Source of the DNA: Candidatus Eiseniibacteriota bacterium | Lineage (GTDB): Bacteria > Eisenbacteria > RBG-16-71-46 | Direction of reading: 5' to 3' | Length of the DNA: 64,000 nucleotides | NCBI GenBank assembly: GCA_036505355.1 | Contig: DASXTP010000105.1 | Coordinates: 2,613-66,612 of the forward strand | In this document: piece by piece, positions 1-64,000 of the stretch | Layout: each line of letters opens with the position of its first letter | Numbering within the stretch: the stretch's first letter is position 1 | Translations under genes and position numbers: made by a program | Notes under the pieces: generated by a model | Database searches by the model: none | What the model saw: the letters and a program-made list of their open reading frames with translations, nothing else | What the model was told of the DNA's origin: nothing

Positions 1-216
1 GAAAGCACGTGCCGAGATCGGCGTCCGGGGTCCAGCCCGGGCGTCCCAGCTCTCCCCACCACGCCGGAAGGTCCGGCAGCGCGCTGTCGATGAGCCTCGT
101 GCGGTCGGCCGGAGCGATCTCCGCCCGCGCCGAGCCGCCGCAGCCGGCGAACGCTCCGACGATCGTCGCGGCGGCTAGAGCGACAGCCGTTCGGCGTAGC
201 GCGCGAACACGGTGGT
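1..216 (-). CDS. partial lipoprotein CDS (N-terminal part; gene continues beyond the left edge of the window)
   Basis: GTG at 216..214 gives MFALRRTAVALAAATIVGAFAGCGGSA, a textbook lipoprotein signal peptide with lipobox FAGC. The frame keeps high GC3 to the window edge. It overlaps the 3' end of the neighbouring ORF by about 40 nt. Confidence 0.4.
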
Positions 217-777
217 GAGCGGCGTGCCGAGCGCGACGAACAGCACCAAGTTGTAGCCGATGTGCCATAGGGAGAACGGAACACCCGCCAGGAGCCAGGT
301 TCGCACTTGTCCGAAGACCAGACCGGTGGCCAGGTTGGTGAGAACATCGTAGAGGGCGGTGACCACCACCGCCGCCACCGCCAGCCAGGCCGCGCGGATT
401 CCGGTGGAGCGAGTCGGGCCACCACCGCCGGCGAACCACGCCCCCGCCACGCCCGCCGCGGCGCAGCCCAGAACCTGCGCGAGCATCACCAGCGGATGGG
501 CGGGCCCATACGGATTGAGCAGCGTGTACACCAGCATGGTCAGCCCGCCGACCAGCGCGCCATCGCGACCTCCGAGCAACACCCCCGAGCAAAACACAAC
601 CAGCGTCAGGACCTCGAGATTGGGAATCGACTCGGCGTAGACACCGGTGAGCCCCGCAGCGATCAGCAGGGCGGCGTAGGAGAGCCGGCGCGACGTGTAC
701 GGGTGGCGTGCGATCGCCGGGTGCCTCCGTCGGGGTGGGTGCGAGACGGTGCGGCAGCGGATCCGGCCGTGGCCCAC
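175..777 (-). CDS. polytopic membrane protein (ECF-transporter S-component/BioY-like fold suspected; true start probably internal, around 700)
   Basis: The ORF encodes several hydrophobic helices (LSYAALLIAAGLTGVY, LVVFCSGVLLGG, LAVAAVVVTALYDVL, LVLFVALGTPL). No catalytic motifs. The Arg-rich N-terminal 25 aa look like non-coding extension. Confidence 0.45.
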   Translation of the reverse strand: MGHGRIRCRTVSHPPRRRHPAIARHPYTSRRLSYAALLIAAGLTGVYAESIPNLEVLTLVVFCSGVLLGGRDGALVGGLTMLVYTLLNPYGPAHPLVMLAQVLGCAAAGVAGAWFAGGGGPTRSTGIRAAWLAVAAVVVTALYDVLTNLATGLVFGQVRTWLLAGVPFSLWHIGYNLVLFVALGTPLTTVFARYAERLSL

Positions 778-871
778 GAGCGTCCGCGACCGGCGCCCAA
801 GATAGCCGCCGGCCGCGGGAACGTCAACGCGGCTGATCGACTATTGACCTACGCGTAGGTAATGCAATGGG

Positions 872-1432
872 TCAGGCACGCAAGAACGGCAGTCCCGTGC
901 ATGTGATGCAGCCACGGAGCTGGCGCTGCGATCGGCGGCAGGCCTCCAGCGCCTCGATCAGGTCGAGCGCGAGCGCATAGCGATCGTCGGGGCTGCCGTT
1001 GGCGAGCTGCTTCTTGGTGAGGGTCCAGACCTGCTCGTCGGGGTTGAGTTCCGGTGCATAGGCCGGGAAGGACTCGAGGCGGAGTCGCGGCAGGCGCCGG
1101 CACAGGGCGTGGGCCACCGGGCGGCGATGAAGCCGCAGGCGGTCCCAGAGCACGATCACCGGGCCACGGAGATGGCGCAGCAAGTGGGAGAGGAAGCCGC
1201 AGACCTCGATCTGGCGGAGGTTGTGATGGTGCCACTGGTAGTAGAGGCCGAGTCGCTGACGGATCGGGCTGACCGAGAGGCCGGAGATGACCGAGATGCG
1301 GTCGTGGCGATCCCAGTGGCGCAGGAGCGGCGTCTGGCCGCGCGGCGCCCAGGTGCGGAGCACGGTGGGCGCCAGCATGAAGCCCGATTCGTCTACGAAG
1401 ACGAGGTGGGCCCCCAGCCGAAGGGCGTTTTT
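872..1432 (-). pseudogene. IS630-family transposase, C-terminal (DDE) fragment only
   Basis: LVFVDESGF and FPAYAPELNPDEQVW are IS630/Tc1-mariner DDE signatures. The N-terminal HTH half is missing. The frame is closed by TAA at an A7 run (1428-1434). Confidence 0.7.
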
Positions 1433-1435
1433 TTA

Positions 1436-1738
1436 CCCGCGGCCAGGTGTTGCGCTTCCAGCGCGCGATCGCCGGTTCGTCCCGCTCGCGCGCGCGCCGC
1501 TTGTGAACAGCCAGGTCTTTGCCCGTGATCGATCGCGAAGCTGGTGGCCCTTCGAACCCCAGATCAGGAACGTCTGCTGGGTCAAGTCACTTGCGTCGGC
1601 CTCCGAGCGCGTCAGACTGAGCGCGAACCGGTAGAGCGACGCGTGGTGCGCCCGGACAAGGTCCTCGAACTCGGTTTCCAGGCGAGTCTCATTGCGTGCA
1701 CTGGACGTATGAGACACCTGAGCCTCTCTTGTTCCCAC
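1436..1738 (-). pseudogene. ECF sigma-70 factor, N-terminal region-2 fragment (truncated by the IS630 remnant)
   Basis: LYRFALSLTRSEADASDLTQQTFLIWGSKGHQL is a classic ECF sigma region 2. Regions 3-4 are absent. The ORF abuts the transposase fragment. Confidence 0.6.
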
Positions 1739-1783
1739 TTGAGTCGCGAATGCCGTCTGTCCGCGTGGAACTTCCGCGGGACC

Positions 1784-2260
1784 TCAGGGCTGAGGAGGGC
1801 CCGCCACCGTGAGCGTCCGCAAATAGTCCACCACATTCAGGATCTGCCGCTCATTGAGCGTGTGCCCCCACGGGGGCATCCCGGTGGAGAGCCCGACCGC
1901 GCCACCACCGGAGCGGATCGCGGCCAGCAGATCGGCATCGGAGTGCCTCGCCTGGAAGCTCGAATCGGCCAGCGACCGGGGCCGCGGGTCAAGGTTGTAG
2001 GCATTGAAGCCGTCGCCCTTCCCGGCCTCGCCGTGGCAGTTCAGACAGTAGTGGCGATAGAGCGACCGACCTTCGCGGGCGTTGTATCCGAGTTCAGGGA
2101 TCGGCAAGATCGACGCGGAGTAGATCGCGCCAGCACTGTCGGCCGTCGTTGACTCGGCCGCCGTCGGCGCCCGCGTGGTACCGGTGCCACGACAGCCACC
2201 GCCGGCCCACGCCAACACCGCAGCCATCACCACCCCCGACGCGCACAGGCCGCGCCTCAT
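1784..2260 (-). CDS. monoheme c-type cytochrome (class I), secreted/lipoprotein-like
   Basis: Signal-like N-terminus MRRGLCASGVVMAAVLAWAGGGC. Single CLNCH heme motif and a later Met-containing region. ATGA start/stop overlap with the upstream octaheme cytochrome gene. Confidence 0.7.
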   Translation of the reverse strand: MRRGLCASGVVMAAVLAWAGGGCRGTGTTRAPTAAESTTADSAGAIYSASILPIPELGYNAREGRSLYRHYCLNCHGEAGKGDGFNAYNLDPRPRSLADSSFQARHSDADLLAAIRSGGGAVGLSTGMPPWGHTLNERQILNVVDYLRTLTVAGPPQP

Positions 2261-4314
2261 CGCCGCTTTTCTCCCCACCGTGCAGCCGGCTTGGCGGACG
2301 TAGCCGCGCCGTGCCCCACCGTTAGGGGCGGGATCGACGCCACGTACGCAGTCAGCGCACGGGCATCGGCGTCGTCGAGTCCGTAGTCGGGCTCGCGTGC
2401 GTCGGCCCGCCAGCGCTGCGGGGCCTTCAACCAGGAATAGATCCAGCCCGTCTTCAGCCGTTGGCCGGCCCCATCGAGGACAGGGCCATAGAAGCCCCCC
2501 CTGCCGCCGATCATGTGGCAGGCCTGACAGCCGTAACGCTCGTGGAAGAGTTTCCTCCCCCGCTCGACCTCCTCGGCTGCCGATGCGGCCGGGAGGATCT
2601 CTCCGGGGATGCTGTCGTTGCGCAACACGTTTTCGACGAAGCTGGCGATGAACGTCCGCTGGTCGTCGGGCATCTGAAGCTGGATCATTCGTTCTTCGAG
2701 GATCGGCCTGACCGTCGTCGGTAGCTTGAGGTAGCCGGCGAGCCAGCTCTCGCGCACCTTGCTCCCCTCGGCCGTGAGCGGCGCAGTGGAGATGTCGCCG
2801 CCTACTCCGCCGATCTGGTGACACGACATGCACCGGTACTGGCGCACCAGCTCCCCGAAGTGACCCGGAGGGGTATACGAAGTCTCGTGCACCGGCACCT
2901 GGTAGGCCACAGGGACCGGCACGCGCCCGATGGAGAGGAGCGCCGTCGTCAGCGCGTCCGTCTCGTGCTCGGTGAAGCCGAAACGAGGCATCTTCAGCCC
3001 GTCGCGGAACGAGCGTGGGTTGGTGATCTTGGCCGCGAGCCAGTCGGGCAGCCTGCGAGGTAGGTCGTCTCGCCGACCGAAATCGAGCCGGCCGACCGGT
3101 TTGTCCCCGATCCCAGTCAGCTCCGGACCAATCGCCGCTCCCTGACTGTGGCCGCCGATCTGGTGGCAGCCGTTGCAGCCCGCGCGGCGGAAGATGGCCT
3201 CACCTGCCTGCACCACGCGGTCGGCGGAGCGAATGCCCGGCGCGGGCGCCGGTGCCGACGCATCCGTGAATTCCTGAATCATGTAGTCGGCGAGGTCGGC
3301 CACGTCTGACCCACCGAAGTGATACCGCGGCATCTTCGTGTCGGGATAGAAGCGCTGCGGATCGGCGAGGAAGGCGACGAGCCAGCGGCGGGACACCTTG
3401 GACCCGACCCCTGATAACTCCGGCGCGCTCCCATTCCCCCGACCTTCGACGGTGTGGCACGAGATGCACCGCGAGGTCGAGAACAGAAGCTTGCCATGGT
3501 CCGCATTGCCCGACGCGACCACGGCGGTCGATTCGGCGTCGAGATCAACGCGCGGCGGGCGGCTCCACAGGAATGCCACCACCGAATCGATCTCGGCGGC
3601 GGTGAGCAGGAAATCAGGCATCCATGTCGAGGGTCGCAGGGACCTGGGCGACCGGATCCACGCTGCGAGCCACGCCGGATTGGTCTTCTGCGACAGCCCG
3701 GCGAGGTCGGGCGCTTCGCTCTTCCAGCCCTCGTGGCCCGCGACCTTGTGGCAGCCGAAGCAGCCCACCCGCGCCATGAGCCCGCGCCCCTCCGATAGGA
3801 GTGAGGCTTCGGGCACGGTATCGCCAGGATGACAGCGGCCACACGCTGCTTCGGTGTAGCGCACCGGGAGGATCGGCGAACTCCAGTCGGGTACGCGGCC
3901 GTGCGCCTCGGCCACGGTGGTCGCGCGCCCTTGCCCCAGATGACAGGCGACGCATCCGAACCGGTCGAGATCCCCGGGCGTGTGCGGCGTGCGCGGGTGC
4001 TGGCGGAACGGCTCGGGGGCCCCGGCCATGCGTGGCTCCTCGACGCCGAGGTGGCAGCTGACGCAGCGGTCGACATGATTGTCGAGCGCGGGCAGCCAAA
4101 TCTGGCGCACGCCCACCCCGCGCGTCTGGGCCTGCTTCAACTCCTTGAGCGAGGCCGCAGAGTGTAGCAGCCGCTGCCGATACTCATTCTGGTAGCGACG
4201 GTACTCGCGGAAGTAGTCCTTGATCGGTGAGATCGCCAGCACAAGGAGGAAGGTCACGCTGGAGACACCGAACCAGAACCACAGCCGGTCCGACGATGGC
4301 CCGGGCGAGTTCAC
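2257..4314 (-). CDS. membrane-anchored octaheme c-type cytochrome (cytochrome c subunit of the bc complex)
   Basis: GTG start preceded by GGAGGA and overlapping the subunit IV stop (GTGA). N-terminal TM helix (LWFWFGVSSVTFLLVLAI). Eight CxxCH motifs: CVSCH, CVACH, CGRCH, CFGCH, CISCH, CNGCH, CMSCH, CQACH. The last four lie in GxxLFxxxxCxxCH class-I-like modules. Confidence 0.75.
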   Translation of the reverse strand: MNSPGPSSDRLWFWFGVSSVTFLLVLAISPIKDYFREYRRYQNEYRQRLLHSAASLKELKQAQTRGVGVRQIWLPALDNHVDRCVSCHLGVEEPRMAGAPEPFRQHPRTPHTPGDLDRFGCVACHLGQGRATTVAEAHGRVPDWSSPILPVRYTEAACGRCHPGDTVPEASLLSEGRGLMARVGCFGCHKVAGHEGWKSEAPDLAGLSQKTNPAWLAAWIRSPRSLRPSTWMPDFLLTAAEIDSVVAFLWSRPPRVDLDAESTAVVASGNADHGKLLFSTSRCISCHTVEGRGNGSAPELSGVGSKVSRRWLVAFLADPQRFYPDTKMPRYHFGGSDVADLADYMIQEFTDASAPAPAPGIRSADRVVQAGEAIFRRAGCNGCHQIGGHSQGAAIGPELTGIGDKPVGRLDFGRRDDLPRRLPDWLAAKITNPRSFRDGLKMPRFGFTEHETDALTTALLSIGRVPVPVAYQVPVHETSYTPPGHFGELVRQYRCMSCHQIGGVGGDISTAPLTAEGSKVRESWLAGYLKLPTTVRPILEERMIQLQMPDDQRTFIASFVENVLRNDSIPGEILPAASAAEEVERGRKLFHERYGCQACHMIGGRGGFYGPVLDGAGQRLKTGWIYSWLKAPQRWRADAREPDYGLDDADARALTAYVASIPPLTVGHGAATSAKPAARWGEKRR

Positions 4315-5011
4315 AGGTGGACTCCTCCCTGCCACGGCCAGATCCACCTCCACCCGGGACCGCGGAAGAAGGTGCCGATCAGGGTGAGAGTGACCGCCAC
4401 GGTGACGAACCATGTCATGATCCAGTCGCTGATCGTCACGCGGACGAGCCGTCGCCTCCACCATGGGGGACAGGGCGGCAGCGAGGGCAGCAACATCGAC
4501 GAAAAGAGCAAGACCGTCGGCACGAGCACCGCCCATACGCGCCAGGCCACGAGGAAGGCCACGATCGCCGCGGCCACGGTGGTCAGCCACGCCAGCCGCC
4601 GTCGCGAGGGAGCCTCGAGGAAACCCCGGTCCTCGAGATTCGTTCGGAAGTAAGGGATCACCACCATCGCGACCACCACCATCCCCGGGATCAGCACGCC
4701 GGCGACGACCGGCGGGAAGTAGTGGAGCAACTCCTGAAGTCCGAGGAAGTACCAGGGCGCCTTGGCGGGGTTGGGCGTATTGGTCGGGTCGGCGATACCC
4801 TCGAGCGGAGAATCGAAGAAGAGCGACAGCAGCGCCATCGCGATCACGCAGACCTGGATCAGGATGACCTCGCGCAGCAGCAGATGCGGCGCCGTCATCA
4901 CGGTTTCGTCCTGGTCGAAGAGGACGCGGGCGGCGGTCTCGGGGCGGAGGATTGCCAGCCGTTTCGGCGTCGCCGTGGCGTCGCTGCTCGGCTCCAGCCG
5001 GTACTCGGTCA
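4311..5011 (-). CDS. petD: cytochrome b6-f complex subunit IV-like (cytochrome b C-terminal domain)
   Basis: PWYFLGLQELL motif and 3 TM helices. Separate gene directly downstream of the cytochrome b6 N-terminal domain gene (ATGA overlap), i.e. a split cytochrome b as in b6f-type complexes. Confidence 0.8.
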
Positions 5012-5755
5012 TGCTTCCTCCCTGCGAAGGGGAGCCGTGCGACACGACCCGGCGAGGCCGCCGTCCTTGCGCACCCGCCAGAGATGGAGCCCGACCAGGA
5101 ACACCAGCGCCAGCGGCAGGATGACGCAGTGAAGCACGTAGAAGCGGAGGAGGGCATTTTCGCCGACGATGTTGCCGCCCAGCAGCAGATAACGGAACTG
5201 CGGCCCGATGACCGGCATCGCCTTCACCATGTTCGTGCCGACCGAGACCGCCCAGAAGGCGAGCTGGTCCCACGGTAGGAGATAGCCGGTGTAGCTCAAG
5301 AGCAGCGTCAGCAGCAAGAGGGCGACGCCGATTACCCAGTTGAACTCGCGCGGTGGGCGGTAGGCCTTGTGATAGAAGACGCGCAGCATGTGCAGGAAGA
5401 CGACGATCACCATCGCGTGCGCGGGCCAGCGGTGCAGGTTGCGGAGGAACATGCCGTTGCTCACCGTGAACTGCAGCTCTTTCATATCGTGGTAGGCCTG
5501 TGGCACCGAGGGGTGGTAGTAGAGCATCAGCAGGAGGCCGGTGGCGGTGAGGATCGCGAACAGGATCAGGCCAACGGCCCCGAGGTAGTACGTGCTCGAG
5601 CCTTCGAGGCTGCGCCGCCGCACCTTGGCCGAGTGCAGGTGCAGGGTGAGACTTTCCATCACCACCATCACGCGGTTGCGGTTCGTGGCCCGGATACCGT
5701 GGCGGACCACGGAGCGCCACACACGGCTCTCGGTGATCGACTCCGGTAGCTTCAT
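5009..5755 (-). CDS. petB: cytochrome b6 (cytochrome b N-terminal domain)
   Basis: Four-helix bundle with conserved His pairs ([19 protein letters not shown]) and the WDQLAFW motif typical of cytochrome b/b6. Confidence 0.85.
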
Positions 5756-5764
5756 CTCGTCCTC

Positions 5765-6244
5765 TCAGAACCGGTCGGTGGTGCCCGCCGGAACCTCTAC
5801 CGCCGTGTCCACGATCAGCTCTCCCTTTTCGGAGAGGCTCATCTGCAACCAGCGGAGGGGGCGCGGCGCGGGTCCCGCGACGACGTCGCCGGCGAGCGTG
5901 AACTGGCTGCCGTGGCAGGGACAGGCGATGATGTTCCGGTCGGGCTGGAAGCGCGTGATGCATCCGAGGTGGGTGCACACGGCCGACAGCGCCCGGAATC
6001 CTTCCGCGATTCGGATCACGTAGGCGCGCTGCTCCACGTTGGTCACCACCGATCCAACCTCGATCGCCTCTGGCGGCCCGGCGGAGAACGCAGTGGGCGG
6101 CTCAAACAGCACGCGCGGCCGGAGGAAGTCGACCAGCACCACGCCTGCACCACCGGCCGCCACGGCACAGGCAGTCAGCCCGGCGGCAACGCAGAAATCG
6201 CGGCGTGTGATTGGCGGTACGTTGGCGACGTCGGCGTCAGACAT
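5765..6244 (-). CDS. petC: Rieske [2Fe-2S] iron-sulfur protein with Tat signal
   Basis: Twin-arginine motif ITRRDFCVAAG. Rieske boxes CTHLGC and CPCHGS. Confidence 0.85.
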   Translation of the reverse strand: MSDADVANVPPITRRDFCVAAGLTACAVAAGGAGVVLVDFLRPRVLFEPPTAFSAGPPEAIEVGSVVTNVEQRAYVIRIAEGFRALSAVCTHLGCITRFQPDRNIIACPCHGSQFTLAGDVVAGPAPRPLRWLQMSLSEKGELIVDTAVEVPAGTTDRF

Positions 6245-8111
6245 GGGCCGGCTCCAGCAGCCGGAACTGCTCCATGGTGATGGTCCCCGCTGGGCAGCGA
6301 TCGGCACAAAGTCCACATCGGATGCAGACCGTCTCGTCTTTGATCAACGCAGTGCCCGAGCCACCTTGCTTGGCGAGCAGCGCCGCAGCGGTCTCCCCGT
6401 GTTCCGTGCGCACCAGATCCCGCAGCGCCGGATCGGCCGCGAGCTCCGACAGCGGCAGGAAGCTGATGCAATCCTCCGGACACACGTCGGCGCAGCCGCC
6501 GCACAGGATGCACTCGGTGCCCTGCTCCGCATCTTCGTGAAACACGGTGTTGACCCAGCAGTGGAAGCAGCGCGAGGCCTCGCGTTGCGCGTCCGCCTCC
6601 GAGAAACATTGCTCGATTTCAGCGATGCCGACCCGCCGCTCGATCGGCAGGGCCGGTGGACGCTGGCGAGGCACACCCTCGTAATCCAGCACGCGCCGGT
6701 ATCCGGGCAACGGTTCGATGAGCACTTCCTCAGGCGGCAGCGGGAGTGCAGAACCGCGTAGATAGGTGTGGATCGAAGCGGCGGCCTTCTTGCCGTCGGC
6801 GACGGCCTCGATCGCGATGCGTGGTCCGAACGCGGCGTCGCCCCCAGCGTAGATGCCCGGAGCGCTGGTAGCGAGCGTCGTCGGATCCACCTGAAGCGTA
6901 CTGCGCGGCGTCACCGCCACGCCGTCCTCCGGCTGCAGGAACGACAGATCGCAGGCCTGACCGATGGCGAGCACGATCGTGTCCGCCGCGATCGCCAGCT
7001 CGGTGCCGGGTACGAACGTGGGATTGAAGCGGCGCTGGGCGTCGAAGACAGCAGAGCACTCGATGGTCTCGAGACCGGTCACGGAGCCCGCCTCGCCGAG
7101 AATGCGTTGCGGGCCCCGCCCCGGGTGGATCACGATGCCCTCCCGCTGCGCCTCGCGGATCTCCTCGCGGTCGGCCGGCATGGCCTCGAGCGACTCGAGG
7201 CACACGATGTGAACTTCCTTGGCGCCAAAGCGGATCGCGGAGCGCGCGACGTCGAACGCCGTCACGATGTTGAGGCCCGGATGGATGACCTCCTCCCGCG
7301 CCGGAGCCCGCAAGGCGGAACGGGCCACGTCCACCGCGACGTTCCCGCCGCCGACGACCAGCACGCGCCGGCCGAGCTCGACCCGGTAGCCCATGTTGAC
7401 GTTCAGCAGGAAATCCACGCCCTTGAGGACCCCGTCTAGATCGGCGCCGGGAATCTCGAGATCGCGGCTCCGCTGCGCGCCAGGGGCGAGAAAGACGGAC
7501 CGGAAGCCCTGGCGGCGCAGGTCCGACAGCAAGAAATCACGGCCGAGGCGGGCCCCGACCTTGAGTTCGACGCCGAGGTTGAGGATCGCGTTGATCTCGA
7601 GCTTGATCAGCTCGCGCGGCAGACGATATTCGGGGATCCCAAGCCGTAGCATCCCTCCCGGCACCGGCTGAGCTTCGAAGATGGTGACCGGGTAGCCGAG
7701 AAGCGCCAGGTCGTGCGCGGCCGCAAGCCCCGCCGGGCCTGCGCCGATGATCGCCACGCGGTCCTCCGGGTAGCGCCGCAGACGATCACCGTAGATCTCC
7801 TTCAGCAGATCCACGTCCATCATGCTCTCCACGCCGAAGCGCTCGGTGACGAAACGCTTGAGCGCCCGGATGGCAATCGGCTCGTCGAGCGCCCCCCGCC
7901 GGCACGCCGGCTCGCAGGGCGCGGCGCAGATGCGACCACAGATGGACGCGAGCGGATTCGGCCGCCGCGCCACGGCGTAGGCCTCGCGGTACTTCCCCTC
8001 CGCGATCAACGCAACGTAACGCCCGGCCTCCGTGCCGACGGGACAGGCCTTGAAGCAGGGGAAGTTGCTCTCCAGCCACCCCCGGTCGACGAGGCGATCC
8101 GAATCGGACAC
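6237..8111 (-). CDS. NAD(P)H-dependent FAD oxidoreductase of the glutamate-synthase small-subunit (GltD) family fused to 2x[4Fe-4S] ferredoxin domains
   Basis: N-terminal Cys cluster (CFKACP...CGRICAAPCEPAC). Two Rossmann GxGxxG motifs (IIGAGPAGLAAA, VVGGGNVAVD). C-terminal CILCGGCADVCP and CIRCGLCADRCP ferredoxin motifs. Confidence 0.75.
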   Translation of the reverse strand: MSDSDRLVDRGWLESNFPCFKACPVGTEAGRYVALIAEGKYREAYAVARRPNPLASICGRICAAPCEPACRRGALDEPIAIRALKRFVTERFGVESMMDVDLLKEIYGDRLRRYPEDRVAIIGAGPAGLAAAHDLALLGYPVTIFEAQPVPGGMLRLGIPEYRLPRELIKLEINAILNLGVELKVGARLGRDFLLSDLRRQGFRSVFLAPGAQRSRDLEIPGADLDGVLKGVDFLLNVNMGYRVELGRRVLVVGGGNVAVDVARSALRAPAREEVIHPGLNIVTAFDVARSAIRFGAKEVHIVCLESLEAMPADREEIREAQREGIVIHPGRGPQRILGEAGSVTGLETIECSAVFDAQRRFNPTFVPGTELAIAADTIVLAIGQACDLSFLQPEDGVAVTPRSTLQVDPTTLATSAPGIYAGGDAAFGPRIAIEAVADGKKAAASIHTYLRGSALPLPPEEVLIEPLPGYRRVLDYEGVPRQRPPALPIERRVGIAEIEQCFSEADAQREASRCFHCWVNTVFHEDAEQGTECILCGGCADVCPEDCISFLPLSELAADPALRDLVRTEHGETAAALLAKQGGSGTALIKDETVCIRCGLCADRCPAGTITMEQFRLLEPAHV

Positions 8112-8118
8112 CGGATGC

Positions 8119-8709
8119 CTACTTCTTCATCGCGAAGTCGGCCGCTGTCGCCCCCGCGATGGTGACGGTCTTGCCGACCTCGGCTTTGAACCTCGGGTGC
8201 CAGACCTTCACGGTGTAGGCGCCGTCGGGGAGGCCCTTGATGGCATAGGCGCCGGTCTTGTCGGTGACGGCGAACCAGGGGGTCGGAAGCACGACGACGA
8301 AGCCTTCCATCTCGGCGTGCACGTGGCACAGAAGTGTGGCGTTGCATCGCGTCTTGAACGTGTAGCTACGAATCTGCCCCTGCGGCCAGCTCCCCAGGTT
8401 GAACTGCTCGCAACACTTGTCGGGCGAGAAGACGTTGTGGAGGACCTGGTCGCCATTGAGGAAGTCGACCGTGGTCCCCATCAGCACGGGTAGGACGTGG
8501 GGCGTGAACACCAGGTTCTTCTGATTCATCTTGGCGTGAGTCGTCGGCGCCGGGAACTTTTTCCCGGCGATCGCGTCGATATAGACGACCGCGTCGGCGT
8601 TGTTCTTCATGCCGGCCACCGTGACGACCCCTTTGAGCTCCCCTGCCGCCGCGGCCCAAGCCACCACGAACGTCAACACGGCACATCCCATGCCGGACAA
8701 GAGTTTCAT
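8119..8709 (-). CDS. secreted blue copper protein (cupredoxin, type-1 Cu site) with carboxypeptidase-regulatory-like C-terminal segment
   Basis: Signal peptide MKLLSGMGCAVLTFVVAWAAAAG. Putative Cu ligands H (LHNVFS, as in plastocyanin PHNIVF) and C-x2-H-x2-M (LLCHVHAEM, amicyanin-like spacing). C-terminal TGAYAIKGLPDGAYTVKVWHP. Confidence 0.6.
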   Translation of the reverse strand: MKLLSGMGCAVLTFVVAWAAAAGELKGVVTVAGMKNNADAVVYIDAIAGKKFPAPTTHAKMNQKNLVFTPHVLPVLMGTTVDFLNGDQVLHNVFSPDKCCEQFNLGSWPQGQIRSYTFKTRCNATLLCHVHAEMEGFVVVLPTPWFAVTDKTGAYAIKGLPDGAYTVKVWHPRFKAEVGKTVTIAGATAADFAMKK

Positions 8710-8744
8710 GCCTCTTCCTTTCGTCGGTCGGCCGGTGACTGAGA

Positions 8745-10067
8745 TCAGAATCCGATGATGACGCCGAGCGTGCCTCCCTCATTCGTGAACTTGCCGCCCG
8801 GCTCCTTCACCCAGGTGCCGGCCAAGAACGACTTGACGTTGGCGCGGGCCAGGCCGTTGACGGTGAGCGATACCTGCTCGGTCTTCTCGTCGGCGATCTT
8901 GAGCGACTCCCACCTCCCGGCCGGAATCAGCCAGGGAAGCGCCACCCAGGACAGTTCCGCGAATTGGTTCTTGATCTTGACGTCGGTGATCGTCGGATCC
9001 GCCACGAAAAGACGGTCGTCCTTCCGGTCCGTGTATCCGGCGCGCGCCATCAGGTCGAGGTAATTCACGGCCATGTCGCCCCCGGCCATTCGAAACGGAT
9101 CGCGGGCGTTGGGGTCCAGGGGATCTCCCCCTTCGAGGATGCTCTTGCCCTTGTAGACGAACCCGGAGAGCGTGAGGGAGGTCTCGCTCCACGGCTTGGG
9201 GTTGGTCGGCAGCGCCGCTTCTGCGCCACCGCTGGGAACTCCGTCGAACGGCAGCCCGCCGAGCTTGTAGGCCAGCCGACCGTACACGTCCTTCGAATTG
9301 TCGCCGATGCTTCCCGATCCCTCCACCACACCGGCGTTGTAGAGCACGCGGTGCTCGAGCATTCCGTAGGCCTCGAGACCTTGCTGGAAGCCATCGGGAG
9401 CCCAGGGGTTGTCGCCGGCGGACTCCGTCAAGACCAGCGGTTCCTGGTCCAGGATGGAGCGGTGCGAGGACAGCAGCATGATTCCTGGCTCGAAGGAGCC
9501 GACCTTGAACTGCAGGGCGGGCGAATCGAGCGGGCGCACCAGCAGATTGACGCGCTCCATCTCGGTCGCGATCTCGCTCCCGTCGCGGGCGAACACAACC
9601 GATCCCCAGAAGGAGAAATGCTCGTCGAGGGTCCCGGCGCCCAGAATTTCGAGCTCGCCGCCCATACCACCAAATGTGGTGGTCTTGGTCGCGTGATCGT
9701 AGTCGACCGCGCTCGTGTAGAGGACAGCGACCGGCGGCATCCCGGGGATCTCTCCCGGCCAGACCGCATGCGGCCAGAGCTTCTTGTAGCCCTCAGCGCC
9801 GATCGAGACCGGAGGGATCTTCGTCATTGCCGCATCGTTGCCCCCAGGAAAGCGGTAGCCATTCTGTCGGAATGCCTCGCCGAAGGGAGTCAGCGCGGGG
9901 ATCGCGACGTGGCAAGTCTGACAGCTCGTCTGGTACTTCCGCGCAAACGCCGGAATCGTGTAGGCATTCCGGGGCGCGATCAGCGCCGCCGAATACAGCA
10001 CGATCAGCGTCAGCCCGAACACGGTACGTACGTCGAACACCATCGGCTTGGGTCCTTCTCGTAGCAT
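8745..10067 (-). CDS. cyc2: Cyc2-like fused monoheme cytochrome c / outer-membrane beta-barrel porin
   Basis: Signal peptide then a single CQTCH heme motif about 45 aa from the N-terminus (AFARKYQTSCQTCHV). The remaining ~380 aa have alternating beta-strand character and end in the OMP-type terminal ...GVIIGF. Size (440 aa) and architecture match Cyc2 of iron oxidizers. Confidence 0.6.
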   Translation of the reverse strand: MLREGPKPMVFDVRTVFGLTLIVLYSAALIAPRNAYTIPAFARKYQTSCQTCHVAIPALTPFGEAFRQNGYRFPGGNDAAMTKIPPVSIGAEGYKKLWPHAVWPGEIPGMPPVAVLYTSAVDYDHATKTTTFGGMGGELEILGAGTLDEHFSFWGSVVFARDGSEIATEMERVNLLVRPLDSPALQFKVGSFEPGIMLLSSHRSILDQEPLVLTESAGDNPWAPDGFQQGLEAYGMLEHRVLYNAGVVEGSGSIGDNSKDVYGRLAYKLGGLPFDGVPSGGAEAALPTNPKPWSETSLTLSGFVYKGKSILEGGDPLDPNARDPFRMAGGDMAVNYLDLMARAGYTDRKDDRLFVADPTITDVKIKNQFAELSWVALPWLIPAGRWESLKIADEKTEQVSLTVNGLARANVKSFLAGTWVKEPGGKFTNEGGTLGVIIGF

Positions 10068-10196
10068 GGCCCCTCCTCGCGTCAGCGGGACTTTCGAACG
10101 AGGACGAGGCTAGAAGGACAAGGCGAGCGTCACCATCCGCGGAACGAATCATTCTTCTGATGCGGATGCATCAGAAGTCTGCCAGCCGAGGAGGGC

Positions 10197-10868
10197 TCAG
10201 AGCAGGTGGGTGCGAAGCGCCAGCGAGACTGCCTCGAGCTTGCTGTGGACGTCGAGCTTGCGGAGGATGTTCTGAACGTGGTTCCGTGTCGTCGTAACGC
10301 TGATGAACAGTGAATCGGCGATGCCCTGAGTGCTCGTTCCTTCGGCCAGAAGAGCGAGGACCTGGACTTCGCGCGGGGTCAGCACCGGCGACGGGGGCAA
10401 CGACGGCTCGTTGGCCGCGGGAGCCGACACCGGTGGGGCGTGTTGCTGGGTCAGGATTCGGCGGATCAGCTGGTCGACATCGCGGCGACGATCGACCCGC
10501 TCCAGGAAGTGGATCAGCGTGTACTGCCGCGCGCGAGGGCCTGGCATCACGACGATCGAGAAGCTGGCCGGGACGGTCTCGCCCGACTCGTTGCGGACGT
10601 CGAGCTCGAAGTGGCGTACCGATTCGTGTCGTTCGACCATGAACGTCAGGGCGCACTGGCGGTCGCAGAAGCGGTTACCGAAGACATCTCGCCCACAGAG
10701 GATCTCATGGCAGGACTTGCCGAGGACCTGGGAGGCGGGATAGCCGAGCATCTCCTGGGCACCCTTGTTCCAGATGGCGATGCGCCCCTTCTCGTCGGTC
10801 GCGAAGGCGGCCGCGCCGGCGCGGCCGATCACGTCCAGTGGGTCCACGATCAACGCATCCTTTCGCCT
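10197..10868 (-). CDS. LuxR-family transcriptional regulator with N-terminal PAS sensor domain (start uncertain)
   Basis: C-terminal LuxR HTH (LTPREVQVLALLAEGTSTQGIADSLFISVTTTRNHVQNILRKL). PAS-like segment (IAIWNKGAQEMLGYPASQVLGKSCHEIL). Upstream part of the long ORF looks non-coding. Confidence 0.65.
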   Translation of the reverse strand, partial: RRKDALIVDPLDVIGRAGAAAFATDEKGRIAIWNKGAQEMLGYPASQVLGKSCHEILCGRDVFGNRFCDRQCALTFMVERHESVRHFELDVRNESGETVPASFSIVVMPGPRARQYTLIHFLERVDRRRDVDQLIRRILTQQHAPPVSAPAANEPSLPPSPVLTPREVQVLALLAEGTSTQGIADSLFISVTTTRNHVQNILRKLDVHSKLEAVSLALRTHLL

Positions 10869-11269
10869 CTGCGCGAATCCTCTCCCCCGCGCCTCGTCCA
10901 GCGCGCAACGAGAGCGGGCCAATGGTCCTACCTCATCCCACAGGAAGGCAGCGGGATCGTTGGGCCCTGGCGCGGCTGGAGAGCATAGGCACTCGGACCC
11001 TGCTTTCGACGAAAAATCAGCGAATCGAATAGCGGACCCTCGCCCTACCACTTGGCCATGCCGCATCAACAAACTGCGGGGTAGAGACTTATGGCGCACT
11101 CGGGGAGCGAAAACCGACCCGAAAGATCCGACAAGACCGCTGCGGCGACCCCGCCACGGGTCGCCACTCTTACCCCCCGTCCAGACCTAGCGCGCGGGCG
11201 GCGCATTTTGTCGCAGCTTTTCCCCCAGCCGCTTCGCCCAGTCCAGCGACAGCGCGATCTCGCGGCGCT

Positions 11270-11550
11270 CGGCCGCGCCCCGTCCACGGCCGCCCTACCG
11301 GTGCGCGAACTCCTTTGCGGCGGGCGGGTGAACAGGAAGCGATCGCTCACCGGGTCGTAGTCGTAGTCGCGGAACGAGATCTCGGTGGGCGACGGGGGGA
11401 CCTCGAACAGCGCCTCGGGCTGTCCAACGGAGAGATCGTCGCCGCGCGCGTCGATGGGTGCGCGCATCAGGGTCTCACCGGTGACCATGAACAGCTCGCG
11501 CCCGTCCCGGCCCCAGCGGACGCCGCCGGCCCCGCCGGTCGAGACTTGCC
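11270..11550 (-). pseudogene. 3' fragment of a paralogous kinase-associated TolB-like beta-propeller gene
   Basis: WQVSTGGAGGVRWGRDGRELFMVTGETLMRAPIDARGDDLSVGQPEALFEV...YDYDPVSDRFLFTRPP matches the last propeller blades of the intact paralog at 12.0-14.8 kb. No N-terminal part; high GC3 only over this segment. Confidence 0.5.
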
Positions 11551-11559
11551 AGCTCCCCG

Positions 11560-11695
11560 AACTCCTGTCCAGACGCCGCAGGCAAGCCTCCTCGCGGCGG
11601 GTCTTGTTCGTGAGATCCTCGATGCAGTGCGCCTGTTCTCGGCGGGAATCGAGCAAACCGACGACATCACCATCGTGGTGGTGCGCCGGATGTGA
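11560..11695 (+). pseudogene. possible C-terminal remnant of a PP2C/SpoIIE-type phosphatase
   Basis: Ends ...LVREILDAVRLFSAGIEQTDDITIVVVRRM, resembling the conserved RsbU/SpoIIE C-terminus (DDITLLVLRR). Coding-like GC3 only over the last ~35 codons. Confidence 0.3.
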
Positions 11696-12009
11696 CCTTC
11701 GAGCCCCCGGGCGCCTTCGCCCTGGGTCCAACCTCGATGGAGAGCGGTTCCGGTGCGGCCGGCGGCCGCACCGGCCTCAGGCGCGCGAATTCGACCTCGA
11801 CCCGGGCCTCACGCCCCCCCCTACACTCCCCCGGGTAGCAAGCAAGTTCCTGTTCCTCCTGGGCGGCGAGGCCTTCCCGGGGATCGTGCGGCTCACCTGG
11901 ACGCCGTTCCGCGGGCCCAATGCCAGCGCGGTGGACGCGGTATTCCGCGCCCACCAGATCGCCGCCGCCGCCCCATGACGGGGCACCCACAGGTCGGGGG
12001 GCGCTGTTC

Positions 12010-14790
12010 GTGAACGATCGGCCGCAGACGCTGGGACCTTATCCCGTCGAGCGCGAGCTGGGGCGTGGCGGGATGGGCGTCGTCTATCTCGCGCGCGACC
12101 CCAAGCTCGACCGCCGGCGATCAAGGTGCTCCCCGACGAGTTCGCTCGCGACCCGGAGCGGCTGGCGCGCTTCGAGCGCGAGGCCCGATTGCTCGCCTCG
12201 CTCAGCCACTCGAACGTGGCCGGCATCTACGGCATCGAGGAGGCTGCCGGGAAGCGACTCCTGATCCTCGAGTACATCCCAGGCGATACGCTGGCGGCCC
12301 GCACCACCCTCGGGCCTTTGCCCCTCGACGAGGCGTTGGACGTGTGCCGGCAGATCGCCCTGGCCGTCGAGGCCGCGCACGACGGCGGGGTCGTCCATCG
12401 CGACTTGAAGCCCGGCAACGTGAAGATCACGCCCGATGGGCAGGTAAAGGTCCTCGACTTTGGCCTCGCTAAGGGCGGGGCTGGAACGCCGTCCAGCTCG
12501 GGCCCGGACCTTTCGCAGTCGCCGACCATCACCTACGCCGCGACCGGTGCCGGCGTGATCCTCGGCACTGCCGCCTATATGAGTCCGGAGAAGGCGCGCG
12601 CGAAACCGATCGACAAGCGCACCGACATCTGGTCGTTCGGCTGCGTGCTCTACGAATGCCTGACCGGCCGGCAGGCGTTCGGCGGCGAGACCGTCTCGGA
12701 CACCATCGCCAGGATCCTCGAGCGCGAGCCCGACTCGTCGGCGCTGCCACCGCAGACGCCGGCGACCGTGCGGGAGCTGCTGCGCCGCTGCCTCGAGAAG
12801 GACGCAAAGAAGCGCCAGCGTGACATCGGCGACGCGCGCCTCGAGCTGGAGGAGGCGATCGCCGCCCGGTCCACTGCCACGCGCGCGGCGGCCGCGGCCG
12901 CCGAAGCGCGGAGCCGCGCGGTGCCCTCGCCACGCACCTGGGCGCTCGTGGCCGTGGCCCTGGTGCTCGGTGCCGCCGCCGGGATCGGCGTCTGGGTGGC
13001 CGCCGGGGCAGGAGCCTCCAGCGCTCGGAGCGGCCGGCCTGTCCACTTGTCGCTGACCACGCCGCCGTCCATTCGTGCTTCGGCTGCGAGCCTTTCACCC
13101 GACGGCCGGACCGTCGTCCTCTTCGGCCAAATGCGGAAGCCCGATGGCACCGAAGAGCCACGGTCTCGTCTCTATACGCGGACGCTGGACGACTACGACC
13201 TCAAGCCCATCCCCGGGGCAGAGGGGGCAACCTTCTTCAATTTTTCGCCCGATGGGCGCTGGGTCGCGTTCGTGCATGCCGTTTCCGAGGAATCTTCCAA
13301 GCTCCGACTCTCCAAGGCCCCCGTGGACGGAAGCTTGCCCCCCGTGGTGCTGAGCGAATGGGACGACGCATGGCGTATGGGCTTCGTTTGGCTCGAGGAC
13401 GGCGATCTGCTCATCATCACCGATGCCAGCACCAGCTTCTTCCGGCTGCCGACGGGCGGTGGCGCCGCGAAGCCGGCCAAGAAGCTGGATACCGGCGGCG
13501 TCTCCCCATCCTTCGACTTCGCGAGTGCCCTTCCCGGGGGGCGCGGCGTCCTCCTCAACGCACATGCGTGGGGTCCGCGCGGCTTTCAGGGCGACCTGTG
13601 GCTGCTCGATCCCAAGACGGGCAAGGCACGCCGGCTGCTCGAGAATGCGGGCAATGGCGTCTACTCACGGACGGGGCACCTGCTCTTCACGCGCGGCGAG
13701 GCCTTGATGGCCGCTCCCTTCGACCTGAGGCGCCGCGCGGTAACAGACAATGTGATCGCCCTAATGAGCGGCCTGCGGACGCCCAACTCGTGGGATCACG
13801 CCTACCTCGATGTGTCCCGGGATGGCAGCCTGTTCTACGCTCCGGGCGGCCGGGTCGGGGTGCGGCGCAGCCTGGCGGTCGCGGACGCAGCAGGAAACGT
13901 CACGCCGTTCATCGGCGAGCCGCGCGCCTACCCGGCCGGCGTGGCGATCTCTCGGAACGACCGGAAAGTCGCGGTGGTCATTCCCAACGCGAGAGCAACC
14001 TATGAAATCTGGGTGGCCGATCTGGATCGGCCAGGACTTCGACGCGTCATCGCCCTGCCGACGGCCGACTGCGCGGGGTCAAGCTGGTCCCCCGACGGAC
14101 GGCAGCTGGCATTCAACCGGCAAGCGAGGGACAAGGACGACGGCGCCTATGTACAGCCGGCGGACGGGAGCATGCCGCCCCAACCCGTCATGAAGAGGCG
14201 ATCGGAGCTGGAGTTCATCACTCCCGGGGCTTGGACGCCGGATGGCTCCGCGCTGTTGGTCAACGCATCATCGGGCGGCACGTCGGACAATCTGGTAGTG
14301 CCGATCACGGCGGCGGGAGACACACGGCCAAGGCCCGCCCGATTCTGGCCACGCCCGCGAGCGAATACGGCACTTGCTTCTCGCCCGATGGACGCCTGCT
14401 CGCCTTCATCTCCGACGAATCCGGGAGGTACGAGGCCTACGTCGCGAGCTACCTGCGAAACGGAGCGGCGGGCACACCCGTGATGGTCTCCGAGGGGGTG
14501 CTAGCTGGGCGCGGTGGTCCGGCCACAAGCTCTACTAGGGTCGGGGCCGTCGACCGGATTCCACCCGCGTTGGAGACGGCGACCGACTTCACCCGGTCCC
14601 CTTCTGTGTAGGCCGACATGCGGAAGCTCAGAGCCACGCCTGGCATATTCGACATGCTCGGCGACGGCCGGATGCTCTTCGTCCAGAAAGGCGAGGAGGA
14701 AGACGACGTGAGCCAGTTCCACGTCATCCTCGGATGGTCGAATGAGCTTCGCGCTCGGATGAGCCAATCCCGCGCGGCCGGGGGCGCGCG
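12010..14790 (+). pseudogene. Ser/Thr protein kinase fused to a TolB-like beta-propeller, disrupted by at least three frameshifts and an internal deletion
   Basis: N-terminal kinase start (LGPYPVERELGRGGMGVVYLARDP) is out of frame with the next segment (VAIKVLPDEF...HRDLKPGNV...DFGLAK) near 12118. The propeller part shifts frame near 14330 and again near 14600 (tail FDMLGDGRMLFVQKGEEEDDVSQFHVILGWSNELRARM is in a third frame). About one blade is missing. Confidence 0.7.
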
Positions 14791-14850
14791 GTGACGTCGC
14801 CCGGCCCCGGCGCTTCGCTCGATCTCATTCCTCTCCTTGGAGGTCGTGCC

Positions 14851-16179
14851 ATGCGTCCCCCACCGCTCCGGTTGCGGCGCAGCATCATCGGCCTGGTTCT
14901 CTGTGCTCTCATGACCTGCGGCGCTGCTCGGCCGACGGTCGACCGCCCTCCGGTCGAGTGGCTCCGAGAGTTTGCGCGGCCCTTCGCCACCTGCGAGCCC
15001 GGCGGCACGGATCGCGACCTTGCGTCGTTGCGCGCCGTGGTCGGCGATGCCCGCATCGTTGCGCTGGGCGAGGTCCAGAGCGGCACGCACGAGTTCTTCC
15101 AGATGAAGCACCGCATCGTCGAATACCTCGCCACCCACTTGGGTCTCACCCTCTTCGCCGTCGAAGAGCACATGCCCGAGGCCTACCGGGTGAACGAGTA
15201 CGTCCTCACCGGAGCGGGCGACCCCAAGGCACTGCTCGCGCGGATCGACCGGCGGAAGAGAACGAAGGAGTTCCTGGACTTTGTCGAGGGGATGCGGGCG
15301 TTCAACCAGTCGGGCGGGGGCCGCCTCCAGTTCCTCGGCTTCGACATGCTGGGCCCAACCGACTCGGCGTCGGCGGCCGTCACTCGTTTCGTCGCTCGCG
15401 CCGAGCCCGCTTACCTCGACTCGGTCACCCATGCCTACCGGCTCGTGGCGGGGGCCCCGCGGCAAGAAGGCCGGACCGCGGGAGCCCGTGGCCTGTTTCC
15501 CGCGGCGGTGGCGGCCGGCCACAAGATCCGCGTCAGCGCCTGGATCCGGACCGAGAACGTGCACGACGGCTCTGCGGCGCTCTGGCTGCGCGGCGATGCC
15601 AGCCGCAAGAATGCCGTCGGGGGAAGCACGCGGGAGGTCAGCGGCACCACGCCGTGGACACCCTACGACTTCAGCCTCGACATACCCGACAGCATCTCGA
15701 CCATCCGCTTCGGCTGCATGCTGGCGGGGAGCGGCACGGCCTGGTTCGATTCGCTGGGCGTCGAGATCGACGGAATCCCCTTTGCCGGAAACGCGGGCCT
15801 CGACCTGACCATGGAACGCACCGACCGTCCGGTGGGAACGGACATCAGCGTCTCGAAGGGAGGCGCCTACGCCATCGATCTGGACTCGACGACCGTCTTC
15901 GCCGGAAGGCGCAGCCTGGGCATCCGCAGGGTCGGCCCGGACGCGCCTCCCGCCACTGCGACCTGGCCCGAACCCAGCGCGGCGGCCACTCGCGTCCTGG
16001 AGCACCTCGAGGCCGGGCGAGCTCGCTTCGCCGCCGCCTCGCCACCTGCCGACGTGGACTGGGCGATCCTGAACGCGCGCACCATCGCCCAGATGTCCGA
16101 CGTGAACGCCGGACCTGGAGGCAGGCGTGAGGACATCATGGCGGAGAACGTCGCCCAGATGCTAAGTGCCTTCGCCTGA
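14851..16179 (+). CDS. erythromycin-esterase (Ere/ChaN) family protein with signal peptide; 3' end replaced by an IS630 terminus
   Basis: RIVALGEVQSGTHEFFQMKHRIVEYL is the Ere-family motif. The last codons (..MLSAFA*) are encoded by the IS inverted repeat, and the expected ~100 C-terminal residues are absent downstream of the IS. Confidence 0.65.
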   Translation: MRPPPLRLRRSIIGLVLCALMTCGAARPTVDRPPVEWLREFARPFATCEPGGTDRDLASLRAVVGDARIVALGEVQSGTHEFFQMKHRIVEYLATHLGLTLFAVEEHMPEAYRVNEYVLTGAGDPKALLARIDRRKRTKEFLDFVEGMRAFNQSGGGRLQFLGFDMLGPTDSASAAVTRFVARAEPAYLDSVTHAYRLVAGAPRQEGRTAGARGLFPAAVAAGHKIRVSAWIRTENVHDGSAALWLRGDASRKNAVGGSTREVSGTTPWTPYDFSLDIPDSISTIRFGCMLAGSGTAWFDSLGVEIDGIPFAGNAGLDLTMERTDRPVGTDISVSKGGAYAIDLDSTTVFAGRRSLGIRRVGPDAPPATATWPEPSAAATRVLEHLEAGRARFAAASPPADVDWAILNARTIAQMSDVNAGPGGRREDIMAENVAQMLSAFA

Positions 16180-17343
16180 TTCGGAATTACCGGACATAGG
16201 GCGTTGAAAACGTGAGACCTGCCTTGTATCCCTTGGTTGCTGTTTGCCAACGGCACCTAGGGACAAGGAGGTCTCACGATGAGGCTTCGACTCAGACGGC
16301 CGACTCGGTTGTGGTTGCGGCGATTGGACCGCAAGACTCGCGACGCCGAAGTTCGGGTGCGCTGTCGAGTGTTGTTGAAGGTGGCGGCCGGGATGACCCG
16401 CCACGCTGCCGCGCGGGCGATCGGCTGTGCGCCCGCGACCGCGTGGCGCATCGTAGCGCGTTTTGAGACCCACGGGGAAGCCGCGCTGATGGACGGTCGG
16501 AGTGAGAACGGACGACCCAAGGTCGACGACGATATACGCGCCGGGATCTGCAAGATCCTGGAGCAGAGCCCGCCGGACTTCGGCTTTCCGCGTCCGACCT
16601 GGACGCTGGAGCTGTTGACGCGTGTGATCCAGCAGGTGCTGCAGGTGGCGGTGTCGGTCGGTCACCTGTGGAAGATCCTGCGGCGGTTGCGCGTGCGCTG
16701 GGGACGTCCGCGTCCAGTCGTGCGCTGCCCGTGGAACGCCGCGCACCGCGCGGCCCGGATCGCGGTGCTGCGCCGCCTGGTGGCGCAGCGGCAGCCGGGC
16801 GAGGTGGTGCTCTACGTGGACGAAGCCGATCTGCACCTCAATCCCAAGATCGGTCCCGACTGGATGCTGCTCGGCACGCAGCGCGAGGTGGTGACCCCCG
16901 GCCAGAACGAGAAGCGCCACCTGGCGGGCGCCTACGATCCCGCCCATCAGCGGCTGGTCTACGTCACCGGCGATCGCAAGGCGAGCTGGCTGTTCCTGAA
17001 CCTGCTGCGCGCCCTGCTGGACGCCTGCCGCTGGGCACGCCGCATCCATCTGATCCTCGACAACTACATCATCCACAAGAGCCGCCTGACCCTGGCGTGG
17101 CTCGGCCGTCACGGCGCCAAGTTGCGGCTGCACTTCCTGCCGCCCTACTGCCCGAACGAAAACCGGATCGAACGCCTGTGGCTCGATCCGCATGCCAACG
17201 TGACCCGTAATCACCGGTGCCGCACCATCGATGAGCTACTGGGCGCGGTTCACCACTACCTCGCCCGACGGTTTGATCTCGCTCAAGTCATTGCCTATGC
17301 GGCCTGACCACAGCCTTCCCGAATCAGGCGAAGGCATTTAGCA
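16158..17343 (+). mobile_element. intact IS630-family insertion sequence (about 1.19 kb)
   Basis: 25-bp terminal inverted repeats TGCTAA(G/A)TGCCTTCGCCTGATTCGG at 16158-16182 and, reverse-complemented, at 17319-17343, flanking a single transposase gene. Confidence 0.8.
16279..17307 (+). CDS. IS630-family DDE transposase
   Basis: N-terminal HTH, then VLYVDEADLHL ... LPPYCPNENRIERLW (DDE with IS630-type spacing). 342 aa with good SD (GGAGG) upstream. Confidence 0.85.
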   Translation: MRLRLRRPTRLWLRRLDRKTRDAEVRVRCRVLLKVAAGMTRHAAARAIGCAPATAWRIVARFETHGEAALMDGRSENGRPKVDDDIRAGICKILEQSPPDFGFPRPTWTLELLTRVIQQVLQVAVSVGHLWKILRRLRVRWGRPRPVVRCPWNAAHRAARIAVLRRLVAQRQPGEVVLYVDEADLHLNPKIGPDWMLLGTQREVVTPGQNEKRHLAGAYDPAHQRLVYVTGDRKASWLFLNLLRALLDACRWARRIHLILDNYIIHKSRLTLAWLGRHGAKLRLHFLPPYCPNENRIERLWLDPHANVTRNHRCRTIDELLGAVHHYLARRFDLAQVIAYAA

Positions 17344-17348
17344 ACAGA

Positions 17349-17510
17349 CGTGGCGTAGGAGAGCCCAGACGCGTTCCGAGAGACCCGGTCGCTCCGGACC
17401 CGCTGCGCGGGTGCCATCCTGGCTGCGCTCCCTGACCCACTGACGCGCGCCGGCTCCTGCCGGTCGCGCTGTCGGGAGTCTCACGGAACGCGTCTGGGCT
17501 CTCCTACGCC
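17349..17510. repeat. MITE-like element / long hairpin with 34-bp terminal inverted repeats
   Basis: GGCGTAGGAGAGCCCAGACGCGTTCCGAGAGAC (17354-17386) pairs with its near-perfect reverse complement at about 17476-17508. The arms are separated by ~90 bp that contain a CCGGTCGC direct repeat. Lies between IS630 and the PHP gene stop. Confidence 0.55.
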
Positions 17511-17528
17511 AGCATGCTGGTCGCCGAA

Positions 17529-18377
17529 TTACCCCGTGACCCCCGCCGCCTGCTTCAGCGGCCCCAACACGGTGATCGGGACGTCGAGGTCTCCGAGCTC
17601 GGTTCCGCGTCGGGGCCCGTGATAGTCCGAGCCTCCGGTCTCGAGCAGCCCCAGACGGTTGGCGAGGCCGTGCAGGCGCTTCATCGTCGCGGGCGTGTGC
17701 TGCGGATGCCACACCTCGATGCCCTTGAGGCCGACTGCCGCCAGGCTCTCGACCACCGCCTGCGAGATCATCGAGCCGGGGTGCGCCAAGACGCTGACCC
17801 CCTGGGCCGAATGGATCAGCGCGATCGCTTCCCGTGGCGCGAACGCCGGTCGCGGGATGAACGCCGCACCGCGCGCGCTCAAATAGCGGCGAAAGGCGTC
17901 CTCGAGGTCGTGCGCGTGGCGGGCCTGGATGAGCGCCTCGGCGATGTGGGGCCGGCCGACGACACCCGGCCCGGCCAGTCGCAGCACCGCCTCCGGATCC
18001 ACCGGCGCTCCCAGCTCGCCCAGCCGCTTGACGATGTCGAGCGCGCGCTGACGTCGATCGGACCGGAAGCGAGCCAACCGCTCGTGCAACGGCTCGAATT
18101 CAGGATCGAGATAGTAGCCGAGGATGTGGAGGTCGGCGCCGTCGGAGGTCGAGGACAGCTCGATCCCCGGCACCAGCTCGAGAGCCGTGCCGGCCGCCGC
18201 GCGAGCGCGCGGCAGCGCCTCCAGGGAATCGTGGTCGGTGACGGCCAGCGCCGAGAGGCGTTTCTGGATCGCCACCGCGACCAGTTCCTCGGGCGACAGC
18301 GTGCCGTCGCTGAAATGGGTATGGGCGTGTAGGTCAACGTACCGGCCGCCCGCCGTGGGGGCCGGCCGCCACATCAC
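17529..18377 (-). CDS. PHP-domain metal-dependent phosphoesterase
   Basis: VDLHAHTHFSDG N-terminal PHP motif, further His/Asp motifs (TDHDS, HPG, GGSDYHG). ATGA overlap with the upstream TPR gene. Confidence 0.75.
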   Translation of the reverse strand: MMWRPAPTAGGRYVDLHAHTHFSDGTLSPEELVAVAIQKRLSALAVTDHDSLEALPRARAAAGTALELVPGIELSSTSDGADLHILGYYLDPEFEPLHERLARFRSDRRQRALDIVKRLGELGAPVDPEAVLRLAGPGVVGRPHIAEALIQARHAHDLEDAFRRYLSARGAAFIPRPAFAPREAIALIHSAQGVSVLAHPGSMISQAVVESLAAVGLKGIEVWHPQHTPATMKRLHGLANRLGLLETGGSDYHGPRRGTELGDLDVPITVLGPLKQAAGVTG

Positions 18378-20389
18378 GCGTTCTCCACGGCCTTGCGCAG
18401 CGCCCGCAGCTTGGTCGCCACGTCCCTGAAGCCGGGCTGAGCCGCAAACACCCGCTCGAACTCGGTCAGCGCCTCGCGCAGCTGGGCTCCGGCCTCGAGC
18501 GCCAGGCCGAGCTGATAGCGCAGCTCCAGGTTGCTCCCCGGATCCGTCCCTTCCAGCGCGAGCGCGGCCGCGAAATGCTGGATCGATTCGTCGAAGCGAC
18601 CCTGGTCGAGCAGGCAGCGCCCCATCATCTCGGCGGACCGTTGGGCGAACACCGGGTCCGAGGCGGCGATCCGGAACGACTCCATGGCCGGCTCCAACAA
18701 TCCCATCTCGCGGTAGGCCATGGCCAGATCGTAGTGGCTCTGCGCGTCGCCGGAAAGCTGGGCTTCGATGCCGCGCTGGAACTCCGAAAGCAAGGCTCCG
18801 AGGTCGAAGGAAACCGCCTCGCTCCGACCCAGCGCCATCTCGACCCGGCCGGCCGTCGCCTCGGGTGGATGCGGCGCGGCCGGCGCTTCGACGTCCGTGT
18901 CCGGCCTCAGCACCGGGGGTCCCGATTCGTGCGGAGCCGGGGGATTCCAGGCCGGCTCCAGCGCCGGCATCGAGAGTCTTTCGTGCGCCGGAGGTTCGGT
19001 CTCGGTCGCGGTCTCCGCCGTCGCCACGGTGGCCCCCGAGGCCAGCTCGCCGAGCCGAGACAGGCGTCGCTCGGCGATCGCGTTGTTCTGATCGTAGGCC
19101 TGGGCCCGTTCGAACCAGCTCCTCGCGCCCTCGAGGTCCCCGACTTGGAGAGCGCGATCCCCCAGCTCGCAGGCCACCTGCGCAGCCTCCCGCCGGTCGC
19201 CGCGCTGCTCGCAGTTCGCCAACCACAGGTCCATGAGGGCCGGCGGGGCGTGGGGACCCCGATAGAGACCGCGGTAGATCGATGCGGCGTTGTCGAGGCG
19301 CCCGACCGCCTCGTAGGCTTGGGCCGCCTCGACCAGCAGCTCGCCGGCCGCTTCGCGCTCCCCGGCGCGGAACCGCTCTTGGGCCTCGGCGAGCAAACGC
19401 TCGATCTCGGCCGCGCTGAGGAGGGTGGTCGCCTTCCGCTCGCTGGTGAGCGACGGCGGACGCTCCGCCAGGGAGGGCGAGGAGAAGTCGAGCCCGGTCT
19501 CTCCGCCGCGCGCCCGAGCCGCCGGAAAGCGCTCGATGGCATCGGGCTCGTCCTCGATCGATTCGAGGTCGTCGTCGATCCCCTCCGACGGGTCCGGGAA
19601 GGGCTGCCGGTCATGGGCCCGCTCGAGGTCGAGTCGATCGGGGGGGGCCGCCGGAAGGAAACCGATCAGACCCGGAGTCGCGTCCTCGGCCGAGGGAGCC
19701 AAGGTCGGAGTGCCGTTCAAGCTCGCCGGGGTGCGTTCGGCTTCGAAATCCGCCACCGAGCCCGGACGCATGCGCTCGGCCCGCTCCTCGCAATGCCGCG
19801 CCAGATCGTTCTGTCCCAGCCGGCGATAGTGAAACGCAGCCTCGGCCAGCGTGTGGGCCCCGGTCGCCGGATTCTCCGCCACGTGCTGTACCTGGGCCAA
19901 TCGCTCCAGCGTCCCGACTTCGTCGGGCGACGCCTCGAAGGCCTGCCGCAGGGCGACCATCGCTTCGCGCGCCCGATTCTCGCGCATCAGGTGCTCGGCG
20001 TACTGCAGGAGGTACATGGTGGCCTCGGTGGAGAGCCCGTCGAGGGCATGCAGGTGCGCCAGCCGCTCGAGGACCAGGCCGGGCGAAAGCGAGAGCCGCG
20101 ACATCTTCTTGCAGACCGCGATCGCGTTCTTGTAAAGCGCGACGCGCTCGTACGCCGTGGCGGCCGCCAGGTAACGCTCGACGGCGTTCTGCGTGTCGCC
20201 GCGCTTGAACAGCAGGTCGGCCAGCAAGACCAGGTTGTACGGGTCGGAGTCCGGGGCGGCCACCAGCTTCTCGTACTCGGCCAGCGCGCCGTCCAGGTCT
20301 CCGCTCTGGATGCAGCGCTGGGCCCGACGCTTGATCTCGATGGCCTTTTCCAAGTCGGAGGTTCTCCCCGGACCCGTTCGTCTCGGCAA
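18374..20389 (-). CDS. TPR-repeat protein with acidic/Pro-rich central linker
   Basis: Multiple 34-aa TPR-like repeats at both ends (e.g. YNLVLLADLLFKRGDTQNAVERYLAAA, ESFRIAASDPVFAQRSAEMMGRCLLDQGRFDESIQHFAAA). Confidence 0.65.
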   Translation of the reverse strand: MPRRTGPGRTSDLEKAIEIKRRAQRCIQSGDLDGALAEYEKLVAAPDSDPYNLVLLADLLFKRGDTQNAVERYLAAATAYERVALYKNAIAVCKKMSRLSLSPGLVLERLAHLHALDGLSTEATMYLLQYAEHLMRENRAREAMVALRQAFEASPDEVGTLERLAQVQHVAENPATGAHTLAEAAFHYRRLGQNDLARHCEERAERMRPGSVADFEAERTPASLNGTPTLAPSAEDATPGLIGFLPAAPPDRLDLERAHDRQPFPDPSEGIDDDLESIEDEPDAIERFPAARARGGETGLDFSSPSLAERPPSLTSERKATTLLSAAEIERLLAEAQERFRAGEREAAGELLVEAAQAYEAVGRLDNAASIYRGLYRGPHAPPALMDLWLANCEQRGDRREAAQVACELGDRALQVGDLEGARSWFERAQAYDQNNAIAERRLSRLGELASGATVATAETATETEPPAHERLSMPALEPAWNPPAPHESGPPVLRPDTDVEAPAAPHPPEATAGRVEMALGRSEAVSFDLGALLSEFQRGIEAQLSGDAQSHYDLAMAYREMGLLEPAMESFRIAASDPVFAQRSAEMMGRCLLDQGRFDESIQHFAAALALEGTDPGSNLELRYQLGLALEAGAQLREALTEFERVFAAQPGFRDVATKLRALRKAVENA

Positions 20390-20437
20390 GAGCGCAGGCG
20401 AATGCGCCGGGCGGGCCCTTCGGGACGGATTCGATCC

Positions 20438-21973
20438 CTAGGAAGCGCCCAGGACGGAACGCACCACGCCCCGGCAGTCCTCGCTGGCCTCGGCGAGCGC
20501 GGACTCGAGGCGGCGCAAATCCATCTCCACCCCTTGCTTATCGGCGCCGTCGGGTATGGACTTCAGGTTGATTTCGACGTTGAGGAGGGCTCCCTCGGCA
20601 GCCGCCCGGGCCAAAAGCCCCGCCACCCCCGCATCGGTGATCGCGTTGACGTTGCCCCACTTGGCAACCGCCGCCGCCACCTCCACCAACCGCAGGCAGG
20701 CCGCGGCGGTTCGCAACGGAACGCGTGCCGCCTCGAGGTTGGCCTGCGCCAATGCTCGGGCGCGGGCGTCCGCCTCGGACGCCGTGGCATGGGCGAGGCG
20801 CCCCGCCTTCAACACCGCCTCGAAGGCTTCGCCATCGGCCCGCGCCAGCCCCATCAGCTCGCCCCGCAAGGCTTCGGCGTCGCGCCTGAGATCCCGCAGC
20901 GTCGCCTCCTGCTCGGCGTACTTCTTCTTGCCGGTCGAGAGGTTCGCCACCATGGTGACCAGGCAGCTCGCCAGCGCGCCGGCGAACGCCGCCGCCGTTC
21001 CGCCACCCGGCGTGGGCGTCGGGCCGGCGAGTTGATCGAAGAAGCTGGCAATCGAAGTCGCCTCGGCGAGCGGAGGGCGCTTGAGCCTCCGCTCGAGCAC
21101 CTGGTCGCGCCGGAAGCTCTCGAGCTGCAGCGCGTGCTCCGCCGCATCGAGGAGACAGTACTCGGGCACCAGTCCCACGACCTCGCAGCCGGCGATCGCC
21201 GCCCCACGGCGCGCCGCCTCGTCGCGCACCAGGGCCAGCACGCGATGGATCGGCGTCGCCTCGGTGTTGACCAGGTTCATGCTCACCTGCGCCCGACGCC
21301 CGCCCTCGATCGAGAAGCCGAGCGCCCGCACGTGCTTGAGCCCGCCGTTCTGCTCGCGGATCGCCCGCGCGATCGCCTGCGCGATGCGCACGTCGCCGGT
21401 GTTGAGGTTGGCGTTGAACGCCACCAGAAAACGCCGCGCCCCAACCGCCGTCGCCCCGGCCTTCGGGTGAATCTTCGCCGGGCCGAAATCGGGCGCGCGC
21501 GCGGGGTCTTTGCCGATCCGCTCGCGCAGGCCTTCGAATTCGCCGCGGCGCACGTCGGCCAGGCTCACGCGGTCGGGACGCGAGGCGGCGGCCTCGTAGA
21601 GGAACACCGGGATCTCGAGCTCCTCGCCGATGCGCAGACCCAGGGCGCGGGCCAGGTCGGCGCACTCGTCCAACGTGAGCCCCTCGATCGGCACGAACGG
21701 CACCACGTCGGTCGCCCCCATGCGCGGATGCTCGCCCCGGTGATGGTTCAAGTCGATCAGCTCGGCCGCGCGGCGCACCGCGCGAAAGGCGGCCTCCATC
21801 ACCGCTTCCGGCTCGCCGGCGAAGGTCACGACCGAGCGATGGTGATCGGGGTCCATCTCGCTGTCGAGGAACGTGGCGCCGGGGACCGAGGTGATGGCGC
21901 GGATCAGGTCGTCCACCACCTCGCGGCGGCGGCCTTCCGAGAAGTTGGGCACGCACTCGACGAGTCGGGTCAT
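20438..21973 (-). CDS. ftcD: glutamate formimidoyltransferase / formimidoyltetrahydrofolate cyclodeaminase (bifunctional)
   Basis: N-terminus MTRLVECVPNFSEGRR is the formiminotransferase signature. The C-terminal ~190 aa are the helical cyclodeaminase domain. Confidence 0.85.
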   Translation of the reverse strand: MTRLVECVPNFSEGRRREVVDDLIRAITSVPGATFLDSEMDPDHHRSVVTFAGEPEAVMEAAFRAVRRAAELIDLNHHRGEHPRMGATDVVPFVPIEGLTLDECADLARALGLRIGEELEIPVFLYEAAASRPDRVSLADVRRGEFEGLRERIGKDPARAPDFGPAKIHPKAGATAVGARRFLVAFNANLNTGDVRIAQAIARAIREQNGGLKHVRALGFSIEGGRRAQVSMNLVNTEATPIHRVLALVRDEAARRGAAIAGCEVVGLVPEYCLLDAAEHALQLESFRRDQVLERRLKRPPLAEATSIASFFDQLAGPTPTPGGGTAAAFAGALASCLVTMVANLSTGKKKYAEQEATLRDLRRDAEALRGELMGLARADGEAFEAVLKAGRLAHATASEADARARALAQANLEAARVPLRTAAACLRLVEVAAAVAKWGNVNAITDAGVAGLLARAAAEGALLNVEINLKSIPDGADKQGVEMDLRRLESALAEASEDCRGVVRSVLGAS

Positions 21974-22022
21974 GACCGGGGCCTGGTTCGAGCACGACGC
22001 GCGTCGGGGATCGCGGCCCCGC

Positions 22023-23330
22023 TCACGGCCACACCCGCCGCTCCATCGCCGGCAGCGCCAGGTCGGCGCCGCGCACGAACACGCAGTCCGGGCGCACCGC
22101 CGGCATCCAGTAGGGCAGCTCCTCGAGGGTCTCGCATTCCCAGGTCACCGCATCCCCCGATGCCCCGGGGTTCAAGTGCCCCACTTGATCTTGCAGGCCG
22201 AGCGCCTTGGCGGCATTCCAGGTGATGGCGAGCAGTAGCTCTTCGGGCCGGAATCCGCACAGTCGCGCTGCCAGCGCCGCGCACTCGAGCAGCGATTGGG
22301 CGGGGGCAGTGCCGGGGTTGAAGTCGGTGGCGATCGCGACCCGCGCCCCACTCTTGCGCAGCATGCGGGCCTTGGGCAGGCGCTGGCCCAACGTGAGCGC
22401 GGCGGCCGGCAGCAGCACCCCCACCGTGCCCGACGCCGCCAGGGCCGCCCAATCTTCCTCGGTCGCCTTCTCGAGGTGGTCGGCCGAAAGGGCCCCGAGC
22501 TCGGCCGCGAGCCGCGCCCCGCCGCTGTGCTCCAGCTGATCGGCGTGCACCCGCAGCCCCATGCCGTGCTCGCGCGCCCGCGTGAGCACGCGCCGGCATT
22601 CCTCGACCGTGAACGCCACCGGATCGCAAAACACGTCCACCGCGGTGGCGAGCTCACGGCTCACGATCTCCGGCATCAGATCGCACATCGCCTCGACGTA
22701 GTCGCCGCGACGCTCGTGGTACTCCTCGGGCAGCGCGTGCAGCAGCAGCGCCGTGCGCTGCACCCGCACCGGTACCCGCTGCACCGCCCCGCGCATCAAC
22801 CCAAGCAGGCGCAGCTCGTCCCGCGGCTTGAGCCCATAGCCGCTCTTGACCTCGACGGTGGTGCAGCCACTGGCGCGCCAGCGCTCGAGACGCGCGGCCA
22901 GCGACTTCTCGAGCGCCTCGTCGCGCTCGGTGGTGGTGGCGCGCACCGTCGTCCGAATGCCGCCGCCGCCGGCCGCGATCTTGGCGTAGCTCTCGCCGCC
23001 GAGCTTGCGCCGGAACTCCTGGGCCCGATGACCGGCGAAGATCATGTGGGTGTGGCAGTCCACCAGCCCCGGCGTGACGAGCCGCCCGTTGGCGTTGATC
23101 GGGCGCGCCTCGCCGTGGCGTCGCATCAGCTCGGCGCTGATTCCGACCTCGAGCACGCGGCCGTCCCGGAACACCACCGCCCCCTTCGGGTAGCGGATGA
23201 CGCCGCGGCCTTCCGGATCGGGGGTGACCACCTCGGAGGCGTTGTAGAGCAACAGATACGCCGCGCGCCCGGCGACGGTCCGCACCGAGGGATCGCGCGC
23301 CGGCCCGACCGTGGTCGACGGCTTTGCCAT
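22023..23330 (-). CDS. hutI: imidazolonepropionase
   Basis: Amidohydrolase fold with LVTPGLVDCHTHMIFAG and later HADQ/D motifs. Position in the hut operon. Confidence 0.9.
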   Translation of the reverse strand: MAKPSTTVGPARDPSVRTVAGRAAYLLLYNASEVVTPDPEGRGVIRYPKGAVVFRDGRVLEVGISAELMRRHGEARPINANGRLVTPGLVDCHTHMIFAGHRAQEFRRKLGGESYAKIAAGGGGIRTTVRATTTERDEALEKSLAARLERWRASGCTTVEVKSGYGLKPRDELRLLGLMRGAVQRVPVRVQRTALLLHALPEEYHERRGDYVEAMCDLMPEIVSRELATAVDVFCDPVAFTVEECRRVLTRAREHGMGLRVHADQLEHSGGARLAAELGALSADHLEKATEEDWAALAASGTVGVLLPAAALTLGQRLPKARMLRKSGARVAIATDFNPGTAPAQSLLECAALAARLCGFRPEELLLAITWNAAKALGLQDQVGHLNPGASGDAVTWECETLEELPYWMPAVRPDCVFVRGADLALPAMERRVWP

Positions 23331-23331
23331 G

Positions 23332-25017
23332 TCAGTCGGTGACTCCCGGCAGCTTCATCCCGGTTCGGCGCGCGTGCTCGATGGCTTCGGGGTAGCCGGC
23401 GTCGGCGTGCCGCATCACCCCGGTTCCCGGGTCGTTCGTCAACACCCTCGTCAGCCGCTCGTCGGCCGCCGCGCTGCCGTCACAGACCACCACCATGCCG
23501 GCATGGATCGAGTTGCCGATGCCTACCCCACCGCCATGATGCACGCTCACCCACGAGGCGCCCGAGGCGGTGTTGAGCAGGGCGTTCAAGATCGGCCAGT
23601 CGGCCACCGCGTCGCTGCCGTCCCGCATCCCCTCGGTTTCACGAAACGGCGACGCCACCGAGCCGGCGTCGAGATGGTCCCGCCCGATCACGATCGGGGC
23701 GGCGAGTCGACCTTCGCGCACCATGCGGTTGAAGCGCATCCCGAGCCGCGCCCGCTCGCCGTGGCCCAACCAGCAGATCCGCGCCGGCAGTCCTTGGAAG
23801 CGCACCTGCTTCTGGGCCAGCGGGATCCAGCGGTGGAGCCGGGCATCGTGTGGAAACTCCTCGAGCGCCGCCTGGTCGGTGGCCAGGATGTCGGCGGGCT
23901 CGCCCGAAAGCGCCGCCCAACGGAACGGTCCCTTGCCGACGCAGAACAGCGGCCGCACGTATTCGGGCACGAAGCCCGGATACGAGAACGCCTGATCGTG
24001 CGGCAGCCCGCCTTGCTCGGCCTCGCCCCGCAGGTTGTTGCCGTAGTCGAACAGCACGGTGCCCCGCGCCTTCCAGGTCAACAGCGCCCGCACCTGCTGC
24101 GCCATCGAGGCGCGGGCCCGGCGCACGTGCTCCTCGGGCTGTCGCGCGCGCAGCTCGGCCGCCTGCTCGAGCGAGAGCCCGGCCGGGACGTAGCCGTTGA
24201 GCGGATCGTGAGCCGACGTCTGGTCGGTGGCCACGTCGGGCTTGAGGCCGCGCTCGAGCAGCAGGGCGTGCACTTCGGCCGCGTTACCCACCAGGCCCAC
24301 CGACAACGGCCGCCTCGACTCCGCGGCTCCCCGCGCCCACGCCAGCGCCTCGTCCAGCGAACGGGTGAGCCGGTCGCAGTAGCCGGTCTCGACGCGGCGT
24401 CGCGCCCGCGCTTCGTCCACCTCGACCGCCAGACACACGCCCCCGTTCATGGTGATCGCGAGCGGCTGCGCCCCCCCCATGCCACCCAGCCCGGCGGTGA
24501 GCACCACGCGACCAGCCAGTGAACCGCCGAAATGGCGCGCCGCGCACTCGGCGAAGGTCTCGAAGGTGCCCTGGACGATGCCCTGAGAGCCGATGTAGAT
24601 CCAGGAGCCGGCGGTCATCTGACCGAACATGATGAGGCCCTTGCCCTCCAGCTCCCAGAAGTGCTCCCAGGTCGCCCAGCGCGGCACCAGCAGCGAGTTG
24701 GCGATCAGGACGCGGGGCGCGTGGGGGTGGGTGCGGAACACTCCCACCGCCTTGCCCGACTGCACCAGCAACGTCTCGTCGTTCTCGAGTGCGCGGAGTG
24801 CTACGACCAGGCCATCGAAGGCCGCCCACGAGCGGGCCGCCTTGCCGGTGCCACCGTAGACCACGAGATCGTCGGGGCGCTCGGCGACCTCGGGATCGAG
24901 GTTGTTCATCAACATGCGGAGCGCGGCTTCCTGGGTCCACCCCTTGCACGACTGCGCCGTCCCGCGCGGCGCCCGCACGGTCCGTGCCTGGGAACGGCTC
25001 GTGATCACGGCGCTCAT
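23332..25017 (-). CDS. hutU: urocanate hydratase
   Basis: [41 protein letters not shown] matches the HutU N-terminus. ATGA overlap with hutH. Confidence 0.9.
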
Positions 25018-26543
25018 GACGCCAACACCTCCTCGGCCAGGCGCACCGGCGCCTTCGACACCACCCATCGCGCGACCACCTCGCACGGCTCGGACAACGG
25101 CCGATCGCCCTCGGGCGCCGGCGCCAACCGGCGCACCGCTCCATAGAGCCGCTCCGCGCCCTGGCCGGCCTGGAGCGGCCGCCGGAACTCGAGCGCGCGA
25201 CAGGCGCACAGCAGCTCGAGCGCCACCACCCGGGCCGCGTTGTCGACCACCTGGCGCAGGTGCCGCGCCGCGATCGGCGCCATGCTCACGTGGTCCTCGA
25301 GGCCGCCGCCGGTGGGAATGGAGTCGACGCTCGCCGGATGGCAGAGCACCTTGTTCTCCGACACCAACGCGGCCGCGGTGTACTGGGCCATCATGTACCC
25401 CGACTCGAGGCCCGGCTCGCTCGCCAGTACGGCTGGCAGCTCCGAGACCCGCCCGTCGGTGAGGCGGTCGATGCGGCGCTCGGACAGCGATGCCACCTCG
25501 GCAACCGCGATCTTGAGGTAGTCGGCGGCCAGCGCCACCGGCTGGGCGTGGAACAATCCCGCCGAGATCACGATACCCGGTTCGGCCAACACCAGCGGAT
25601 TGTCGTTCACGCTGTTGATCTCGACCTCGAGCTGGCGCTCGACGTGGATCAGGGCATCCCACGATGCGCCCATCACCTGGGGCACGCAGCGCAGGCTGTA
25701 GGCGTCCTGCACGCGGTCGCAGTTGGCGTGGGATGCCACCAGCGCGCTGCCCTCCGAGTACGCGCGCAAGCGCCGCGCGGTCTCGAGCGCGCCCGGATAG
25801 GGCCGCAATCCCTGGACGTCGGCGCGCGCCGGCTGGAAGGAGCCGAGCAGCACCTCGGTGGACAACGCCGCCGCGGCGACCGCCGCTTCCCACAACGCCC
25901 GCGCATCCACGCACGCCAGCGCCGCCAAGGCGGTCGAGAGCTGGGTGCCGTTGATGAGCGCCAGCCCTTCCTTGGCCTCGAGCGTCAGCGGCTGGAGACC
26001 CGCGCCGCGCAGCGCCAAGGCGGCCGGCATGCGCTGGGCGCCGTGATCCGACCCGAGCCACGCTTCTCCTTCCCCGACCAGCACCAACGCCAGGTGGGCG
26101 AGCGGCGCCAGATCGCCCGAGGCGCCGACCGAACCCTGCAGGGGGATGACCGGCGTCAGGTTGCGCTCGAGCAACTGGAGCAGGGCGTCCACCAGCTCGG
26201 GCCGGCAGCCCGAGCAGCCGCGCGACAGCGACGCGGCGCGCAAGAAGATCATGGCCCGGGAAACGTCGCGAGACGCCAGGGGCCCGACGCCAGCCGAGTG
26301 CGAGCGCAGCAGGTTGAGCTGGAGCTGGCGCACTTGCTCGGGCTCGATCGGGTGATCCTTGAGCTCCCCGAAGCCCGTGGTCACGCCGTACACCGCCCGC
26401 CCCTCGGCGAGCGCGGTCTCGATCACCCGCCGGCTCGCCACCAGGCGCTGGCGCGCCGACTTGCCCAGGGTCACCGGAGCGCCCTTCCGGGCCACCTGCA
26501 CCACGTCGCCCAACCCGAGCGGCCGACTCCCGAGCTCGATCAC
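25014..26543 (-). CDS. hutH: histidine ammonia-lyase
   Basis: [15 protein letters not shown] carries the Ala-Ser-Gly triad that forms the MIO cofactor. Confidence 0.9.
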
Positions 26544-28712
26544 CCCTGCTCCTCGGAAAGGGCCTCACAGACTCGCGGCCCACCCAGAAACTCGGCCGCC
26601 TCCCGGGCCAGCGCCCGGGCGTCGCCCAAGAGGCGCGGCGTGACCGGAAGCGCGTCGAGAAACGGGCCACGGTAGGAGGCTTTCGCCAGGCGCGCGTCGC
26701 ACACCACCAGCACGCCCCGGTCGTCGGCGCGACGGATCAGGCGCCCGACCCCCTGGCGGAAGCGCAGCACCGCCTCCGGCACGCTGTCGTTCCGGAACGG
26801 GTCGAGCCCGCGCTCGCGGAGTCGCTCGCCCCGCGCTTCGACCAACGGATCGTCGGGCACCGAAAACGGCAGCTTCGCCACCACCAGGATCTCCAGGGTC
26901 TCACCGGGGAAGTCGACACCTTCCCACAGGTTCTGAACTCCGAGCAAGATCGCACCGCGCCGCTCCCGGAACCGCTCGCTGACCCGGCTCGCCGGGCCGT
27001 CCCATTCCTGGGCCAGCAGCAGGCGTCCCGACGGCAGGCGGCCGAGCAAGTGCTCGCGGACGCGGCGCAGCCGCTCGTGAGCGGTGAAGAGCACCAGCTG
27101 GCTGCGGTCGGTGTGCTCGGCAAGCGAGGCGACCACCTCGGCGATGTCGCGGGCCTCGTCGTCCGAGGCGCGGGCATGGATGAAGGTCTTCATCTGGCGC
27201 TCGAGCGGGAACGGGGACGGGTAGGAGGCCACTTCCACGTCCCCCTCGTTCCGATCCTCGAGTCCCAAGCGCTCGGCGACGAACCGGAAGTCACCACCGG
27301 CCGACAGGGTGGCCGAGGTGAGCACCGTCGCACGCGCGCGGTCCACCACCAGACGCCGGGCATGTCGCCCCACCGAGACCGGTGACCCGTGCAGCTCGAC
27401 GCCCCGCCCCGATCCCCCGCCGGGCGCGGCGGTCGTTCCCGGCTGCCGTCCGGTGCGCCAGTACACCCAGTCCCGCTCCGCAGCCTCGGCCAGATGCTCG
27501 AGGTCTCCCCCCAGGGTCCGCCACACCGCGGCGCCGCGCTCGAGCTCCGCAGCCAGATCCTCCACCGAGACCGAAGCGCCCGAATCCCCGCGCACCGCCA
27601 CGTCGGCGACCCGCGACGCCAGCATACCGAGGGAACGCGCGAAGCTCTCACACCCGGAGAGCAGCGCCTCCAAGGGCTCGAGATCGGACCCCAGCAGCTC
27701 CCCCACCGATCGATAGCGTTGACGCGAGCCGTACAGCTCGTCGCGCTCGCTCCGAGGCTCGACCGCTTGGAAGAAGCGCTCGATCTCGGCCCGGGTGCCG
27801 GTCGCTCTCTCGAGCAAGCGGTCCACCTCGGCCGCCACCTCGGCTCGCGGCGCCTCCTGGAACAGCGGCAGCATCAGGCCGCGCACCCTCGCAGCGAGCC
27901 CCCGCGGCGCTCCAGCGCCGGCAGCGCGCCCGCTCCCCAGCAAGCGAAGCGCCTCCTCCATGCGGTGGCGCGAGACCGAGCGTTCGAGCTGCGCGAGCAA
28001 TACCCCTTCCAGGCGGTGGGCCTCGTCCACCACCAGCAGGTCGAACTTCGGCAGCAGCCCCTCGGTCTCACCCGAGAGCGCCAGTACCGCATGATTCACG
28101 ATCAGGAGCCGGGCCTCCCCGGCGCGCCTGCGCGCCGTCGCCCAGGGGCATTCGCGGGCGCGGCGGCAGGTCAAGGTCGAGCAGGCCACCGGGTCGGCCG
28201 CCACCCGGGGGCGCAGTCGCCGGTAGGTCTCGGCATCCGAGGCCGGGAAGCGGTCGAGATCCCCCTCGGGGTCGGACGCGCCCCATCGCTTGAGCTGCTC
28301 GAGCGTTTCGACCTCTTCGGCGCCGGCGCTCCATAGGGCTTCCAGGGCTCGCGGGCACAGGTAGTTCTGCTTGCCCTTGAGCCGGGCACAGGGAAGGCTC
28401 ACCCCCAATACTTCGAGCAACGCCGGAAGATCGCGCTCGAAGAGCTGGTCCTGGAGGGATTTGGTACAGGTGGCAATGACGGTGCGCTGGCCCGTCTCGA
28501 GTCCGGCCAGCACGGCGGGCAGCAAGTACGCCAAGGACTTGCCGACCCCGGTCGGGGCCTCGGCGAAGAGCACGCCCCCCTGCTCGAACACCCGTGCCAC
28601 GTCGGCGGCCATGACGCGCTGGGCCGCACGGTCCTCATAGCGCGGCCAGGCGGTGGCCAACCGTCCGTCGGCGCGAAACAGTGCCTCGACCCGATCCCTC
28701 AGCGACACGCGC
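26540..28712 (-). CDS. dinG: ATP-dependent DNA helicase, DinG/Rad3-like (DEAD_2 + helicase C)
   Basis: Walker A ([10 protein letters not shown]), DEAH box ([11 protein letters not shown]), C-terminal helicase motifs. GTG start after GGGGAG. The listed 1220-aa ORF is a read-through artefact. Confidence 0.8.
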
Positions 28713-28719
28713 GCTCCCC

Positions 28720-30432
28720 CTAAAACGAAGAAACCAATCGGAAGTGGAGCTTGCCTTCGGCCGGGGAACGCCCGGGCTCGAGCCCGTAGTCCAGCCCCAC
28801 CAGACCTCCCGCGGCCTCCAATCGCAGGCCGAACCCTACACCGTCCGCGGCCCGCGATACGAGCCGGTCGCCGCCGGTCGGAAGCGGAACGCGAGTGCCG
28901 CTGATGGCATGGTCCCAGAACAAGGCCGCGTAGGGCCGCTCGCCCAGGAACCAGCGCCATTCCAAGCGCGACAGCCCGTAGCGGTCGACCCGCAGCTCCT
29001 GCTCGTCGTGGCCACGCAGGGTGGCCGCACCGCCCAGCGGATAGCGCTCGAACAGTGGCAGCAGGCGCTGCGAGCTGAAGCGTCCGGCACCCGAAAGCTC
29101 CACCGTCCAGCCGGCATGCGACCAGCGCCCGCTGCGCCCGCTCGGGAGATGCCACTCGACATGGCACTCGACCGCGCCGGCGTGCGCGGTCTGGCTCCCC
29201 GACGGGCGAAGCCGCTCCGACTTGTAGGTCTGAGACACCTCCACCCGGGCTCGCCCGCCACGCCGGGCGACCCAGCGATCGTTCCGGACGTCCCACTCGA
29301 ATGCCAGCCGCGTGGTCTTGAGGCTTGCCTCCTCCACCGTCTCCCGGGGCTGCACGACGCGCTCCTGCTCGTAGCCTACCTCGAGCTTCTCCCGACCCGA
29401 CAACAGCAGCTGCACGCGGCCGGCGCCACGGGTCCTGGTGTACAAAGTGTCTTCGACATGCTGCTCGAGCGCGGCTTCGAGCCTGATCGGTGCCATGAAC
29501 ACCAGGGGCTCGGCATAGCGCACCCCGAAGGATTCCACCCCACGCGCGCGCGATTCCCAGGCGAGCCCGGCCGAGCGCCCGGTACCCGCCAGGTTGTCGA
29601 GCTCGAGCCGCAGGTTGCCGACCGCCCCTCCCTGTCCCTGCAAGCCGAGCAGGCCGTCGACCCGGTTGTAGCGCGGCTCCTCCACTCGATAGACGAGCTG
29701 CGCTTGGCGCCAGTCGCTCTCGCCCTCGAGCCCGACGTAGCTCACGGTCCGGAACAGCCCGAGCTGGAGCAGCCGATCCCGAGCCGCTTCGGCAGCCGCT
29801 CGGTCGTAGAGGTTGCCCTCCAGCGACCCGACGCAGCGTCGAAGGATCGCGTGCCGCGTCACACGCAGGCCGTCGATCCGCGCCCGGCTGATCCTGACCT
29901 CGGGGCCCAGCGCCCCACCGACGCGGACCCGCGCACCCGCGCTGTCCCACTCGAGCGAGGTCACGCCCAGCCGGGCATACGGATGCTCTCGCTCGGCCGC
30001 ATGTCGCACCGCCCGAGTCACGGCCTCCCCCAGCGCGCGGGGCGAGGCCCAGCTCCCGGGCTCGAGGCCGAGCGAGGTGGCGAAGGCCAGGGAATCCCCC
30101 GGGACCGGCGTGTCGAGCGTGAGGTTGGCGAGTCGGAACCGGGATCCTTCGTGCACCTCGATCCACAGAGTCGGCTCCGGGATCCCGGTCGACGACAACC
30201 ACGCGGCTTGGGCCTGCGCTTCGAGGTAGCCCATGTTCTGCAGCTCGGTGACCAGCCGTCCCAGCGGCTCGACCAGGGCGGTGGAATCGGGGGTCGCGCG
30301 CAACGCCGTGGCGAACAGACCCTCGACCTGCCGTCGCGTCAGGACGACGCCCCGGTAGTCGAGGTGGGCGGACGCCGCTGTGGCCGTTCCTCCCACCAGC
30401 AAGGTGGCGATCAATACCAGGCGCGCGGTCAT
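28720..30432 (-). CDS. Omp85-family outer-membrane protein (BamA/TamA-like; POTRA + surface-antigen beta-barrel)
   Basis: Signal peptide MTARLVLIATLLVGGTATAASA, POTRA-like N-terminal region, beta-barrel ending ...KLHFRLVSSF (terminal Phe). ATGA overlap with the upstream large gene. Confidence 0.75.
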   Translation of the reverse strand: MTARLVLIATLLVGGTATAASAHLDYRGVVLTRRQVEGLFATALRATPDSTALVEPLGRLVTELQNMGYLEAQAQAAWLSSTGIPEPTLWIEVHEGSRFRLANLTLDTPVPGDSLAFATSLGLEPGSWASPRALGEAVTRAVRHAAEREHPYARLGVTSLEWDSAGARVRVGGALGPEVRISRARIDGLRVTRHAILRRCVGSLEGNLYDRAAAEAARDRLLQLGLFRTVSYVGLEGESDWRQAQLVYRVEEPRYNRVDGLLGLQGQGGAVGNLRLELDNLAGTGRSAGLAWESRARGVESFGVRYAEPLVFMAPIRLEAALEQHVEDTLYTRTRGAGRVQLLLSGREKLEVGYEQERVVQPRETVEEASLKTTRLAFEWDVRNDRWVARRGGRARVEVSQTYKSERLRPSGSQTAHAGAVECHVEWHLPSGRSGRWSHAGWTVELSGAGRFSSQRLLPLFERYPLGGAATLRGHDEQELRVDRYGLSRLEWRWFLGERPYAALFWDHAISGTRVPLPTGGDRLVSRAADGVGFGLRLEAAGGLVGLDYGLEPGRSPAEGKLHFRLVSSF

Positions 30433-33400
30433 CAGAAAAACGCCCTCAGCTCGGCCCGCCCGGTGTGCTGGGTCGCGGCCCCGGAGCGGTCGATCAAGGT
30501 CCAGCTGATCCCGAGCGTGGTGCTCTCGCGCAGGCGGTAGTCGACTCGTGCCGAGCCCTGCCAGCGGGGTGCACCTGCCGGATCCGTCGACGGCAGCAGG
30601 CTCAATGCCGGCGGGCCCCACTGCAGGGCGCGCCGGGCGCTCAGCTCGACGGTGCCGCGGGCGCCCACGGCGACGCTGGCGTCGGGCCCGAGCTGTAGGG
30701 TGCGGGTCCATCCGCTGGCCGCCCCACCGCCGGCGCGAGACCACGAGGCATCGACGCTGGCAGCCGCACGTCGGCGCGCATCCGGAGCAAAGCTCAGCTG
30801 CCCCAACGCGCCTCCTTCGTCCAGCGCGCGGCGGAAAGAGCTGCTGGCTCCGAGCGCCTGGGTGGCCTCTCGGCGATCCCACCGCGCCTCGAGCTCGGTG
30901 GTCCAGCCGGTCCCGGGCCGCGCCCTCCAGCGGGCGCTCGACCGGCGTTCTTCCGAGGTCTGCGAGAAGTTCTCGTAGCCCCGGTCGGAGCTGGCGCGGC
31001 GTTCGAGGCGGAGTCTCAGCGCGCCGGCACGCGACCCGGGTGCCAGCTCGGCCTCGAGGCGCTGACTCAACGACGCTCTCGACAGCCCGCCGTCGCCCAG
31101 CGTGACCGCGGGGGACAGCAAGGCGTCCGTCACGCGCGCCGCGCCGCGCCGCCGTCCCTCGCTTTCGAACGCGAACTCGATCCGGGAGCCGCGCCACGCC
31201 TCGGAGGCTCCAAACTGCCAGGCGAGCCGGGCGCTGGTCGCGGTGCGGCTCACGGGACGGAGCGCCGGGTCGACCGTCAGGGACAGATCATAGCTCCCGG
31301 TACCCACCAGGTTTCCCAGACTATCGTAGGCTCCTTGGCCGGGCCCGACAAAGGTCAACACTCGCCGGCGCGCGTTCTCGCCTTCGCTCGTGATTTCGAG
31401 GTTCAAGATCCCGGACAGTCCGCGCCTGGCGTCGGCGGCCCGCAGCCGCGCGCTGGCGAGATCACTCCGCGTGCGTCGCGCGTCGGCGAGGGGCATCCAC
31501 TGGCGGCGTTGGTAGCTCAGCACCGCCCCCCAGGGGGCTGCGGCCGGCGTCTGCAGGCCGAGGCTCGCGGTGCGGGCTTCGGCCTGATCCTCGAACCCGA
31601 GGGCCGTCAGCCGGGCCTCGCGCCGCACCGCATATCCGGCCTGGCCCTGCCAGGCCAGGTTTCGGGGGCTGCGCAGCTCGCCGCCCAGCTCTCGAGAGCG
31701 TTCTCCGACCCGCCCGGTGTCGCTGGGGAAGCGGCGTTCGTCCCAATCCCCGCGCACCCTCGGCTCGAGCCACGGCAGCTGGAGTCCGAGCTCGCCGCTT
31801 TCCCGCTCCCGCCCGCCTCGCGGAAAGGAGATCCGATCCTGTTCCCCGTCGGCACGATCCCAGCGCAGCAGCGTGGTCACGGTCCCGCTGTTCCGCCACT
31901 CGGCCGAGCGCCGCCACGATCGAAAGCCGTCGGGGGTCTCGAGCCGGCCGAGCATCGCCTTGAGCTCGCCCCCCAGCGGACGCAAGAACCCCGAGACTTC
32001 GGTGCGCGTCTGGTGATCGAGGTCGCCGCCCGAAGGCAGTCCCCAGTCCTCCTCCGTGAAAGGCCGCTCGAGCCGGCTGAAGGGTTGGAAACGGGATTCC
32101 ACGGTACGCAGCCGGGCCGACAGCCCGCCGTGGCGGCCGAGCCAGAACGGCACCGCACCTTCCAGGGCCAGCGACGCGCTGCCCGCACGCCCCAGGTTGT
32201 CGTCGTCGTCCCGCGACGAGAAGGTGTTGAGATCATGGCGGGAGAGGGCCCCCTCAAGGTCGAGGGTCGCGGGGCCACGGCGGACTCCGCCCGCCAGGCT
32301 CCAGAGCTGGCGGGAGTCTGGCAGCGGCAGCGAGCGCCCGATTCGGTACTCGCCGTTGCCGCTGCCCACGTAACGGTAGGCGATCCGACCGGCGCTCGAG
32401 CCCGACTCCGCATAGTCCCCGCGCCCCGCTCCGACTCGCGTGAACTGCAGGGCATAGCGCCCCGAATCGCGTCCCACGAACACGAACCCCGAATCCGGGC
32501 TCAGATCATAATCGCCTCTTCCGCTCGTCACCCCACCGCCGAGCGCCGCGCCGGCCGAGTCGCCGGCGGCCGCCAGCACCAGGCGATCCCCGGCGTCGAA
32601 GGCCGTCCCGAGCGGCCGCCCGCCGTCGTCGTACTCGGTGAGCAGCGTGGTGTGCGCGTACCAGCCGCCCCGCTGCCAGCTCGCCGCGGTGGCCGCCAGG
32701 TTGCGTCGGAATCGGTTGACCGCGAACTGGTACTCGACGGTGATGCGCGACGCCGAGGTGATCGGTCGCCGGTTCGTGAAGGTGAGGCGCGCCTGATCGT
32801 AGTCCATCGCGTAGTCGGCGCTCTCGCCGCGGATCAGTCGCTCGCCGTCGACCGTCACCACCTCGCTTCCAGGCACCACCGTGATTCCGGTGCCGCCTTG
32901 GCGGTCGGTGAGCAGGTACGGTCCTTGGCGCCCTTCGACGCCGAAGAACTGCAGCCGGTGGTACTCGCCCTGTGCGCTGGCCGCGGCCACCACGCCGCGG
33001 AGATCACCGGTGCCCCACTCCCCGCGCACGCCCTGGAGGTGGCGCTCGAGGCGCGCGAATTCGCCCCGCTGCAAGTTCAAGCTGACGTCGCCGAGCGCCG
33101 CGCCTCCGTTCGGCGCTCGCAGCTCGATCAGCAGGCGATCGATCGATTGGAGATCCTGGGTGCTGCCTTCGGCCGTGAGCGGTGTATTGCGGTCCGAGAG
33201 CACGCCGGTGAGCTCCACCCCCGGCGCTAGCGTACCGGTCACCCCCAGATCGAGCGATTGGCGGAAGAAGGCGTCCTGGTTGGAGCCGAAGTCGACGGCG
33301 ACCGTCTTGTTGCCGGTCAGCAACAACGAGGTCCCGATCGGGGCTTCGGTGGGGGATCGCGCGGTCATCCGCCGGGGCGTGAACCACCCCGGCTCGACCG

Positions 33401-33775
33401 GCTGCGAATCGACGGCGGCGCCGGACCCGACGGCAGGCACCGGGTGGTACGCCTGCAGCTGCAGTTCGAGCGGCGGCGGGTCCATCAGCCAGCAAGCCCG
33501 AACGAGCAGGGTCTCGCCCGGGATCGGCTCGCGCAGCAGCCTCAGAACGCCACGCGTCCGGTCGAGCGCGTAGTCGACATCGCGCAGCAGAGAACCCCGG
33601 GCGGTCCAGATCGAATCGGTCCCGGCGCGCAAGAAGGCGTGGGGCAGGAGGTATTGAACGGTGCTCGACCGCTGGACCACCGCCACGACACCACAGGCGG
33701 GGTCCGAGACTACCGCCGCCGGCTCCCCGGCCGCCACGCACCGAGCCATCATCAACGCAGCGAGCATCCACCCCC
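30432..33775 (-). CDS. large (1114 aa) beta-rich envelope protein translationally coupled to the Omp85 gene (TamB-like partner or giant OMP; function uncertain)
   Basis: Gly/Arg/Asp-rich repetitive beta-strand-like sequence with a C-terminal ...AELRAFF beta-signal-like ending. Start chosen at MLAALMMARCVAAG after GGGGGTGG. No enzymatic motifs. Confidence 0.45.
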
Positions 33776-33847
33776 GGCCCAAGGCGATCGAGCATCGACC
33801 TCCGCGACCCGGTCGCAGCTCCCGGCCCGGCGAGCGCGGCCCGCGGC

Positions 33848-35007
33848 TCATGGTTTTCGGCCTCGCAGCTCGAGCGACGGATTCGGCTCGGCCTTGATCT
33901 CGTCCACCACGGCAATGCGCACGGCCCAACGCGCCACCCGGCCGGGAGCGGTCTCGGCCACCAGCAGAGAGCCGAGCACGCCCGGAGCGAACGCCACGGC
34001 CCTGGGCCGGAGGAAGTCGTGCCGCTCGGCCAACAGCGCACCGTTGGCGCGGAAGATCCACACGGCACCTGCGGCTTCGTCTGCCACCGCGACCCCGCCC
34101 GAATCGTCCACGGCCACCGCCAACTCTCCGGCCGTCGCCGAGCGGGCCGGGAGCGGGAGTCGCCAGGTGGCGCGGACCGAGCCATCCTGACCGAGCCGCT
34201 GCACGCGCGCGCTCGAAACCTCCACGGTGACCAGATCGCCGCGGGGCGCGACCGCGACCGCCCGCAGCCCGCGGAACGAGCCGGGAGTCGGGCCGAACCC
34301 GCCGATGGCGCGACGGAAGCGGCCCGCGAAGTCGAAGGCCAGGATGCGCTCGCGGGCGGCGTCCACCACGAAGAGCGCACCGCCGCGATCGGCCGCCAGG
34401 CCCGTGGGATCGACACGTCCCAGTTGGCGCTCGAGCTCCGGTGAGCCCAGGTCCACGGCGACCCCGAGCCGCCGGCCAAAGAAGTCGTACGTCAGCACCC
34501 TCCGGTTCTCCCGGTCGAGCACCGCCACGCCGAGACCGCCGAGGACCACCACAGAGCCCGGCCGCCGCATCTGCCCCGGATCGCTGCCGAGGGCGCCCGT
34601 CTCGCCCAACAGCCGGCCCGCTCGATCGAACCACTGGAGGCGGTGGAGCGCGGCGTCGGAGACGTACACTTGCCCCATCGAATTCACCGCCATCCCCGCC
34701 GGCTCGATCACCTGACCGGGACCGTCGCCGCTCCCGGCCAGGGTCGACATCTTCATCAGCACGACGCGCTCGTTGCCCGGTCCGCGGGCGGGGGGAACCG
34801 CCGACGGCGCCGCGGGCAGCGTGTCGGGGCGTTCGGAGGGAACCGGTGGAGCCACGGTCGCCGCAGAGTCCGAGCCCGGCGACGAGTCCGCGAACGATGC
34901 CGCGACCCTCGGATCGGGAGCCACCGAAGTGACCGCCCGCGGCGGCGAACTCGCGGCCGCCGAACTCTCCCACGGCAGGGCGATCCAAGCCGTGGCCAGC
35001 GCCCGCA
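33848..35007 (-). CDS. NHL-repeat (six-bladed beta-propeller) protein with signal peptide and Pro/Ser/Ala-rich linker
   Basis: GTG start gives MRALATAWIALPW. Linker SSPPRAVTSVAPDP...PPARGPG. Repeated blades of the type GxxxxPxGxAVdxxGxxYVxDxxnxRvxxf (e.g. GQVYVSDAALHRLQWFD, GALFVVDAARERILAFD). Confidence 0.65.
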
Positions 35008-35036
35008 CGAGGGGAATGCCCCCCCGTCGGCTCCAC

Positions 35037-35175
35037 TTGAAATGGCGCGATCGACTGCGTTGGCTCGGTCGGTTGCTTCCTCGATGCGGCTTGAAGACCA
35101 CGATCCCCGGGCACCCGCCGCAGGCGGGTCGCCATCCTTCGCACGCCTTGCGCTCGGACGTTTTCAAAACGGAGC
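35037..35175. repeat. ~135-bp repeated intergenic element, copy A (about 80% identical to copy B at 46105-46235)
   Basis: Shared blocks: GAAAACG, CTGCGTTGG(C/T)TCGGTC, GAAGACCACGATCCC, CTTCGCACGCCTTGCGCTCG, CGTTTTCA. Lies 30 nt upstream of the NHL-repeat gene start codon. Confidence 0.6.
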
Positions 35176-35192
35176 CTTCCGCAGCCTGCGGC

Positions 35193-36070
35193 TCAGAAAT
35201 GCACGCGCACCCCGAACTGAAACGCGGTCGGGTCGCCACCGACCGGGACGCACTCCAGATTCCACGACCGCGCCGCCGCCGCGGCGCCGCCCGCATAGCG
35301 GGCGGCGTGGATCGCGCTCACCAACCGGTTGGCGATCGCCAGGGCCAAGGCGGTGTTGGCCCGAAGCGCCGCGCGTTCGGCGCGCTTGCGCTCGTCGCCG
35401 TATTGGCGATAGCTCTGCTCGTCGGCCCACGCCCAGGTGTCCGAGCCCGTGAGCTGGTGCTGGGCGATGTATTGGTTGTACGCCGCCGGATCGCCGTAAT
35501 AGAGGTTGGCGGCGTCACGCCGGACCACCAGCCGATTGTATTCGTCGCTGCTCGGGTACTGCCCGACGATGCGACGGAACTCTTCGTCCCGCGACCGCAG
35601 GTCGATCCCGGCGAACAGTTGCGCCGTACGCTCGTAGGTCAGGCGCCGCAACTGCTCCTGGATCCGAAACGAGGTGAACGAGGCCCAGACGCCGACCTCG
35701 GCCACGGCAAAGACCTTGGCCGAGGTGCGCCGGCCGAGCGTGGCTTGGCCCCACCCCGGAACCGTGAGCGACTGGAGGAGAATGCGGGCGCGTTCGACCC
35801 CGAGCCCACTCACGTGCCCGCGCCTTCCGCTGATCGAGGACCGCCGCTCGCCCCGGCCCGTGGCGAACCCCTCCATCGCGGATGACGCCAGGGCGAGCCG
35901 CGAGCACTCCACCGGCGAGCCGGTCCCGTGCGCATCGAGCGGCAGGGCCCGATCCTCGGCACCCGACCACGAAGGATCGAATGGTGCCGCGGTCCGGGCG
36001 CCCAACTCGGGCCCTTCGCTCCATCGCTCGGCTCCTGATGCTTGCGTCGCGGCCGGGCCCACCGTCATCA
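35193..36070 (-). CDS. conserved hypothetical secreted/outer-membrane protein, VPGWGQ-motif family (paralog 2)
   Basis: LLQSLTVPGWGQATLG...WASF and Tyr/Trp-rich C-terminal half ending ...FQFGVRVHF (terminal Phe). About 35% similar to the adjacent paralog. Confidence 0.5.
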
Positions 36071-36109
36071 TGGCAAGCCCGACCCACGCTCGCAGGACCA
36101 CTCGAGGCC

Positions 36110-36898
36110 TCACCGGAAGCTCCTCTGGACGGCGAGCCGCATCTCCGGTCGGCCCTGCCGGAGTCGAGCGTTGGCCTTGAGCTCGAACCCGCGCCCGAGC
36201 GCCAGGTGCCGGTTTCGCGCGGCGCGCAGCCCGTCGGCAGCAGCCAAGAGATGATTGACCCACAGGCCGACCTCGACCCCGCGCGCGCGCCCGAGCTTCT
36301 GGTTGGAGCGCAGGCGCAGGTCGTCGAACTGCTCGCGGGAGGTCGCGTCCGCCCAACCGGGCAACAGCCGCGATTCCGAAGCGATGGCGTCGTAAAAGGC
36401 CTCGTGATCCGCCGCGTACAGCGTTTCGAGCGACGACGGGTCCTCGCCGGTGGCATCGGCCCAGCGCTCGAAGGACCAGGTGCTGGCCGAATCTCCGGGG
36501 GCTCCCACCATCGCCGTGGCGTCGTCGCGCAGTCGATCGGCGTCGCGGTGGAACAGCCACCAGCCCGCCCACCCGGCCGCCTCGGCGACCAGGAACCACA
36601 GGCCACGGGGCTCTCCCTCCACGAGCTGGCCCGTTCCCGGCACCGCGGCCGAAAGCACCAACGCCCGCAGCTCGGCATCGGCTCCCGGCGTCCGCACCAC
36701 GCTATCCTCGGGGACCGTCCACTCGCGCTCGATGGCTCGCTGCGCCAGCAGTAGCTCCGGCTCCCTGGAGTCCGCCAGGCATGCCAGCGCCAGCGCCGAT
36801 CGGTCCGCCGGCGGGGGCGCGGCATGGTCCCACCGCGCGCTCGCCTCGGATGGAAACGGCACCGACAGGGTGAGCGCCAAGACCATGCAGCCGATCAT
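36110..36898 (-). CDS. conserved hypothetical secreted protein, VPGTGQ-motif family (paralog 1)
   Basis: Signal peptide MIGCMVLALTLSVPFPSEASA. LVLSAAVPGTGQLVEG...WAGWWLF and ETLYAADHEAFYDAIASE segments align with paralog 2. ATGA overlap with the upstream M6 protease stop. Confidence 0.55.
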   Translation of the reverse strand: MIGCMVLALTLSVPFPSEASARWDHAAPPPADRSALALACLADSREPELLLAQRAIEREWTVPEDSVVRTPGADAELRALVLSAAVPGTGQLVEGEPRGLWFLVAEAAGWAGWWLFHRDADRLRDDATAMVGAPGDSASTWSFERWADATGEDPSSLETLYAADHEAFYDAIASESRLLPGWADATSREQFDDLRLRSNQKLGRARGVEVGLWVNHLLAAADGLRAARNRHLALGRGFELKANARLRQGRPEMRLAVQRSFR

Positions 36899-39800
36899 CG
36901 GATCAACCCCACCGTCATCACCTCGCTCTGTTCCGAGCCGGCGCTCCGGAACTTGAGGCGAGCCAGATACAGCCCGGCCGGCACTTCGCCCGGATCCCAA
37001 ACCTCCAAGTTGTCAGCACGCCGGCCCGCGCGGCGGAACGAAGCCACCTCGTGCCCCGAGGTGTCGAGGATCTTGAATTCCACGTCGGCCGGCTCGCTGA
37101 GCTGGTAGGCAAAGGCCACCGGGCGGCGCCGCGCCGGGTTGGGAAACACCTTGAGCGATCCCCGGACCAGCGGACCCGCGCTGGGCGGGCCGGCCGCCGC
37201 GGTCCGAACCAGATCGAGCGTGCTGGTTCGCCCCGGATCCCCACCCACCATGGTCCAGGCGCTCGCGATCGGATCGGCCAGCGGCGTGGGGAGCGAATAG
37301 GCATAGAGCGAGCCGAAGCGCGAGTTCTCGACATCGCGCAGGCTGTCGGTCACCGCCCGATCCGGCACCACGATCTCCACCGTGCCGTCGCGATCGAGAT
37401 CGGCCGCCACCGGCGAGCCCACCACCCCGGAGCCGCTCGCGAGCGGCCAGCCGGTGGGCTGCCCACCCGACGCGGTCAGCGCGGCGACGATGCCGCTGCC
37501 GTTCATGGCCACCACCTCACCGCGCCCGTCTCCGTCGACATCCACCAGCAGCGGTGGGCTGTCGGTGCGCAAGCTCTCGTGGGTCGCGCGCCGCGGCCAT
37601 CCCGGCGAGGGGTACCCGCTTTGGTTCCAGAATGCCACCCGCGAGGTGGTCGACTGGGTGAGCACCTCGGCATAGCCGTCCCCGTCCGGATCCCCGGCCC
37701 CCAGCGACGCCACCAGCGTGTCGCCCAGCGCACGCCCCCAGCCCGGCAGGAGATTGCCGACCGGACAGAAGGCCCACAAACGATCGGCGTAATGGGCGAT
37801 CAACGTTCGTTCCCCCGATCCGCAGGTCGCACCCTCCGTGGCAGGCCGCCCCCGCCCGTCGAAGTCGAGCCACAGGAAATCGGGCTCGAACCCCGCACCC
37901 CCTAGCCGCTGGGGCCAGTCACCGGCGACGTTGAACCCACCGCCGAACGGACCGCTGGGATCATCATCCAGCGCCGCCACGTCCCCCTCCCCCCCGCCGG
38001 CAGCGATCCTGGCCATGCCCGGGGGCGCACCCACCGGATTGGGGTCCACCGCGAGCCGGCCGCTCACTCCACCGGCGAGCGCGAGCCCGCTCACCGCTCG
38101 AATCGAGCCGTCGAGCCGCAACGCGTACACATGGCCGTCCGCACATCCTACATACACCGTGGCGTTGGGAGAGAATCCGGCGATCACCGGTGGCGTGGTC
38201 ACGATCGAGGGCAACGGCGGGGGCCAGCCGGGCAAGGCGGCCCCGGCGGAATCGACCAGCCACACGCGCCCGCCGGCGAAGCTGGTGTCGGGCCCATCGG
38301 GGAAGGTCGTGACCGCGAAGTACGATGGCCCGCGCAGCGGCTGTCCCGGCACCCCCGGTTCGCCGAGCGGGAGCGCCGCCATCACCGCTCGCGGTCGCCG
38401 GTCCAGATGGGCGAAGGCGGCGGTGCTGTCGCGGACCCCGCGGCCGCTGACCCGCACCGCGAACAGCGCCGCGCTGTCGGGGCTGTCGATGGCGCCACCC
38501 GCCCAGCACACCTCGAGCGATCGATCCCCGTCGAGGTCCGTGGCCAGCAGCACCGGGCCGCCCGGCGGAAAGTCGCCGGCGGCCGGCCACCCGGCGAGCT
38601 GCCACGTCCGCGACGCCGAGAAGCGCATCACCGGACCCGGGTCGTCGAGGAAGTCGAGACGCACGTGTGGTCGGGTCCCGATGTGCGGGCTGAGGTTGGG
38701 CGTGGTCGAATCGGAGAGCGACGGATTGTTGCTACGGAAGTAGGGATCGAACGGGCTCCCGAGCACGAACGGCGAGCTGATATCGCCGAGGTCGCCGAGC
38801 CCGTCCGCTTCGATCACCGTCTCGCCGCGCCGCGCCGGGTTCGAGTTGAAGCCGTAGTCCGGGTTGACTCGTAAGGCGGTGGTGAACGGGATCACGCTGG
38901 CGTCGATGTGCCACACCACCATGCCGCCGCCCGGCAGTAGCGCGTCGTACTCGAACCGGTCGGGCCGCTTGGGCCCGAGCACCACCCGGGTCGTCATGTC
39001 CTGGTCCAGATCGACGGTGTCCGCCGGAGCCAGGTGGCGATTCTCGAGCAGCAGGTACTCGTCGCTCGACAAGAACACCCGGCGAACGTCGGGGTGGCGT
39101 TCGATGTCGGTCACCGCCATGGTGTCGCCCCACGAAGGCTCGACGAAGTCGAGCGTATCGGTGGTGAAGAACCGCTGGAAGGGATCGACGCTCGGCGGCA
39201 GCAGGCCGGTGGCGAAGATCACACTGCCGTCCCTCAGCTCGACCAGGGAACCGGCCAGGTTCCCGGCGTCCATCAGACTCCACAAGCCTGTCACCGGATA
39301 GCCGCTGTTGACGTCGTAGACGTCGTACATGCCGAACAGATTGTGGCCGTTCTCGTGAGCGATCACGCCGTTCAGCGCGCTGTAGAAGCCATCCTGGATC
39401 TCGGTCTCGGGCACGAAGGCGCAACGATCGATCGGGCGGAGGCGGTTGGTGGAATCGGGAAAGATCACCACGTTGGTGTCGTCGAGACCGACGGTGAAAG
39501 ATGGGATGTCGAGCGGGCTGTCGAACCGGACGTCGCTCTGCGCGTCGCTGCCGGCGTGGATGATCATGAAGCGATCGTAGGCGTCCCACGGGATGCGATC
39601 CCCGAGCACGATCGACTGGGAGTCGGCAGCGAACATCATGGTGCGGAACATGTGGACCGCGGCCGCGTAGAGGTCCACGGTCGCATCCCAAGGTCCGAAG
39701 TCGGCCATGTCGCTGACCGAATAGGCTTGGGTTTCGGAGCGCGGCCAGACGTCGCCCTCGATCACGGTGCGGCCATAGGACTGGGCGTCGTAGAAGCGCC

Positions 39801-40362
39801 GCAGCGCCTCCAGGTGAGCCAAGCAGAAGGTCCGGTTGTGAGGTGGCCGATCGATCGGCGGCGCCAGCGTGTCGGGTCCCGAGAGGTCGAAACGGCCGTC
39901 CCCGGTCGAGCGGTCTCCGTCACGATCGGCCCGAAAGTCGATACGCAGGAACGCGACCCGTATCGTGTCGGGCGGGCCCAAGGTGCTCGCCACCGCCATC
40001 TCCGGGGTGCCTTGCCCGGTCCCCGCTTCCGTGGTTGTTGCCGGGCTCCTCGAGCGGGCGGCGGTGGGAAGGTGCGGATTGCGGGCCGGAGTAGCGGGCG
40101 GCGTCCATTCGCGGCGGCGGTTGGCACGCGCCGACCAGTCCACCGCGGGCGGGCTCAGGAAGTGGCGAAGGCGTCGCCAGCGCTCGAGCCGGGCTGCCGA
40201 GAGCCGCCTCGCCTCCTCGAGCACCCGGGGCTCGAGCTGGCCGCGGGCGGCGTCCGAGGATCGCAACCGGCGAACAACGAGACGGCCGGAGGAGGACGCC
40301 TCACTCTCTCCGGCCAGCGACAGGATCAGAACGATGCCAACTGCCAGATACCGTCCGCCCAA
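36895..40362 (-). CDS. secreted M6 (immune-inhibitor-A-like) zinc metalloprotease with FG-GAP/VCBS-type repeats and T9SS-type C-terminal sorting domain
   Basis: Signal peptide. HENGHNLFG HExxH zinc motif. Repeated DxDGDG calcium-binding-like turns (DLDGDRSLEV, DVDGDGRGEV, DLDRDGTVEI). C-terminal ~90 aa KVFPNPARRRPVAFAYQLSEPADVEFKILDTSGHEVASFR...AGLYLARLKF...MTVGLIR match the Por-secretion (type A) sorting domain. Confidence 0.75.
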   Translation of the reverse strand: MGGRYLAVGIVLILSLAGESEASSSGRLVVRRLRSSDAARGQLEPRVLEEARRLSAARLERWRRLRHFLSPPAVDWSARANRRREWTPPATPARNPHLPTAARSRSPATTTEAGTGQGTPEMAVASTLGPPDTIRVAFLRIDFRADRDGDRSTGDGRFDLSGPDTLAPPIDRPPHNRTFCLAHLEALRRFYDAQSYGRTVIEGDVWPRSETQAYSVSDMADFGPWDATVDLYAAAVHMFRTMMFAADSQSIVLGDRIPWDAYDRFMIIHAGSDAQSDVRFDSPLDIPSFTVGLDDTNVVIFPDSTNRLRPIDRCAFVPETEIQDGFYSALNGVIAHENGHNLFGMYDVYDVNSGYPVTGLWSLMDAGNLAGSLVELRDGSVIFATGLLPPSVDPFQRFFTTDTLDFVEPSWGDTMAVTDIERHPDVRRVFLSSDEYLLLENRHLAPADTVDLDQDMTTRVVLGPKRPDRFEYDALLPGGGMVVWHIDASVIPFTTALRVNPDYGFNSNPARRGETVIEADGLGDLGDISSPFVLGSPFDPYFRSNNPSLSDSTTPNLSPHIGTRPHVRLDFLDDPGPVMRFSASRTWQLAGWPAAGDFPPGGPVLLATDLDGDRSLEVCWAGGAIDSPDSAALFAVRVSGRGVRDSTAAFAHLDRRPRAVMAALPLGEPGVPGQPLRGPSYFAVTTFPDGPDTSFAGGRVWLVDSAGAALPGWPPPLPSIVTTPPVIAGFSPNATVYVGCADGHVYALRLDGSIRAVSGLALAGGVSGRLAVDPNPVGAPPGMARIAAGGGEGDVAALDDDPSGPFGGGFNVAGDWPQRLGGAGFEPDFLWLDFDGRGRPATEGATCGSGERTLIAHYADRLWAFCPVGNLLPGWGRALGDTLVASLGAGDPDGDGYAEVLTQSTTSRVAFWNQSGYPSPGWPRRATHESLRTDSPPLLVDVDGDGRGEVVAMNGSGIVAALTASGGQPTGWPLASGSGVVGSPVAADLDRDGTVEIVVPDRAVTDSLRDVENSRFGSLYAYSLPTPLADPIASAWTMVGGDPGRTSTLDLVRTAAAGPPSAGPLVRGSLKVFPNPARRRPVAFAYQLSEPADVEFKILDTSGHEVASFRRAGRRADNLEVWDPGEVPAGLYLARLKFRSAGSEQSEVMTVGLIR

Positions 40363-40389
40363 GAGGGGTACCGGTTGCGAGGGCGTCCG

Positions 40390-41337
40390 CTAGAAGCGGT
40401 AACCGAGCGTGAGCTTCTTCACGTACCCGAGACCCGAGTCCTTGGCCTCCGGGATGCTGCCCAAGTCCAGGTTCAGGCCCTTGAAGGTCACCCCGATCCC
40501 ATACGTGAAGTCGCTGATATCCCCCAGCGGATCCTCGTACCATCCGATGCGGCCGGCCAACTGATCCGCATACCGTAGCTCGAGCCCACCGTTGTAGGTG
40601 CGGAAGTCGTTGGTGACCAGCGATTGGTTGAAATCGCCGACCATCAGGGCTCCATAGTTCTTGTTCGAATAGGCCTCCCACGCGAACCCGGCCTTGATGT
40701 TCCGGCCCAGCGGATCCGCCTTGTCCGCGTCGACGAACGCCACGCTGGGGCCCAGGTTCTGCACGTTCATTCCGAGGCTGAGCCGTGCCGCCGGGATCCG
40801 GTAGAGGCTCGCCAGATCGAGCCCGAACGTCGCGCCCACGCCCCCCGGATTGTCCGGATCGAGCTGGATGCGGATGTACTTGAGCGAGGCGCCGAGCGCG
40901 AACTCGGGAAGGATCTGCGTCCCGTAGTAGAGGGCGGGCGAGAACTCGTTGGAGCCGAACGTGCCCTGGGGGTCTCCGGTCTGGCCGGTCCGGTCGCTCT
41001 GCCCATAGGAAAGGAACACCACGCCGAGCCCGAGCGCCCCCCACCCCTGCACCGGGTGGACGTAGGTGAGGTAGTTGTAGCTCACGTCGCTCGCCAGGCT
41101 GGGGACGAGCTGCGCGTAGGTCAGCTCGACCGCTTTGCGATTCACGAAGCCGAGGGCGGCCGGGTTCCACCACGTCGCACCGGTCGGATCGTCGGCCACG
41201 GCCACCCCGGCGGCCCCCATCCCGTTCTGTCGGCCCCCGGGCTGGATATCGAGAGATCGGCCGGTGCCCTGGGCCCCAGCCGAAGAGGCCAGGATCAAGC
41301 CCAGGAGCACGACCAAGAGATTGCGCAAGAACCGCAT
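40390..41337 (-). CDS. porV: PorV/PorQ-family outer-membrane beta-barrel protein (FadL-like; T9SS cargo shuttle homolog)
   Basis: Signal peptide MRFLRNLLVVLLGLILASSAGAQG. N-terminal GGRQNGMGAAGVAVADDPTGATWWNPAALGF matches the PorV signature (GMGGAGVA...NPA). Ends ...LTLGYRF. Located directly downstream of the porU-like gene, as in Bacteroidota. Confidence 0.7.
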   Translation of the reverse strand: MRFLRNLLVVLLGLILASSAGAQGTGRSLDIQPGGRQNGMGAAGVAVADDPTGATWWNPAALGFVNRKAVELTYAQLVPSLASDVSYNYLTYVHPVQGWGALGLGVVFLSYGQSDRTGQTGDPQGTFGSNEFSPALYYGTQILPEFALGASLKYIRIQLDPDNPGGVGATFGLDLASLYRIPAARLSLGMNVQNLGPSVAFVDADKADPLGRNIKAGFAWEAYSNKNYGALMVGDFNQSLVTNDFRTYNGGLELRYADQLAGRIGWYEDPLGDISDFTYGIGVTFKGLNLDLGSIPEAKDSGLGYVKKLTLGYRF

Positions 41338-41441
41338 ACGAGCTCCTCCGGACACGCTACCAGCCCCTGTCCCAGTTGGATGAAACATACTACACCGGGC
41401 CGGGCCCCGAGGCTCCAAGGTTTTTTCCCGAGCCGAGTTGG

Positions 41442-44400
41442 CTAGCGATTGACGATCACGAACCGCCCTTCCGCGTGGGCCTTCTGGCGGTCACTGCTGG
41501 TCCCATTCGGGGCCCGCGGATTGACGTGCACGCGGAACAGGTAGACGCCGTTGGCGAGCACTCCACCCTCGTCGTCCCGCCCATCCCATGGGATCTGCAC
41601 CTGCCCCAGACCACCCAGCGCCTCCAAGGTCCGGACCAGTCGTCCCGACACCGTGTAGATCCGGAGCAGCACGTTGACCGAATCGCCCGGCGCATCCACC
41701 ACGAAGCTCCCTCCGGCACCCGGGCCTCTCGAAGCGGTGGGGTTGGGGAACAGCAGGGCCCGCTCGACCTTGAGCCCGGGATTGTCGGACACCTCGAAGT
41801 CGATGACGGCGGTGGAGCGGTGTTCCGCGGCGGCGATCCCGAACGCGAGATTGTCGGCGGCGCTCACGACGATGCGGTGGGGCCCGGAGCTCAGTCCGGG
41901 CAACTGGTAGGTGGCGGTGCCGGACTGGTACGAATCGGCTGCGTAGCGGAAGCTCGAGGTGATCTCCTGGCGCTGTCTCGAGCTCCCGTCGGTGGTGACG
42001 ACGATTCCGTTCTGCGGTTTGTGGCCGGTGATCAAAATCCCGTTCGGATCGAACAGGTCAACACGCAACACCGCGGTCGGTCGCACCGAGCGGGCGTTCC
42101 CCGGGAACGAGAGCGTGATGTGTGGGCCTTCACGGTCGTCGGCAGGCGGCGTGCCGACTGCGACCTCGAAGGGCAGACTGCCGGCGCCGTCCGAATCCGC
42201 CGGCGCGCCTTGGACGTAGGCGCGAGCCCGTGCGCGCGGACCGGCCACTCCATCCATGGGCACCACGAATCGGCCCTCGAACCGGCCGCCCGATAGGCGA
42301 ACGTCGCCACGGAACATCGGCGCCGCGCGAAACGGATACGTCTTGCAGACACCGAAGGCGCAGTCCGGGAGCGTGTCGACGGGCGCGGAATCCTCGATCA
42401 ACAGCGAGGCGCTGCCATCGAGCGGTATCGGCGCCCCCCCGGGCCGTTCGACCACCTGGCCACGGATCGTCAGGCGCCGCCCCCGGATCGCCTGACCCAC
42501 GGCGTTGCCAAACGAGTCCTCGAGCGCCACCTCGACGAACAGGCGCGGCAGGAGCAGGCGGGTCGCCGCGTCACCCATGAGCTGATACTTCTGGTTGTTG
42601 GTGCCGCCGGTCTTGGCAGCGAGCAGGGCCGTGCTGAGCGTGTTGAAATACTGACCACTGGCCGGCTCGCGCTCGAACACCTGGTGGAATAGCGCCTGGT
42701 TGAGCGAGGCGTTGATGTTGGTGAGCGCCAGCTCGGTGGCCGAAATCACGCCGATACAGCCACCGTTCGGATTGAGGATGAGCCGCTCCCCCAGGCTCTG
42801 CACCGTGGGGTCGTTGTACCGGCCGACGTCGCAGGAGGCGGCCACGAACACGCTCGGGCGCGTGGCGTTCACCATCCCTTCGGCATCGGTGTCGAGCAGC
42901 ACGCTCTCGTCGGCGATCTTGAACGGGCTGCCGTGGCCGATGAAATTGAACAACACCACCCCTTGGTTCACCTCGTTCAGGATGTCGTTCCGCGCGGCGG
43001 GCTTGGTGTCGTTTGGCCCGTCCGGGTAGCGGTGCAAGTACACATAACCGCGGTCGATATGGGCGGGCAGGGCGTCGCGGTCGAGGGCCGCGGTCTGCTC
43101 GACATGGAGCCAGGCGAGCGGGTCGGGGTCGGCGCCCGCCTTGTCGTCGTCGGCGATCAGCATCACGCGGTTGCGCCAGTCGCCGAGCGGCGCACCGCGT
43201 TCGTAGGCCACCAGCTTGCGCACGTAAGCCAGCGCCCCCGCCGCGTCGCGGGCCGGAATCCGACCACCCTGGAAGTCCGGGATCACCTGCGTCGGGTTGT
43301 CCACGTTGAGCAGCCAGTCATCGGTCGCGAACTGGCGCAGCACCAGGAAGTTGAGATCGAAGCCCCCCTCGTAGCTCGGCAGCAGCCCGGGCGAGAACCC
43401 GACCGGAGCACCTCCCTTGAAATTCTTGAAGTCGGAGGTGGCATCCCCGAGCAGGGTCACGAAGGTCGGCACCTTCCCCCAATGGAACGCCGCGTGCAGA
43501 AAGTTCCGGACCGCCCCGGGATCGGTACGGCCGCCGGAGAACTGGTCGTACACCGCCGACAGCGGCACCGAGACGGCCTCGTAGGGCGGATCCGATGCCA
43601 GCGGCAGGTGATCGCGGCGCCAGGCCAGCAGTTCTTGGGCGGCGAATTGCAGGCCGTCCAGGTAAATGATCAGGTAGTCGGCGCGGTGCGTGAGGTCGCG
43701 AAGGTTTTCGAGGCTCGAGCTGGGCGCGTCGAACACCTCGCTGTTCGGCAGCTTCACGATCCGCGACGCATCCGGCCAGTCAGTGACGATCCGGTATCGA
43801 CGAACCTCGCCTGCCCCGGCCTCAACCGGCCGAAAGCGTAGTCGCCACGCGCCCGGGCCGAGCTGATCGTAGCCGGGCGGAAGGACGGTGATTTCGATCG
43901 GTTCCAGAGGATTGGTGACATCGAACACCCGCGGCATCGAGTCGGGGCCCACGGTGAAGGGTCCGATCCGGTAGATGTCGTCGCCGGTCGTCGGCGGTGC
44001 CTCGAATTCGAGCTGGTTGCCTACCGGCTCGAAGCGCCGCTGATAGAAGAGGTCGAACCACGCCACCCCGACCCGGTCCACCCGCAGCGGGGCGAGCCGC
44101 GGATCGCGGTCGATGTAGTCCACCACCGTCATTTCCAGACGGGCGCCGCTCTCGGCCAGCCCGGTGAATGTGGTGTCGAACGTCTGGGCGCTCTGGAGCC
44201 CGGCACTGACATCGGCGCCGTTCCCGTTCCAGCCCCGGCGCGGGAAGCTCAACGACCCCAGGCGGACGTCCACATAGTGATCGAAGACTCCAGGACTCTT
44301 CGGGGTAGGCACGGCGGGCAGCTCCGGGAACGGCGGCAGGCCCCACAGCCGCAGCCTCAGCCGCGCCGGCTGGCTCGGATCGATCCCGGGGGCTGCAGCC

Positions 44401-45818
44401 TCCGGAGCGAAGGTTTGGCCGCGATTGAGGCTGGTCCAGAACCATTTCTCCCAGAACAGAGTGCTGCGCTGATAGCTGCCGTCGTCCTCAAGGCCCGTGA
44501 TCGGCGAGGCGGAGGGCCAATACTCGTTGTCCGCCTCGTGATGGAGGCGCTCCGGAAAGCTCAGGGGCGTCACGGCGACGGTCGTGTCCAGCAACGCCCG
44601 GGACCTGGACGCGATGCGCAGCGACGAGTCGGGCATCGGGTCTTCGGTCGTGGCGATCGTCAGGTAGTAGTAGTTGCGGGTCTCGTAGGGATGGTCGATG
44701 GAGGTCGTCTCGGGCTGGGAAGGGTCGTAGAAGTTCGCCCAGTCGCTGGGACCGAGGGCGAAGAAGTAGAAATACTCTTGGTTTTTGTTGAACTTCCCGT
44801 CGCCGTCTTCGACGAACTGGATGGCCACCTCCCGCAGGCCGCACGAGTCGCAGTAGCTGTCCTCGGGGAGGACCGGAAGTCCGGGCCAGGTGAAGAGCCT
44901 CAGACTGTCGAGGGGAGTGTTCAGGCTGTCGGCGAAGAGCTCGCTGTTCCGCACCTGGCCGAACTCGACCCGATAGAAGCCGGTCGTCGGGATGGCGATC
45001 TTCACCCACCGACGGCCGGCATAGAGGCTGGTATCGGGCACCACGCTCGCCATGCGCGGCGCGGCAGCCCGACTCGCCACCGGCGCGACCCGGGCCGGGC
45101 GCTCCGCCCCGCGCCAGGCCTTGCCCTGCTCGTAGTTGACCAGCACCGCACGGTACACGGACTCGAACGGGTCCGGAGGCGCAACCGGGCGACTTTCCTC
45201 GGTCCCGCCTTCCCATCGAACCTCGACCTCGACCCGGTGGTGGATGGTGAGGCGGCGATCGGCCGCGTCGTACTCCGCCGGGCGGACCGCGATGCGCGCG
45301 ACGCGCTGGTCCCTCATCCACGAGAGTCCGATCAAACGGGCGACCGAGGGTGGAGGACCGGTTGCGCGTCCGCCGGCGCCCCGCTCGCCGGTCGCAAGAG
45401 CCCAACCCGGCGTCGCTCCTCCGATCATCCCCTCCCCTCGCCCGGCCACGGAGGGGTTCGCGAGCAGGATGCCCTCGCGCACGTCGGTGGCGGCCACGCT
45501 GGCGGTGACTCGAACCGTCCCCTGAGGCGGCACGGCCACGCACAGCACCCGCTCCGGCAACCGCGATTCGCCCGGACCACCGCCTCGATCGTAACCTGGC
45601 AGCTCGAGCTGGAGCCCTTGGCCGGGAGACGGAACGGGCTCGAGTTGGGCCTCCGGGACGTCCACCAGCAGACGCACGCCCGTGGGAGAAGCGGCCAGCA
45701 GCCGCACGGCGCGGGGTTGGGCCTTGACCGTCGCAGGCGCCAGGCACAGCAGCACCAGGTGCGACCGCAGCGCGTGGCGCAGCCCCCGCCGGATCGACCA
45801 CGCCGGCCGAGGGCGCAC
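41442..45818 (-). CDS. porU: PorU-like C25 (gingipain-family) cysteine peptidase / T9SS sortase homolog with C-terminal sorting domain
   Basis: Signal peptide. C25 His/Cys dyad context (FNFIGHGSPF ... VFVAASCDVGRYND). Very large multi-Ig-like body. C-terminal LLFPNPTASRG...VLLRIYTVSGRLVRTL...GVYLFRVHV...GRFVIVNR sorting domain. Start (GTG 45818) uncertain. Confidence 0.65.
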   Translation of the reverse strand: MRPRPAWSIRRGLRHALRSHLVLLCLAPATVKAQPRAVRLLAASPTGVRLLVDVPEAQLEPVPSPGQGLQLELPGYDRGGGPGESRLPERVLCVAVPPQGTVRVTASVAATDVREGILLANPSVAGRGEGMIGGATPGWALATGERGAGGRATGPPPSVARLIGLSWMRDQRVARIAVRPAEYDAADRRLTIHHRVEVEVRWEGGTEESRPVAPPDPFESVYRAVLVNYEQGKAWRGAERPARVAPVASRAAAPRMASVVPDTSLYAGRRWVKIAIPTTGFYRVEFGQVRNSELFADSLNTPLDSLRLFTWPGLPVLPEDSYCDSCGLREVAIQFVEDGDGKFNKNQEYFYFFALGPSDWANFYDPSQPETTSIDHPYETRNYYYLTIATTEDPMPDSSLRIASRSRALLDTTVAVTPLSFPERLHHEADNEYWPSASPITGLEDDGSYQRSTLFWEKWFWTSLNRGQTFAPEAAAPGIDPSQPARLRLRLWGLPPFPELPAVPTPKSPGVFDHYVDVRLGSLSFPRRGWNGNGADVSAGLQSAQTFDTTFTGLAESGARLEMTVVDYIDRDPRLAPLRVDRVGVAWFDLFYQRRFEPVGNQLEFEAPPTTGDDIYRIGPFTVGPDSMPRVFDVTNPLEPIEITVLPPGYDQLGPGAWRLRFRPVEAGAGEVRRYRIVTDWPDASRIVKLPNSEVFDAPSSSLENLRDLTHRADYLIIYLDGLQFAAQELLAWRRDHLPLASDPPYEAVSVPLSAVYDQFSGGRTDPGAVRNFLHAAFHWGKVPTFVTLLGDATSDFKNFKGGAPVGFSPGLLPSYEGGFDLNFLVLRQFATDDWLLNVDNPTQVIPDFQGGRIPARDAAGALAYVRKLVAYERGAPLGDWRNRVMLIADDDKAGADPDPLAWLHVEQTAALDRDALPAHIDRGYVYLHRYPDGPNDTKPAARNDILNEVNQGVVLFNFIGHGSPFKIADESVLLDTDAEGMVNATRPSVFVAASCDVGRYNDPTVQSLGERLILNPNGGCIGVISATELALTNINASLNQALFHQVFEREPASGQYFNTLSTALLAAKTGGTNNQKYQLMGDAATRLLLPRLFVEVALEDSFGNAVGQAIRGRRLTIRGQVVERPGGAPIPLDGSASLLIEDSAPVDTLPDCAFGVCKTYPFRAAPMFRGDVRLSGGRFEGRFVVPMDGVAGPRARARAYVQGAPADSDGAGSLPFEVAVGTPPADDREGPHITLSFPGNARSVRPTAVLRVDLFDPNGILITGHKPQNGIVVTTDGSSRQRQEITSSFRYAADSYQSGTATYQLPGLSSGPHRIVVSAADNLAFGIAAAEHRSTAVIDFEVSDNPGLKVERALLFPNPTASRGPGAGGSFVVDAPGDSVNVLLRIYTVSGRLVRTLEALGGLGQVQIPWDGRDDEGGVLANGVYLFRVHVNPRAPNGTSSDRQKAHAEGRFVIVNR

Positions 45819-45835
45819 CGGTGAGGAGGGGCTCA

Positions 45836-46003
45836 GAACTTCTCGGCCTCCTCGATCAGGAAGTTCGGGATGTCGTCGACGACCTTGTACCGCAGCCGGC
45901 ACCGATGGCAGGTGAAGGTGTTGGCTTCGGCGCTGTACTCCAGGTCGCCCTTGCAGGCCGGACACACCAGCAACGCGAGCAGGTCAGGACTCAGGGCCAT
46001 GGG
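45836..46003 (-). CDS. UPF0434/Trm112-like zinc-ribbon protein (YcaR family)
   Basis: MALSPDLLALLVCPACKGDLEY...FTCHRCRLRYKVVDDIPNFLIEEAEKF: CPxC...CxxC ribbon with the conserved DGIP-like motif. 55 aa. Confidence 0.7.
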
Positions 46004-46104
46004 ACTCCTCGACGGCGAAGATTCGAGTGACCGCCGCGCGGCCGGTCACGGTGAACAAGGGGGTCACAAGGCGCTTGAAATCCTCTCCTCCGGCGGGCGC
46101 GGCA

Positions 46105-46235
46105 AAGTCAGGCCGTGTCTGAAAACGCCCGATCCCTGCGTTGGTTCGGTCATTCCTCGCTCGATGTGGCCCAAAGACCACGATCCCGCTCGTCTCTCCC
46201 TCGCACGCCTTGCGCTCGCGCGTTTTCAGACACAG
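46105..46235. repeat. ~130-bp repeated intergenic element, copy B, with 14-bp terminal inverted repeats
   Basis: GTGTCTGAAAACGC at the left end and GCGTTTTCAGACAC at the right end (perfect inverted repeat). Internal sequence about 80% identical to copy A (35037-35175). Lies ~100 nt upstream of the ycaR-like/porU operon. Confidence 0.6.
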
Positions 46236-46259
46236 CCTAGCCAGCCCCTCGGCCGAGGG

Positions 46260-47243
46260 TCAAGCCGACCCGGCGCCAGCCTCTCCTGATGACTCGCGAA
46301 ACACTCCGATACCCCGATATTTTCGCAGTCGCCCTTCGACCAGCTCATCACCGGATACACCGATCATGGCGTCCAGGTGCCGCACAACCGCCGCCCCGAG
46401 CGTAGCGGCCGCCGCCTCGGCATCCCGGTGGGCACCGCCCAGCGGCTCGGGCAGCACGCCGTCGACGACGCCCAACCGCGCCAGGTCGGACGCGGTGAGC
46501 TTGAGAGCCTCCGCCGCCAACGCGCCCTTCTTGCCATCCCGCCACAGGATCGAGGCACACCCTTCGGGCGAGATCACCGAATAGATCGAGTTCTCGAACA
46601 TCAGCACCCGATCCGCCACCGCAATCGCCAGCGCCCCGCCGGACCCTCCTTCGCCGACGATCACGGTCACGATCGGCACCGGCAGGCGAGCCATCTCCCG
46701 CAAGTTGACCGCGATCGCCTCGGCCTGGCCGCGCTCCTCGGCTCCCAGTCCCGGGTAGGCTCCCGGGGTGTCGACCAGGGTGACCACCGGCATGCGGAAT
46801 CGCGCCGCGGTCTGCATCAGTCGGAGCGCCTTGCGATAGCCCTCGGGGTTCGCCATGCCGAAGCGCCGCTGCAGGTTTTCCTTCGTGTCGCGGCCCTTCT
46901 GGTGTCCGATCACCATCACCGGTCGGCCGTCCAGGAACGCCGGGCCGCCCACCACCGCCGGATCGTCGGCGAAGTGCCGGTCGCCGTGCAGCTCCATCCA
47001 TCCCTGGAAACAGCGATCGATGTAGTCGAGCGCGTAGGGCCGCCGCGGGTGGCGGGCGAGCTGGACTCGTTGGTACGCAGTCAGGTTCGCGTAGATCTCG
47101 CGACGTAGGGCCTCGGCCTTGCGCTCGAGATCGTTGACCTCCGCGCGTGAGTCCAGGCCTCCTTCGGCGGCCTGGGTCTTGAGCTCCTCGATCTTCTGCT
47201 CGAGCTCGAGGACCGGCTTCTCGAAGTCCAGCCAGACCGTCAT
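46260..47243 (-). CDS. accA: acetyl-CoA carboxylase carboxyltransferase alpha subunit
   Basis: MTVWLDFEKPVLELEQKIEELK N-terminus, oxyanion-hole region ...GGSGGALAI..., typical 327-aa length. ATGA overlap with dnaE, the conserved dnaE-accA arrangement. Confidence 0.9.
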   Translation of the reverse strand: MTVWLDFEKPVLELEQKIEELKTQAAEGGLDSRAEVNDLERKAEALRREIYANLTAYQRVQLARHPRRPYALDYIDRCFQGWMELHGDRHFADDPAVVGGPAFLDGRPVMVIGHQKGRDTKENLQRRFGMANPEGYRKALRLMQTAARFRMPVVTLVDTPGAYPGLGAEERGQAEAIAVNLREMARLPVPIVTVIVGEGGSGGALAIAVADRVLMFENSIYSVISPEGCASILWRDGKKGALAAEALKLTASDLARLGVVDGVLPEPLGGAHRDAEAAAATLGAAVVRHLDAMIGVSGDELVEGRLRKYRGIGVFRESSGEAGAGSA

Positions 47244-50200
47244 GTCGCCGCCTTTCCCCAGCGCACCCGAAGCTCCGGGAAGCGCTCCTGAAGCCGCGCG
47301 ATCAGCGCGTCGTCTTCGGCCACGCGGAAGCGCCGGGATCGCAGCGCCCGCCGCAGGTGGTTCGGCCCCACGATGTGTAGATACACCTCCGATTCCCCGG
47401 GGCACGACGACAGGACCTCGTCCACCCCGACCATCCAGTCCTCGCTGAGCTGCTCGGCTCGCATCTCGATGTGGAGGTGCCGGCGATAGGCGCGCTGCGC
47501 GTCTTCGTACGGACCCACTTCGGTGAGCAGCAACCGCACCGGCCGCTCCTCCCGCACCTCGACTCGACCGGTGGCCACCACGACGCGATCCGCCACCAGG
47601 TGCGAGCGCGCCGCCTCGAACGCATCCGGGAACACCGTGCATTCGATTCGCCCGCTCAAATCCTCGAGGGTGATCACGGCCATGCGTTTGCCGCCTCGCG
47701 TGGTGATCGGCTTGACGTCTCCGATCAAGCCACCCACCCGGACCTCGGAGCCGTCTTCGAGCTGGGCCGACTCCGCCACCGAGTGAGTCGTGATCCGCGA
47801 CAGCGACTCGCGCAGCGGCTCGAGCGGGTGCTCCGAGAAATAGAAACCCAACACCTCCTTCTCGCGCGTGCTGCGATCCCGCTGGGTCCACGCCGGAACG
47901 TCCGGCAGCGGAGGCGCGACCACCGCCACGCCCCCCTGATCGGTCCGCTCCCCGAACAGCAGCGATTGCCCGCTTTGCCGCTCGCGGCTCATCGCCGCGG
48001 CCAGCTCGAGCATCGGCCCGGCCGCGGCGAACAGGGCGCCGCGCTCGGGCCCCAGTCCGTCGCACGCCCCCGCCGCCACCAGGCTCTCCAGCACCCGGCG
48101 GTTCACCGCTCGACCCTCCAGCCGCCGTGCCAGGTCGAACAGGTCACGGAAGGGCCCGCCCGCCTCGCGCGCCGCCACCAGCACCTCCACCGCCGATTGC
48201 CCGACGTTGCGCACCGCGCCGAGACCAAACCGGATCTGCCCTTCCTCGAGCCCGAACGTCCACTCCGATCGGTTCACGTCGGGGGGCAGGAGTTCCAGGC
48301 CCAGCCGGCGGACCTCCTGGATCAGGGTCACGATCCGCGCGCTGTCGCCCATCTCGCTGGTCAGGGTGGCGGCCATGAACTCGGCCGGGAAGTTCGCCTT
48401 GAGGTAGGCGCACTGGTAGGCGAGGAGGGCGTAGGCGGCGGAATGGGAGTTGTGGACGACCAGGCCGTTGGCCACGAAATTGTGGTCTACCTCGACGGTG
48501 AGATCGTAAGTGTCTTCAAATCCGCGCGGCTCGATCGAGGTGACGCGGTCCCAGAAGACGTCGGAACAGGCTATGTCCATGAGACGACGAGAGTCGAAAA
48601 AGCGGGCGAGCCTCGCCAACGTGGAGCGTCGGAAGCCACGCTTGAGCCGTGAGCCGTTCCCCGTGGACTCGCGCATCGACACGCCCGATGCTTCCTCGAG
48701 TTCTCGCCACTTGAGCCCCAGCCTGACCCTCTCTTGCGCGACCCATCTCCTGATCTCGGGGGGGATCGTGTCCCGGCTCGTGCGATCAGGTGCCGCATCG
48801 GACACGCGGGCTCTGAGCTGTCCCACTTGTTTCTCTCGGCCGACGATGTGGGGCACAATCGTCTCGAGGAACGTCCGTACCGTATTCTCTCCTAGAAGGT
48901 TCACCGTGAAGCCCCGTTTGAGCCCGCCGCGGTATTTGAACTGTTTCCTGTGGATCCCGCTCACCATCCCGAGCCGCAGCAACAGGGTCTGAACGCCGCG
49001 GGCGAGGCCTTCCGACGAGGTTGCATGGAAGGGGACGGCATTCGTTCGGTTTGCAATGAAGCCGTCGCCGGCCCACAGCCGCCCGAGGAATATCTCGAGG
49101 TCACAATTACGGAGGAGAAAGACCTCACCCGGAATGCGTTTTTCCGTGGCCCTGCAACCGAGCACTCCCAACCGCTGCGCCCACTGGAACGCCCCCGAGC
49201 GTCGCACGGGAGCATCCAGCACCAGTGCGAGATTGCCTTCCGTTGTCGCGAGGTACTCGTCCGCGACCTCTCGAACTCGGCCTGCCGATGGACCCAGATT
49301 GGCGCAGACCTCCATCCTGCCGCCCGGTCGGGTATCGATCCTCGCAACCGTATCGGGAAAACAAGCGATCGCCCGAGCAAAGTCGTCCACCAGCGCCCGG
49401 TCATTGCCGTAGAAGTAGAGACTCGTGGGATGACAGGTGTTGCCCTCGGCGATCAAGCCTGCCAGCGTGATCAACTCGTGCCTGGGCCATGTCCGCCTCC
49501 CCGCTACTTGCAGTCGGCGGGCAACCGCGACCCGATCACCGAGCTTCAACTCGGCCAGATGCTTCCAGCCATCGAGTGTCCGGAACGGATGATTGGCCGT
49601 CGCCGTGATGCGCTTCCCCAGCGCGGTCTGGAGCTCATAGACGAGCTTGCGCCCGTTCCAGACCACGTCGGTAACCTCGCGTGGTCGTAATCGTAGATTC
49701 GCGTCCAGAGCGTGCACCTGGAACGGCCTGCGCTTTTCGAAAAGCGACCGCACGGTCGTCGTCTCACCGGTTGCCGCATGAATGACCTCGGTATCCCCCG
49801 TGAGACAGCGGTTGAACCCGTAGCCGGCGAACTTCTCCATGGTGGCGAAGATCTTCTCGGCCTTCGCCGCCGAGATCTTGCGGTGCCGGCAGCCTTCGAT
49901 GAACGCCAGGCGCTTGGCTTCCATTTCCTCGGGTCGCTTCTTCCCCATCGCCCTTCGCAGCTCGTCGGCTTGGGCCATGGAGAACCCTGCCAGCACGTTC
50001 GCGGCCTGCATGACCTGCTCTTGGTAGACGAACACGCCGTACGTGGCCTTGAGGATCGGCTCCAGGTCGGGGTGGTCGTAGGTCACCACCTTGCGGCCGT
50101 GCTTGCAGTCGATGAAGTAGGGGATGTTCTCCATCGGCCCGGGACGATAGAGCGCGTTCATCGCCACCAGGTCTTCGAACACGGTGGGCTTGAGCGGCCG

Positions 50201-52033
50201 CAGGTAGTCGCGCATGCCGCTCGACTCGAACTGGAACACGCCGACCGTGTCGGCACGCTGGAACACCTCGTAGGCCGGGGCGTCGTCCTTGGGCAAGTCC
50301 TGAAGATCGATCGACACGTTGTGATGGCGCTTCACCAGCTCGACCGCCCCGGCCAGCACCGACAGGGTGCGTAGCCCGAGGAAGTCCATTTTGAGCAGAC
50401 CCGCCTTCTCGACCGACTTCATGTCCCACTGCGTCGTGATCGACTCGTCCTTCTGACGGCACAGCGGCACGTAGTCGAGCAGCGGCCCGGGGGTGATCAG
50501 CACCCCCGCGGCGTGGGTCGAAGCGTGGCGCGCCAGGCCCTCCAGCACCCTGGCGCTGTGCAGCAGCTTGGCGTAGGCCGGTCCCCGCTCCGGAAGGTTC
50601 TTGAGCTCGGGCGACAGCTCGAGCGCCCGCTCGAGCGTCATGCCGAGCCCGTCCGGCACCAGCTTGGCGACCCGGTCCACGTCGGCGAACGCCAGGCCCA
50701 GGGCCCGGCCGACATCGCGCACCACTCCCTTGGCACCCATGGTGCCGAAGGTGATGATCTGCGTGACGTTGCCCTCGCCGTACTTCTGGCGCACGTACTC
50801 GATCACCTCGCCGCGCCGCAGGTCGTCGAAGTCGATGTCGATGTCGGGCATGCTCACGCGCTCGGGGTTCAGGAAGCGCTCGAAGATCAGGCCGTGGCGA
50901 AGCGGGTCGATGTCGGTGATGTGCAGGACGTACGCCACCAGCGAGCCCGCCACCGAGCCGCGTCCCGGGCCGACACCGATCCCGCGGCTGCGCGCGAAGG
51001 CGATGAAGTCGCGCACGATCAGGAAGTACGACGCGAAGCCCATGCGACAGATCACGTCGAGCTCGTAGTCGAGACGCTTGCGCACCTCGTCGCCGATCTC
51101 GGCCAAGCGCGTCTTCAGCTCCGCCGCGGCCAGCTCGCGCAGGTAATCCTCGGCGCTCGCGACGCCGGCCGGCAGCGGGAACTCTGGCAGCAAAGGCTTG
51201 CCGAAGTGGAGCTGCAGGTTGCAGCGCTCGGCGATCGCCACGGTGTTGCGGATGGCCTCGGGGAACTCGGCGAAGGCCGTCTTCATCTCGTCGGCCGACT
51301 TGAAGTACACCTGGTCGGTCTCGTAGCGGAGCCGGTTCGGATCGCTGACCGCCTTGCCGGTCTGGATGCACAGCAGCACGTCGTGGGCGTCGGCGTCCTC
51401 GTGACGGAGATAATGACAGTCGTTGGTGGCGACCAGCGGGATGCCGGTGCGCTTCGAGAGCGCGGCCGCGCGCTGGCGGATCTTCTCCTCGATCGCGAGC
51501 CCATGGTTCTGGATCTCGAGGAAGAAGTTCTCCGCCCCAAACAGCTCGCGGTAGAAGACCGCAGTCTGGAAAGCGCGCTCCTCGTTGTCCTCGGCGAGGT
51601 CGGCGCCGATCTCTCCCTTGGGACAAGCCGACAGCGCCAGCAGTCCCCCTGCATATCGCGCAAGGACCTCGTGGTCGACCCGCGGCTTGTAGTAGAAGCC
51701 CTCGAGAAAGGCGAGTGACGACAGGCGCATCAGGTTGCGGAACCCGGGCTCGTCGCGCGCCAGCAGCACCAAGTGGTGGGAGGTCTCCCGGGTTCGGTCC
51801 TGGCGCCGGCCGCGGGTGACGTAGGCCTCCATGCCCACGATCGGCTTGACCCCCGCGCGGCGCGCCTCCTGGTAGAACTCGACCGCGCCGAACAGCGCGC
51901 CGTGGTCGGTGAGCGCCAGGGCCGGCATCTTGAGCTCGGCGGCGCGCTCCACCATGCGCGGCAGCGGGCTCGCGCCGTCGAGCAGGGAATAGTCGCTGTG
52001 GTTGTGGAGGTGGACGAAGTCGGAATGTTGCAT
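47240..52033 (-). CDS. dnaE: DNA polymerase III alpha subunit (DnaE), interrupted in frame by a 453-aa intein
   Basis: N-terminal PHP domain (HLHNHSDYSLLDG), polymerase core, OB-fold tail. Host motif KFAGYGFNR / SHSAAYALLAYQ is split by the intein. Confidence 0.9.
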   Translation of the reverse strand: MQHSDFVHLHNHSDYSLLDGASPLPRMVERAAELKMPALALTDHGALFGAVEFYQEARRAGVKPIVGMEAYVTRGRRQDRTRETSHHLVLLARDEPGFRNLMRLSSLAFLEGFYYKPRVDHEVLARYAGGLLALSACPKGEIGADLAEDNEERAFQTAVFYRELFGAENFFLEIQNHGLAIEEKIRQRAAALSKRTGIPLVATNDCHYLRHEDADAHDVLLCIQTGKAVSDPNRLRYETDQVYFKSADEMKTAFAEFPEAIRNTVAIAERCNLQLHFGKPLLPEFPLPAGVASAEDYLRELAAAELKTRLAEIGDEVRKRLDYELDVICRMGFASYFLIVRDFIAFARSRGIGVGPGRGSVAGSLVAYVLHITDIDPLRHGLIFERFLNPERVSMPDIDIDFDDLRRGEVIEYVRQKYGEGNVTQIITFGTMGAKGVVRDVGRALGLAFADVDRVAKLVPDGLGMTLERALELSPELKNLPERGPAYAKLLHSARVLEGLARHASTHAAGVLITPGPLLDYVPLCRQKDESITTQWDMKSVEKAGLLKMDFLGLRTLSVLAGAVELVKRHHNVSIDLQDLPKDDAPAYEVFQRADTVGVFQFESSGMRDYLRPLKPTVFEDLVAMNALYRPGPMENIPYFIDCKHGRKVVTYDHPDLEPILKATYGVFVYQEQVMQAANVLAGFSMAQADELRRAMGKKRPEEMEAKRLAFIEGCRHRKISAAKAEKIFATMEKFAGYGFNRCLTGDTEVIHAATGETTTVRSLFEKRRPFQVHALDANLRLRPREVTDVVWNGRKLVYELQTALGKRITATANHPFRTLDGWKHLAELKLGDRVAVARRLQVAGRRTWPRHELITLAGLIAEGNTCHPTSLYFYGNDRALVDDFARAIACFPDTVARIDTRPGGRMEVCANLGPSAGRVREVADEYLATTEGNLALVLDAPVRRSGAFQWAQRLGVLGCRATEKRIPGEVFLLRNCDLEIFLGRLWAGDGFIANRTNAVPFHATSSEGLARGVQTLLLRLGMVSGIHRKQFKYRGGLKRGFTVNLLGENTVRTFLETIVPHIVGREKQVGQLRARVSDAAPDRTSRDTIPPEIRRWVAQERVRLGLKWRELEEASGVSMRESTGNGSRLKRGFRRSTLARLARFFDSRRLMDIACSDVFWDRVTSIEPRGFEDTYDLTVEVDHNFVANGLVVHNSHSAAYALLAYQCAYLKANFPAEFMAATLTSEMGDSARIVTLIQEVRRLGLELLPPDVNRSEWTFGLEEGQIRFGLGAVRNVGQSAVEVLVAAREAGGPFRDLFDLARRLEGRAVNRRVLESLVAAGACDGLGPERGALFAAAGPMLELAAAMSRERQSGQSLLFGERTDQGGVAVVAPPLPDVPAWTQRDRSTREKEVLGFYFSEHPLEPLRESLSRITTHSVAESAQLEDGSEVRVGGLIGDVKPITTRGGKRMAVITLEDLSGRIECTVFPDAFEAARSHLVADRVVVATGRVEVREERPVRLLLTEVGPYEDAQRAYRRHLHIEMRAEQLSEDWMVGVDEVLSSCPGESEVYLHIVGPNHLRRALRSRRFRVAEDDALIARLQERFPELRVRWGKAAT
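48449..49807 (-). mobile_element. DnaE intein with LAGLIDADG homing-endonuclease domain (coordinates +/-1 nt)
   Basis: Intein starts CLTGDTEV (block A Cys), ends ...DHNFVANGLVVHN followed by extein Ser (blocks F/G). Internal LAGLIAEGN and LWAGDGFI dodecapeptide motifs. 453 aa. Confidence 0.85.
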
Positions 52034-52084
52034 GGCGCGTCCTGCGCGGCGGCTGTCGGGCGCGGCCTCGCGCCGCGGGTGCGC

Positions 52085-54076
52085 CTAATCTAGCACAAAG
52101 CTTCCGGCTGAGCGGCCGAGGTTTCCGGCCCGATCGCCGGCGACGACCTCGAAGCGGTGCGTTCCGCGCTTCGGTCGCCGCAGGGGTCGCCAGCGGAGCA
52201 TGCCGTTCTCCGGGTCCCACTCGGTGGGCACGCGGCGTCCATCGACGAAGAAATAGGAAGCGCGCGCGTCGACGCCGCTGCCTTGCTCGGTCACCCGGGT
52301 CTCGAGCGCCCAGCGGCTGTACGGGCCATGCGCGACACGGCGCGCCGGCTTGAGGGGCAGAAGCCGCGGCCCCAGGGTGTCGGCGAAGAGCGCGAAGGTG
52401 CCCAGCCGACGCGACTCGGCGATCCATTCGCCGGACGCCGAATCACGGCTCGTCCTAATCCACTCCCAGTCGGCGCCGTCCTGGCGGTAAAAACCCGCCC
52501 GGCCGGCGAATCTACCCGTCGGAGGGTAGAGGATGAATCGCCCGGGTGAGCGCAAGGGAAGGCTCGCCGGGACTGCCACGATGGCTGTGCTGACCGGCAG
52601 GAGCTCGTCGGTAGGCGCGGGCTCCGTTCCGGGCCACGCTTCAGCCACGAGCCGAGGCTCGAACGCGGCGTCGGGTGCGACGCTGTGTAGCATGCCACCG
52701 TGATGGTCACGGATCACGGCATGGGCACCGCGTGGGGGGATGGGCCACCCCTTCTGCCATGGTCGACCGTTCCCGTCCTTGCCGGTTACTCCAGGAGGAA
52801 CGCTGCGCCATGGGGCGTAATCGAGAACGACCGACCATTCCCCAGCGTGCTCGGTGGCGCGCTGGTGCAAGATCCTCACGTCTCGACTTCCACGCGGGGC
52901 CCCGCGGAACGTCACGCGCAGCCGCCAGTCCGGCAACGCGGCAAAGTCGAACCACCGAGCAGGGTCCGATTCGTCTGCACCTCCCGCCCTCGTGGTATCG
53001 GGGCCACGCTCGTCGGGCTCAGGCGCCCGCAGCACGACGGCCCGCGTCGCCCAGTTCCCCGCCACGTCGGAAGCGCTCAAGCGCAGCGCGCGCGGCGGAT
53101 CTCCCGGGCGCACGCGAATCGTTCCCGCCTCTTCGGCGAGCGGCGCGGCGCTGTGAATCACCCGCGGCCTGAACCCCGGCGGGGCCCACAGCACGATGCC
53201 CTTCTCCCCCACCACGCGCCCGGCGTCGTAGACGTAGTCGCCCTCGGGCATGTCAGTGGCCCACGAGACGCTGTCGAAGCGGCACTCGATCCACTGGTCG
53301 CCCCACTCCATGCGCGTGATCCACGGCACCATGCGGTCGACACCACGCCACAGCCCGTCGCGGGCCCCGACCACCGCCCGCACCCGGCCCTCGACCACAA
53401 CCGTCTCCGGGGCAGCGCCGAGAGCGATCGTGAACGGAGCCGCGCCGCGCTCGACGTAGGAGGTCTCGTCCAGCGGCTCGAGGGTCAGGCTCGCTACCGT
53501 GGGCGGCCGCTTATCGGCCACCCACAGCCCCGCGCGCAGCGGGTGGTAGGCCATGTCGCCGCGCCGGATCTCGAAGTGGAGATGCGGCCCACCGGCGCCG
53601 CTCTCGCCGGTCCAGGCAATTCGCTGCCCGACCCGAATCCGGAAACGGCCGGGCTCGGGCCACAAGTCCTGCTCATATTGTCCGGTGGACTCCTGGATCG
53701 CGGCCACGTAATGGGCCATGGGCTCGGCGAAGGCGTCCAGGTGTCCGAACTGCAGCAGCCTGCCGTCGTCGGTCTTGAGATAGATCGAGCGGCCGTAGCC
53801 TACGCCCGAGGCCCGCACGCGCTCGATGTGCCCCGACCGCGGCGCGTACACCGACTTGCCCACGCGCTCCCCGGTGCCGAGATCGAGCCCGGCGTGGAAG
53901 TGCCCGATCCGGTACTCGCCGAAGCCCCCAGTCACCACCAGGGGCGGATCGAGCGGCGGCCGCGTGAGCGGAGCATCGAAGCGTCCGGGCGCCCCGTCTC
54001 CCACCACCAAGCTCGGGCCCAGGAGGCCGACTCCGATCAGCAGGCCGCGGAGCCGACTCCTCTGCCGCGTGCGCAT
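52085..54076 (-). CDS. secreted M23-family (LytM-like) peptidoglycan endopeptidase with long C-terminal extension
   Basis: Signal peptide. GHFHAGLDLG ... GGPHLHFE M23 zinc-ligand motifs in the first 180 aa. ~480-aa beta-rich extension of unknown function. Confidence 0.75.
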   Translation of the reverse strand: MRTRQRSRLRGLLIGVGLLGPSLVVGDGAPGRFDAPLTRPPLDPPLVVTGGFGEYRIGHFHAGLDLGTGERVGKSVYAPRSGHIERVRASGVGYGRSIYLKTDDGRLLQFGHLDAFAEPMAHYVAAIQESTGQYEQDLWPEPGRFRIRVGQRIAWTGESGAGGPHLHFEIRRGDMAYHPLRAGLWVADKRPPTVASLTLEPLDETSYVERGAAPFTIALGAAPETVVVEGRVRAVVGARDGLWRGVDRMVPWITRMEWGDQWIECRFDSVSWATDMPEGDYVYDAGRVVGEKGIVLWAPPGFRPRVIHSAAPLAEEAGTIRVRPGDPPRALRLSASDVAGNWATRAVVLRAPEPDERGPDTTRAGGADESDPARWFDFAALPDWRLRVTFRGAPRGSRDVRILHQRATEHAGEWSVVLDYAPWRSVPPGVTGKDGNGRPWQKGWPIPPRGAHAVIRDHHGGMLHSVAPDAAFEPRLVAEAWPGTEPAPTDELLPVSTAIVAVPASLPLRSPGRFILYPPTGRFAGRAGFYRQDGADWEWIRTSRDSASGEWIAESRRLGTFALFADTLGPRLLPLKPARRVAHGPYSRWALETRVTEQGSGVDARASYFFVDGRRVPTEWDPENGMLRWRPLRRPKRGTHRFEVVAGDRAGNLGRSAGSFVLD

Positions 54077-54158
54077 GGCAACCCTCCTTGGCTGGTGCCG
54101 CGATCTCCTTGGGTCTGGTCCCGCCGGACAGTACGGAAAGCCTTAGACTCGTTCCATG

Positions 54159-57100
54159 TCACGGAATCACGACTAGGCGCTGGTCGAGGTGCGTCGAGCC
54201 GCTCGAGAAGCGCACGAAGTAGAGGCCCGCGCGCGCCCGATTTCCGTTTTCGTCCCGCCCGTTCCACTGCGCCAGTCCCTCTGTTCCAGTTCCGAGGCTC
54301 AACTCCGCGCGTCGCCGACCCGACACGTCGTAGATCCGGATCACCTGCGGTGATCCGGCCTGACCCAACGCCGCGCTCCAGCGGAACGTCACCGGAAGCC
54401 GCGACGGGTGGCCGAGGATCGTGCATTGGAGCCCGCCCGGCGGTGTCGCAGTCTGTGGGCTCCCGTCGTACAGGTGGCTCCCGGTGCGCGCGAAGTTGCC
54501 TCGGGCGGTGGGCCACGGTTGTGCCGTGGCGGCGAACGAGCCGGGACCGGCGTCGTAGACATAGAAGATCGGGTCCGGGCCGCCCGTGATCACCTCGGTG
54601 GTGCCGTCACCGTCCAGGTCGACGAGGGTCGGGAACTTTCCCGCTCCCCCCGGCTTGGGGAAGGTGGCGAGCGACTCGGCCAGGCTCGTGAGGCCGGTGA
54701 GTCCCGCCCCGCGCAACACCAGCACTTCCGGAGCGGCGCCGCCCTTCAAGTGCCCCAGCACCGGCGAGCCCACAATGGGTGCAACCGCGAGCGGCCTGGG
54801 CCACGGTGGCTCCAGGCTCGCGCCGCTCAGCTTGCGCGCCTCGACGCCGTTGTTCGTGGCCACCACCGCCTCGTCTTCGCCGTCCAGGTCGAGATCGCCG
54901 AGCGCCACGTCGAGGCCTAGCGACACCGATCCGTTCAACGGGACCGAGAAGTCGGCGAACTCTTGGCCGGCCCATGAAAGCCCATGGAGTCGGTCGTTGG
55001 CCGCGATCAGAATCACGGGCTCGCGGTTGGCGCCGCGTCCCGTCAATGCCGGCGCCGTCGGCGAGCCACCAAGGGCGACCGGCCAGCCCGGGAGCAGCCT
55101 TCCATCCTTCCGCACCGCCGCCACGATTCCGTTCGCGGTCGCCGCCACGATCTCGACACCCGCCAGGCCGTCGAGGTCGGACAGGGCCACCGGCAGCACC
55201 CCTGATCCGGTCGCGATCGTGATCGGGAATCCGCCGACCGGCGTTCCATCCGCGTGCCAGGCCCAAAGCGTCCCGTCGCCGGCTCCGCAGACCACCTCGG
55301 GCAAGCCGTCCCCGTCGAGATCGCCCAGCGCGGGGCCACCCACCATCCCCAGTCCTCCACCCGGCTGCGGCCAACCGGGTAGGGGCTCGCCCGAAGACCG
55401 CAAGCCAGCCACCCAGCCCTGCGGGGAGCCAAAGGAGCCAACGAAGAGTCCCACGCCTCGACCACCACCGAGGTCGCCTGCCGCCAAGCTACCAGCAGGG
55501 ATGCCGGGCAGATTCGACTCCACCAGGGTGTCGAGCGTGGCCCCGTCCAGGATCAGCAGGCGCTGGTTGGTGGTGACGACGGCCATGCGAGGAGACCCCC
55601 CGGTCGGGCTCGGCAGCACCACCATCGCTCCCACGACCTGACCCCCGAGGCCAATGGCCGTCGAGCCCCCGGTCTCGCTGAGCGCACGTGCCAGATCGAG
55701 CCGGCCGCTCCCATATTGTCCGACCAGGGTCGGATTCAGGGCGCTGATGTCGTCCGCGGTCTCGGTCAGCCTAAGAAGCGCCGCCATCGGATGGAGCAGC
55801 CGCAAGCCCAGGGCGCGCTGCCTAGCCTGGAGCAGCGCGACCGCCCCCGAGACCAGCGGCGCCGAGAACGAAGTGCCGTTCACGCCCCGTGCGTAGTCTG
55901 GCTGGCGCAGCCCGACGCTGTCCGAGAAGACCGCCGTGACCCCCGTCGTGCTGATGCCCACTCCGGGTGCGGCGAGATCGACGTCGGGGCCGGTGCTGGA
56001 GAATCCCGCAATCTTGTCCTGGGCATTGGTGGCAGCCACCGAGATGACGTCACGCCGAGTCACGAGGTAGTTGTTCGCAGAGTTGTAGTTCCCCGCCGCC
56101 ACCACCACCGTGACCCCGTTACGAACCGCATCGGTGACCGCGGCTTCGAGCCCCAGCTCGTGGACACTCTCCCAGGAGCAATTGATGACGTGCGCCCCCA
56201 TGCGCGTGGCGTAGCGAATCGCGCAGGCCGCGAAGTCCATGCGTACCACCCCCCCACCACGGGCATAGGCCCATCCCATCCGCAGCGGCATGATGCGCAG
56301 GTTCCAGGCCGTGCCGGCAACGCCGATCCCGTTGTTGGTGAGCGCACCGACCAGTCCCGCCACTTCCGTGCCGTGACCTTCAAAGTCGCTGGGGTCGTTG
56401 TCGCAGTCGCGCCAGTCCTCGCCCGGGCGCACCTCGTCTGCCAATGAGTCTACGTTCACGAAATCCCAGCCGTGGACATCGTCCACGAACGCCGGGCAGT
56501 CCAGGCACTCCGGGATGGTGATGCCGTCGTCATCGATCCCGGACAACCCCGCTTTTTCGGACCAGTTGGTCCAGATCTGCCCAGGCAGCCCGGCCACCGT
56601 GCCTCCGAGATCCGGATGGTACGGAAGCACCCCGGTGTCGAGCACCGCGACCACGATGGCGCTGTCTCCGGTGGTCACTTCCCAGGCCTCTGGGGCGTGG
56701 ATGTCGAGCCGCGAGTCCTGGTAGTACCAGTACGACTCCGACCACAGCGAGTCGTCGGGGCACGCCGGCGGGCACACCGCGGCCACCGGCAGAACGGCGA
56801 TGGGGCCGGCGGCCGCCAACTCGGCCGAGCCGCCAAAGGCGGCCAGGGCATCTTCGAGCTGCAGTCCCCGGGGCAGATGGGCGATATAAAAGGAGGTGAA
56901 GTCGGGGTGCCCGGAGCCGGGCGGGGGCGGAAGCTCGCCCCGGAACTCGGGTTCGAACCAGACCCCACCGAGGTCGCGGGCGATCCGGTCGAGGCCTGGA
57001 ACCCCGAGGGAGAGCCGCCGAATCCTGGGTCGCGCCCCGAGCCGAGCGGCCGCTGCGGCTCGAGGCGCGAGCTGGATCTCGAGCACGTCACCCTGGTAGG

Positions 57101-57239
57101 CCGGTGCGGCGGGCGCCAGCCCCGACGAGCGATCCGGGTAGCGGACCGGGAGATCGAGCGGGAGCCGGTCGGCCGCCCGGACAGGCGCCGCCAGGACGGT
57201 GAAGGACAACAGAATCGGGAATAGCCGCAGCGCGCACAT
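54159..57239 (-). CDS. secreted subtilisin-like (S8) serine protease with FG-GAP-like repeats and T9SS-type C-terminal sorting domain
   Basis: Catalytic triad contexts VAVLDTGV (Asp), HGTEVAG (His), GTSFSAPLVSG (Ser). Repeated DLDGDG turns. C-terminal QVIRIYDVSGRRRAELSL...AGLYFVRFSSGSTHLDQRLVVIP sorting domain. Confidence 0.8.
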   Translation of the reverse strand: MCALRLFPILLSFTVLAAPVRAADRLPLDLPVRYPDRSSGLAPAAPAYQGDVLEIQLAPRAAAAARLGARPRIRRLSLGVPGLDRIARDLGGVWFEPEFRGELPPPPGSGHPDFTSFYIAHLPRGLQLEDALAAFGGSAELAAAGPIAVLPVAAVCPPACPDDSLWSESYWYYQDSRLDIHAPEAWEVTTGDSAIVVAVLDTGVLPYHPDLGGTVAGLPGQIWTNWSEKAGLSGIDDDGITIPECLDCPAFVDDVHGWDFVNVDSLADEVRPGEDWRDCDNDPSDFEGHGTEVAGLVGALTNNGIGVAGTAWNLRIMPLRMGWAYARGGGVVRMDFAACAIRYATRMGAHVINCSWESVHELGLEAAVTDAVRNGVTVVVAAGNYNSANNYLVTRRDVISVAATNAQDKIAGFSSTGPDVDLAAPGVGISTTGVTAVFSDSVGLRQPDYARGVNGTSFSAPLVSGAVALLQARQRALGLRLLHPMAALLRLTETADDISALNPTLVGQYGSGRLDLARALSETGGSTAIGLGGQVVGAMVVLPSPTGGSPRMAVVTTNQRLLILDGATLDTLVESNLPGIPAGSLAAGDLGGGRGVGLFVGSFGSPQGWVAGLRSSGEPLPGWPQPGGGLGMVGGPALGDLDGDGLPEVVCGAGDGTLWAWHADGTPVGGFPITIATGSGVLPVALSDLDGLAGVEIVAATANGIVAAVRKDGRLLPGWPVALGGSPTAPALTGRGANREPVILIAANDRLHGLSWAGQEFADFSVPLNGSVSLGLDVALGDLDLDGEDEAVVATNNGVEARKLSGASLEPPWPRPLAVAPIVGSPVLGHLKGGAAPEVLVLRGAGLTGLTSLAESLATFPKPGGAGKFPTLVDLDGDGTTEVITGGPDPIFYVYDAGPGSFAATAQPWPTARGNFARTGSHLYDGSPQTATPPGGLQCTILGHPSRLPVTFRWSAALGQAGSPQVIRIYDVSGRRRAELSLGTGTEGLAQWNGRDENGNRARAGLYFVRFSSGSTHLDQRLVVIP

Positions 57240-57427
57240 GGGATTCCAGACGCGCGGCCGGATTCTCGCCCGGCGAGAACCCGGCCCGCGTCAGGCATTG
57301 AGTCTATGGAGGCAGGAGAGTGAGGGTCAAGTCGGGCCGGATCCCTTGACGGCTCGCGTGTGGCATGCGAAATTTTTGTCGAGCCTGCCGCGAGTCTTCC
57401 TTGGGCCCACCCCTTACGAAGGAAACG

Positions 57428-57985
57428 ATGGAAAACGCACGCCGCGATCAGCTCCGCCAGATGCTGCTCAGCCGCTCGATGCGGTTTGGGGAGTTCGTCC
57501 TCAGCTCTGGAGCCACGTCGAACTACTACATCGACGTGCGCAAGACCAGCCTCCACGCCGAAGGGTTGCGGCTCATCTCGAACCTGTTCTTCGATCTGCT
57601 CGTCTCCGAGAACGTCACCGCGGTGGGCGGCCTGACCTTGGGCGCCGACCCGCTGGTCGCAGGCCTCATGTGGTACAGCCTCGAAGCCAAGAAGCCACTG
57701 GAAGGCTTCCTGGTGCGGCGCACCACGAAGGATCACGGTCTTCGCGGACAGGTGGAAGGTAATCTGGCCGGCCACAAACGGGTGGCGATCCTGGACGACG
57801 TCATCACCAGCGGCGAGAGCGCCTTGATCGCCGCCGAGGCCGCAGAGTCGTACAAGGCCGAGGTGGTCCGGGTGCTGGCAGTGGTCGATCGCGAACAAGG
57901 AGCCTCGCAGATTTTCCAGCAGCGGGGCTACCCGTTCTCGGCCCTGTTCTCGATCGGCGAGCTGCTCCCGGCCGAGAGGGGCTAG
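57428..57985 (+). CDS. pyrE: orotate phosphoribosyltransferase
   Basis: MENARRDQLRQMLLSRSMRFGEFVLSSGATSNYYIDVRK and PRPP-binding loop VAILDDVITSGES. Confidence 0.85.
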   Translation: MENARRDQLRQMLLSRSMRFGEFVLSSGATSNYYIDVRKTSLHAEGLRLISNLFFDLLVSENVTAVGGLTLGADPLVAGLMWYSLEAKKPLEGFLVRRTTKDHGLRGQVEGNLAGHKRVAILDDVITSGESALIAAEAAESYKAEVVRVLAVVDREQGASQIFQQRGYPFSALFSIGELLPAERG

Positions 57986-58030
57986 CACCGAGGTCATCCC
58001 CCGGAGGGTCGGGGATCGCGTACACGGAGG

Positions 58031-59167
58031 TTGCTGCACCAGCTTATGGACGAGCGTGAGATCCGCGCATCCGGCGCGGGAGACGATTCGACACCCGTTG
58101 AAGGCGGCGACGACGAGGGGGCGGCCTTCACGTTGCCCTCATGGCTCGACGAGGCGATCGCCCGCTCGCAGCGTTCGGAGCCACCTACCAGCGGCCCCGG
58201 GTCCGAGCCGGCACCGGATCACGCCGCGTTTTCGGATCCGTCCGTCCCGGACTTCTTGGCGGACAATCATACGCTCGAACCGGCGGATCAGCGGGCATTC
58301 GAGCCTCGCCCGTCCTCTCCCGAGCCCGAAGGGACATTTTCGGGGCGATCAGACGCGATGTCGCCCGAGGCGAGCCCGTCTTCGTGGCTCGTCATGGACG
58401 AGTCAGGAACGCGTGCGTGGCTCGCCGACGAGGCAAGCCGCGAGTTGACGCCGCCGCCTCCTGACGACGCCTCGAGCAGCCTCGAGCGCTCCCGCCCCGT
58501 CGACGCCGACCGACCCTTGTTGGGAGACGGCACCTCGCTGCCCAGCTTCCTCCCCCATCATCGGGGAGAGCTGCCGCGCAGCTTGCGGGCCTCCGAAGAG
58601 ATTCCCGCAAAGTCCGGCGCGCCGCAGTTGTTGCTCGTCGCGGCCCTCATCTTGGCGGCCTCCGCGGCCGTCCTCTTCGTCAAGACGCAGCTCGACAAGA
58701 ACAGCAACCCGGATGTGACTTCAGCCGCGGCTCCCATGAGCGCGGAGCCACCTCCTGCCGCCACGACTCCGGTGCCCACGCCGCCGGCTGCCGAGCCGGC
58801 TGCCGAACCGGCTTCCGGTCCCACGGCCGCCGATCAGCCGGCCAACGTCGACCAACCGCCTTCGCCCGAGGCTCCTCCTCAGGTCGAGCGGTCAACTTCG
58901 GGACACGGCCGCTTTGGCATCAGCGTCGGCACCTTCCGCAGCGAGGAACGAGCCACCATCGAGCGGACGCGCTTGGCGGCGAACAGCGGCCTGGTGCCGA
59001 AGACGGTGGTGATGAGCGAAGGAGGAGAGTCGCTCTACCGGTTGATCCTCGGGGCATTCGACAGCCGCGAGAGCGCCGATTCGGCCGCTTCGTCCCTTGT
59101 GCAGCGCGGGATCGTCAAGGAAGCGTTTGCCGTGCCGCTCGGCGCGGCGCCCTCGAAGCCGCGGTAG
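58031..59167 (+). CDS. SPOR-domain (peptidoglycan-binding) protein with disordered acidic N-terminal region and one TM helix
   Basis: TM LLLVAALILAASAAVLFV, Pro/Ala-rich linker, C-terminal SPOR fold (FGISVGTFRSEERATIERTRLA...YRLILGAFDSRESADSAASSL). Confidence 0.65.
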   Translation: MLHQLMDEREIRASGAGDDSTPVEGGDDEGAAFTLPSWLDEAIARSQRSEPPTSGPGSEPAPDHAAFSDPSVPDFLADNHTLEPADQRAFEPRPSSPEPEGTFSGRSDAMSPEASPSSWLVMDESGTRAWLADEASRELTPPPPDDASSSLERSRPVDADRPLLGDGTSLPSFLPHHRGELPRSLRASEEIPAKSGAPQLLLVAALILAASAAVLFVKTQLDKNSNPDVTSAAAPMSAEPPPAATTPVPTPPAAEPAAEPASGPTAADQPANVDQPPSPEAPPQVERSTSGHGRFGISVGTFRSEERATIERTRLAANSGLVPKTVVMSEGGESLYRLILGAFDSRESADSAASSLVQRGIVKEAFAVPLGAAPSKPR

Positions 59168-59347
59168 GCTCTTTAGAGTCCTCTTTTTCCCGGCCATCCT
59201 TTGGCAGTTCCTGCCCTGACGCCACTTCGGGGAGTTTCCTTCCCGATTAGTCTTCGCTCGCGCCACGCCGTTCAAGTCGCCGATCTGGTTTTCCCTTGCT
59301 CCTCCCCCGCACCGCCGACTAGGTTGTGCGACCGCTTGCCCTCGTGC

Positions 59348-59423
59348 GTCCCTATCGTCTAGAGGCCTAGGACACCGCCCTTTCACGGCGGCAACACGGG
59401 TTCGAATCCCGTTGGGGACGCCA
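59348..59423 (+). tRNA. tRNA-Glu (anticodon UUC)
   Basis: Cloverleaf: acceptor GTCCCTA/TGGGGAC with encoded CCA, D-loop TCTAGAGGCCTAGGA, anticodon loop CTTTCAC, T-arm ACGGGTTCGAATCCCGT. 76 nt. Confidence 0.85.
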
Positions 59424-59857
59424 CGTTCCTCGATTCACCTGATACCCCAAGACGCTTAATCAGCCACTTACGCGCTCTCCCCGGGCGACGGATGCGTCAC
59501 GGGACACCCCAAGATTCAGGAGAACGGGCACCGTTCGGGCACGGCGGCGCCGAACCAAGGAGGAGGGAAACGTGAGCTGGACCCGACCGTACGCTGAAGA
59601 GGAACGACGGTGGCGTTCTCTGGACGCGACCGAACCGCTGCTCGCGTCGCGGCAGGCGAAGCACGAGGGCGTTGAGGGCATCGGGAAGTCACCGCTGCCG
59701 ATACTGACGACCGAGCAGCCCGGCGGGTTGTTGGGCGATCGCCTCCGCGCCGAGGCCCGAGCAGCGCGAGCAGCAGCGGGAACTCGCCAAGGCGCCAAGA
59801 CTCCGAGTCCGCTGCCTGCGACGATTCAATCTGGGTGGCACTCGCGGTATTGCGGAG

Positions 59858-60232
59858 GTGGGCACCGAGCACACGCTCGACGAGGGCTTGGCACGTTCGC
59901 TCGCCACTAGGTCCTCGCCGAGCGTCGAAATCATCGATGATCCGCGCATCGCCGAGCGCGAGGCGAAGCTGCGTGCCGAACGCGCCGCGGCCATCGAGAC
60001 CGTCAGGCAGTCGCGGCGGCCGGCTGAGCCGTCCCCACCTCCTCCGGCACCGACGTTGCCCGTCGAACCGCTGAAGCGCTGTCGTATCCGAGTGCTCAAG
60101 TCCATCGTCGGCTTCGCTGGCCAGGTCTGGGAAGTGGGCAGCGAGCACGAGGTCGGCTTGGAATGGGCGAGGGAACGAATCCTAGCCAAGCCTCGTGACC
60201 CGCGGGTCGAGATCATCGAGGAAGTCCAATGA
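59858..60232 (+). CDS. hypothetical protein (124 aa), native-like codon usage
   Basis: Very high GC3 throughout. GTG start directly after GGAGG. No recognizable motifs. The upstream ORF 59572-59910 (strong SD AAGGAGGAG) overlaps in the +1 frame. Confidence 0.5.
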   Translation: MGTEHTLDEGLARSLATRSSPSVEIIDDPRIAEREAKLRAERAAAIETVRQSRRPAEPSPPPPAPTLPVEPLKRCRIRVLKSIVGFAGQVWEVGSEHEVGLEWARERILAKPRDPRVEIIEEVQ

Positions 60233-60443
60233 GCACAGCGCGTGCCGGCCGGTCCTCCTGTTCCGGTGGTGCACTGGGTCAGCCGCTCAGTGACGGCACG
60301 CGTACCCCGAGGCCGGCTGCCGTGAAACCCGCGGGTGCCCCGGGGGATTCTTGCACCGGCAGAGGATGTCGGCGAGGGACTAGAATGACGCAGCGAGTGG
60401 GTCGCGGCTCGCAGCCCAGCAAACACTACCAGGGAGGCCGACC

Positions 60444-60860
60444 ATGTTCGCCAAGCGACTCTTCCATGTCTCAGCCGCAGTCCTTCTTCTGGCCCTTGCG
60501 TACCACCTCGGGGTACGCACCACCAGCGCCGCACCGCCGAGCCAGGAAGTCGCGGTACTCGCGGGTGAGGTTCCCGATGGAGGAACGATCCCACTTCCCC
60601 ACTATCAGGACGGCAGCGAGGCACTTGAGAGTGAGTGTCGCTGGCTTGTGAGCTTGAAGGTGCGGAGCAACAACACCAATTTCCTTCCGAACTTTGAACG
60701 CTGCGACACCGACGGACGCACGGTGCACGTCTACTGGTGTCAAAACAACTGCAGCGGGGGACGTGACTGCACTCTTCCCGGAGAAGGGTGTGGCACGCCG
60801 GCGCACCCGTGCACGGCGAACTACATAATCATAGCTACGCGTAACACGAAGGCTCACTAG
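60444..60860 (+). CDS. small secreted cysteine-rich protein (138 aa, 10 Cys)
   Basis: Signal peptide MFAKRLFHVSAAVLLLALAYHLGVRTTSAAP. Cys pattern CRW...CDTDGRTVHVYWCQNNCSGGRDCTLPGEGCGTPAHPC. GC content below genome average. Confidence 0.45.
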   Translation: MFAKRLFHVSAAVLLLALAYHLGVRTTSAAPPSQEVAVLAGEVPDGGTIPLPHYQDGSEALESECRWLVSLKVRSNNTNFLPNFERCDTDGRTVHVYWCQNNCSGGRDCTLPGEGCGTPAHPCTANYIIIATRNTKAH

Positions 60861-60987
60861 TGGTGCGTGAGACGGAGATCTCGTGTTCGTGCGGCGCCCG
60901 GTCGCGGGTCCTCCCCCGGCGTACTGATTGCGGGTCCCGGCGACTGCGATATGTGGCCAGTGACAGACCCAAAATCGAGGCGGTCGC

Positions 60988-61473
60988 ATGGCGCATAGGC
61001 GCCGGCTGCTGACCCTCCGGGCCTACGCCCGGCACCGGCGCTGCACCCTGTCCACGGTGCAGAAGGCGGTCGCCACCGGGAGGATCGCGCTCGGGCCCGG
61101 CGGCCGGGTCGATCCACTAGAGGCCGACATCGCCTGGCAGGCGAACACCGGACCGCGGCGCGACTCGGCCAACGGCAATGGCCACGCGGCGCCGGGCACC
61201 GTGGCAGCGGCGGCGCGCGAGGTGCAGCTGGCGCGGGCCCGGCTGCTGCGACAGGAGTATCGCAAGCGCAGCCGCGAACTGGTCTCGCGACGCCGGGTCG
61301 AGCGGACGCTCTTCAACTTTGCCCGCCGGCTCCGTGATCGGATCTTGGCAGTGCCGGACCGGGTCAGCGCGATAGCCGCAGGCATGACGGATGCGTCGGA
61401 GATACACCGGTTGCTGACCCGCGAACTGGAAATAGCCTTGGTCGCGCTCGCAGACGGGGACCCGACAACGTAG
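60988..61473 (+). CDS. phage terminase small-subunit-like HTH DNA-binding protein
   Basis: N-terminus RRLLTLRAYARHRRCTLSTVQKAVATGRIALGPGGRVDPLEADIAWQANTGP follows the common small-terminase HTH pattern (LT..EYA...GVS..AV.KA...GRI.....G.ID...AD..W). High GC3. Confidence 0.5.
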   Translation: MAHRRRLLTLRAYARHRRCTLSTVQKAVATGRIALGPGGRVDPLEADIAWQANTGPRRDSANGNGHAAPGTVAAAAREVQLARARLLRQEYRKRSRELVSRRRVERTLFNFARRLRDRILAVPDRVSAIAAGMTDASEIHRLLTRELEIALVALADGDPTT

Positions 61474-61523
61474 GGGGTGGCAGGAGCTGGCTCCGCTCCT
61501 GCCGCCTTCTCACGGAGGGGATC

Positions 61524-61660
61524 ATGCCGCGACGGGGGCGACCGAAGTTGAACGCAGGCTGGAGCACGCCGCTGGGCGCGTGGATTGCGTCGTACGGGCG
61601 GGAGCGCCTGGCCGCCGACCTGGGCCCGCGAGTGACGGCCGCGTCTACGAAGGGCGATAG
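61524..61660 (+). pseudogene. 5' fragment of an ORF (MPRRGRPKLNAGWSTPLGAWIASYGRERLAADLG...) truncated where the lower-GC cassette begins
   Basis: Coding-like GC3 for ~45 codons, then abrupt loss of codon bias at ~61650, coincident with the 3' end of the minus-strand gene 61645-62349. Confidence 0.25.
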
Positions 61661-62349
61661 TAGATCATCTGCCGCTGCCAGCCCTCCAACACCGCATCAG
61701 CGGCGCGAAACTCAAACAACTCGTACAGTTCGTTGGCGAGGTTGCGTGCCTCCCTGGCGAGCTCGGCATCGCTTGTGCCGGGCCGCACAAGAAGGTCTGC
61801 GGTAAAGGGGGCCTCGGTATGAGCGACGTAACGACTGCTCGTGCCTCCGCGGTTGGGATCGTCTACCACGAGGCGGCGGTCCTTCAGACCACCGACTTCC
61901 AAGAGGGCTCGGAGATCCTCCCCTGGGCAAACCGCCTGGGCGTACCGGGAAGCGAAATGCGCAAACTCTGTCATTCGATAGACGGTGTCTCCGATACCCA
62001 GGAGCTTCTCCCCGGGCTCAACGTGGTCTTCCAACAGCCCAAGCTGGAGCGCTGCACCGTAGTCCGCGCGCATCCCGGCAACGTGGAGGAACTGCCCGCT
62101 CAGAAAAGCGCACCAGATCTCGCGGAAGTAGTTCCATTCTGTGGTCTGCCAGACGCGATCCGACTCGATCACCACGTTGTGCTGAAGGCTCACGTGAGGA
62201 TAGTCCCAGCCCCGGAAATTGACCGCGATCCCGTTGAGCGCCACCTTGATTGCCAGCTTGTCTCCCCAGCGCTTCGGTTGCTCGATTGAAGGCAGCAATC
62301 GCGCTTGCCAGTAGCCCTTGGACTTCAGGGCTGCGATGAACTCCTTCAC
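61645..62349 (-). CDS. hypothetical protein (234 aa), last gene of the lower-GC cassette
   Basis: No recognizable catalytic motif. Start overlaps the upstream AlbA_2-like gene stop by 4 nt (ATGA-type coupling). GC ~60%. Confidence 0.5.
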   Translation of the reverse strand: MKEFIAALKSKGYWQARLLPSIEQPKRWGDKLAIKVALNGIAVNFRGWDYPHVSLQHNVVIESDRVWQTTEWNYFREIWCAFLSGQFLHVAGMRADYGAALQLGLLEDHVEPGEKLLGIGDTVYRMTEFAHFASRYAQAVCPGEDLRALLEVGGLKDRRLVVDDPNRGGTSSRYVAHTEAPFTADLLVRPGTSDAELAREARNLANELYELFEFRAADAVLEGWQRQMIYYRPS

Positions 62350-63041
62350 GGCAGGCCCTCGACCTCTTCGTCATAGCGGGATAGCGCAGGCCTCGGCTGC
62401 GCCGGCAGAGCCCCAACAAGCCCCACGTGACGGGCGAGTCCAACCCATCGGGCGACGGCCTTATCCGTTGCGAGGCCAATCACTGCGCGCATGTCCTCCT
62501 GAAACGCCACTTCCCGAGACTCTGGTTTCCGGAGGGAGCGCACATAACAGCCCCCTTGTCTCAGCACGTTCCCATGGTCCTTCTTGCACAGGACCGGGAC
62601 CTCAGCGAATTCGCTAACCACGATCACTCGGAACGTACGCCCTTTGTACCGGCGCACCTCCAATGAGAGTTCCACGCTAGGGTCTGCGAAGCCGGAGACG
62701 ATTCCAGAGAGCCGATCGAAGTCCCACGACTTGGCGTGCGCGCTGGTCACTCCGGTCGGATTTAGGGTCTTGTCCCGATTCTCGGAGACACCAACGACTA
62801 CAACCCCGCTGTCGCGGCGGTTAGCAAATGCTAGGATCGCGCGCACCAGCTTCGCCCGAAAATGAGCATCGCCAAGAGAACCGGACGACTTGAATTCAAC
62901 GCCGTTGGTTTCGTGCCCCTGTTCGATTAGTTGTGCTATATCGTCGTCAGTCATTGTGGTCTCGCCATTTCGAATCGAGTTCCTCTCGCCCGACGCGACT
63001 TGGCCGGGGGCTGGGAAGCTACCACCGGCGCCGGCGGACAC
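62346..63041 (-). CDS. AlbA_2 / Schlafen-like putative DNA-binding domain protein (start at 63041 or the internal ATG at 62955)
   Basis: DIAQLIEQGHETNGVEFKSSGSLGD matches the AlbA_2 (divergent-AAA/Schlafen) N-terminal motif (L...GES..vEFK). No intact Walker A is visible. Confidence 0.5.
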   Translation of the reverse strand: MSAGAGGSFPAPGQVASGERNSIRNGETTMTDDDIAQLIEQGHETNGVEFKSSGSLGDAHFRAKLVRAILAFANRRDSGVVVVGVSENRDKTLNPTGVTSAHAKSWDFDRLSGIVSGFADPSVELSLEVRRYKGRTFRVIVVSEFAEVPVLCKKDHGNVLRQGGCYVRSLRKPESREVAFQEDMRAVIGLATDKAVARWVGLARHVGLVGALPAQPRPALSRYDEEVEGLP

Positions 63042-63702
63042 GCCGTCGCAGTCGCCTGAGCCACGGTCGGTTCCACCAGCGATTCGCGACCCAGAGCAAG
63101 GCGTGAATTCGCTCTCCGGAGCGTTCGAGACGTTGGAATTGGTCTGCCACGCTGGCCAAGCCCATAGTCATACTCTCCGGAATCGACACGCCCCGGTCCG
63201 CAAGCCTTGATATTCCATCATCAACAACGACGGCGCTCTGCACCGCGATTGCCAGGTACATGTACCACTTCCGGACTCGGCCGGCGACCGCCTGGTCGGA
63301 AAGAGACGCGAGATCGTCCGAAAGCGGCGCGGGAATCCTGGGCTCGAAGGGGGCCATCAGGATGCGCGTCACGCGTTCGACCTCGCGGAGGATCACCGCC
63401 GCCGCGCTGCAGTTACGAATCTGCTCGGCCAGGTGCCCCATGAGCCTCGCGCGCGCCTGCTGTTTCTGCCTCCGGCTTGTCCACGACCAACCAATAAGGC
63501 TGAGCATCGCCGTAAGGAGAGCGCCGGCTAACACCCCCGCGAGCTGGCTCTCCAGGAACGGAGTCGGGGGAAGCTGGATCGCCTTCGGCGGCATTAAAAC
63601 GTGGACTTCCGCCCACACGGTGTCCGGGTACGGCACCATGATTGTGTCGCGAACCACCACGGTCAGCGTGTCATGGATGATGGTGGGAACCAGTGCGGTC
63701 AT
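63019..63702 (-). CDS. hypothetical membrane protein (one TM helix, cytoplasmic C-terminal domain)
   Basis: TM LAGVLAGALLTAMLSLIGWSW followed by a basic stop-transfer (RRQKQQARAR). Overlaps the downstream gene start by 22 nt. Confidence 0.45.
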   Translation of the reverse strand: MTALVPTIIHDTLTVVVRDTIMVPYPDTVWAEVHVLMPPKAIQLPPTPFLESQLAGVLAGALLTAMLSLIGWSWTSRRQKQQARARLMGHLAEQIRNCSAAAVILREVERVTRILMAPFEPRIPAPLSDDLASLSDQAVAGRVRKWYMYLAIAVQSAVVVDDGISRLADRGVSIPESMTMGLASVADQFQRLERSGERIHALLWVANRWWNRPWLRRLRRRVRRRRW

Positions 63703-63712
63703 CGAGGCAAGG

Positions 63713-64000
63713 TCAACGGTACCGCGCCTTCACGCTGCCGAAGGTGGATTGCTGCGTGGGCGTGGTGCCGTCCCAGAAGTTGCCGACGTAGCGAAGGCTG
63801 CCGCCGCCTCCCCCGCTATCCATGTACCGGGCGAAGATGTCACCATTCGGCGTCATTACCGAGAACATGCCGTTGGCCCGATTCGGGTCTATCCCCGTTC
63901 CTTCTGCCGCGAATCCGCTCACCATGCTGCCCGACTGCGCTCCCGCATTCCGGGCTCCCAGGTGGTAGGCAATCGCGAGGCACAGCAGCCCCGCGCAGAC
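63713..64000 (-). CDS. partial CDS (C-terminal part; gene starts beyond the right edge of the window)
   Basis: The frame is open to the window end, and the C-terminus ends ...GNFWDGTTPTQQSTFGSVKARYR. First gene of the four-gene cassette. Confidence 0.4.
   Translation of the reverse strand, partial: VCAGLLCLAIAYHLGARNAGAQSGSMVSGFAAEGTGIDPNRANGMFSVMTPNGDIFARYMDSGGGGGSLRYVGNFWDGTTPTQQSTFGSVKARYR

Follow-up and report, generated by a model that had tools for sequence, protein, structure and literature searches.

The far end of a 64,000-nucleotide stretch of Candidatus Eiseniibacteriota DNA, referred to here as the window, carries a run of small genes of low GC content beyond a tRNA gene, and the locus raises the question of which of these genes belong together and what they do. 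The original prediction, made from the nucleotide sequence, was that four genes (G1 to G4; Table 1) formed one cassette and that this cassette was a candidate novel defense or abortive-infection system.

Table 1. Features at the end of the window, with the evidence for each
Feature	Coordinates	Strand	Basis
tRNA-Glu(UUC)	59348..59423	+	ARAGORN and Rfam
Terminase-small-subunit-like gene (terS), context	60988..61473	+	phrog_57, E = 1.7e-24, profile positions 10-175 of 199
G1, 234-aa partner, unannotated family	61645..62349	-	Follows, or is fused to, AlbA_2 in related loci
GTGA overlap of G2 stop and G1 start codons	62346..62349	-	Sequence
G2, prokaryotic Schlafen (AlbA_2) nuclease, 202 aa	62346..62954	-	Pfam, gene callers, homolog alignment, AF2, Foldseek
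G2 catalytic motif Ex4ExK (E15-T-N-G-V-E20-F-K22)	62889..62912	-	Sequence, alignments
G3, 227-aa single-pass membrane ORFan	63019..63702	-	Homolog searches, hydrophobicity
G4, small secreted protein, lineage-specific family	63713..64000, partial	-	Source contig L002

RESULTS

Composition and borders of the locus

The GC content of positions 61645-64000 was 0.623, compared to a window mean of 0.689 (standard deviation, 0.024), and was the lowest among 617 sliding windows of the same size. The predicted drop from about 70% to about 60% was thus confirmed in kind but not in depth, as the values reached were approximately 0.61 to 0.64 and not 0.60. GC at the third codon position (GC3) shifted as well, from about 0.83 in flanking genes (0.83 to 0.85 in the S8 peptidase, PRTase, and terS genes) to 0.67 to 0.77 (0.665 in G2, 0.749 in G1, and 0.772 in G3). 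Since the drop was visible in GC3, amino acid composition could not be its sole cause, in keeping with the original prediction.

From 61645 to the window edge, there are indeed four genes on the minus strand, in the order G4-G3-G2-G1 along transcription, and all four have a GC content below the genome average. Overlaps of 4 to 22 nt had been claimed among all of them; this was borne out for G1 and G2, which overlap by 4 nt, whereas G2 and G3 are separated by 64 nt and G3 and G4 by 10 nt. The supposed 22-nt overlap of G2 and G3 arose because a GTG at 63041, to which the mechanical open reading frame (ORF) of G2 reaches upstream, had been used as the start. Two gene callers place the start of G2 at an ATG at 62954, and the equivalent Met begins most of 22 aligned homologs.

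The cassette lies downstream of tRNA-Glu, as had been stated, and this tRNA gene is the border between conserved synteny on one side and a variable region with the module on the other. The S8 peptidase, PRTase, SPOR protein, and tRNA-Glu genes are syntenic across approximately 20 related (Eisenbacteria) contigs, and the window genes past tRNA-Glu are present in none of these. The phage-like remnants said to adjoin the cassette came down to a single gene, terS, which is convergent with G1, resembles Synechococcus phages S-CBS1 and S-CBS3 over short stretches only, and is not followed by a large terminase gene. A resident ORF thought to have been truncated by the insertion (61524-61805) received neither a JGI gene-caller call nor a PHROG match and was discarded. 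No integrase gene call or att-like repeat was found in 59000-64000 or in the additional sequence beyond 64000, where the source contig stops after approximately 310 bp, and PADLOC found no known defense gene in the visible flanks within the window. A further tRNA gene, tRNA-Trp at 56937-57029, was called by ARAGORN, was not confirmed by Rfam, and was rejected.

G3 and G4 are neighbors of a two-gene module

A four-gene operon acting as one novel defense system, with G3 as the effector, would account for the placement of all four genes on one strand with two short gaps and one overlap, and it would be consistent with their common low GC content. It would also suit the finding that a G4 homolog adjoins the module in three related loci (L003-L005), which include the closest relative, L003. 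However, G3 has no homolog in 91 other module loci, and a search of 5.8e9 proteins returned nothing besides G3 itself and one weak partial match. The protein does have the one hydrophobic segment (approximately residues 52 to 75) of the predicted single-pass membrane protein, as well as an Arg-rich C terminus, but the effector role suggested for it was not upheld for such an orphan, and G3 is a same-strand neighbor outside the conserved module. G4 is likewise context and not module. Its full length is 103 aa (L002, positions 287-598), with the start 24 nt past the window, and its N-terminal 45 to 49 aa are 45% identical to ORF 60444-60860, a paralog that lies 3 kb away and outside the cassette; moreover, the G4-like gene of L003 is in divergent orientation. 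Besides G1 and G2, no flanking family is common to more than 10 loci, and the only overlap claimed between G2 and G3 is the start-codon artifact described above. The conserved unit consists of two genes, G2 and then G1, and not four, and it is highly improbable that the four genes constitute one system.

G2 belongs to the prokaryotic Schlafen (AlbA_2) nucleases

The AlbA_2 (Schlafen-like) domain that had been recognized in G2 was recovered with Pfam profile PF04326 (SLFN_AlbA_2) at 39.6 bits against a cutoff of 25.3 (E = 8.7e-10; profile positions 1-109 of 118). It had been described as a DNA-binding module, for which an RNase effector is the better reading. A motif of the Ex4ExK type is designated catalytic in prokaryotic Schlafens (pSlfn) (PMC13056530). 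The G2 motif aligns with ESQSIEFK of SLFN11 (7fex_A), residues E15, E20, and K22 are invariant across 22 homologs, and the motif was found in 88 of 91 loci, the other 3 being ORF calls cut at the N terminus. Eukaryotic Schlafens have a third acidic residue, which in SLFN11 is the first Asp of GVDD and which is not conserved here; G2 has Ser57 at this position, with Glu58 adjacent. When the AF2 model of G2 (pLDDT, 89.8) was compared to known structures with Foldseek, 21 matches were obtained at an E value of ≤1e-3, with 3lmm, 2kyy, SLFN11/13/5/12/14, and the SAMD9 tRNase domain among the structures matched.

The AlbA_2 part of G2 also resembles PDC-S50, an unvalidated single-gene candidate of PADLOC (E = 3.9e-5; profile positions 6-143 of 387), but only the AlbA_2 third of that profile is matched, and neither G1 nor the AlbA_2-G1 fusions match it. 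No relative of the AlbA_2 subfamily of G2 was found in IMG/VR. Proteins of this kind are named "predicted HTH transcriptional regulator," "RNA-binding domain-containing protein," or "ATP-binding protein" in some databases.

G1 represents an unannotated family

No domain match was obtained for G1 in Pfam, NCBIfam, PADLOC, or PHROG, and there was no match to G1 in GenBank phages. The family to which it belongs comprises 1,570 representatives at an E value of ≤1e-3 and at least 1,136 sequence clusters at an E value of ≤1e-10. The AF2 model of G1 (pLDDT, 79) is a predicted alpha/beta sandwich, for which Foldseek against the PDB returned no relative at an E value of ≤1e-3; the G1 profile likewise matched no PDB sequence. 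The conserved residues are chiefly Trp, Pro, Phe, and Gly and include no catalytic-looking set, and G1 is probably a non-enzymatic accessory subunit. In one representative of the family (P0096), a TIR/nucleoside-deoxyribosyltransferase-like head takes the place of AlbA_2; this is one sequence only, and its domain scores are weak (PADLOC TIR effector model, E = 1.9e-7; Pfam matches below threshold). Thus, G1 looks like a swappable accessory domain, and it may serve as a trans-acting sensor or regulatory subunit of the G2 nuclease.

G2 and G1 are coupled

Related loci were gathered with an AlbA_2 alignment as the query, no stretch of G1 being conserved enough for this, and in 91 of the 93 loci so obtained, G1 came directly after the AlbA_2 gene or was fused to it. 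The G2-G1 loci span more than 10 phyla in a patchy manner, including Chloroflexota, Planctomycetota, Actinomycetota, Gemmatimonadota, Acidobacteriota, and Myxococcota. Cellulomonas sp. PhB150, Orlajensenia flava, and Actinoplanes are among the organisms with homologs. The nuclease and G1 genes share an ATGA or GTGA junction in 58 of 75 nonredundant pairs, and the 4-nt GTGA overlap in the window is predicted to couple the translation of G2 and G1. AlbA_2-G1 fusions with short linkers occur at 10 loci and in 17 of 153 G1-family representatives (approximately 11%). G1 and G2 also coevolve (Mantel r = 0.77; 0 of 2,000 permutations reached that value), with G1 the less conserved of the two (mean identity, 37% for G1 versus 50% for G2). 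The same pattern, in which the nuclease is more conserved than the sensor, has been reported for pSlfn5 (PMC13056530).

We considered the possibility that G2-G1 is a toxin-antitoxin or addiction pair, that is, an RNase toxin with its cognate inhibitor that functions in island stabilization or general stress, with no dedicated phage sensing. In type II toxin-antitoxin pairs and in fused phage sensors such as CapRel(SJ46), a translation-targeting toxin is held in check by its partner until a phage protein is detected, and G2-G1 is like these in being two cotranslated small proteins or one fusion. This reading overlaps with a defense reading, as abortive infection is brought about by many toxin-antitoxin pairs. 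The small size of the genes, their 4-nt overlap, the strict coevolution of their products, the carriage of the pair on integrative islands, and its frequent occurrence alone among ordinary chromosomal genes are all consistent with an addiction pair. However, G2-G1 shows no homology to known toxins or antitoxins, G1 has neither the fold nor a domain of a DNA-binding antitoxin (HTH, RHH, AbrB, or Phd-like), the upstream gene of the pair is the nuclease, and both proteins exceed the typical size of type II components. The stable one-polypeptide fusions and the alternative effector head on G1 are a better fit to a sensor-effector design, and the pSlfn proteins characterized to date are trigger-activated defense effectors (PMC13056530). 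An addiction pair therefore appears unlikely.

Neighborhoods and mobility of the module

As accessory cargo, the G2-G1 module is carried from genome to genome, and several of its carriers are integrative islands adjoining tRNA genes. In L003, the module lies within an 11.25-kb island that carries an integrase and an excisionase-like HTH gene and has 53-nt direct repeats at both ends, one of them inside tRNA-Lys. In another relative, from the same metagenome (L007), it adjoins tRNA-Asn, together with a methyltransferase, an M78/DUF4411 pair, a large serine recombinase, and DUF3987, and in a third (L008), it is found beside Cas1, a PolB-like gene, and SIR2. A Rhizobium plasmid copy (L174; a homolog is on pRlX1 of Rhizobium beringeri) lies among DUF4145 and NTase-HEPN genes, and an MTase-Mrr fusion directly follows the module in 9 Dehalococcoidia loci. 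Some single MAGs have several divergent copies of the module (L043/L066 and L071/L080). The nearest upstream and downstream genes of approximately 75 loci are mostly metabolic or transport genes, with defense-type methyltransferases making up 6 to 7 of 150 (raw count); because so few of these nearest neighbors are of the defense type, the defense-island signal is modest at that range. Six Dehalococcoidia loci have the same flanks, indicating vertical inheritance within that clade.

Such vertical inheritance would also be expected if G2-G1 had a non-immune cellular role, e.g., in regulation through nucleic acid binding or in RNA processing, and the mostly metabolic immediate neighbors in Dehalococcoidia and the source annotations quoted above point in the same direction, as does the report that approximately 30% of pSlfn genes are not near defense genes (PMC13056530). 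Against such a role, Pfam and NCBIfam found no HTH or ATPase domain in either G1 or G2, and the subfamily universally retains an intact catalytic motif. Moreover, the distribution of the module over its many phyla is patchy with no conserved neighborhood, and the module is missing from the syntenic position in the approximately 20 related Eisenbacteria contigs. The divergent copies within single MAGs, the atypical GC3 in the window, and the presence of close relatives in mobile islands likewise argue against a non-immune function, which we regard as quite improbable.

DISCUSSION

Our analysis indicates that G2-G1 is probably a prokaryotic Schlafen anti-phage nuclease in split form, with G1 acting in trans as a sensor or regulator. 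Instead of the novel, unnamed system first proposed, the locus would then hold a variant, in split form, of a family already described. The proposal of a defense role fared better. The pSlfn proteins confer anti-phage activity by trigger-dependent tRNA cleavage (Perez Taboada et al., Nat Microbiol 2026, PMC13056530), with further precedent in PMC13552941, and an anti-phage role for G2-G1 is plausible by analogy because of this direct precedent (PMC13056530) together with the domain, predicted fold, and catalytic motif of G2. Points that count against this reading are that PADLOC found no known defense gene in the visible flanks of the window, that the defense-island signal among nearest neighbors is modest, that the third acidic residue of eukaryotic Schlafens is not conserved, and that the TIR-like fusion is one weakly scoring sequence. 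In the mechanism we envisage, G1 would bind G2 in a complex and make the activity of the nuclease depend on an infection cue. Upon sensing of a phage component, G2 would be released or activated, by analogy with RorSlfn5, and the active enzyme might then cut tRNA in the anticodon arm, or another RNA. Such cleavage would shut down translation and thereby limit the phage yield. The physical complex of G1 and G2, sensing by G1, the RNA target, and the anti-phage phenotype are inferred, whereas the domain, predicted fold, motif, gene coupling, fusions, coevolution, patchy distribution, and island context are what the analysis observed.

The closest characterized systems are the pSlfn proteins, such as RorSlfn5 (pSlfn5) and EcoSlfn7, with which G2-G1 shares the PF04326 domain, the Ex4(E/D)xK motif, and a Schlafen-like fold (for G2, in the predicted model). 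A single-lobe nuclease, the more conserved part, is combined with a variable accessory domain in both, and both show a patchy distribution; a partial association with defense genes and mobile elements may be common to them as well. They differ in that the accessory part of pSlfn proteins is in cis, whereas G2-G1 usually has it as a protein of its own, the gene for which comes next and overlaps by 4 nt. Since 97.1% of the published pSlfn family are cis fusions and no two-gene system has been described (PMC13056530), the split form of G2-G1 is atypical. With no Pfam match, G1 is none of the pSlfn accessory types (Ig-like, DUF262, histidine-kinase, HTH, and DUF5929), and the fused orthologs may be contained in the published pSlfn classes "TBP-like" (1.5%) or "unannotated" (17.2%) (PMC13056530).

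Cash, a CRISPR-associated Schlafen fused to Csx15 (PMC13462974), likewise places a Schlafen tRNase effector under a dedicated sensor domain. However, the activator of Cash is cA4 supplied by type III CRISPR, and it acts through a Rossmann-like sensor, whereas the predicted alpha/beta sandwich of G1 has no Rossmann-like match and no type III CRISPR genes are nearby in the window. Compared to SLFN11/13/5/12/14 and the tRNase (AlbA_2) domain of SAMD9, with which G2 shares the fold (Foldseek E values of 6e-7 to 5e-4) and the ExxxxExK motif, G2 is a single AlbA_2 lobe with neither helicase nor linker domains, and it lacks the conserved third acidic residue of SLFN11.

Bacterial Schlafens were linked to phage defense only in 2025-2026, and those studied so far are limited to cis fusions from Enterobacterales, Enterococcus, and type III CRISPR loci and to Argonaute fusions. 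The loci described here point to a widespread subfamily, found in Chloroflexota, Planctomycetota, Actinomycetota, Eisenbacteria, and other phyla, in which the effector and the accessory domain are encoded as two proteins that are predicted to be translationally coupled, and they define the unannotated G1 partner family, with more than 1,000 sequence clusters. We tentatively suggest that G1 could represent a large, unnamed family of portable immune sensor/regulator domains that is normally the trans subunit of a Schlafen nuclease and can be attached to a TIR-like effector. For these proteins, the database names "HTH transcriptional regulator" and "ATP-binding protein" are corrected. The split arrangement is convenient for experiments, as the subunits can be expressed separately, so that the role of G1 as an inhibitor or an activator and the cue that is sensed can be addressed. 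If the reading of G1 as a portable sensor family is true, G2-G1 would be the first two-component Schlafen defense system and would bring with it a new sensing module.

Composition and gene layout

The segment at 61645-64000 had been predicted to be a low-GC defense cassette of four minus-strand genes that overlap one another by 4 to 22 nt, with a membrane protein as a possible effector. The drop in GC was borne out: the segment has a GC content of 0.623 compared to a window mean of 0.689 (standard deviation, 0.024), the lowest of 617 windows of the same size, and the drop extends to third codon positions (GC3 of 0.665 in G2, 0.749 in G1, and 0.772 in G3 versus 0.83 to 0.85 in the S8 peptidase, PRTase, and terS-like genes used for comparison). 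The shift is real, modest, and beyond what amino acid content alone explains. Two other stretches of the window, at about 7800-11150 and about 48100-50850, also have a GC content below 0.645 (2.36-kb windows) and may be further accessory segments.

The four minus-strand genes were likewise found (see the table), but of their supposed overlaps only one was. Two gene callers placed the start of the AlbA_2/Schlafen gene, G2, at the ATG at 62954, and an equivalent Met begins most of 22 aligned homologues; therefore, the 22-nt overlap of G2 with G3 was an artifact, and these two genes are actually 64 nt apart. A gap of 10 nt separates G3 from G4, and the sole overlap is that between G2 and its downstream partner, G1, via GTGA. 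The source contig (JGI 3300036864 Ga0376053_0000089; 100,686 bp), from which an identical protein is placed by NCBI in a Candidatus Eisenbacteria MAG, stops about 310 bp beyond the window edge; it contains the whole of G4 but no sequence further upstream. A 24-nt sequence (CCSGTGGTAGCTTC...) lies upstream of both G2 (63005-63028, minus strand) and G4 (positions 232-255 of L002, the source-contig locus that holds the same DNA) with 79% identity and could be a common regulatory element or a chance match.

Features at the distal end of the window
Feature	Position	Strand	Length	Remarks
ORF sharing its N terminus with G4	60444-60860	+	138 aa	
Terminase-small-subunit-like (terS-like) ORF	60988-61473	+		phrog_57, E=1.7e-24
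G1	61645-62349	-	234 aa	
G2	ORF 62346-63041; start at ATG 62954	-	202 aa	start from two gene callers and homologue starts
G3	63019-63702	-	227 aa	
G4	63713 to past window edge	-	103 aa	complete in source contig

G2 as a Schlafen-type nuclease

G2 matched Pfam SLFN_AlbA_2 above threshold, and its motif, E15-x4-E20-x-K22, which aligns with ESQSIEFK of SLFN11, was invariant in 22 homologues. The motif was present at 88 of 91 related loci, the remaining three being N-terminally cut ORF calls. The AF2 model of G2 (pLDDT, 89.8) matched structures of bacterial AlbA_2 proteins, of SLFN5/11/12/13/14, and of the SAMD9 tRNase domain. The G2 subfamily does not conserve the third acidic residue found in SLFN11. 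By sequence and model, G2 is predicted to be a Schlafen-type nuclease.

G1 and its coupling to G2

No match to G1 was found in Pfam, PADLOC, PHROGs, or NCBIfam. A word-indexed search returned 8 relatives, and a full profile search returned 1,570 cluster representatives at E<=1e-3 (1,136 at E<=1e-10). In all independent contexts recovered from the G1 side, an AlbA_2 gene lay directly upstream. Starting from G2, scanning one genome per species turned up 80 loci, the bulk of them in Dehalococcoidia, SAR202, and other Chloroflexota, with others in Isosphaeraceae and other Planctomycetota, Actinomycetota, Gemmatimonadota, Vicinamibacterales, Polyangiales, Symbiobacterium, Latescibacterota, and Lentisphaeria. 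At 91 of 93 loci, the AlbA_2 gene was either followed directly, on the same strand, by a G1-like ORF or fused to one; the exceptions were L048 and L082, the latter cut by a contig end. The junction was ATGA or GTGA in 58 of 75 nonredundant pairs, and the two proteins formed single polypeptides with short linkers at 10 loci and in 17/153 family representatives. Moreover, pairwise identities of G1 and G2 were correlated (Mantel r=0.77; none of 2,000 permutations as high), with G2 the more conserved (mean identity of 50% versus 37% for G1). G1 thus appears to be an obligate partner of G2. Two divergent copies of the module occur on different contigs of the same MAG in two cases (L043/L066 and L071/L080); divergent copies in one genome are common for defense genes differing in specificity.

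The conserved residues of G1 are for the most part Trp, Pro, Phe, and Gly, and polar ones are scarce. In one representative, P0096, the G1 domain follows a TIR/nucleoside-deoxyribosyltransferase-like head (PADLOC TIR effector, E=1.9e-7; Pfam matches subthreshold). Together, the coupling, the fusions, this TIR-like head, and the residue profile point to G1 being a nonenzymatic accessory domain acting together with an effector head.

Neighboring genes in the window

G3, the membrane protein, had no homologue at the other 91 loci, and a search of 5.8 billion proteins returned only itself and one weak partial match. G4 and the ORF at 60444-60860 are convergent, lie on either side of the stretch holding the terS-like gene and the module, and have in common 45 to 49 N-terminal residues (45% identity; MFAKR.F...LA.AYHLG.R, signal-peptide-like). 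A G4 homologue also adjoins the module in its closest relative (L003, 8617-8898), and a related gene lies between the PRTase gene and tRNA-Glu in L171 (10629-10991). These genes appear to belong to a family of small secreted proteins specific to Eisenbacteria. The terS-like ORF has a host-like GC3 (0.85) and stands without a large terminase gene or any other phage structural gene in its vicinity; it could have been left by a prophage or satellite, or it could have been domesticated. A truncated resident ORF, proposed at 61524-61805, was unsupported.

Genomic context of the module

About 20 related Eisenbacteria contigs have the genes for the S8 peptidase, PRTase, SPOR protein, and tRNA-Glu in this same order, and none of them carries the genes that follow tRNA-Glu in the window. 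What follows the tRNA differs among these contigs, several of which break at the tRNA or soon after it; L101, L123, L128, L139, L141, L144, L155, and L170 end at it or a few hundred bases beyond. These many contig ends suggest a population-variable hotspot downstream of this tRNA-Glu in Eisenbacteria. No attachment-site repeat or integrase was seen in 59000-64000 or in the roughly 310 bp beyond, where the contig ends. Within the S8 peptidase coding sequence, ARAGORN called a 93-nt tRNA-Trp (56937-57029, minus strand), which is probably a false positive because the Rfam tRNA model is below threshold there.

The L003 copy (about 59% identity) is carried on an 11.25-kb island that has a 53-nt direct repeat at each end (6455-6507 and 17706-17758; 89% identity). 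The right-hand repeat is within tRNA-Lys(CTT), beside an integrase gene and an excisionase-like HTH_17 gene; the rest of the island's cargo consists of an Ion_trans_2 channel gene and several uncharacterized ORFs. In L007, from the same metagenome as the window copy, the module is beside tRNA-Asn, a DNA methyltransferase gene, an M78/DUF4411 pair, a large serine recombinase gene, DUF2924, and DUF3987. In L008 (1019-7148), it follows Cas1, PolB-like, and SIR2-like genes in that order; the Cas1 gene adjoins one for a 1,049-aa protein with weak family B DNA polymerase matches, a pair that resembles a casposon-like element. A copy on a Rhizobium beringeri megaplasmid lies amid DUF4145 and NTase-HEPN genes.

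At nine Dehalococcoidia loci (L019, L024, L032, L037, L043, L049, L053, L057, and L061; at about the 9.2- to 11.1-kb position of each locus), an N6_N4 DNA methyltransferase gene (about 570 to 590 aa) is directly downstream of the module; in L043, the one member scanned, the product also has an Mrr_cat/NA-iREase1 nuclease-like domain fused to it, and L007 has a methyltransferase gene of this kind at 2679-4196. This gene could be a third partner that recurs with the module or simply a restriction-modification gene traveling with it. The nearest upstream and downstream genes at about 75 loci were mostly metabolic, with methyltransferases accounting for 6 to 7 of 150, which counts against a strong defense island signal. 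No flanking family recurred at more than 10 loci, and neither GenBank phages nor IMG/VR yielded a copy of the module.

Relation to known Schlafen defense

Prokaryotic Schlafen nucleases bearing an Ex4(E/D)xK motif are antiphage effectors, 97.1% of them fused to accessory domains in 55 architectures, among whose accessory classes "TBP-like" accounts for 1.5% and unannotated for 17.2%; in RorSlfn5, an Ig-like domain senses a T5 tail assembly chaperone, and tRNA anticodon arms are cleaved (Perez Taboada et al., Nat Microbiol 2026, PMC13056530). Other Schlafen defense systems have been described (PMC13462974, PMC13552941), as have Schlafen-Argonaute fusions (2026 preprint). G2 shares the domain, motif, and fold of these enzymes, but here the nuclease and partner are encoded by two translationally coupled genes, and the partner family is unnamed and without an informative structural relative.

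Of the original prediction, a defense function remains likely, now for the G2-G1 module; the functional unit is these two genes rather than four, and G3 lies outside it. As the most likely mechanism, we favor, with some reservation, one in which G1 would bind G2 and gate its RNase activity upon an infection cue. The main rival, that the two coupled genes form a toxin-antitoxin-like addiction pair, overlaps conceptually with abortive infection. Schlafen nucleases are a kind of system already known; what sets this module apart is the split two-gene organization and the partner family.
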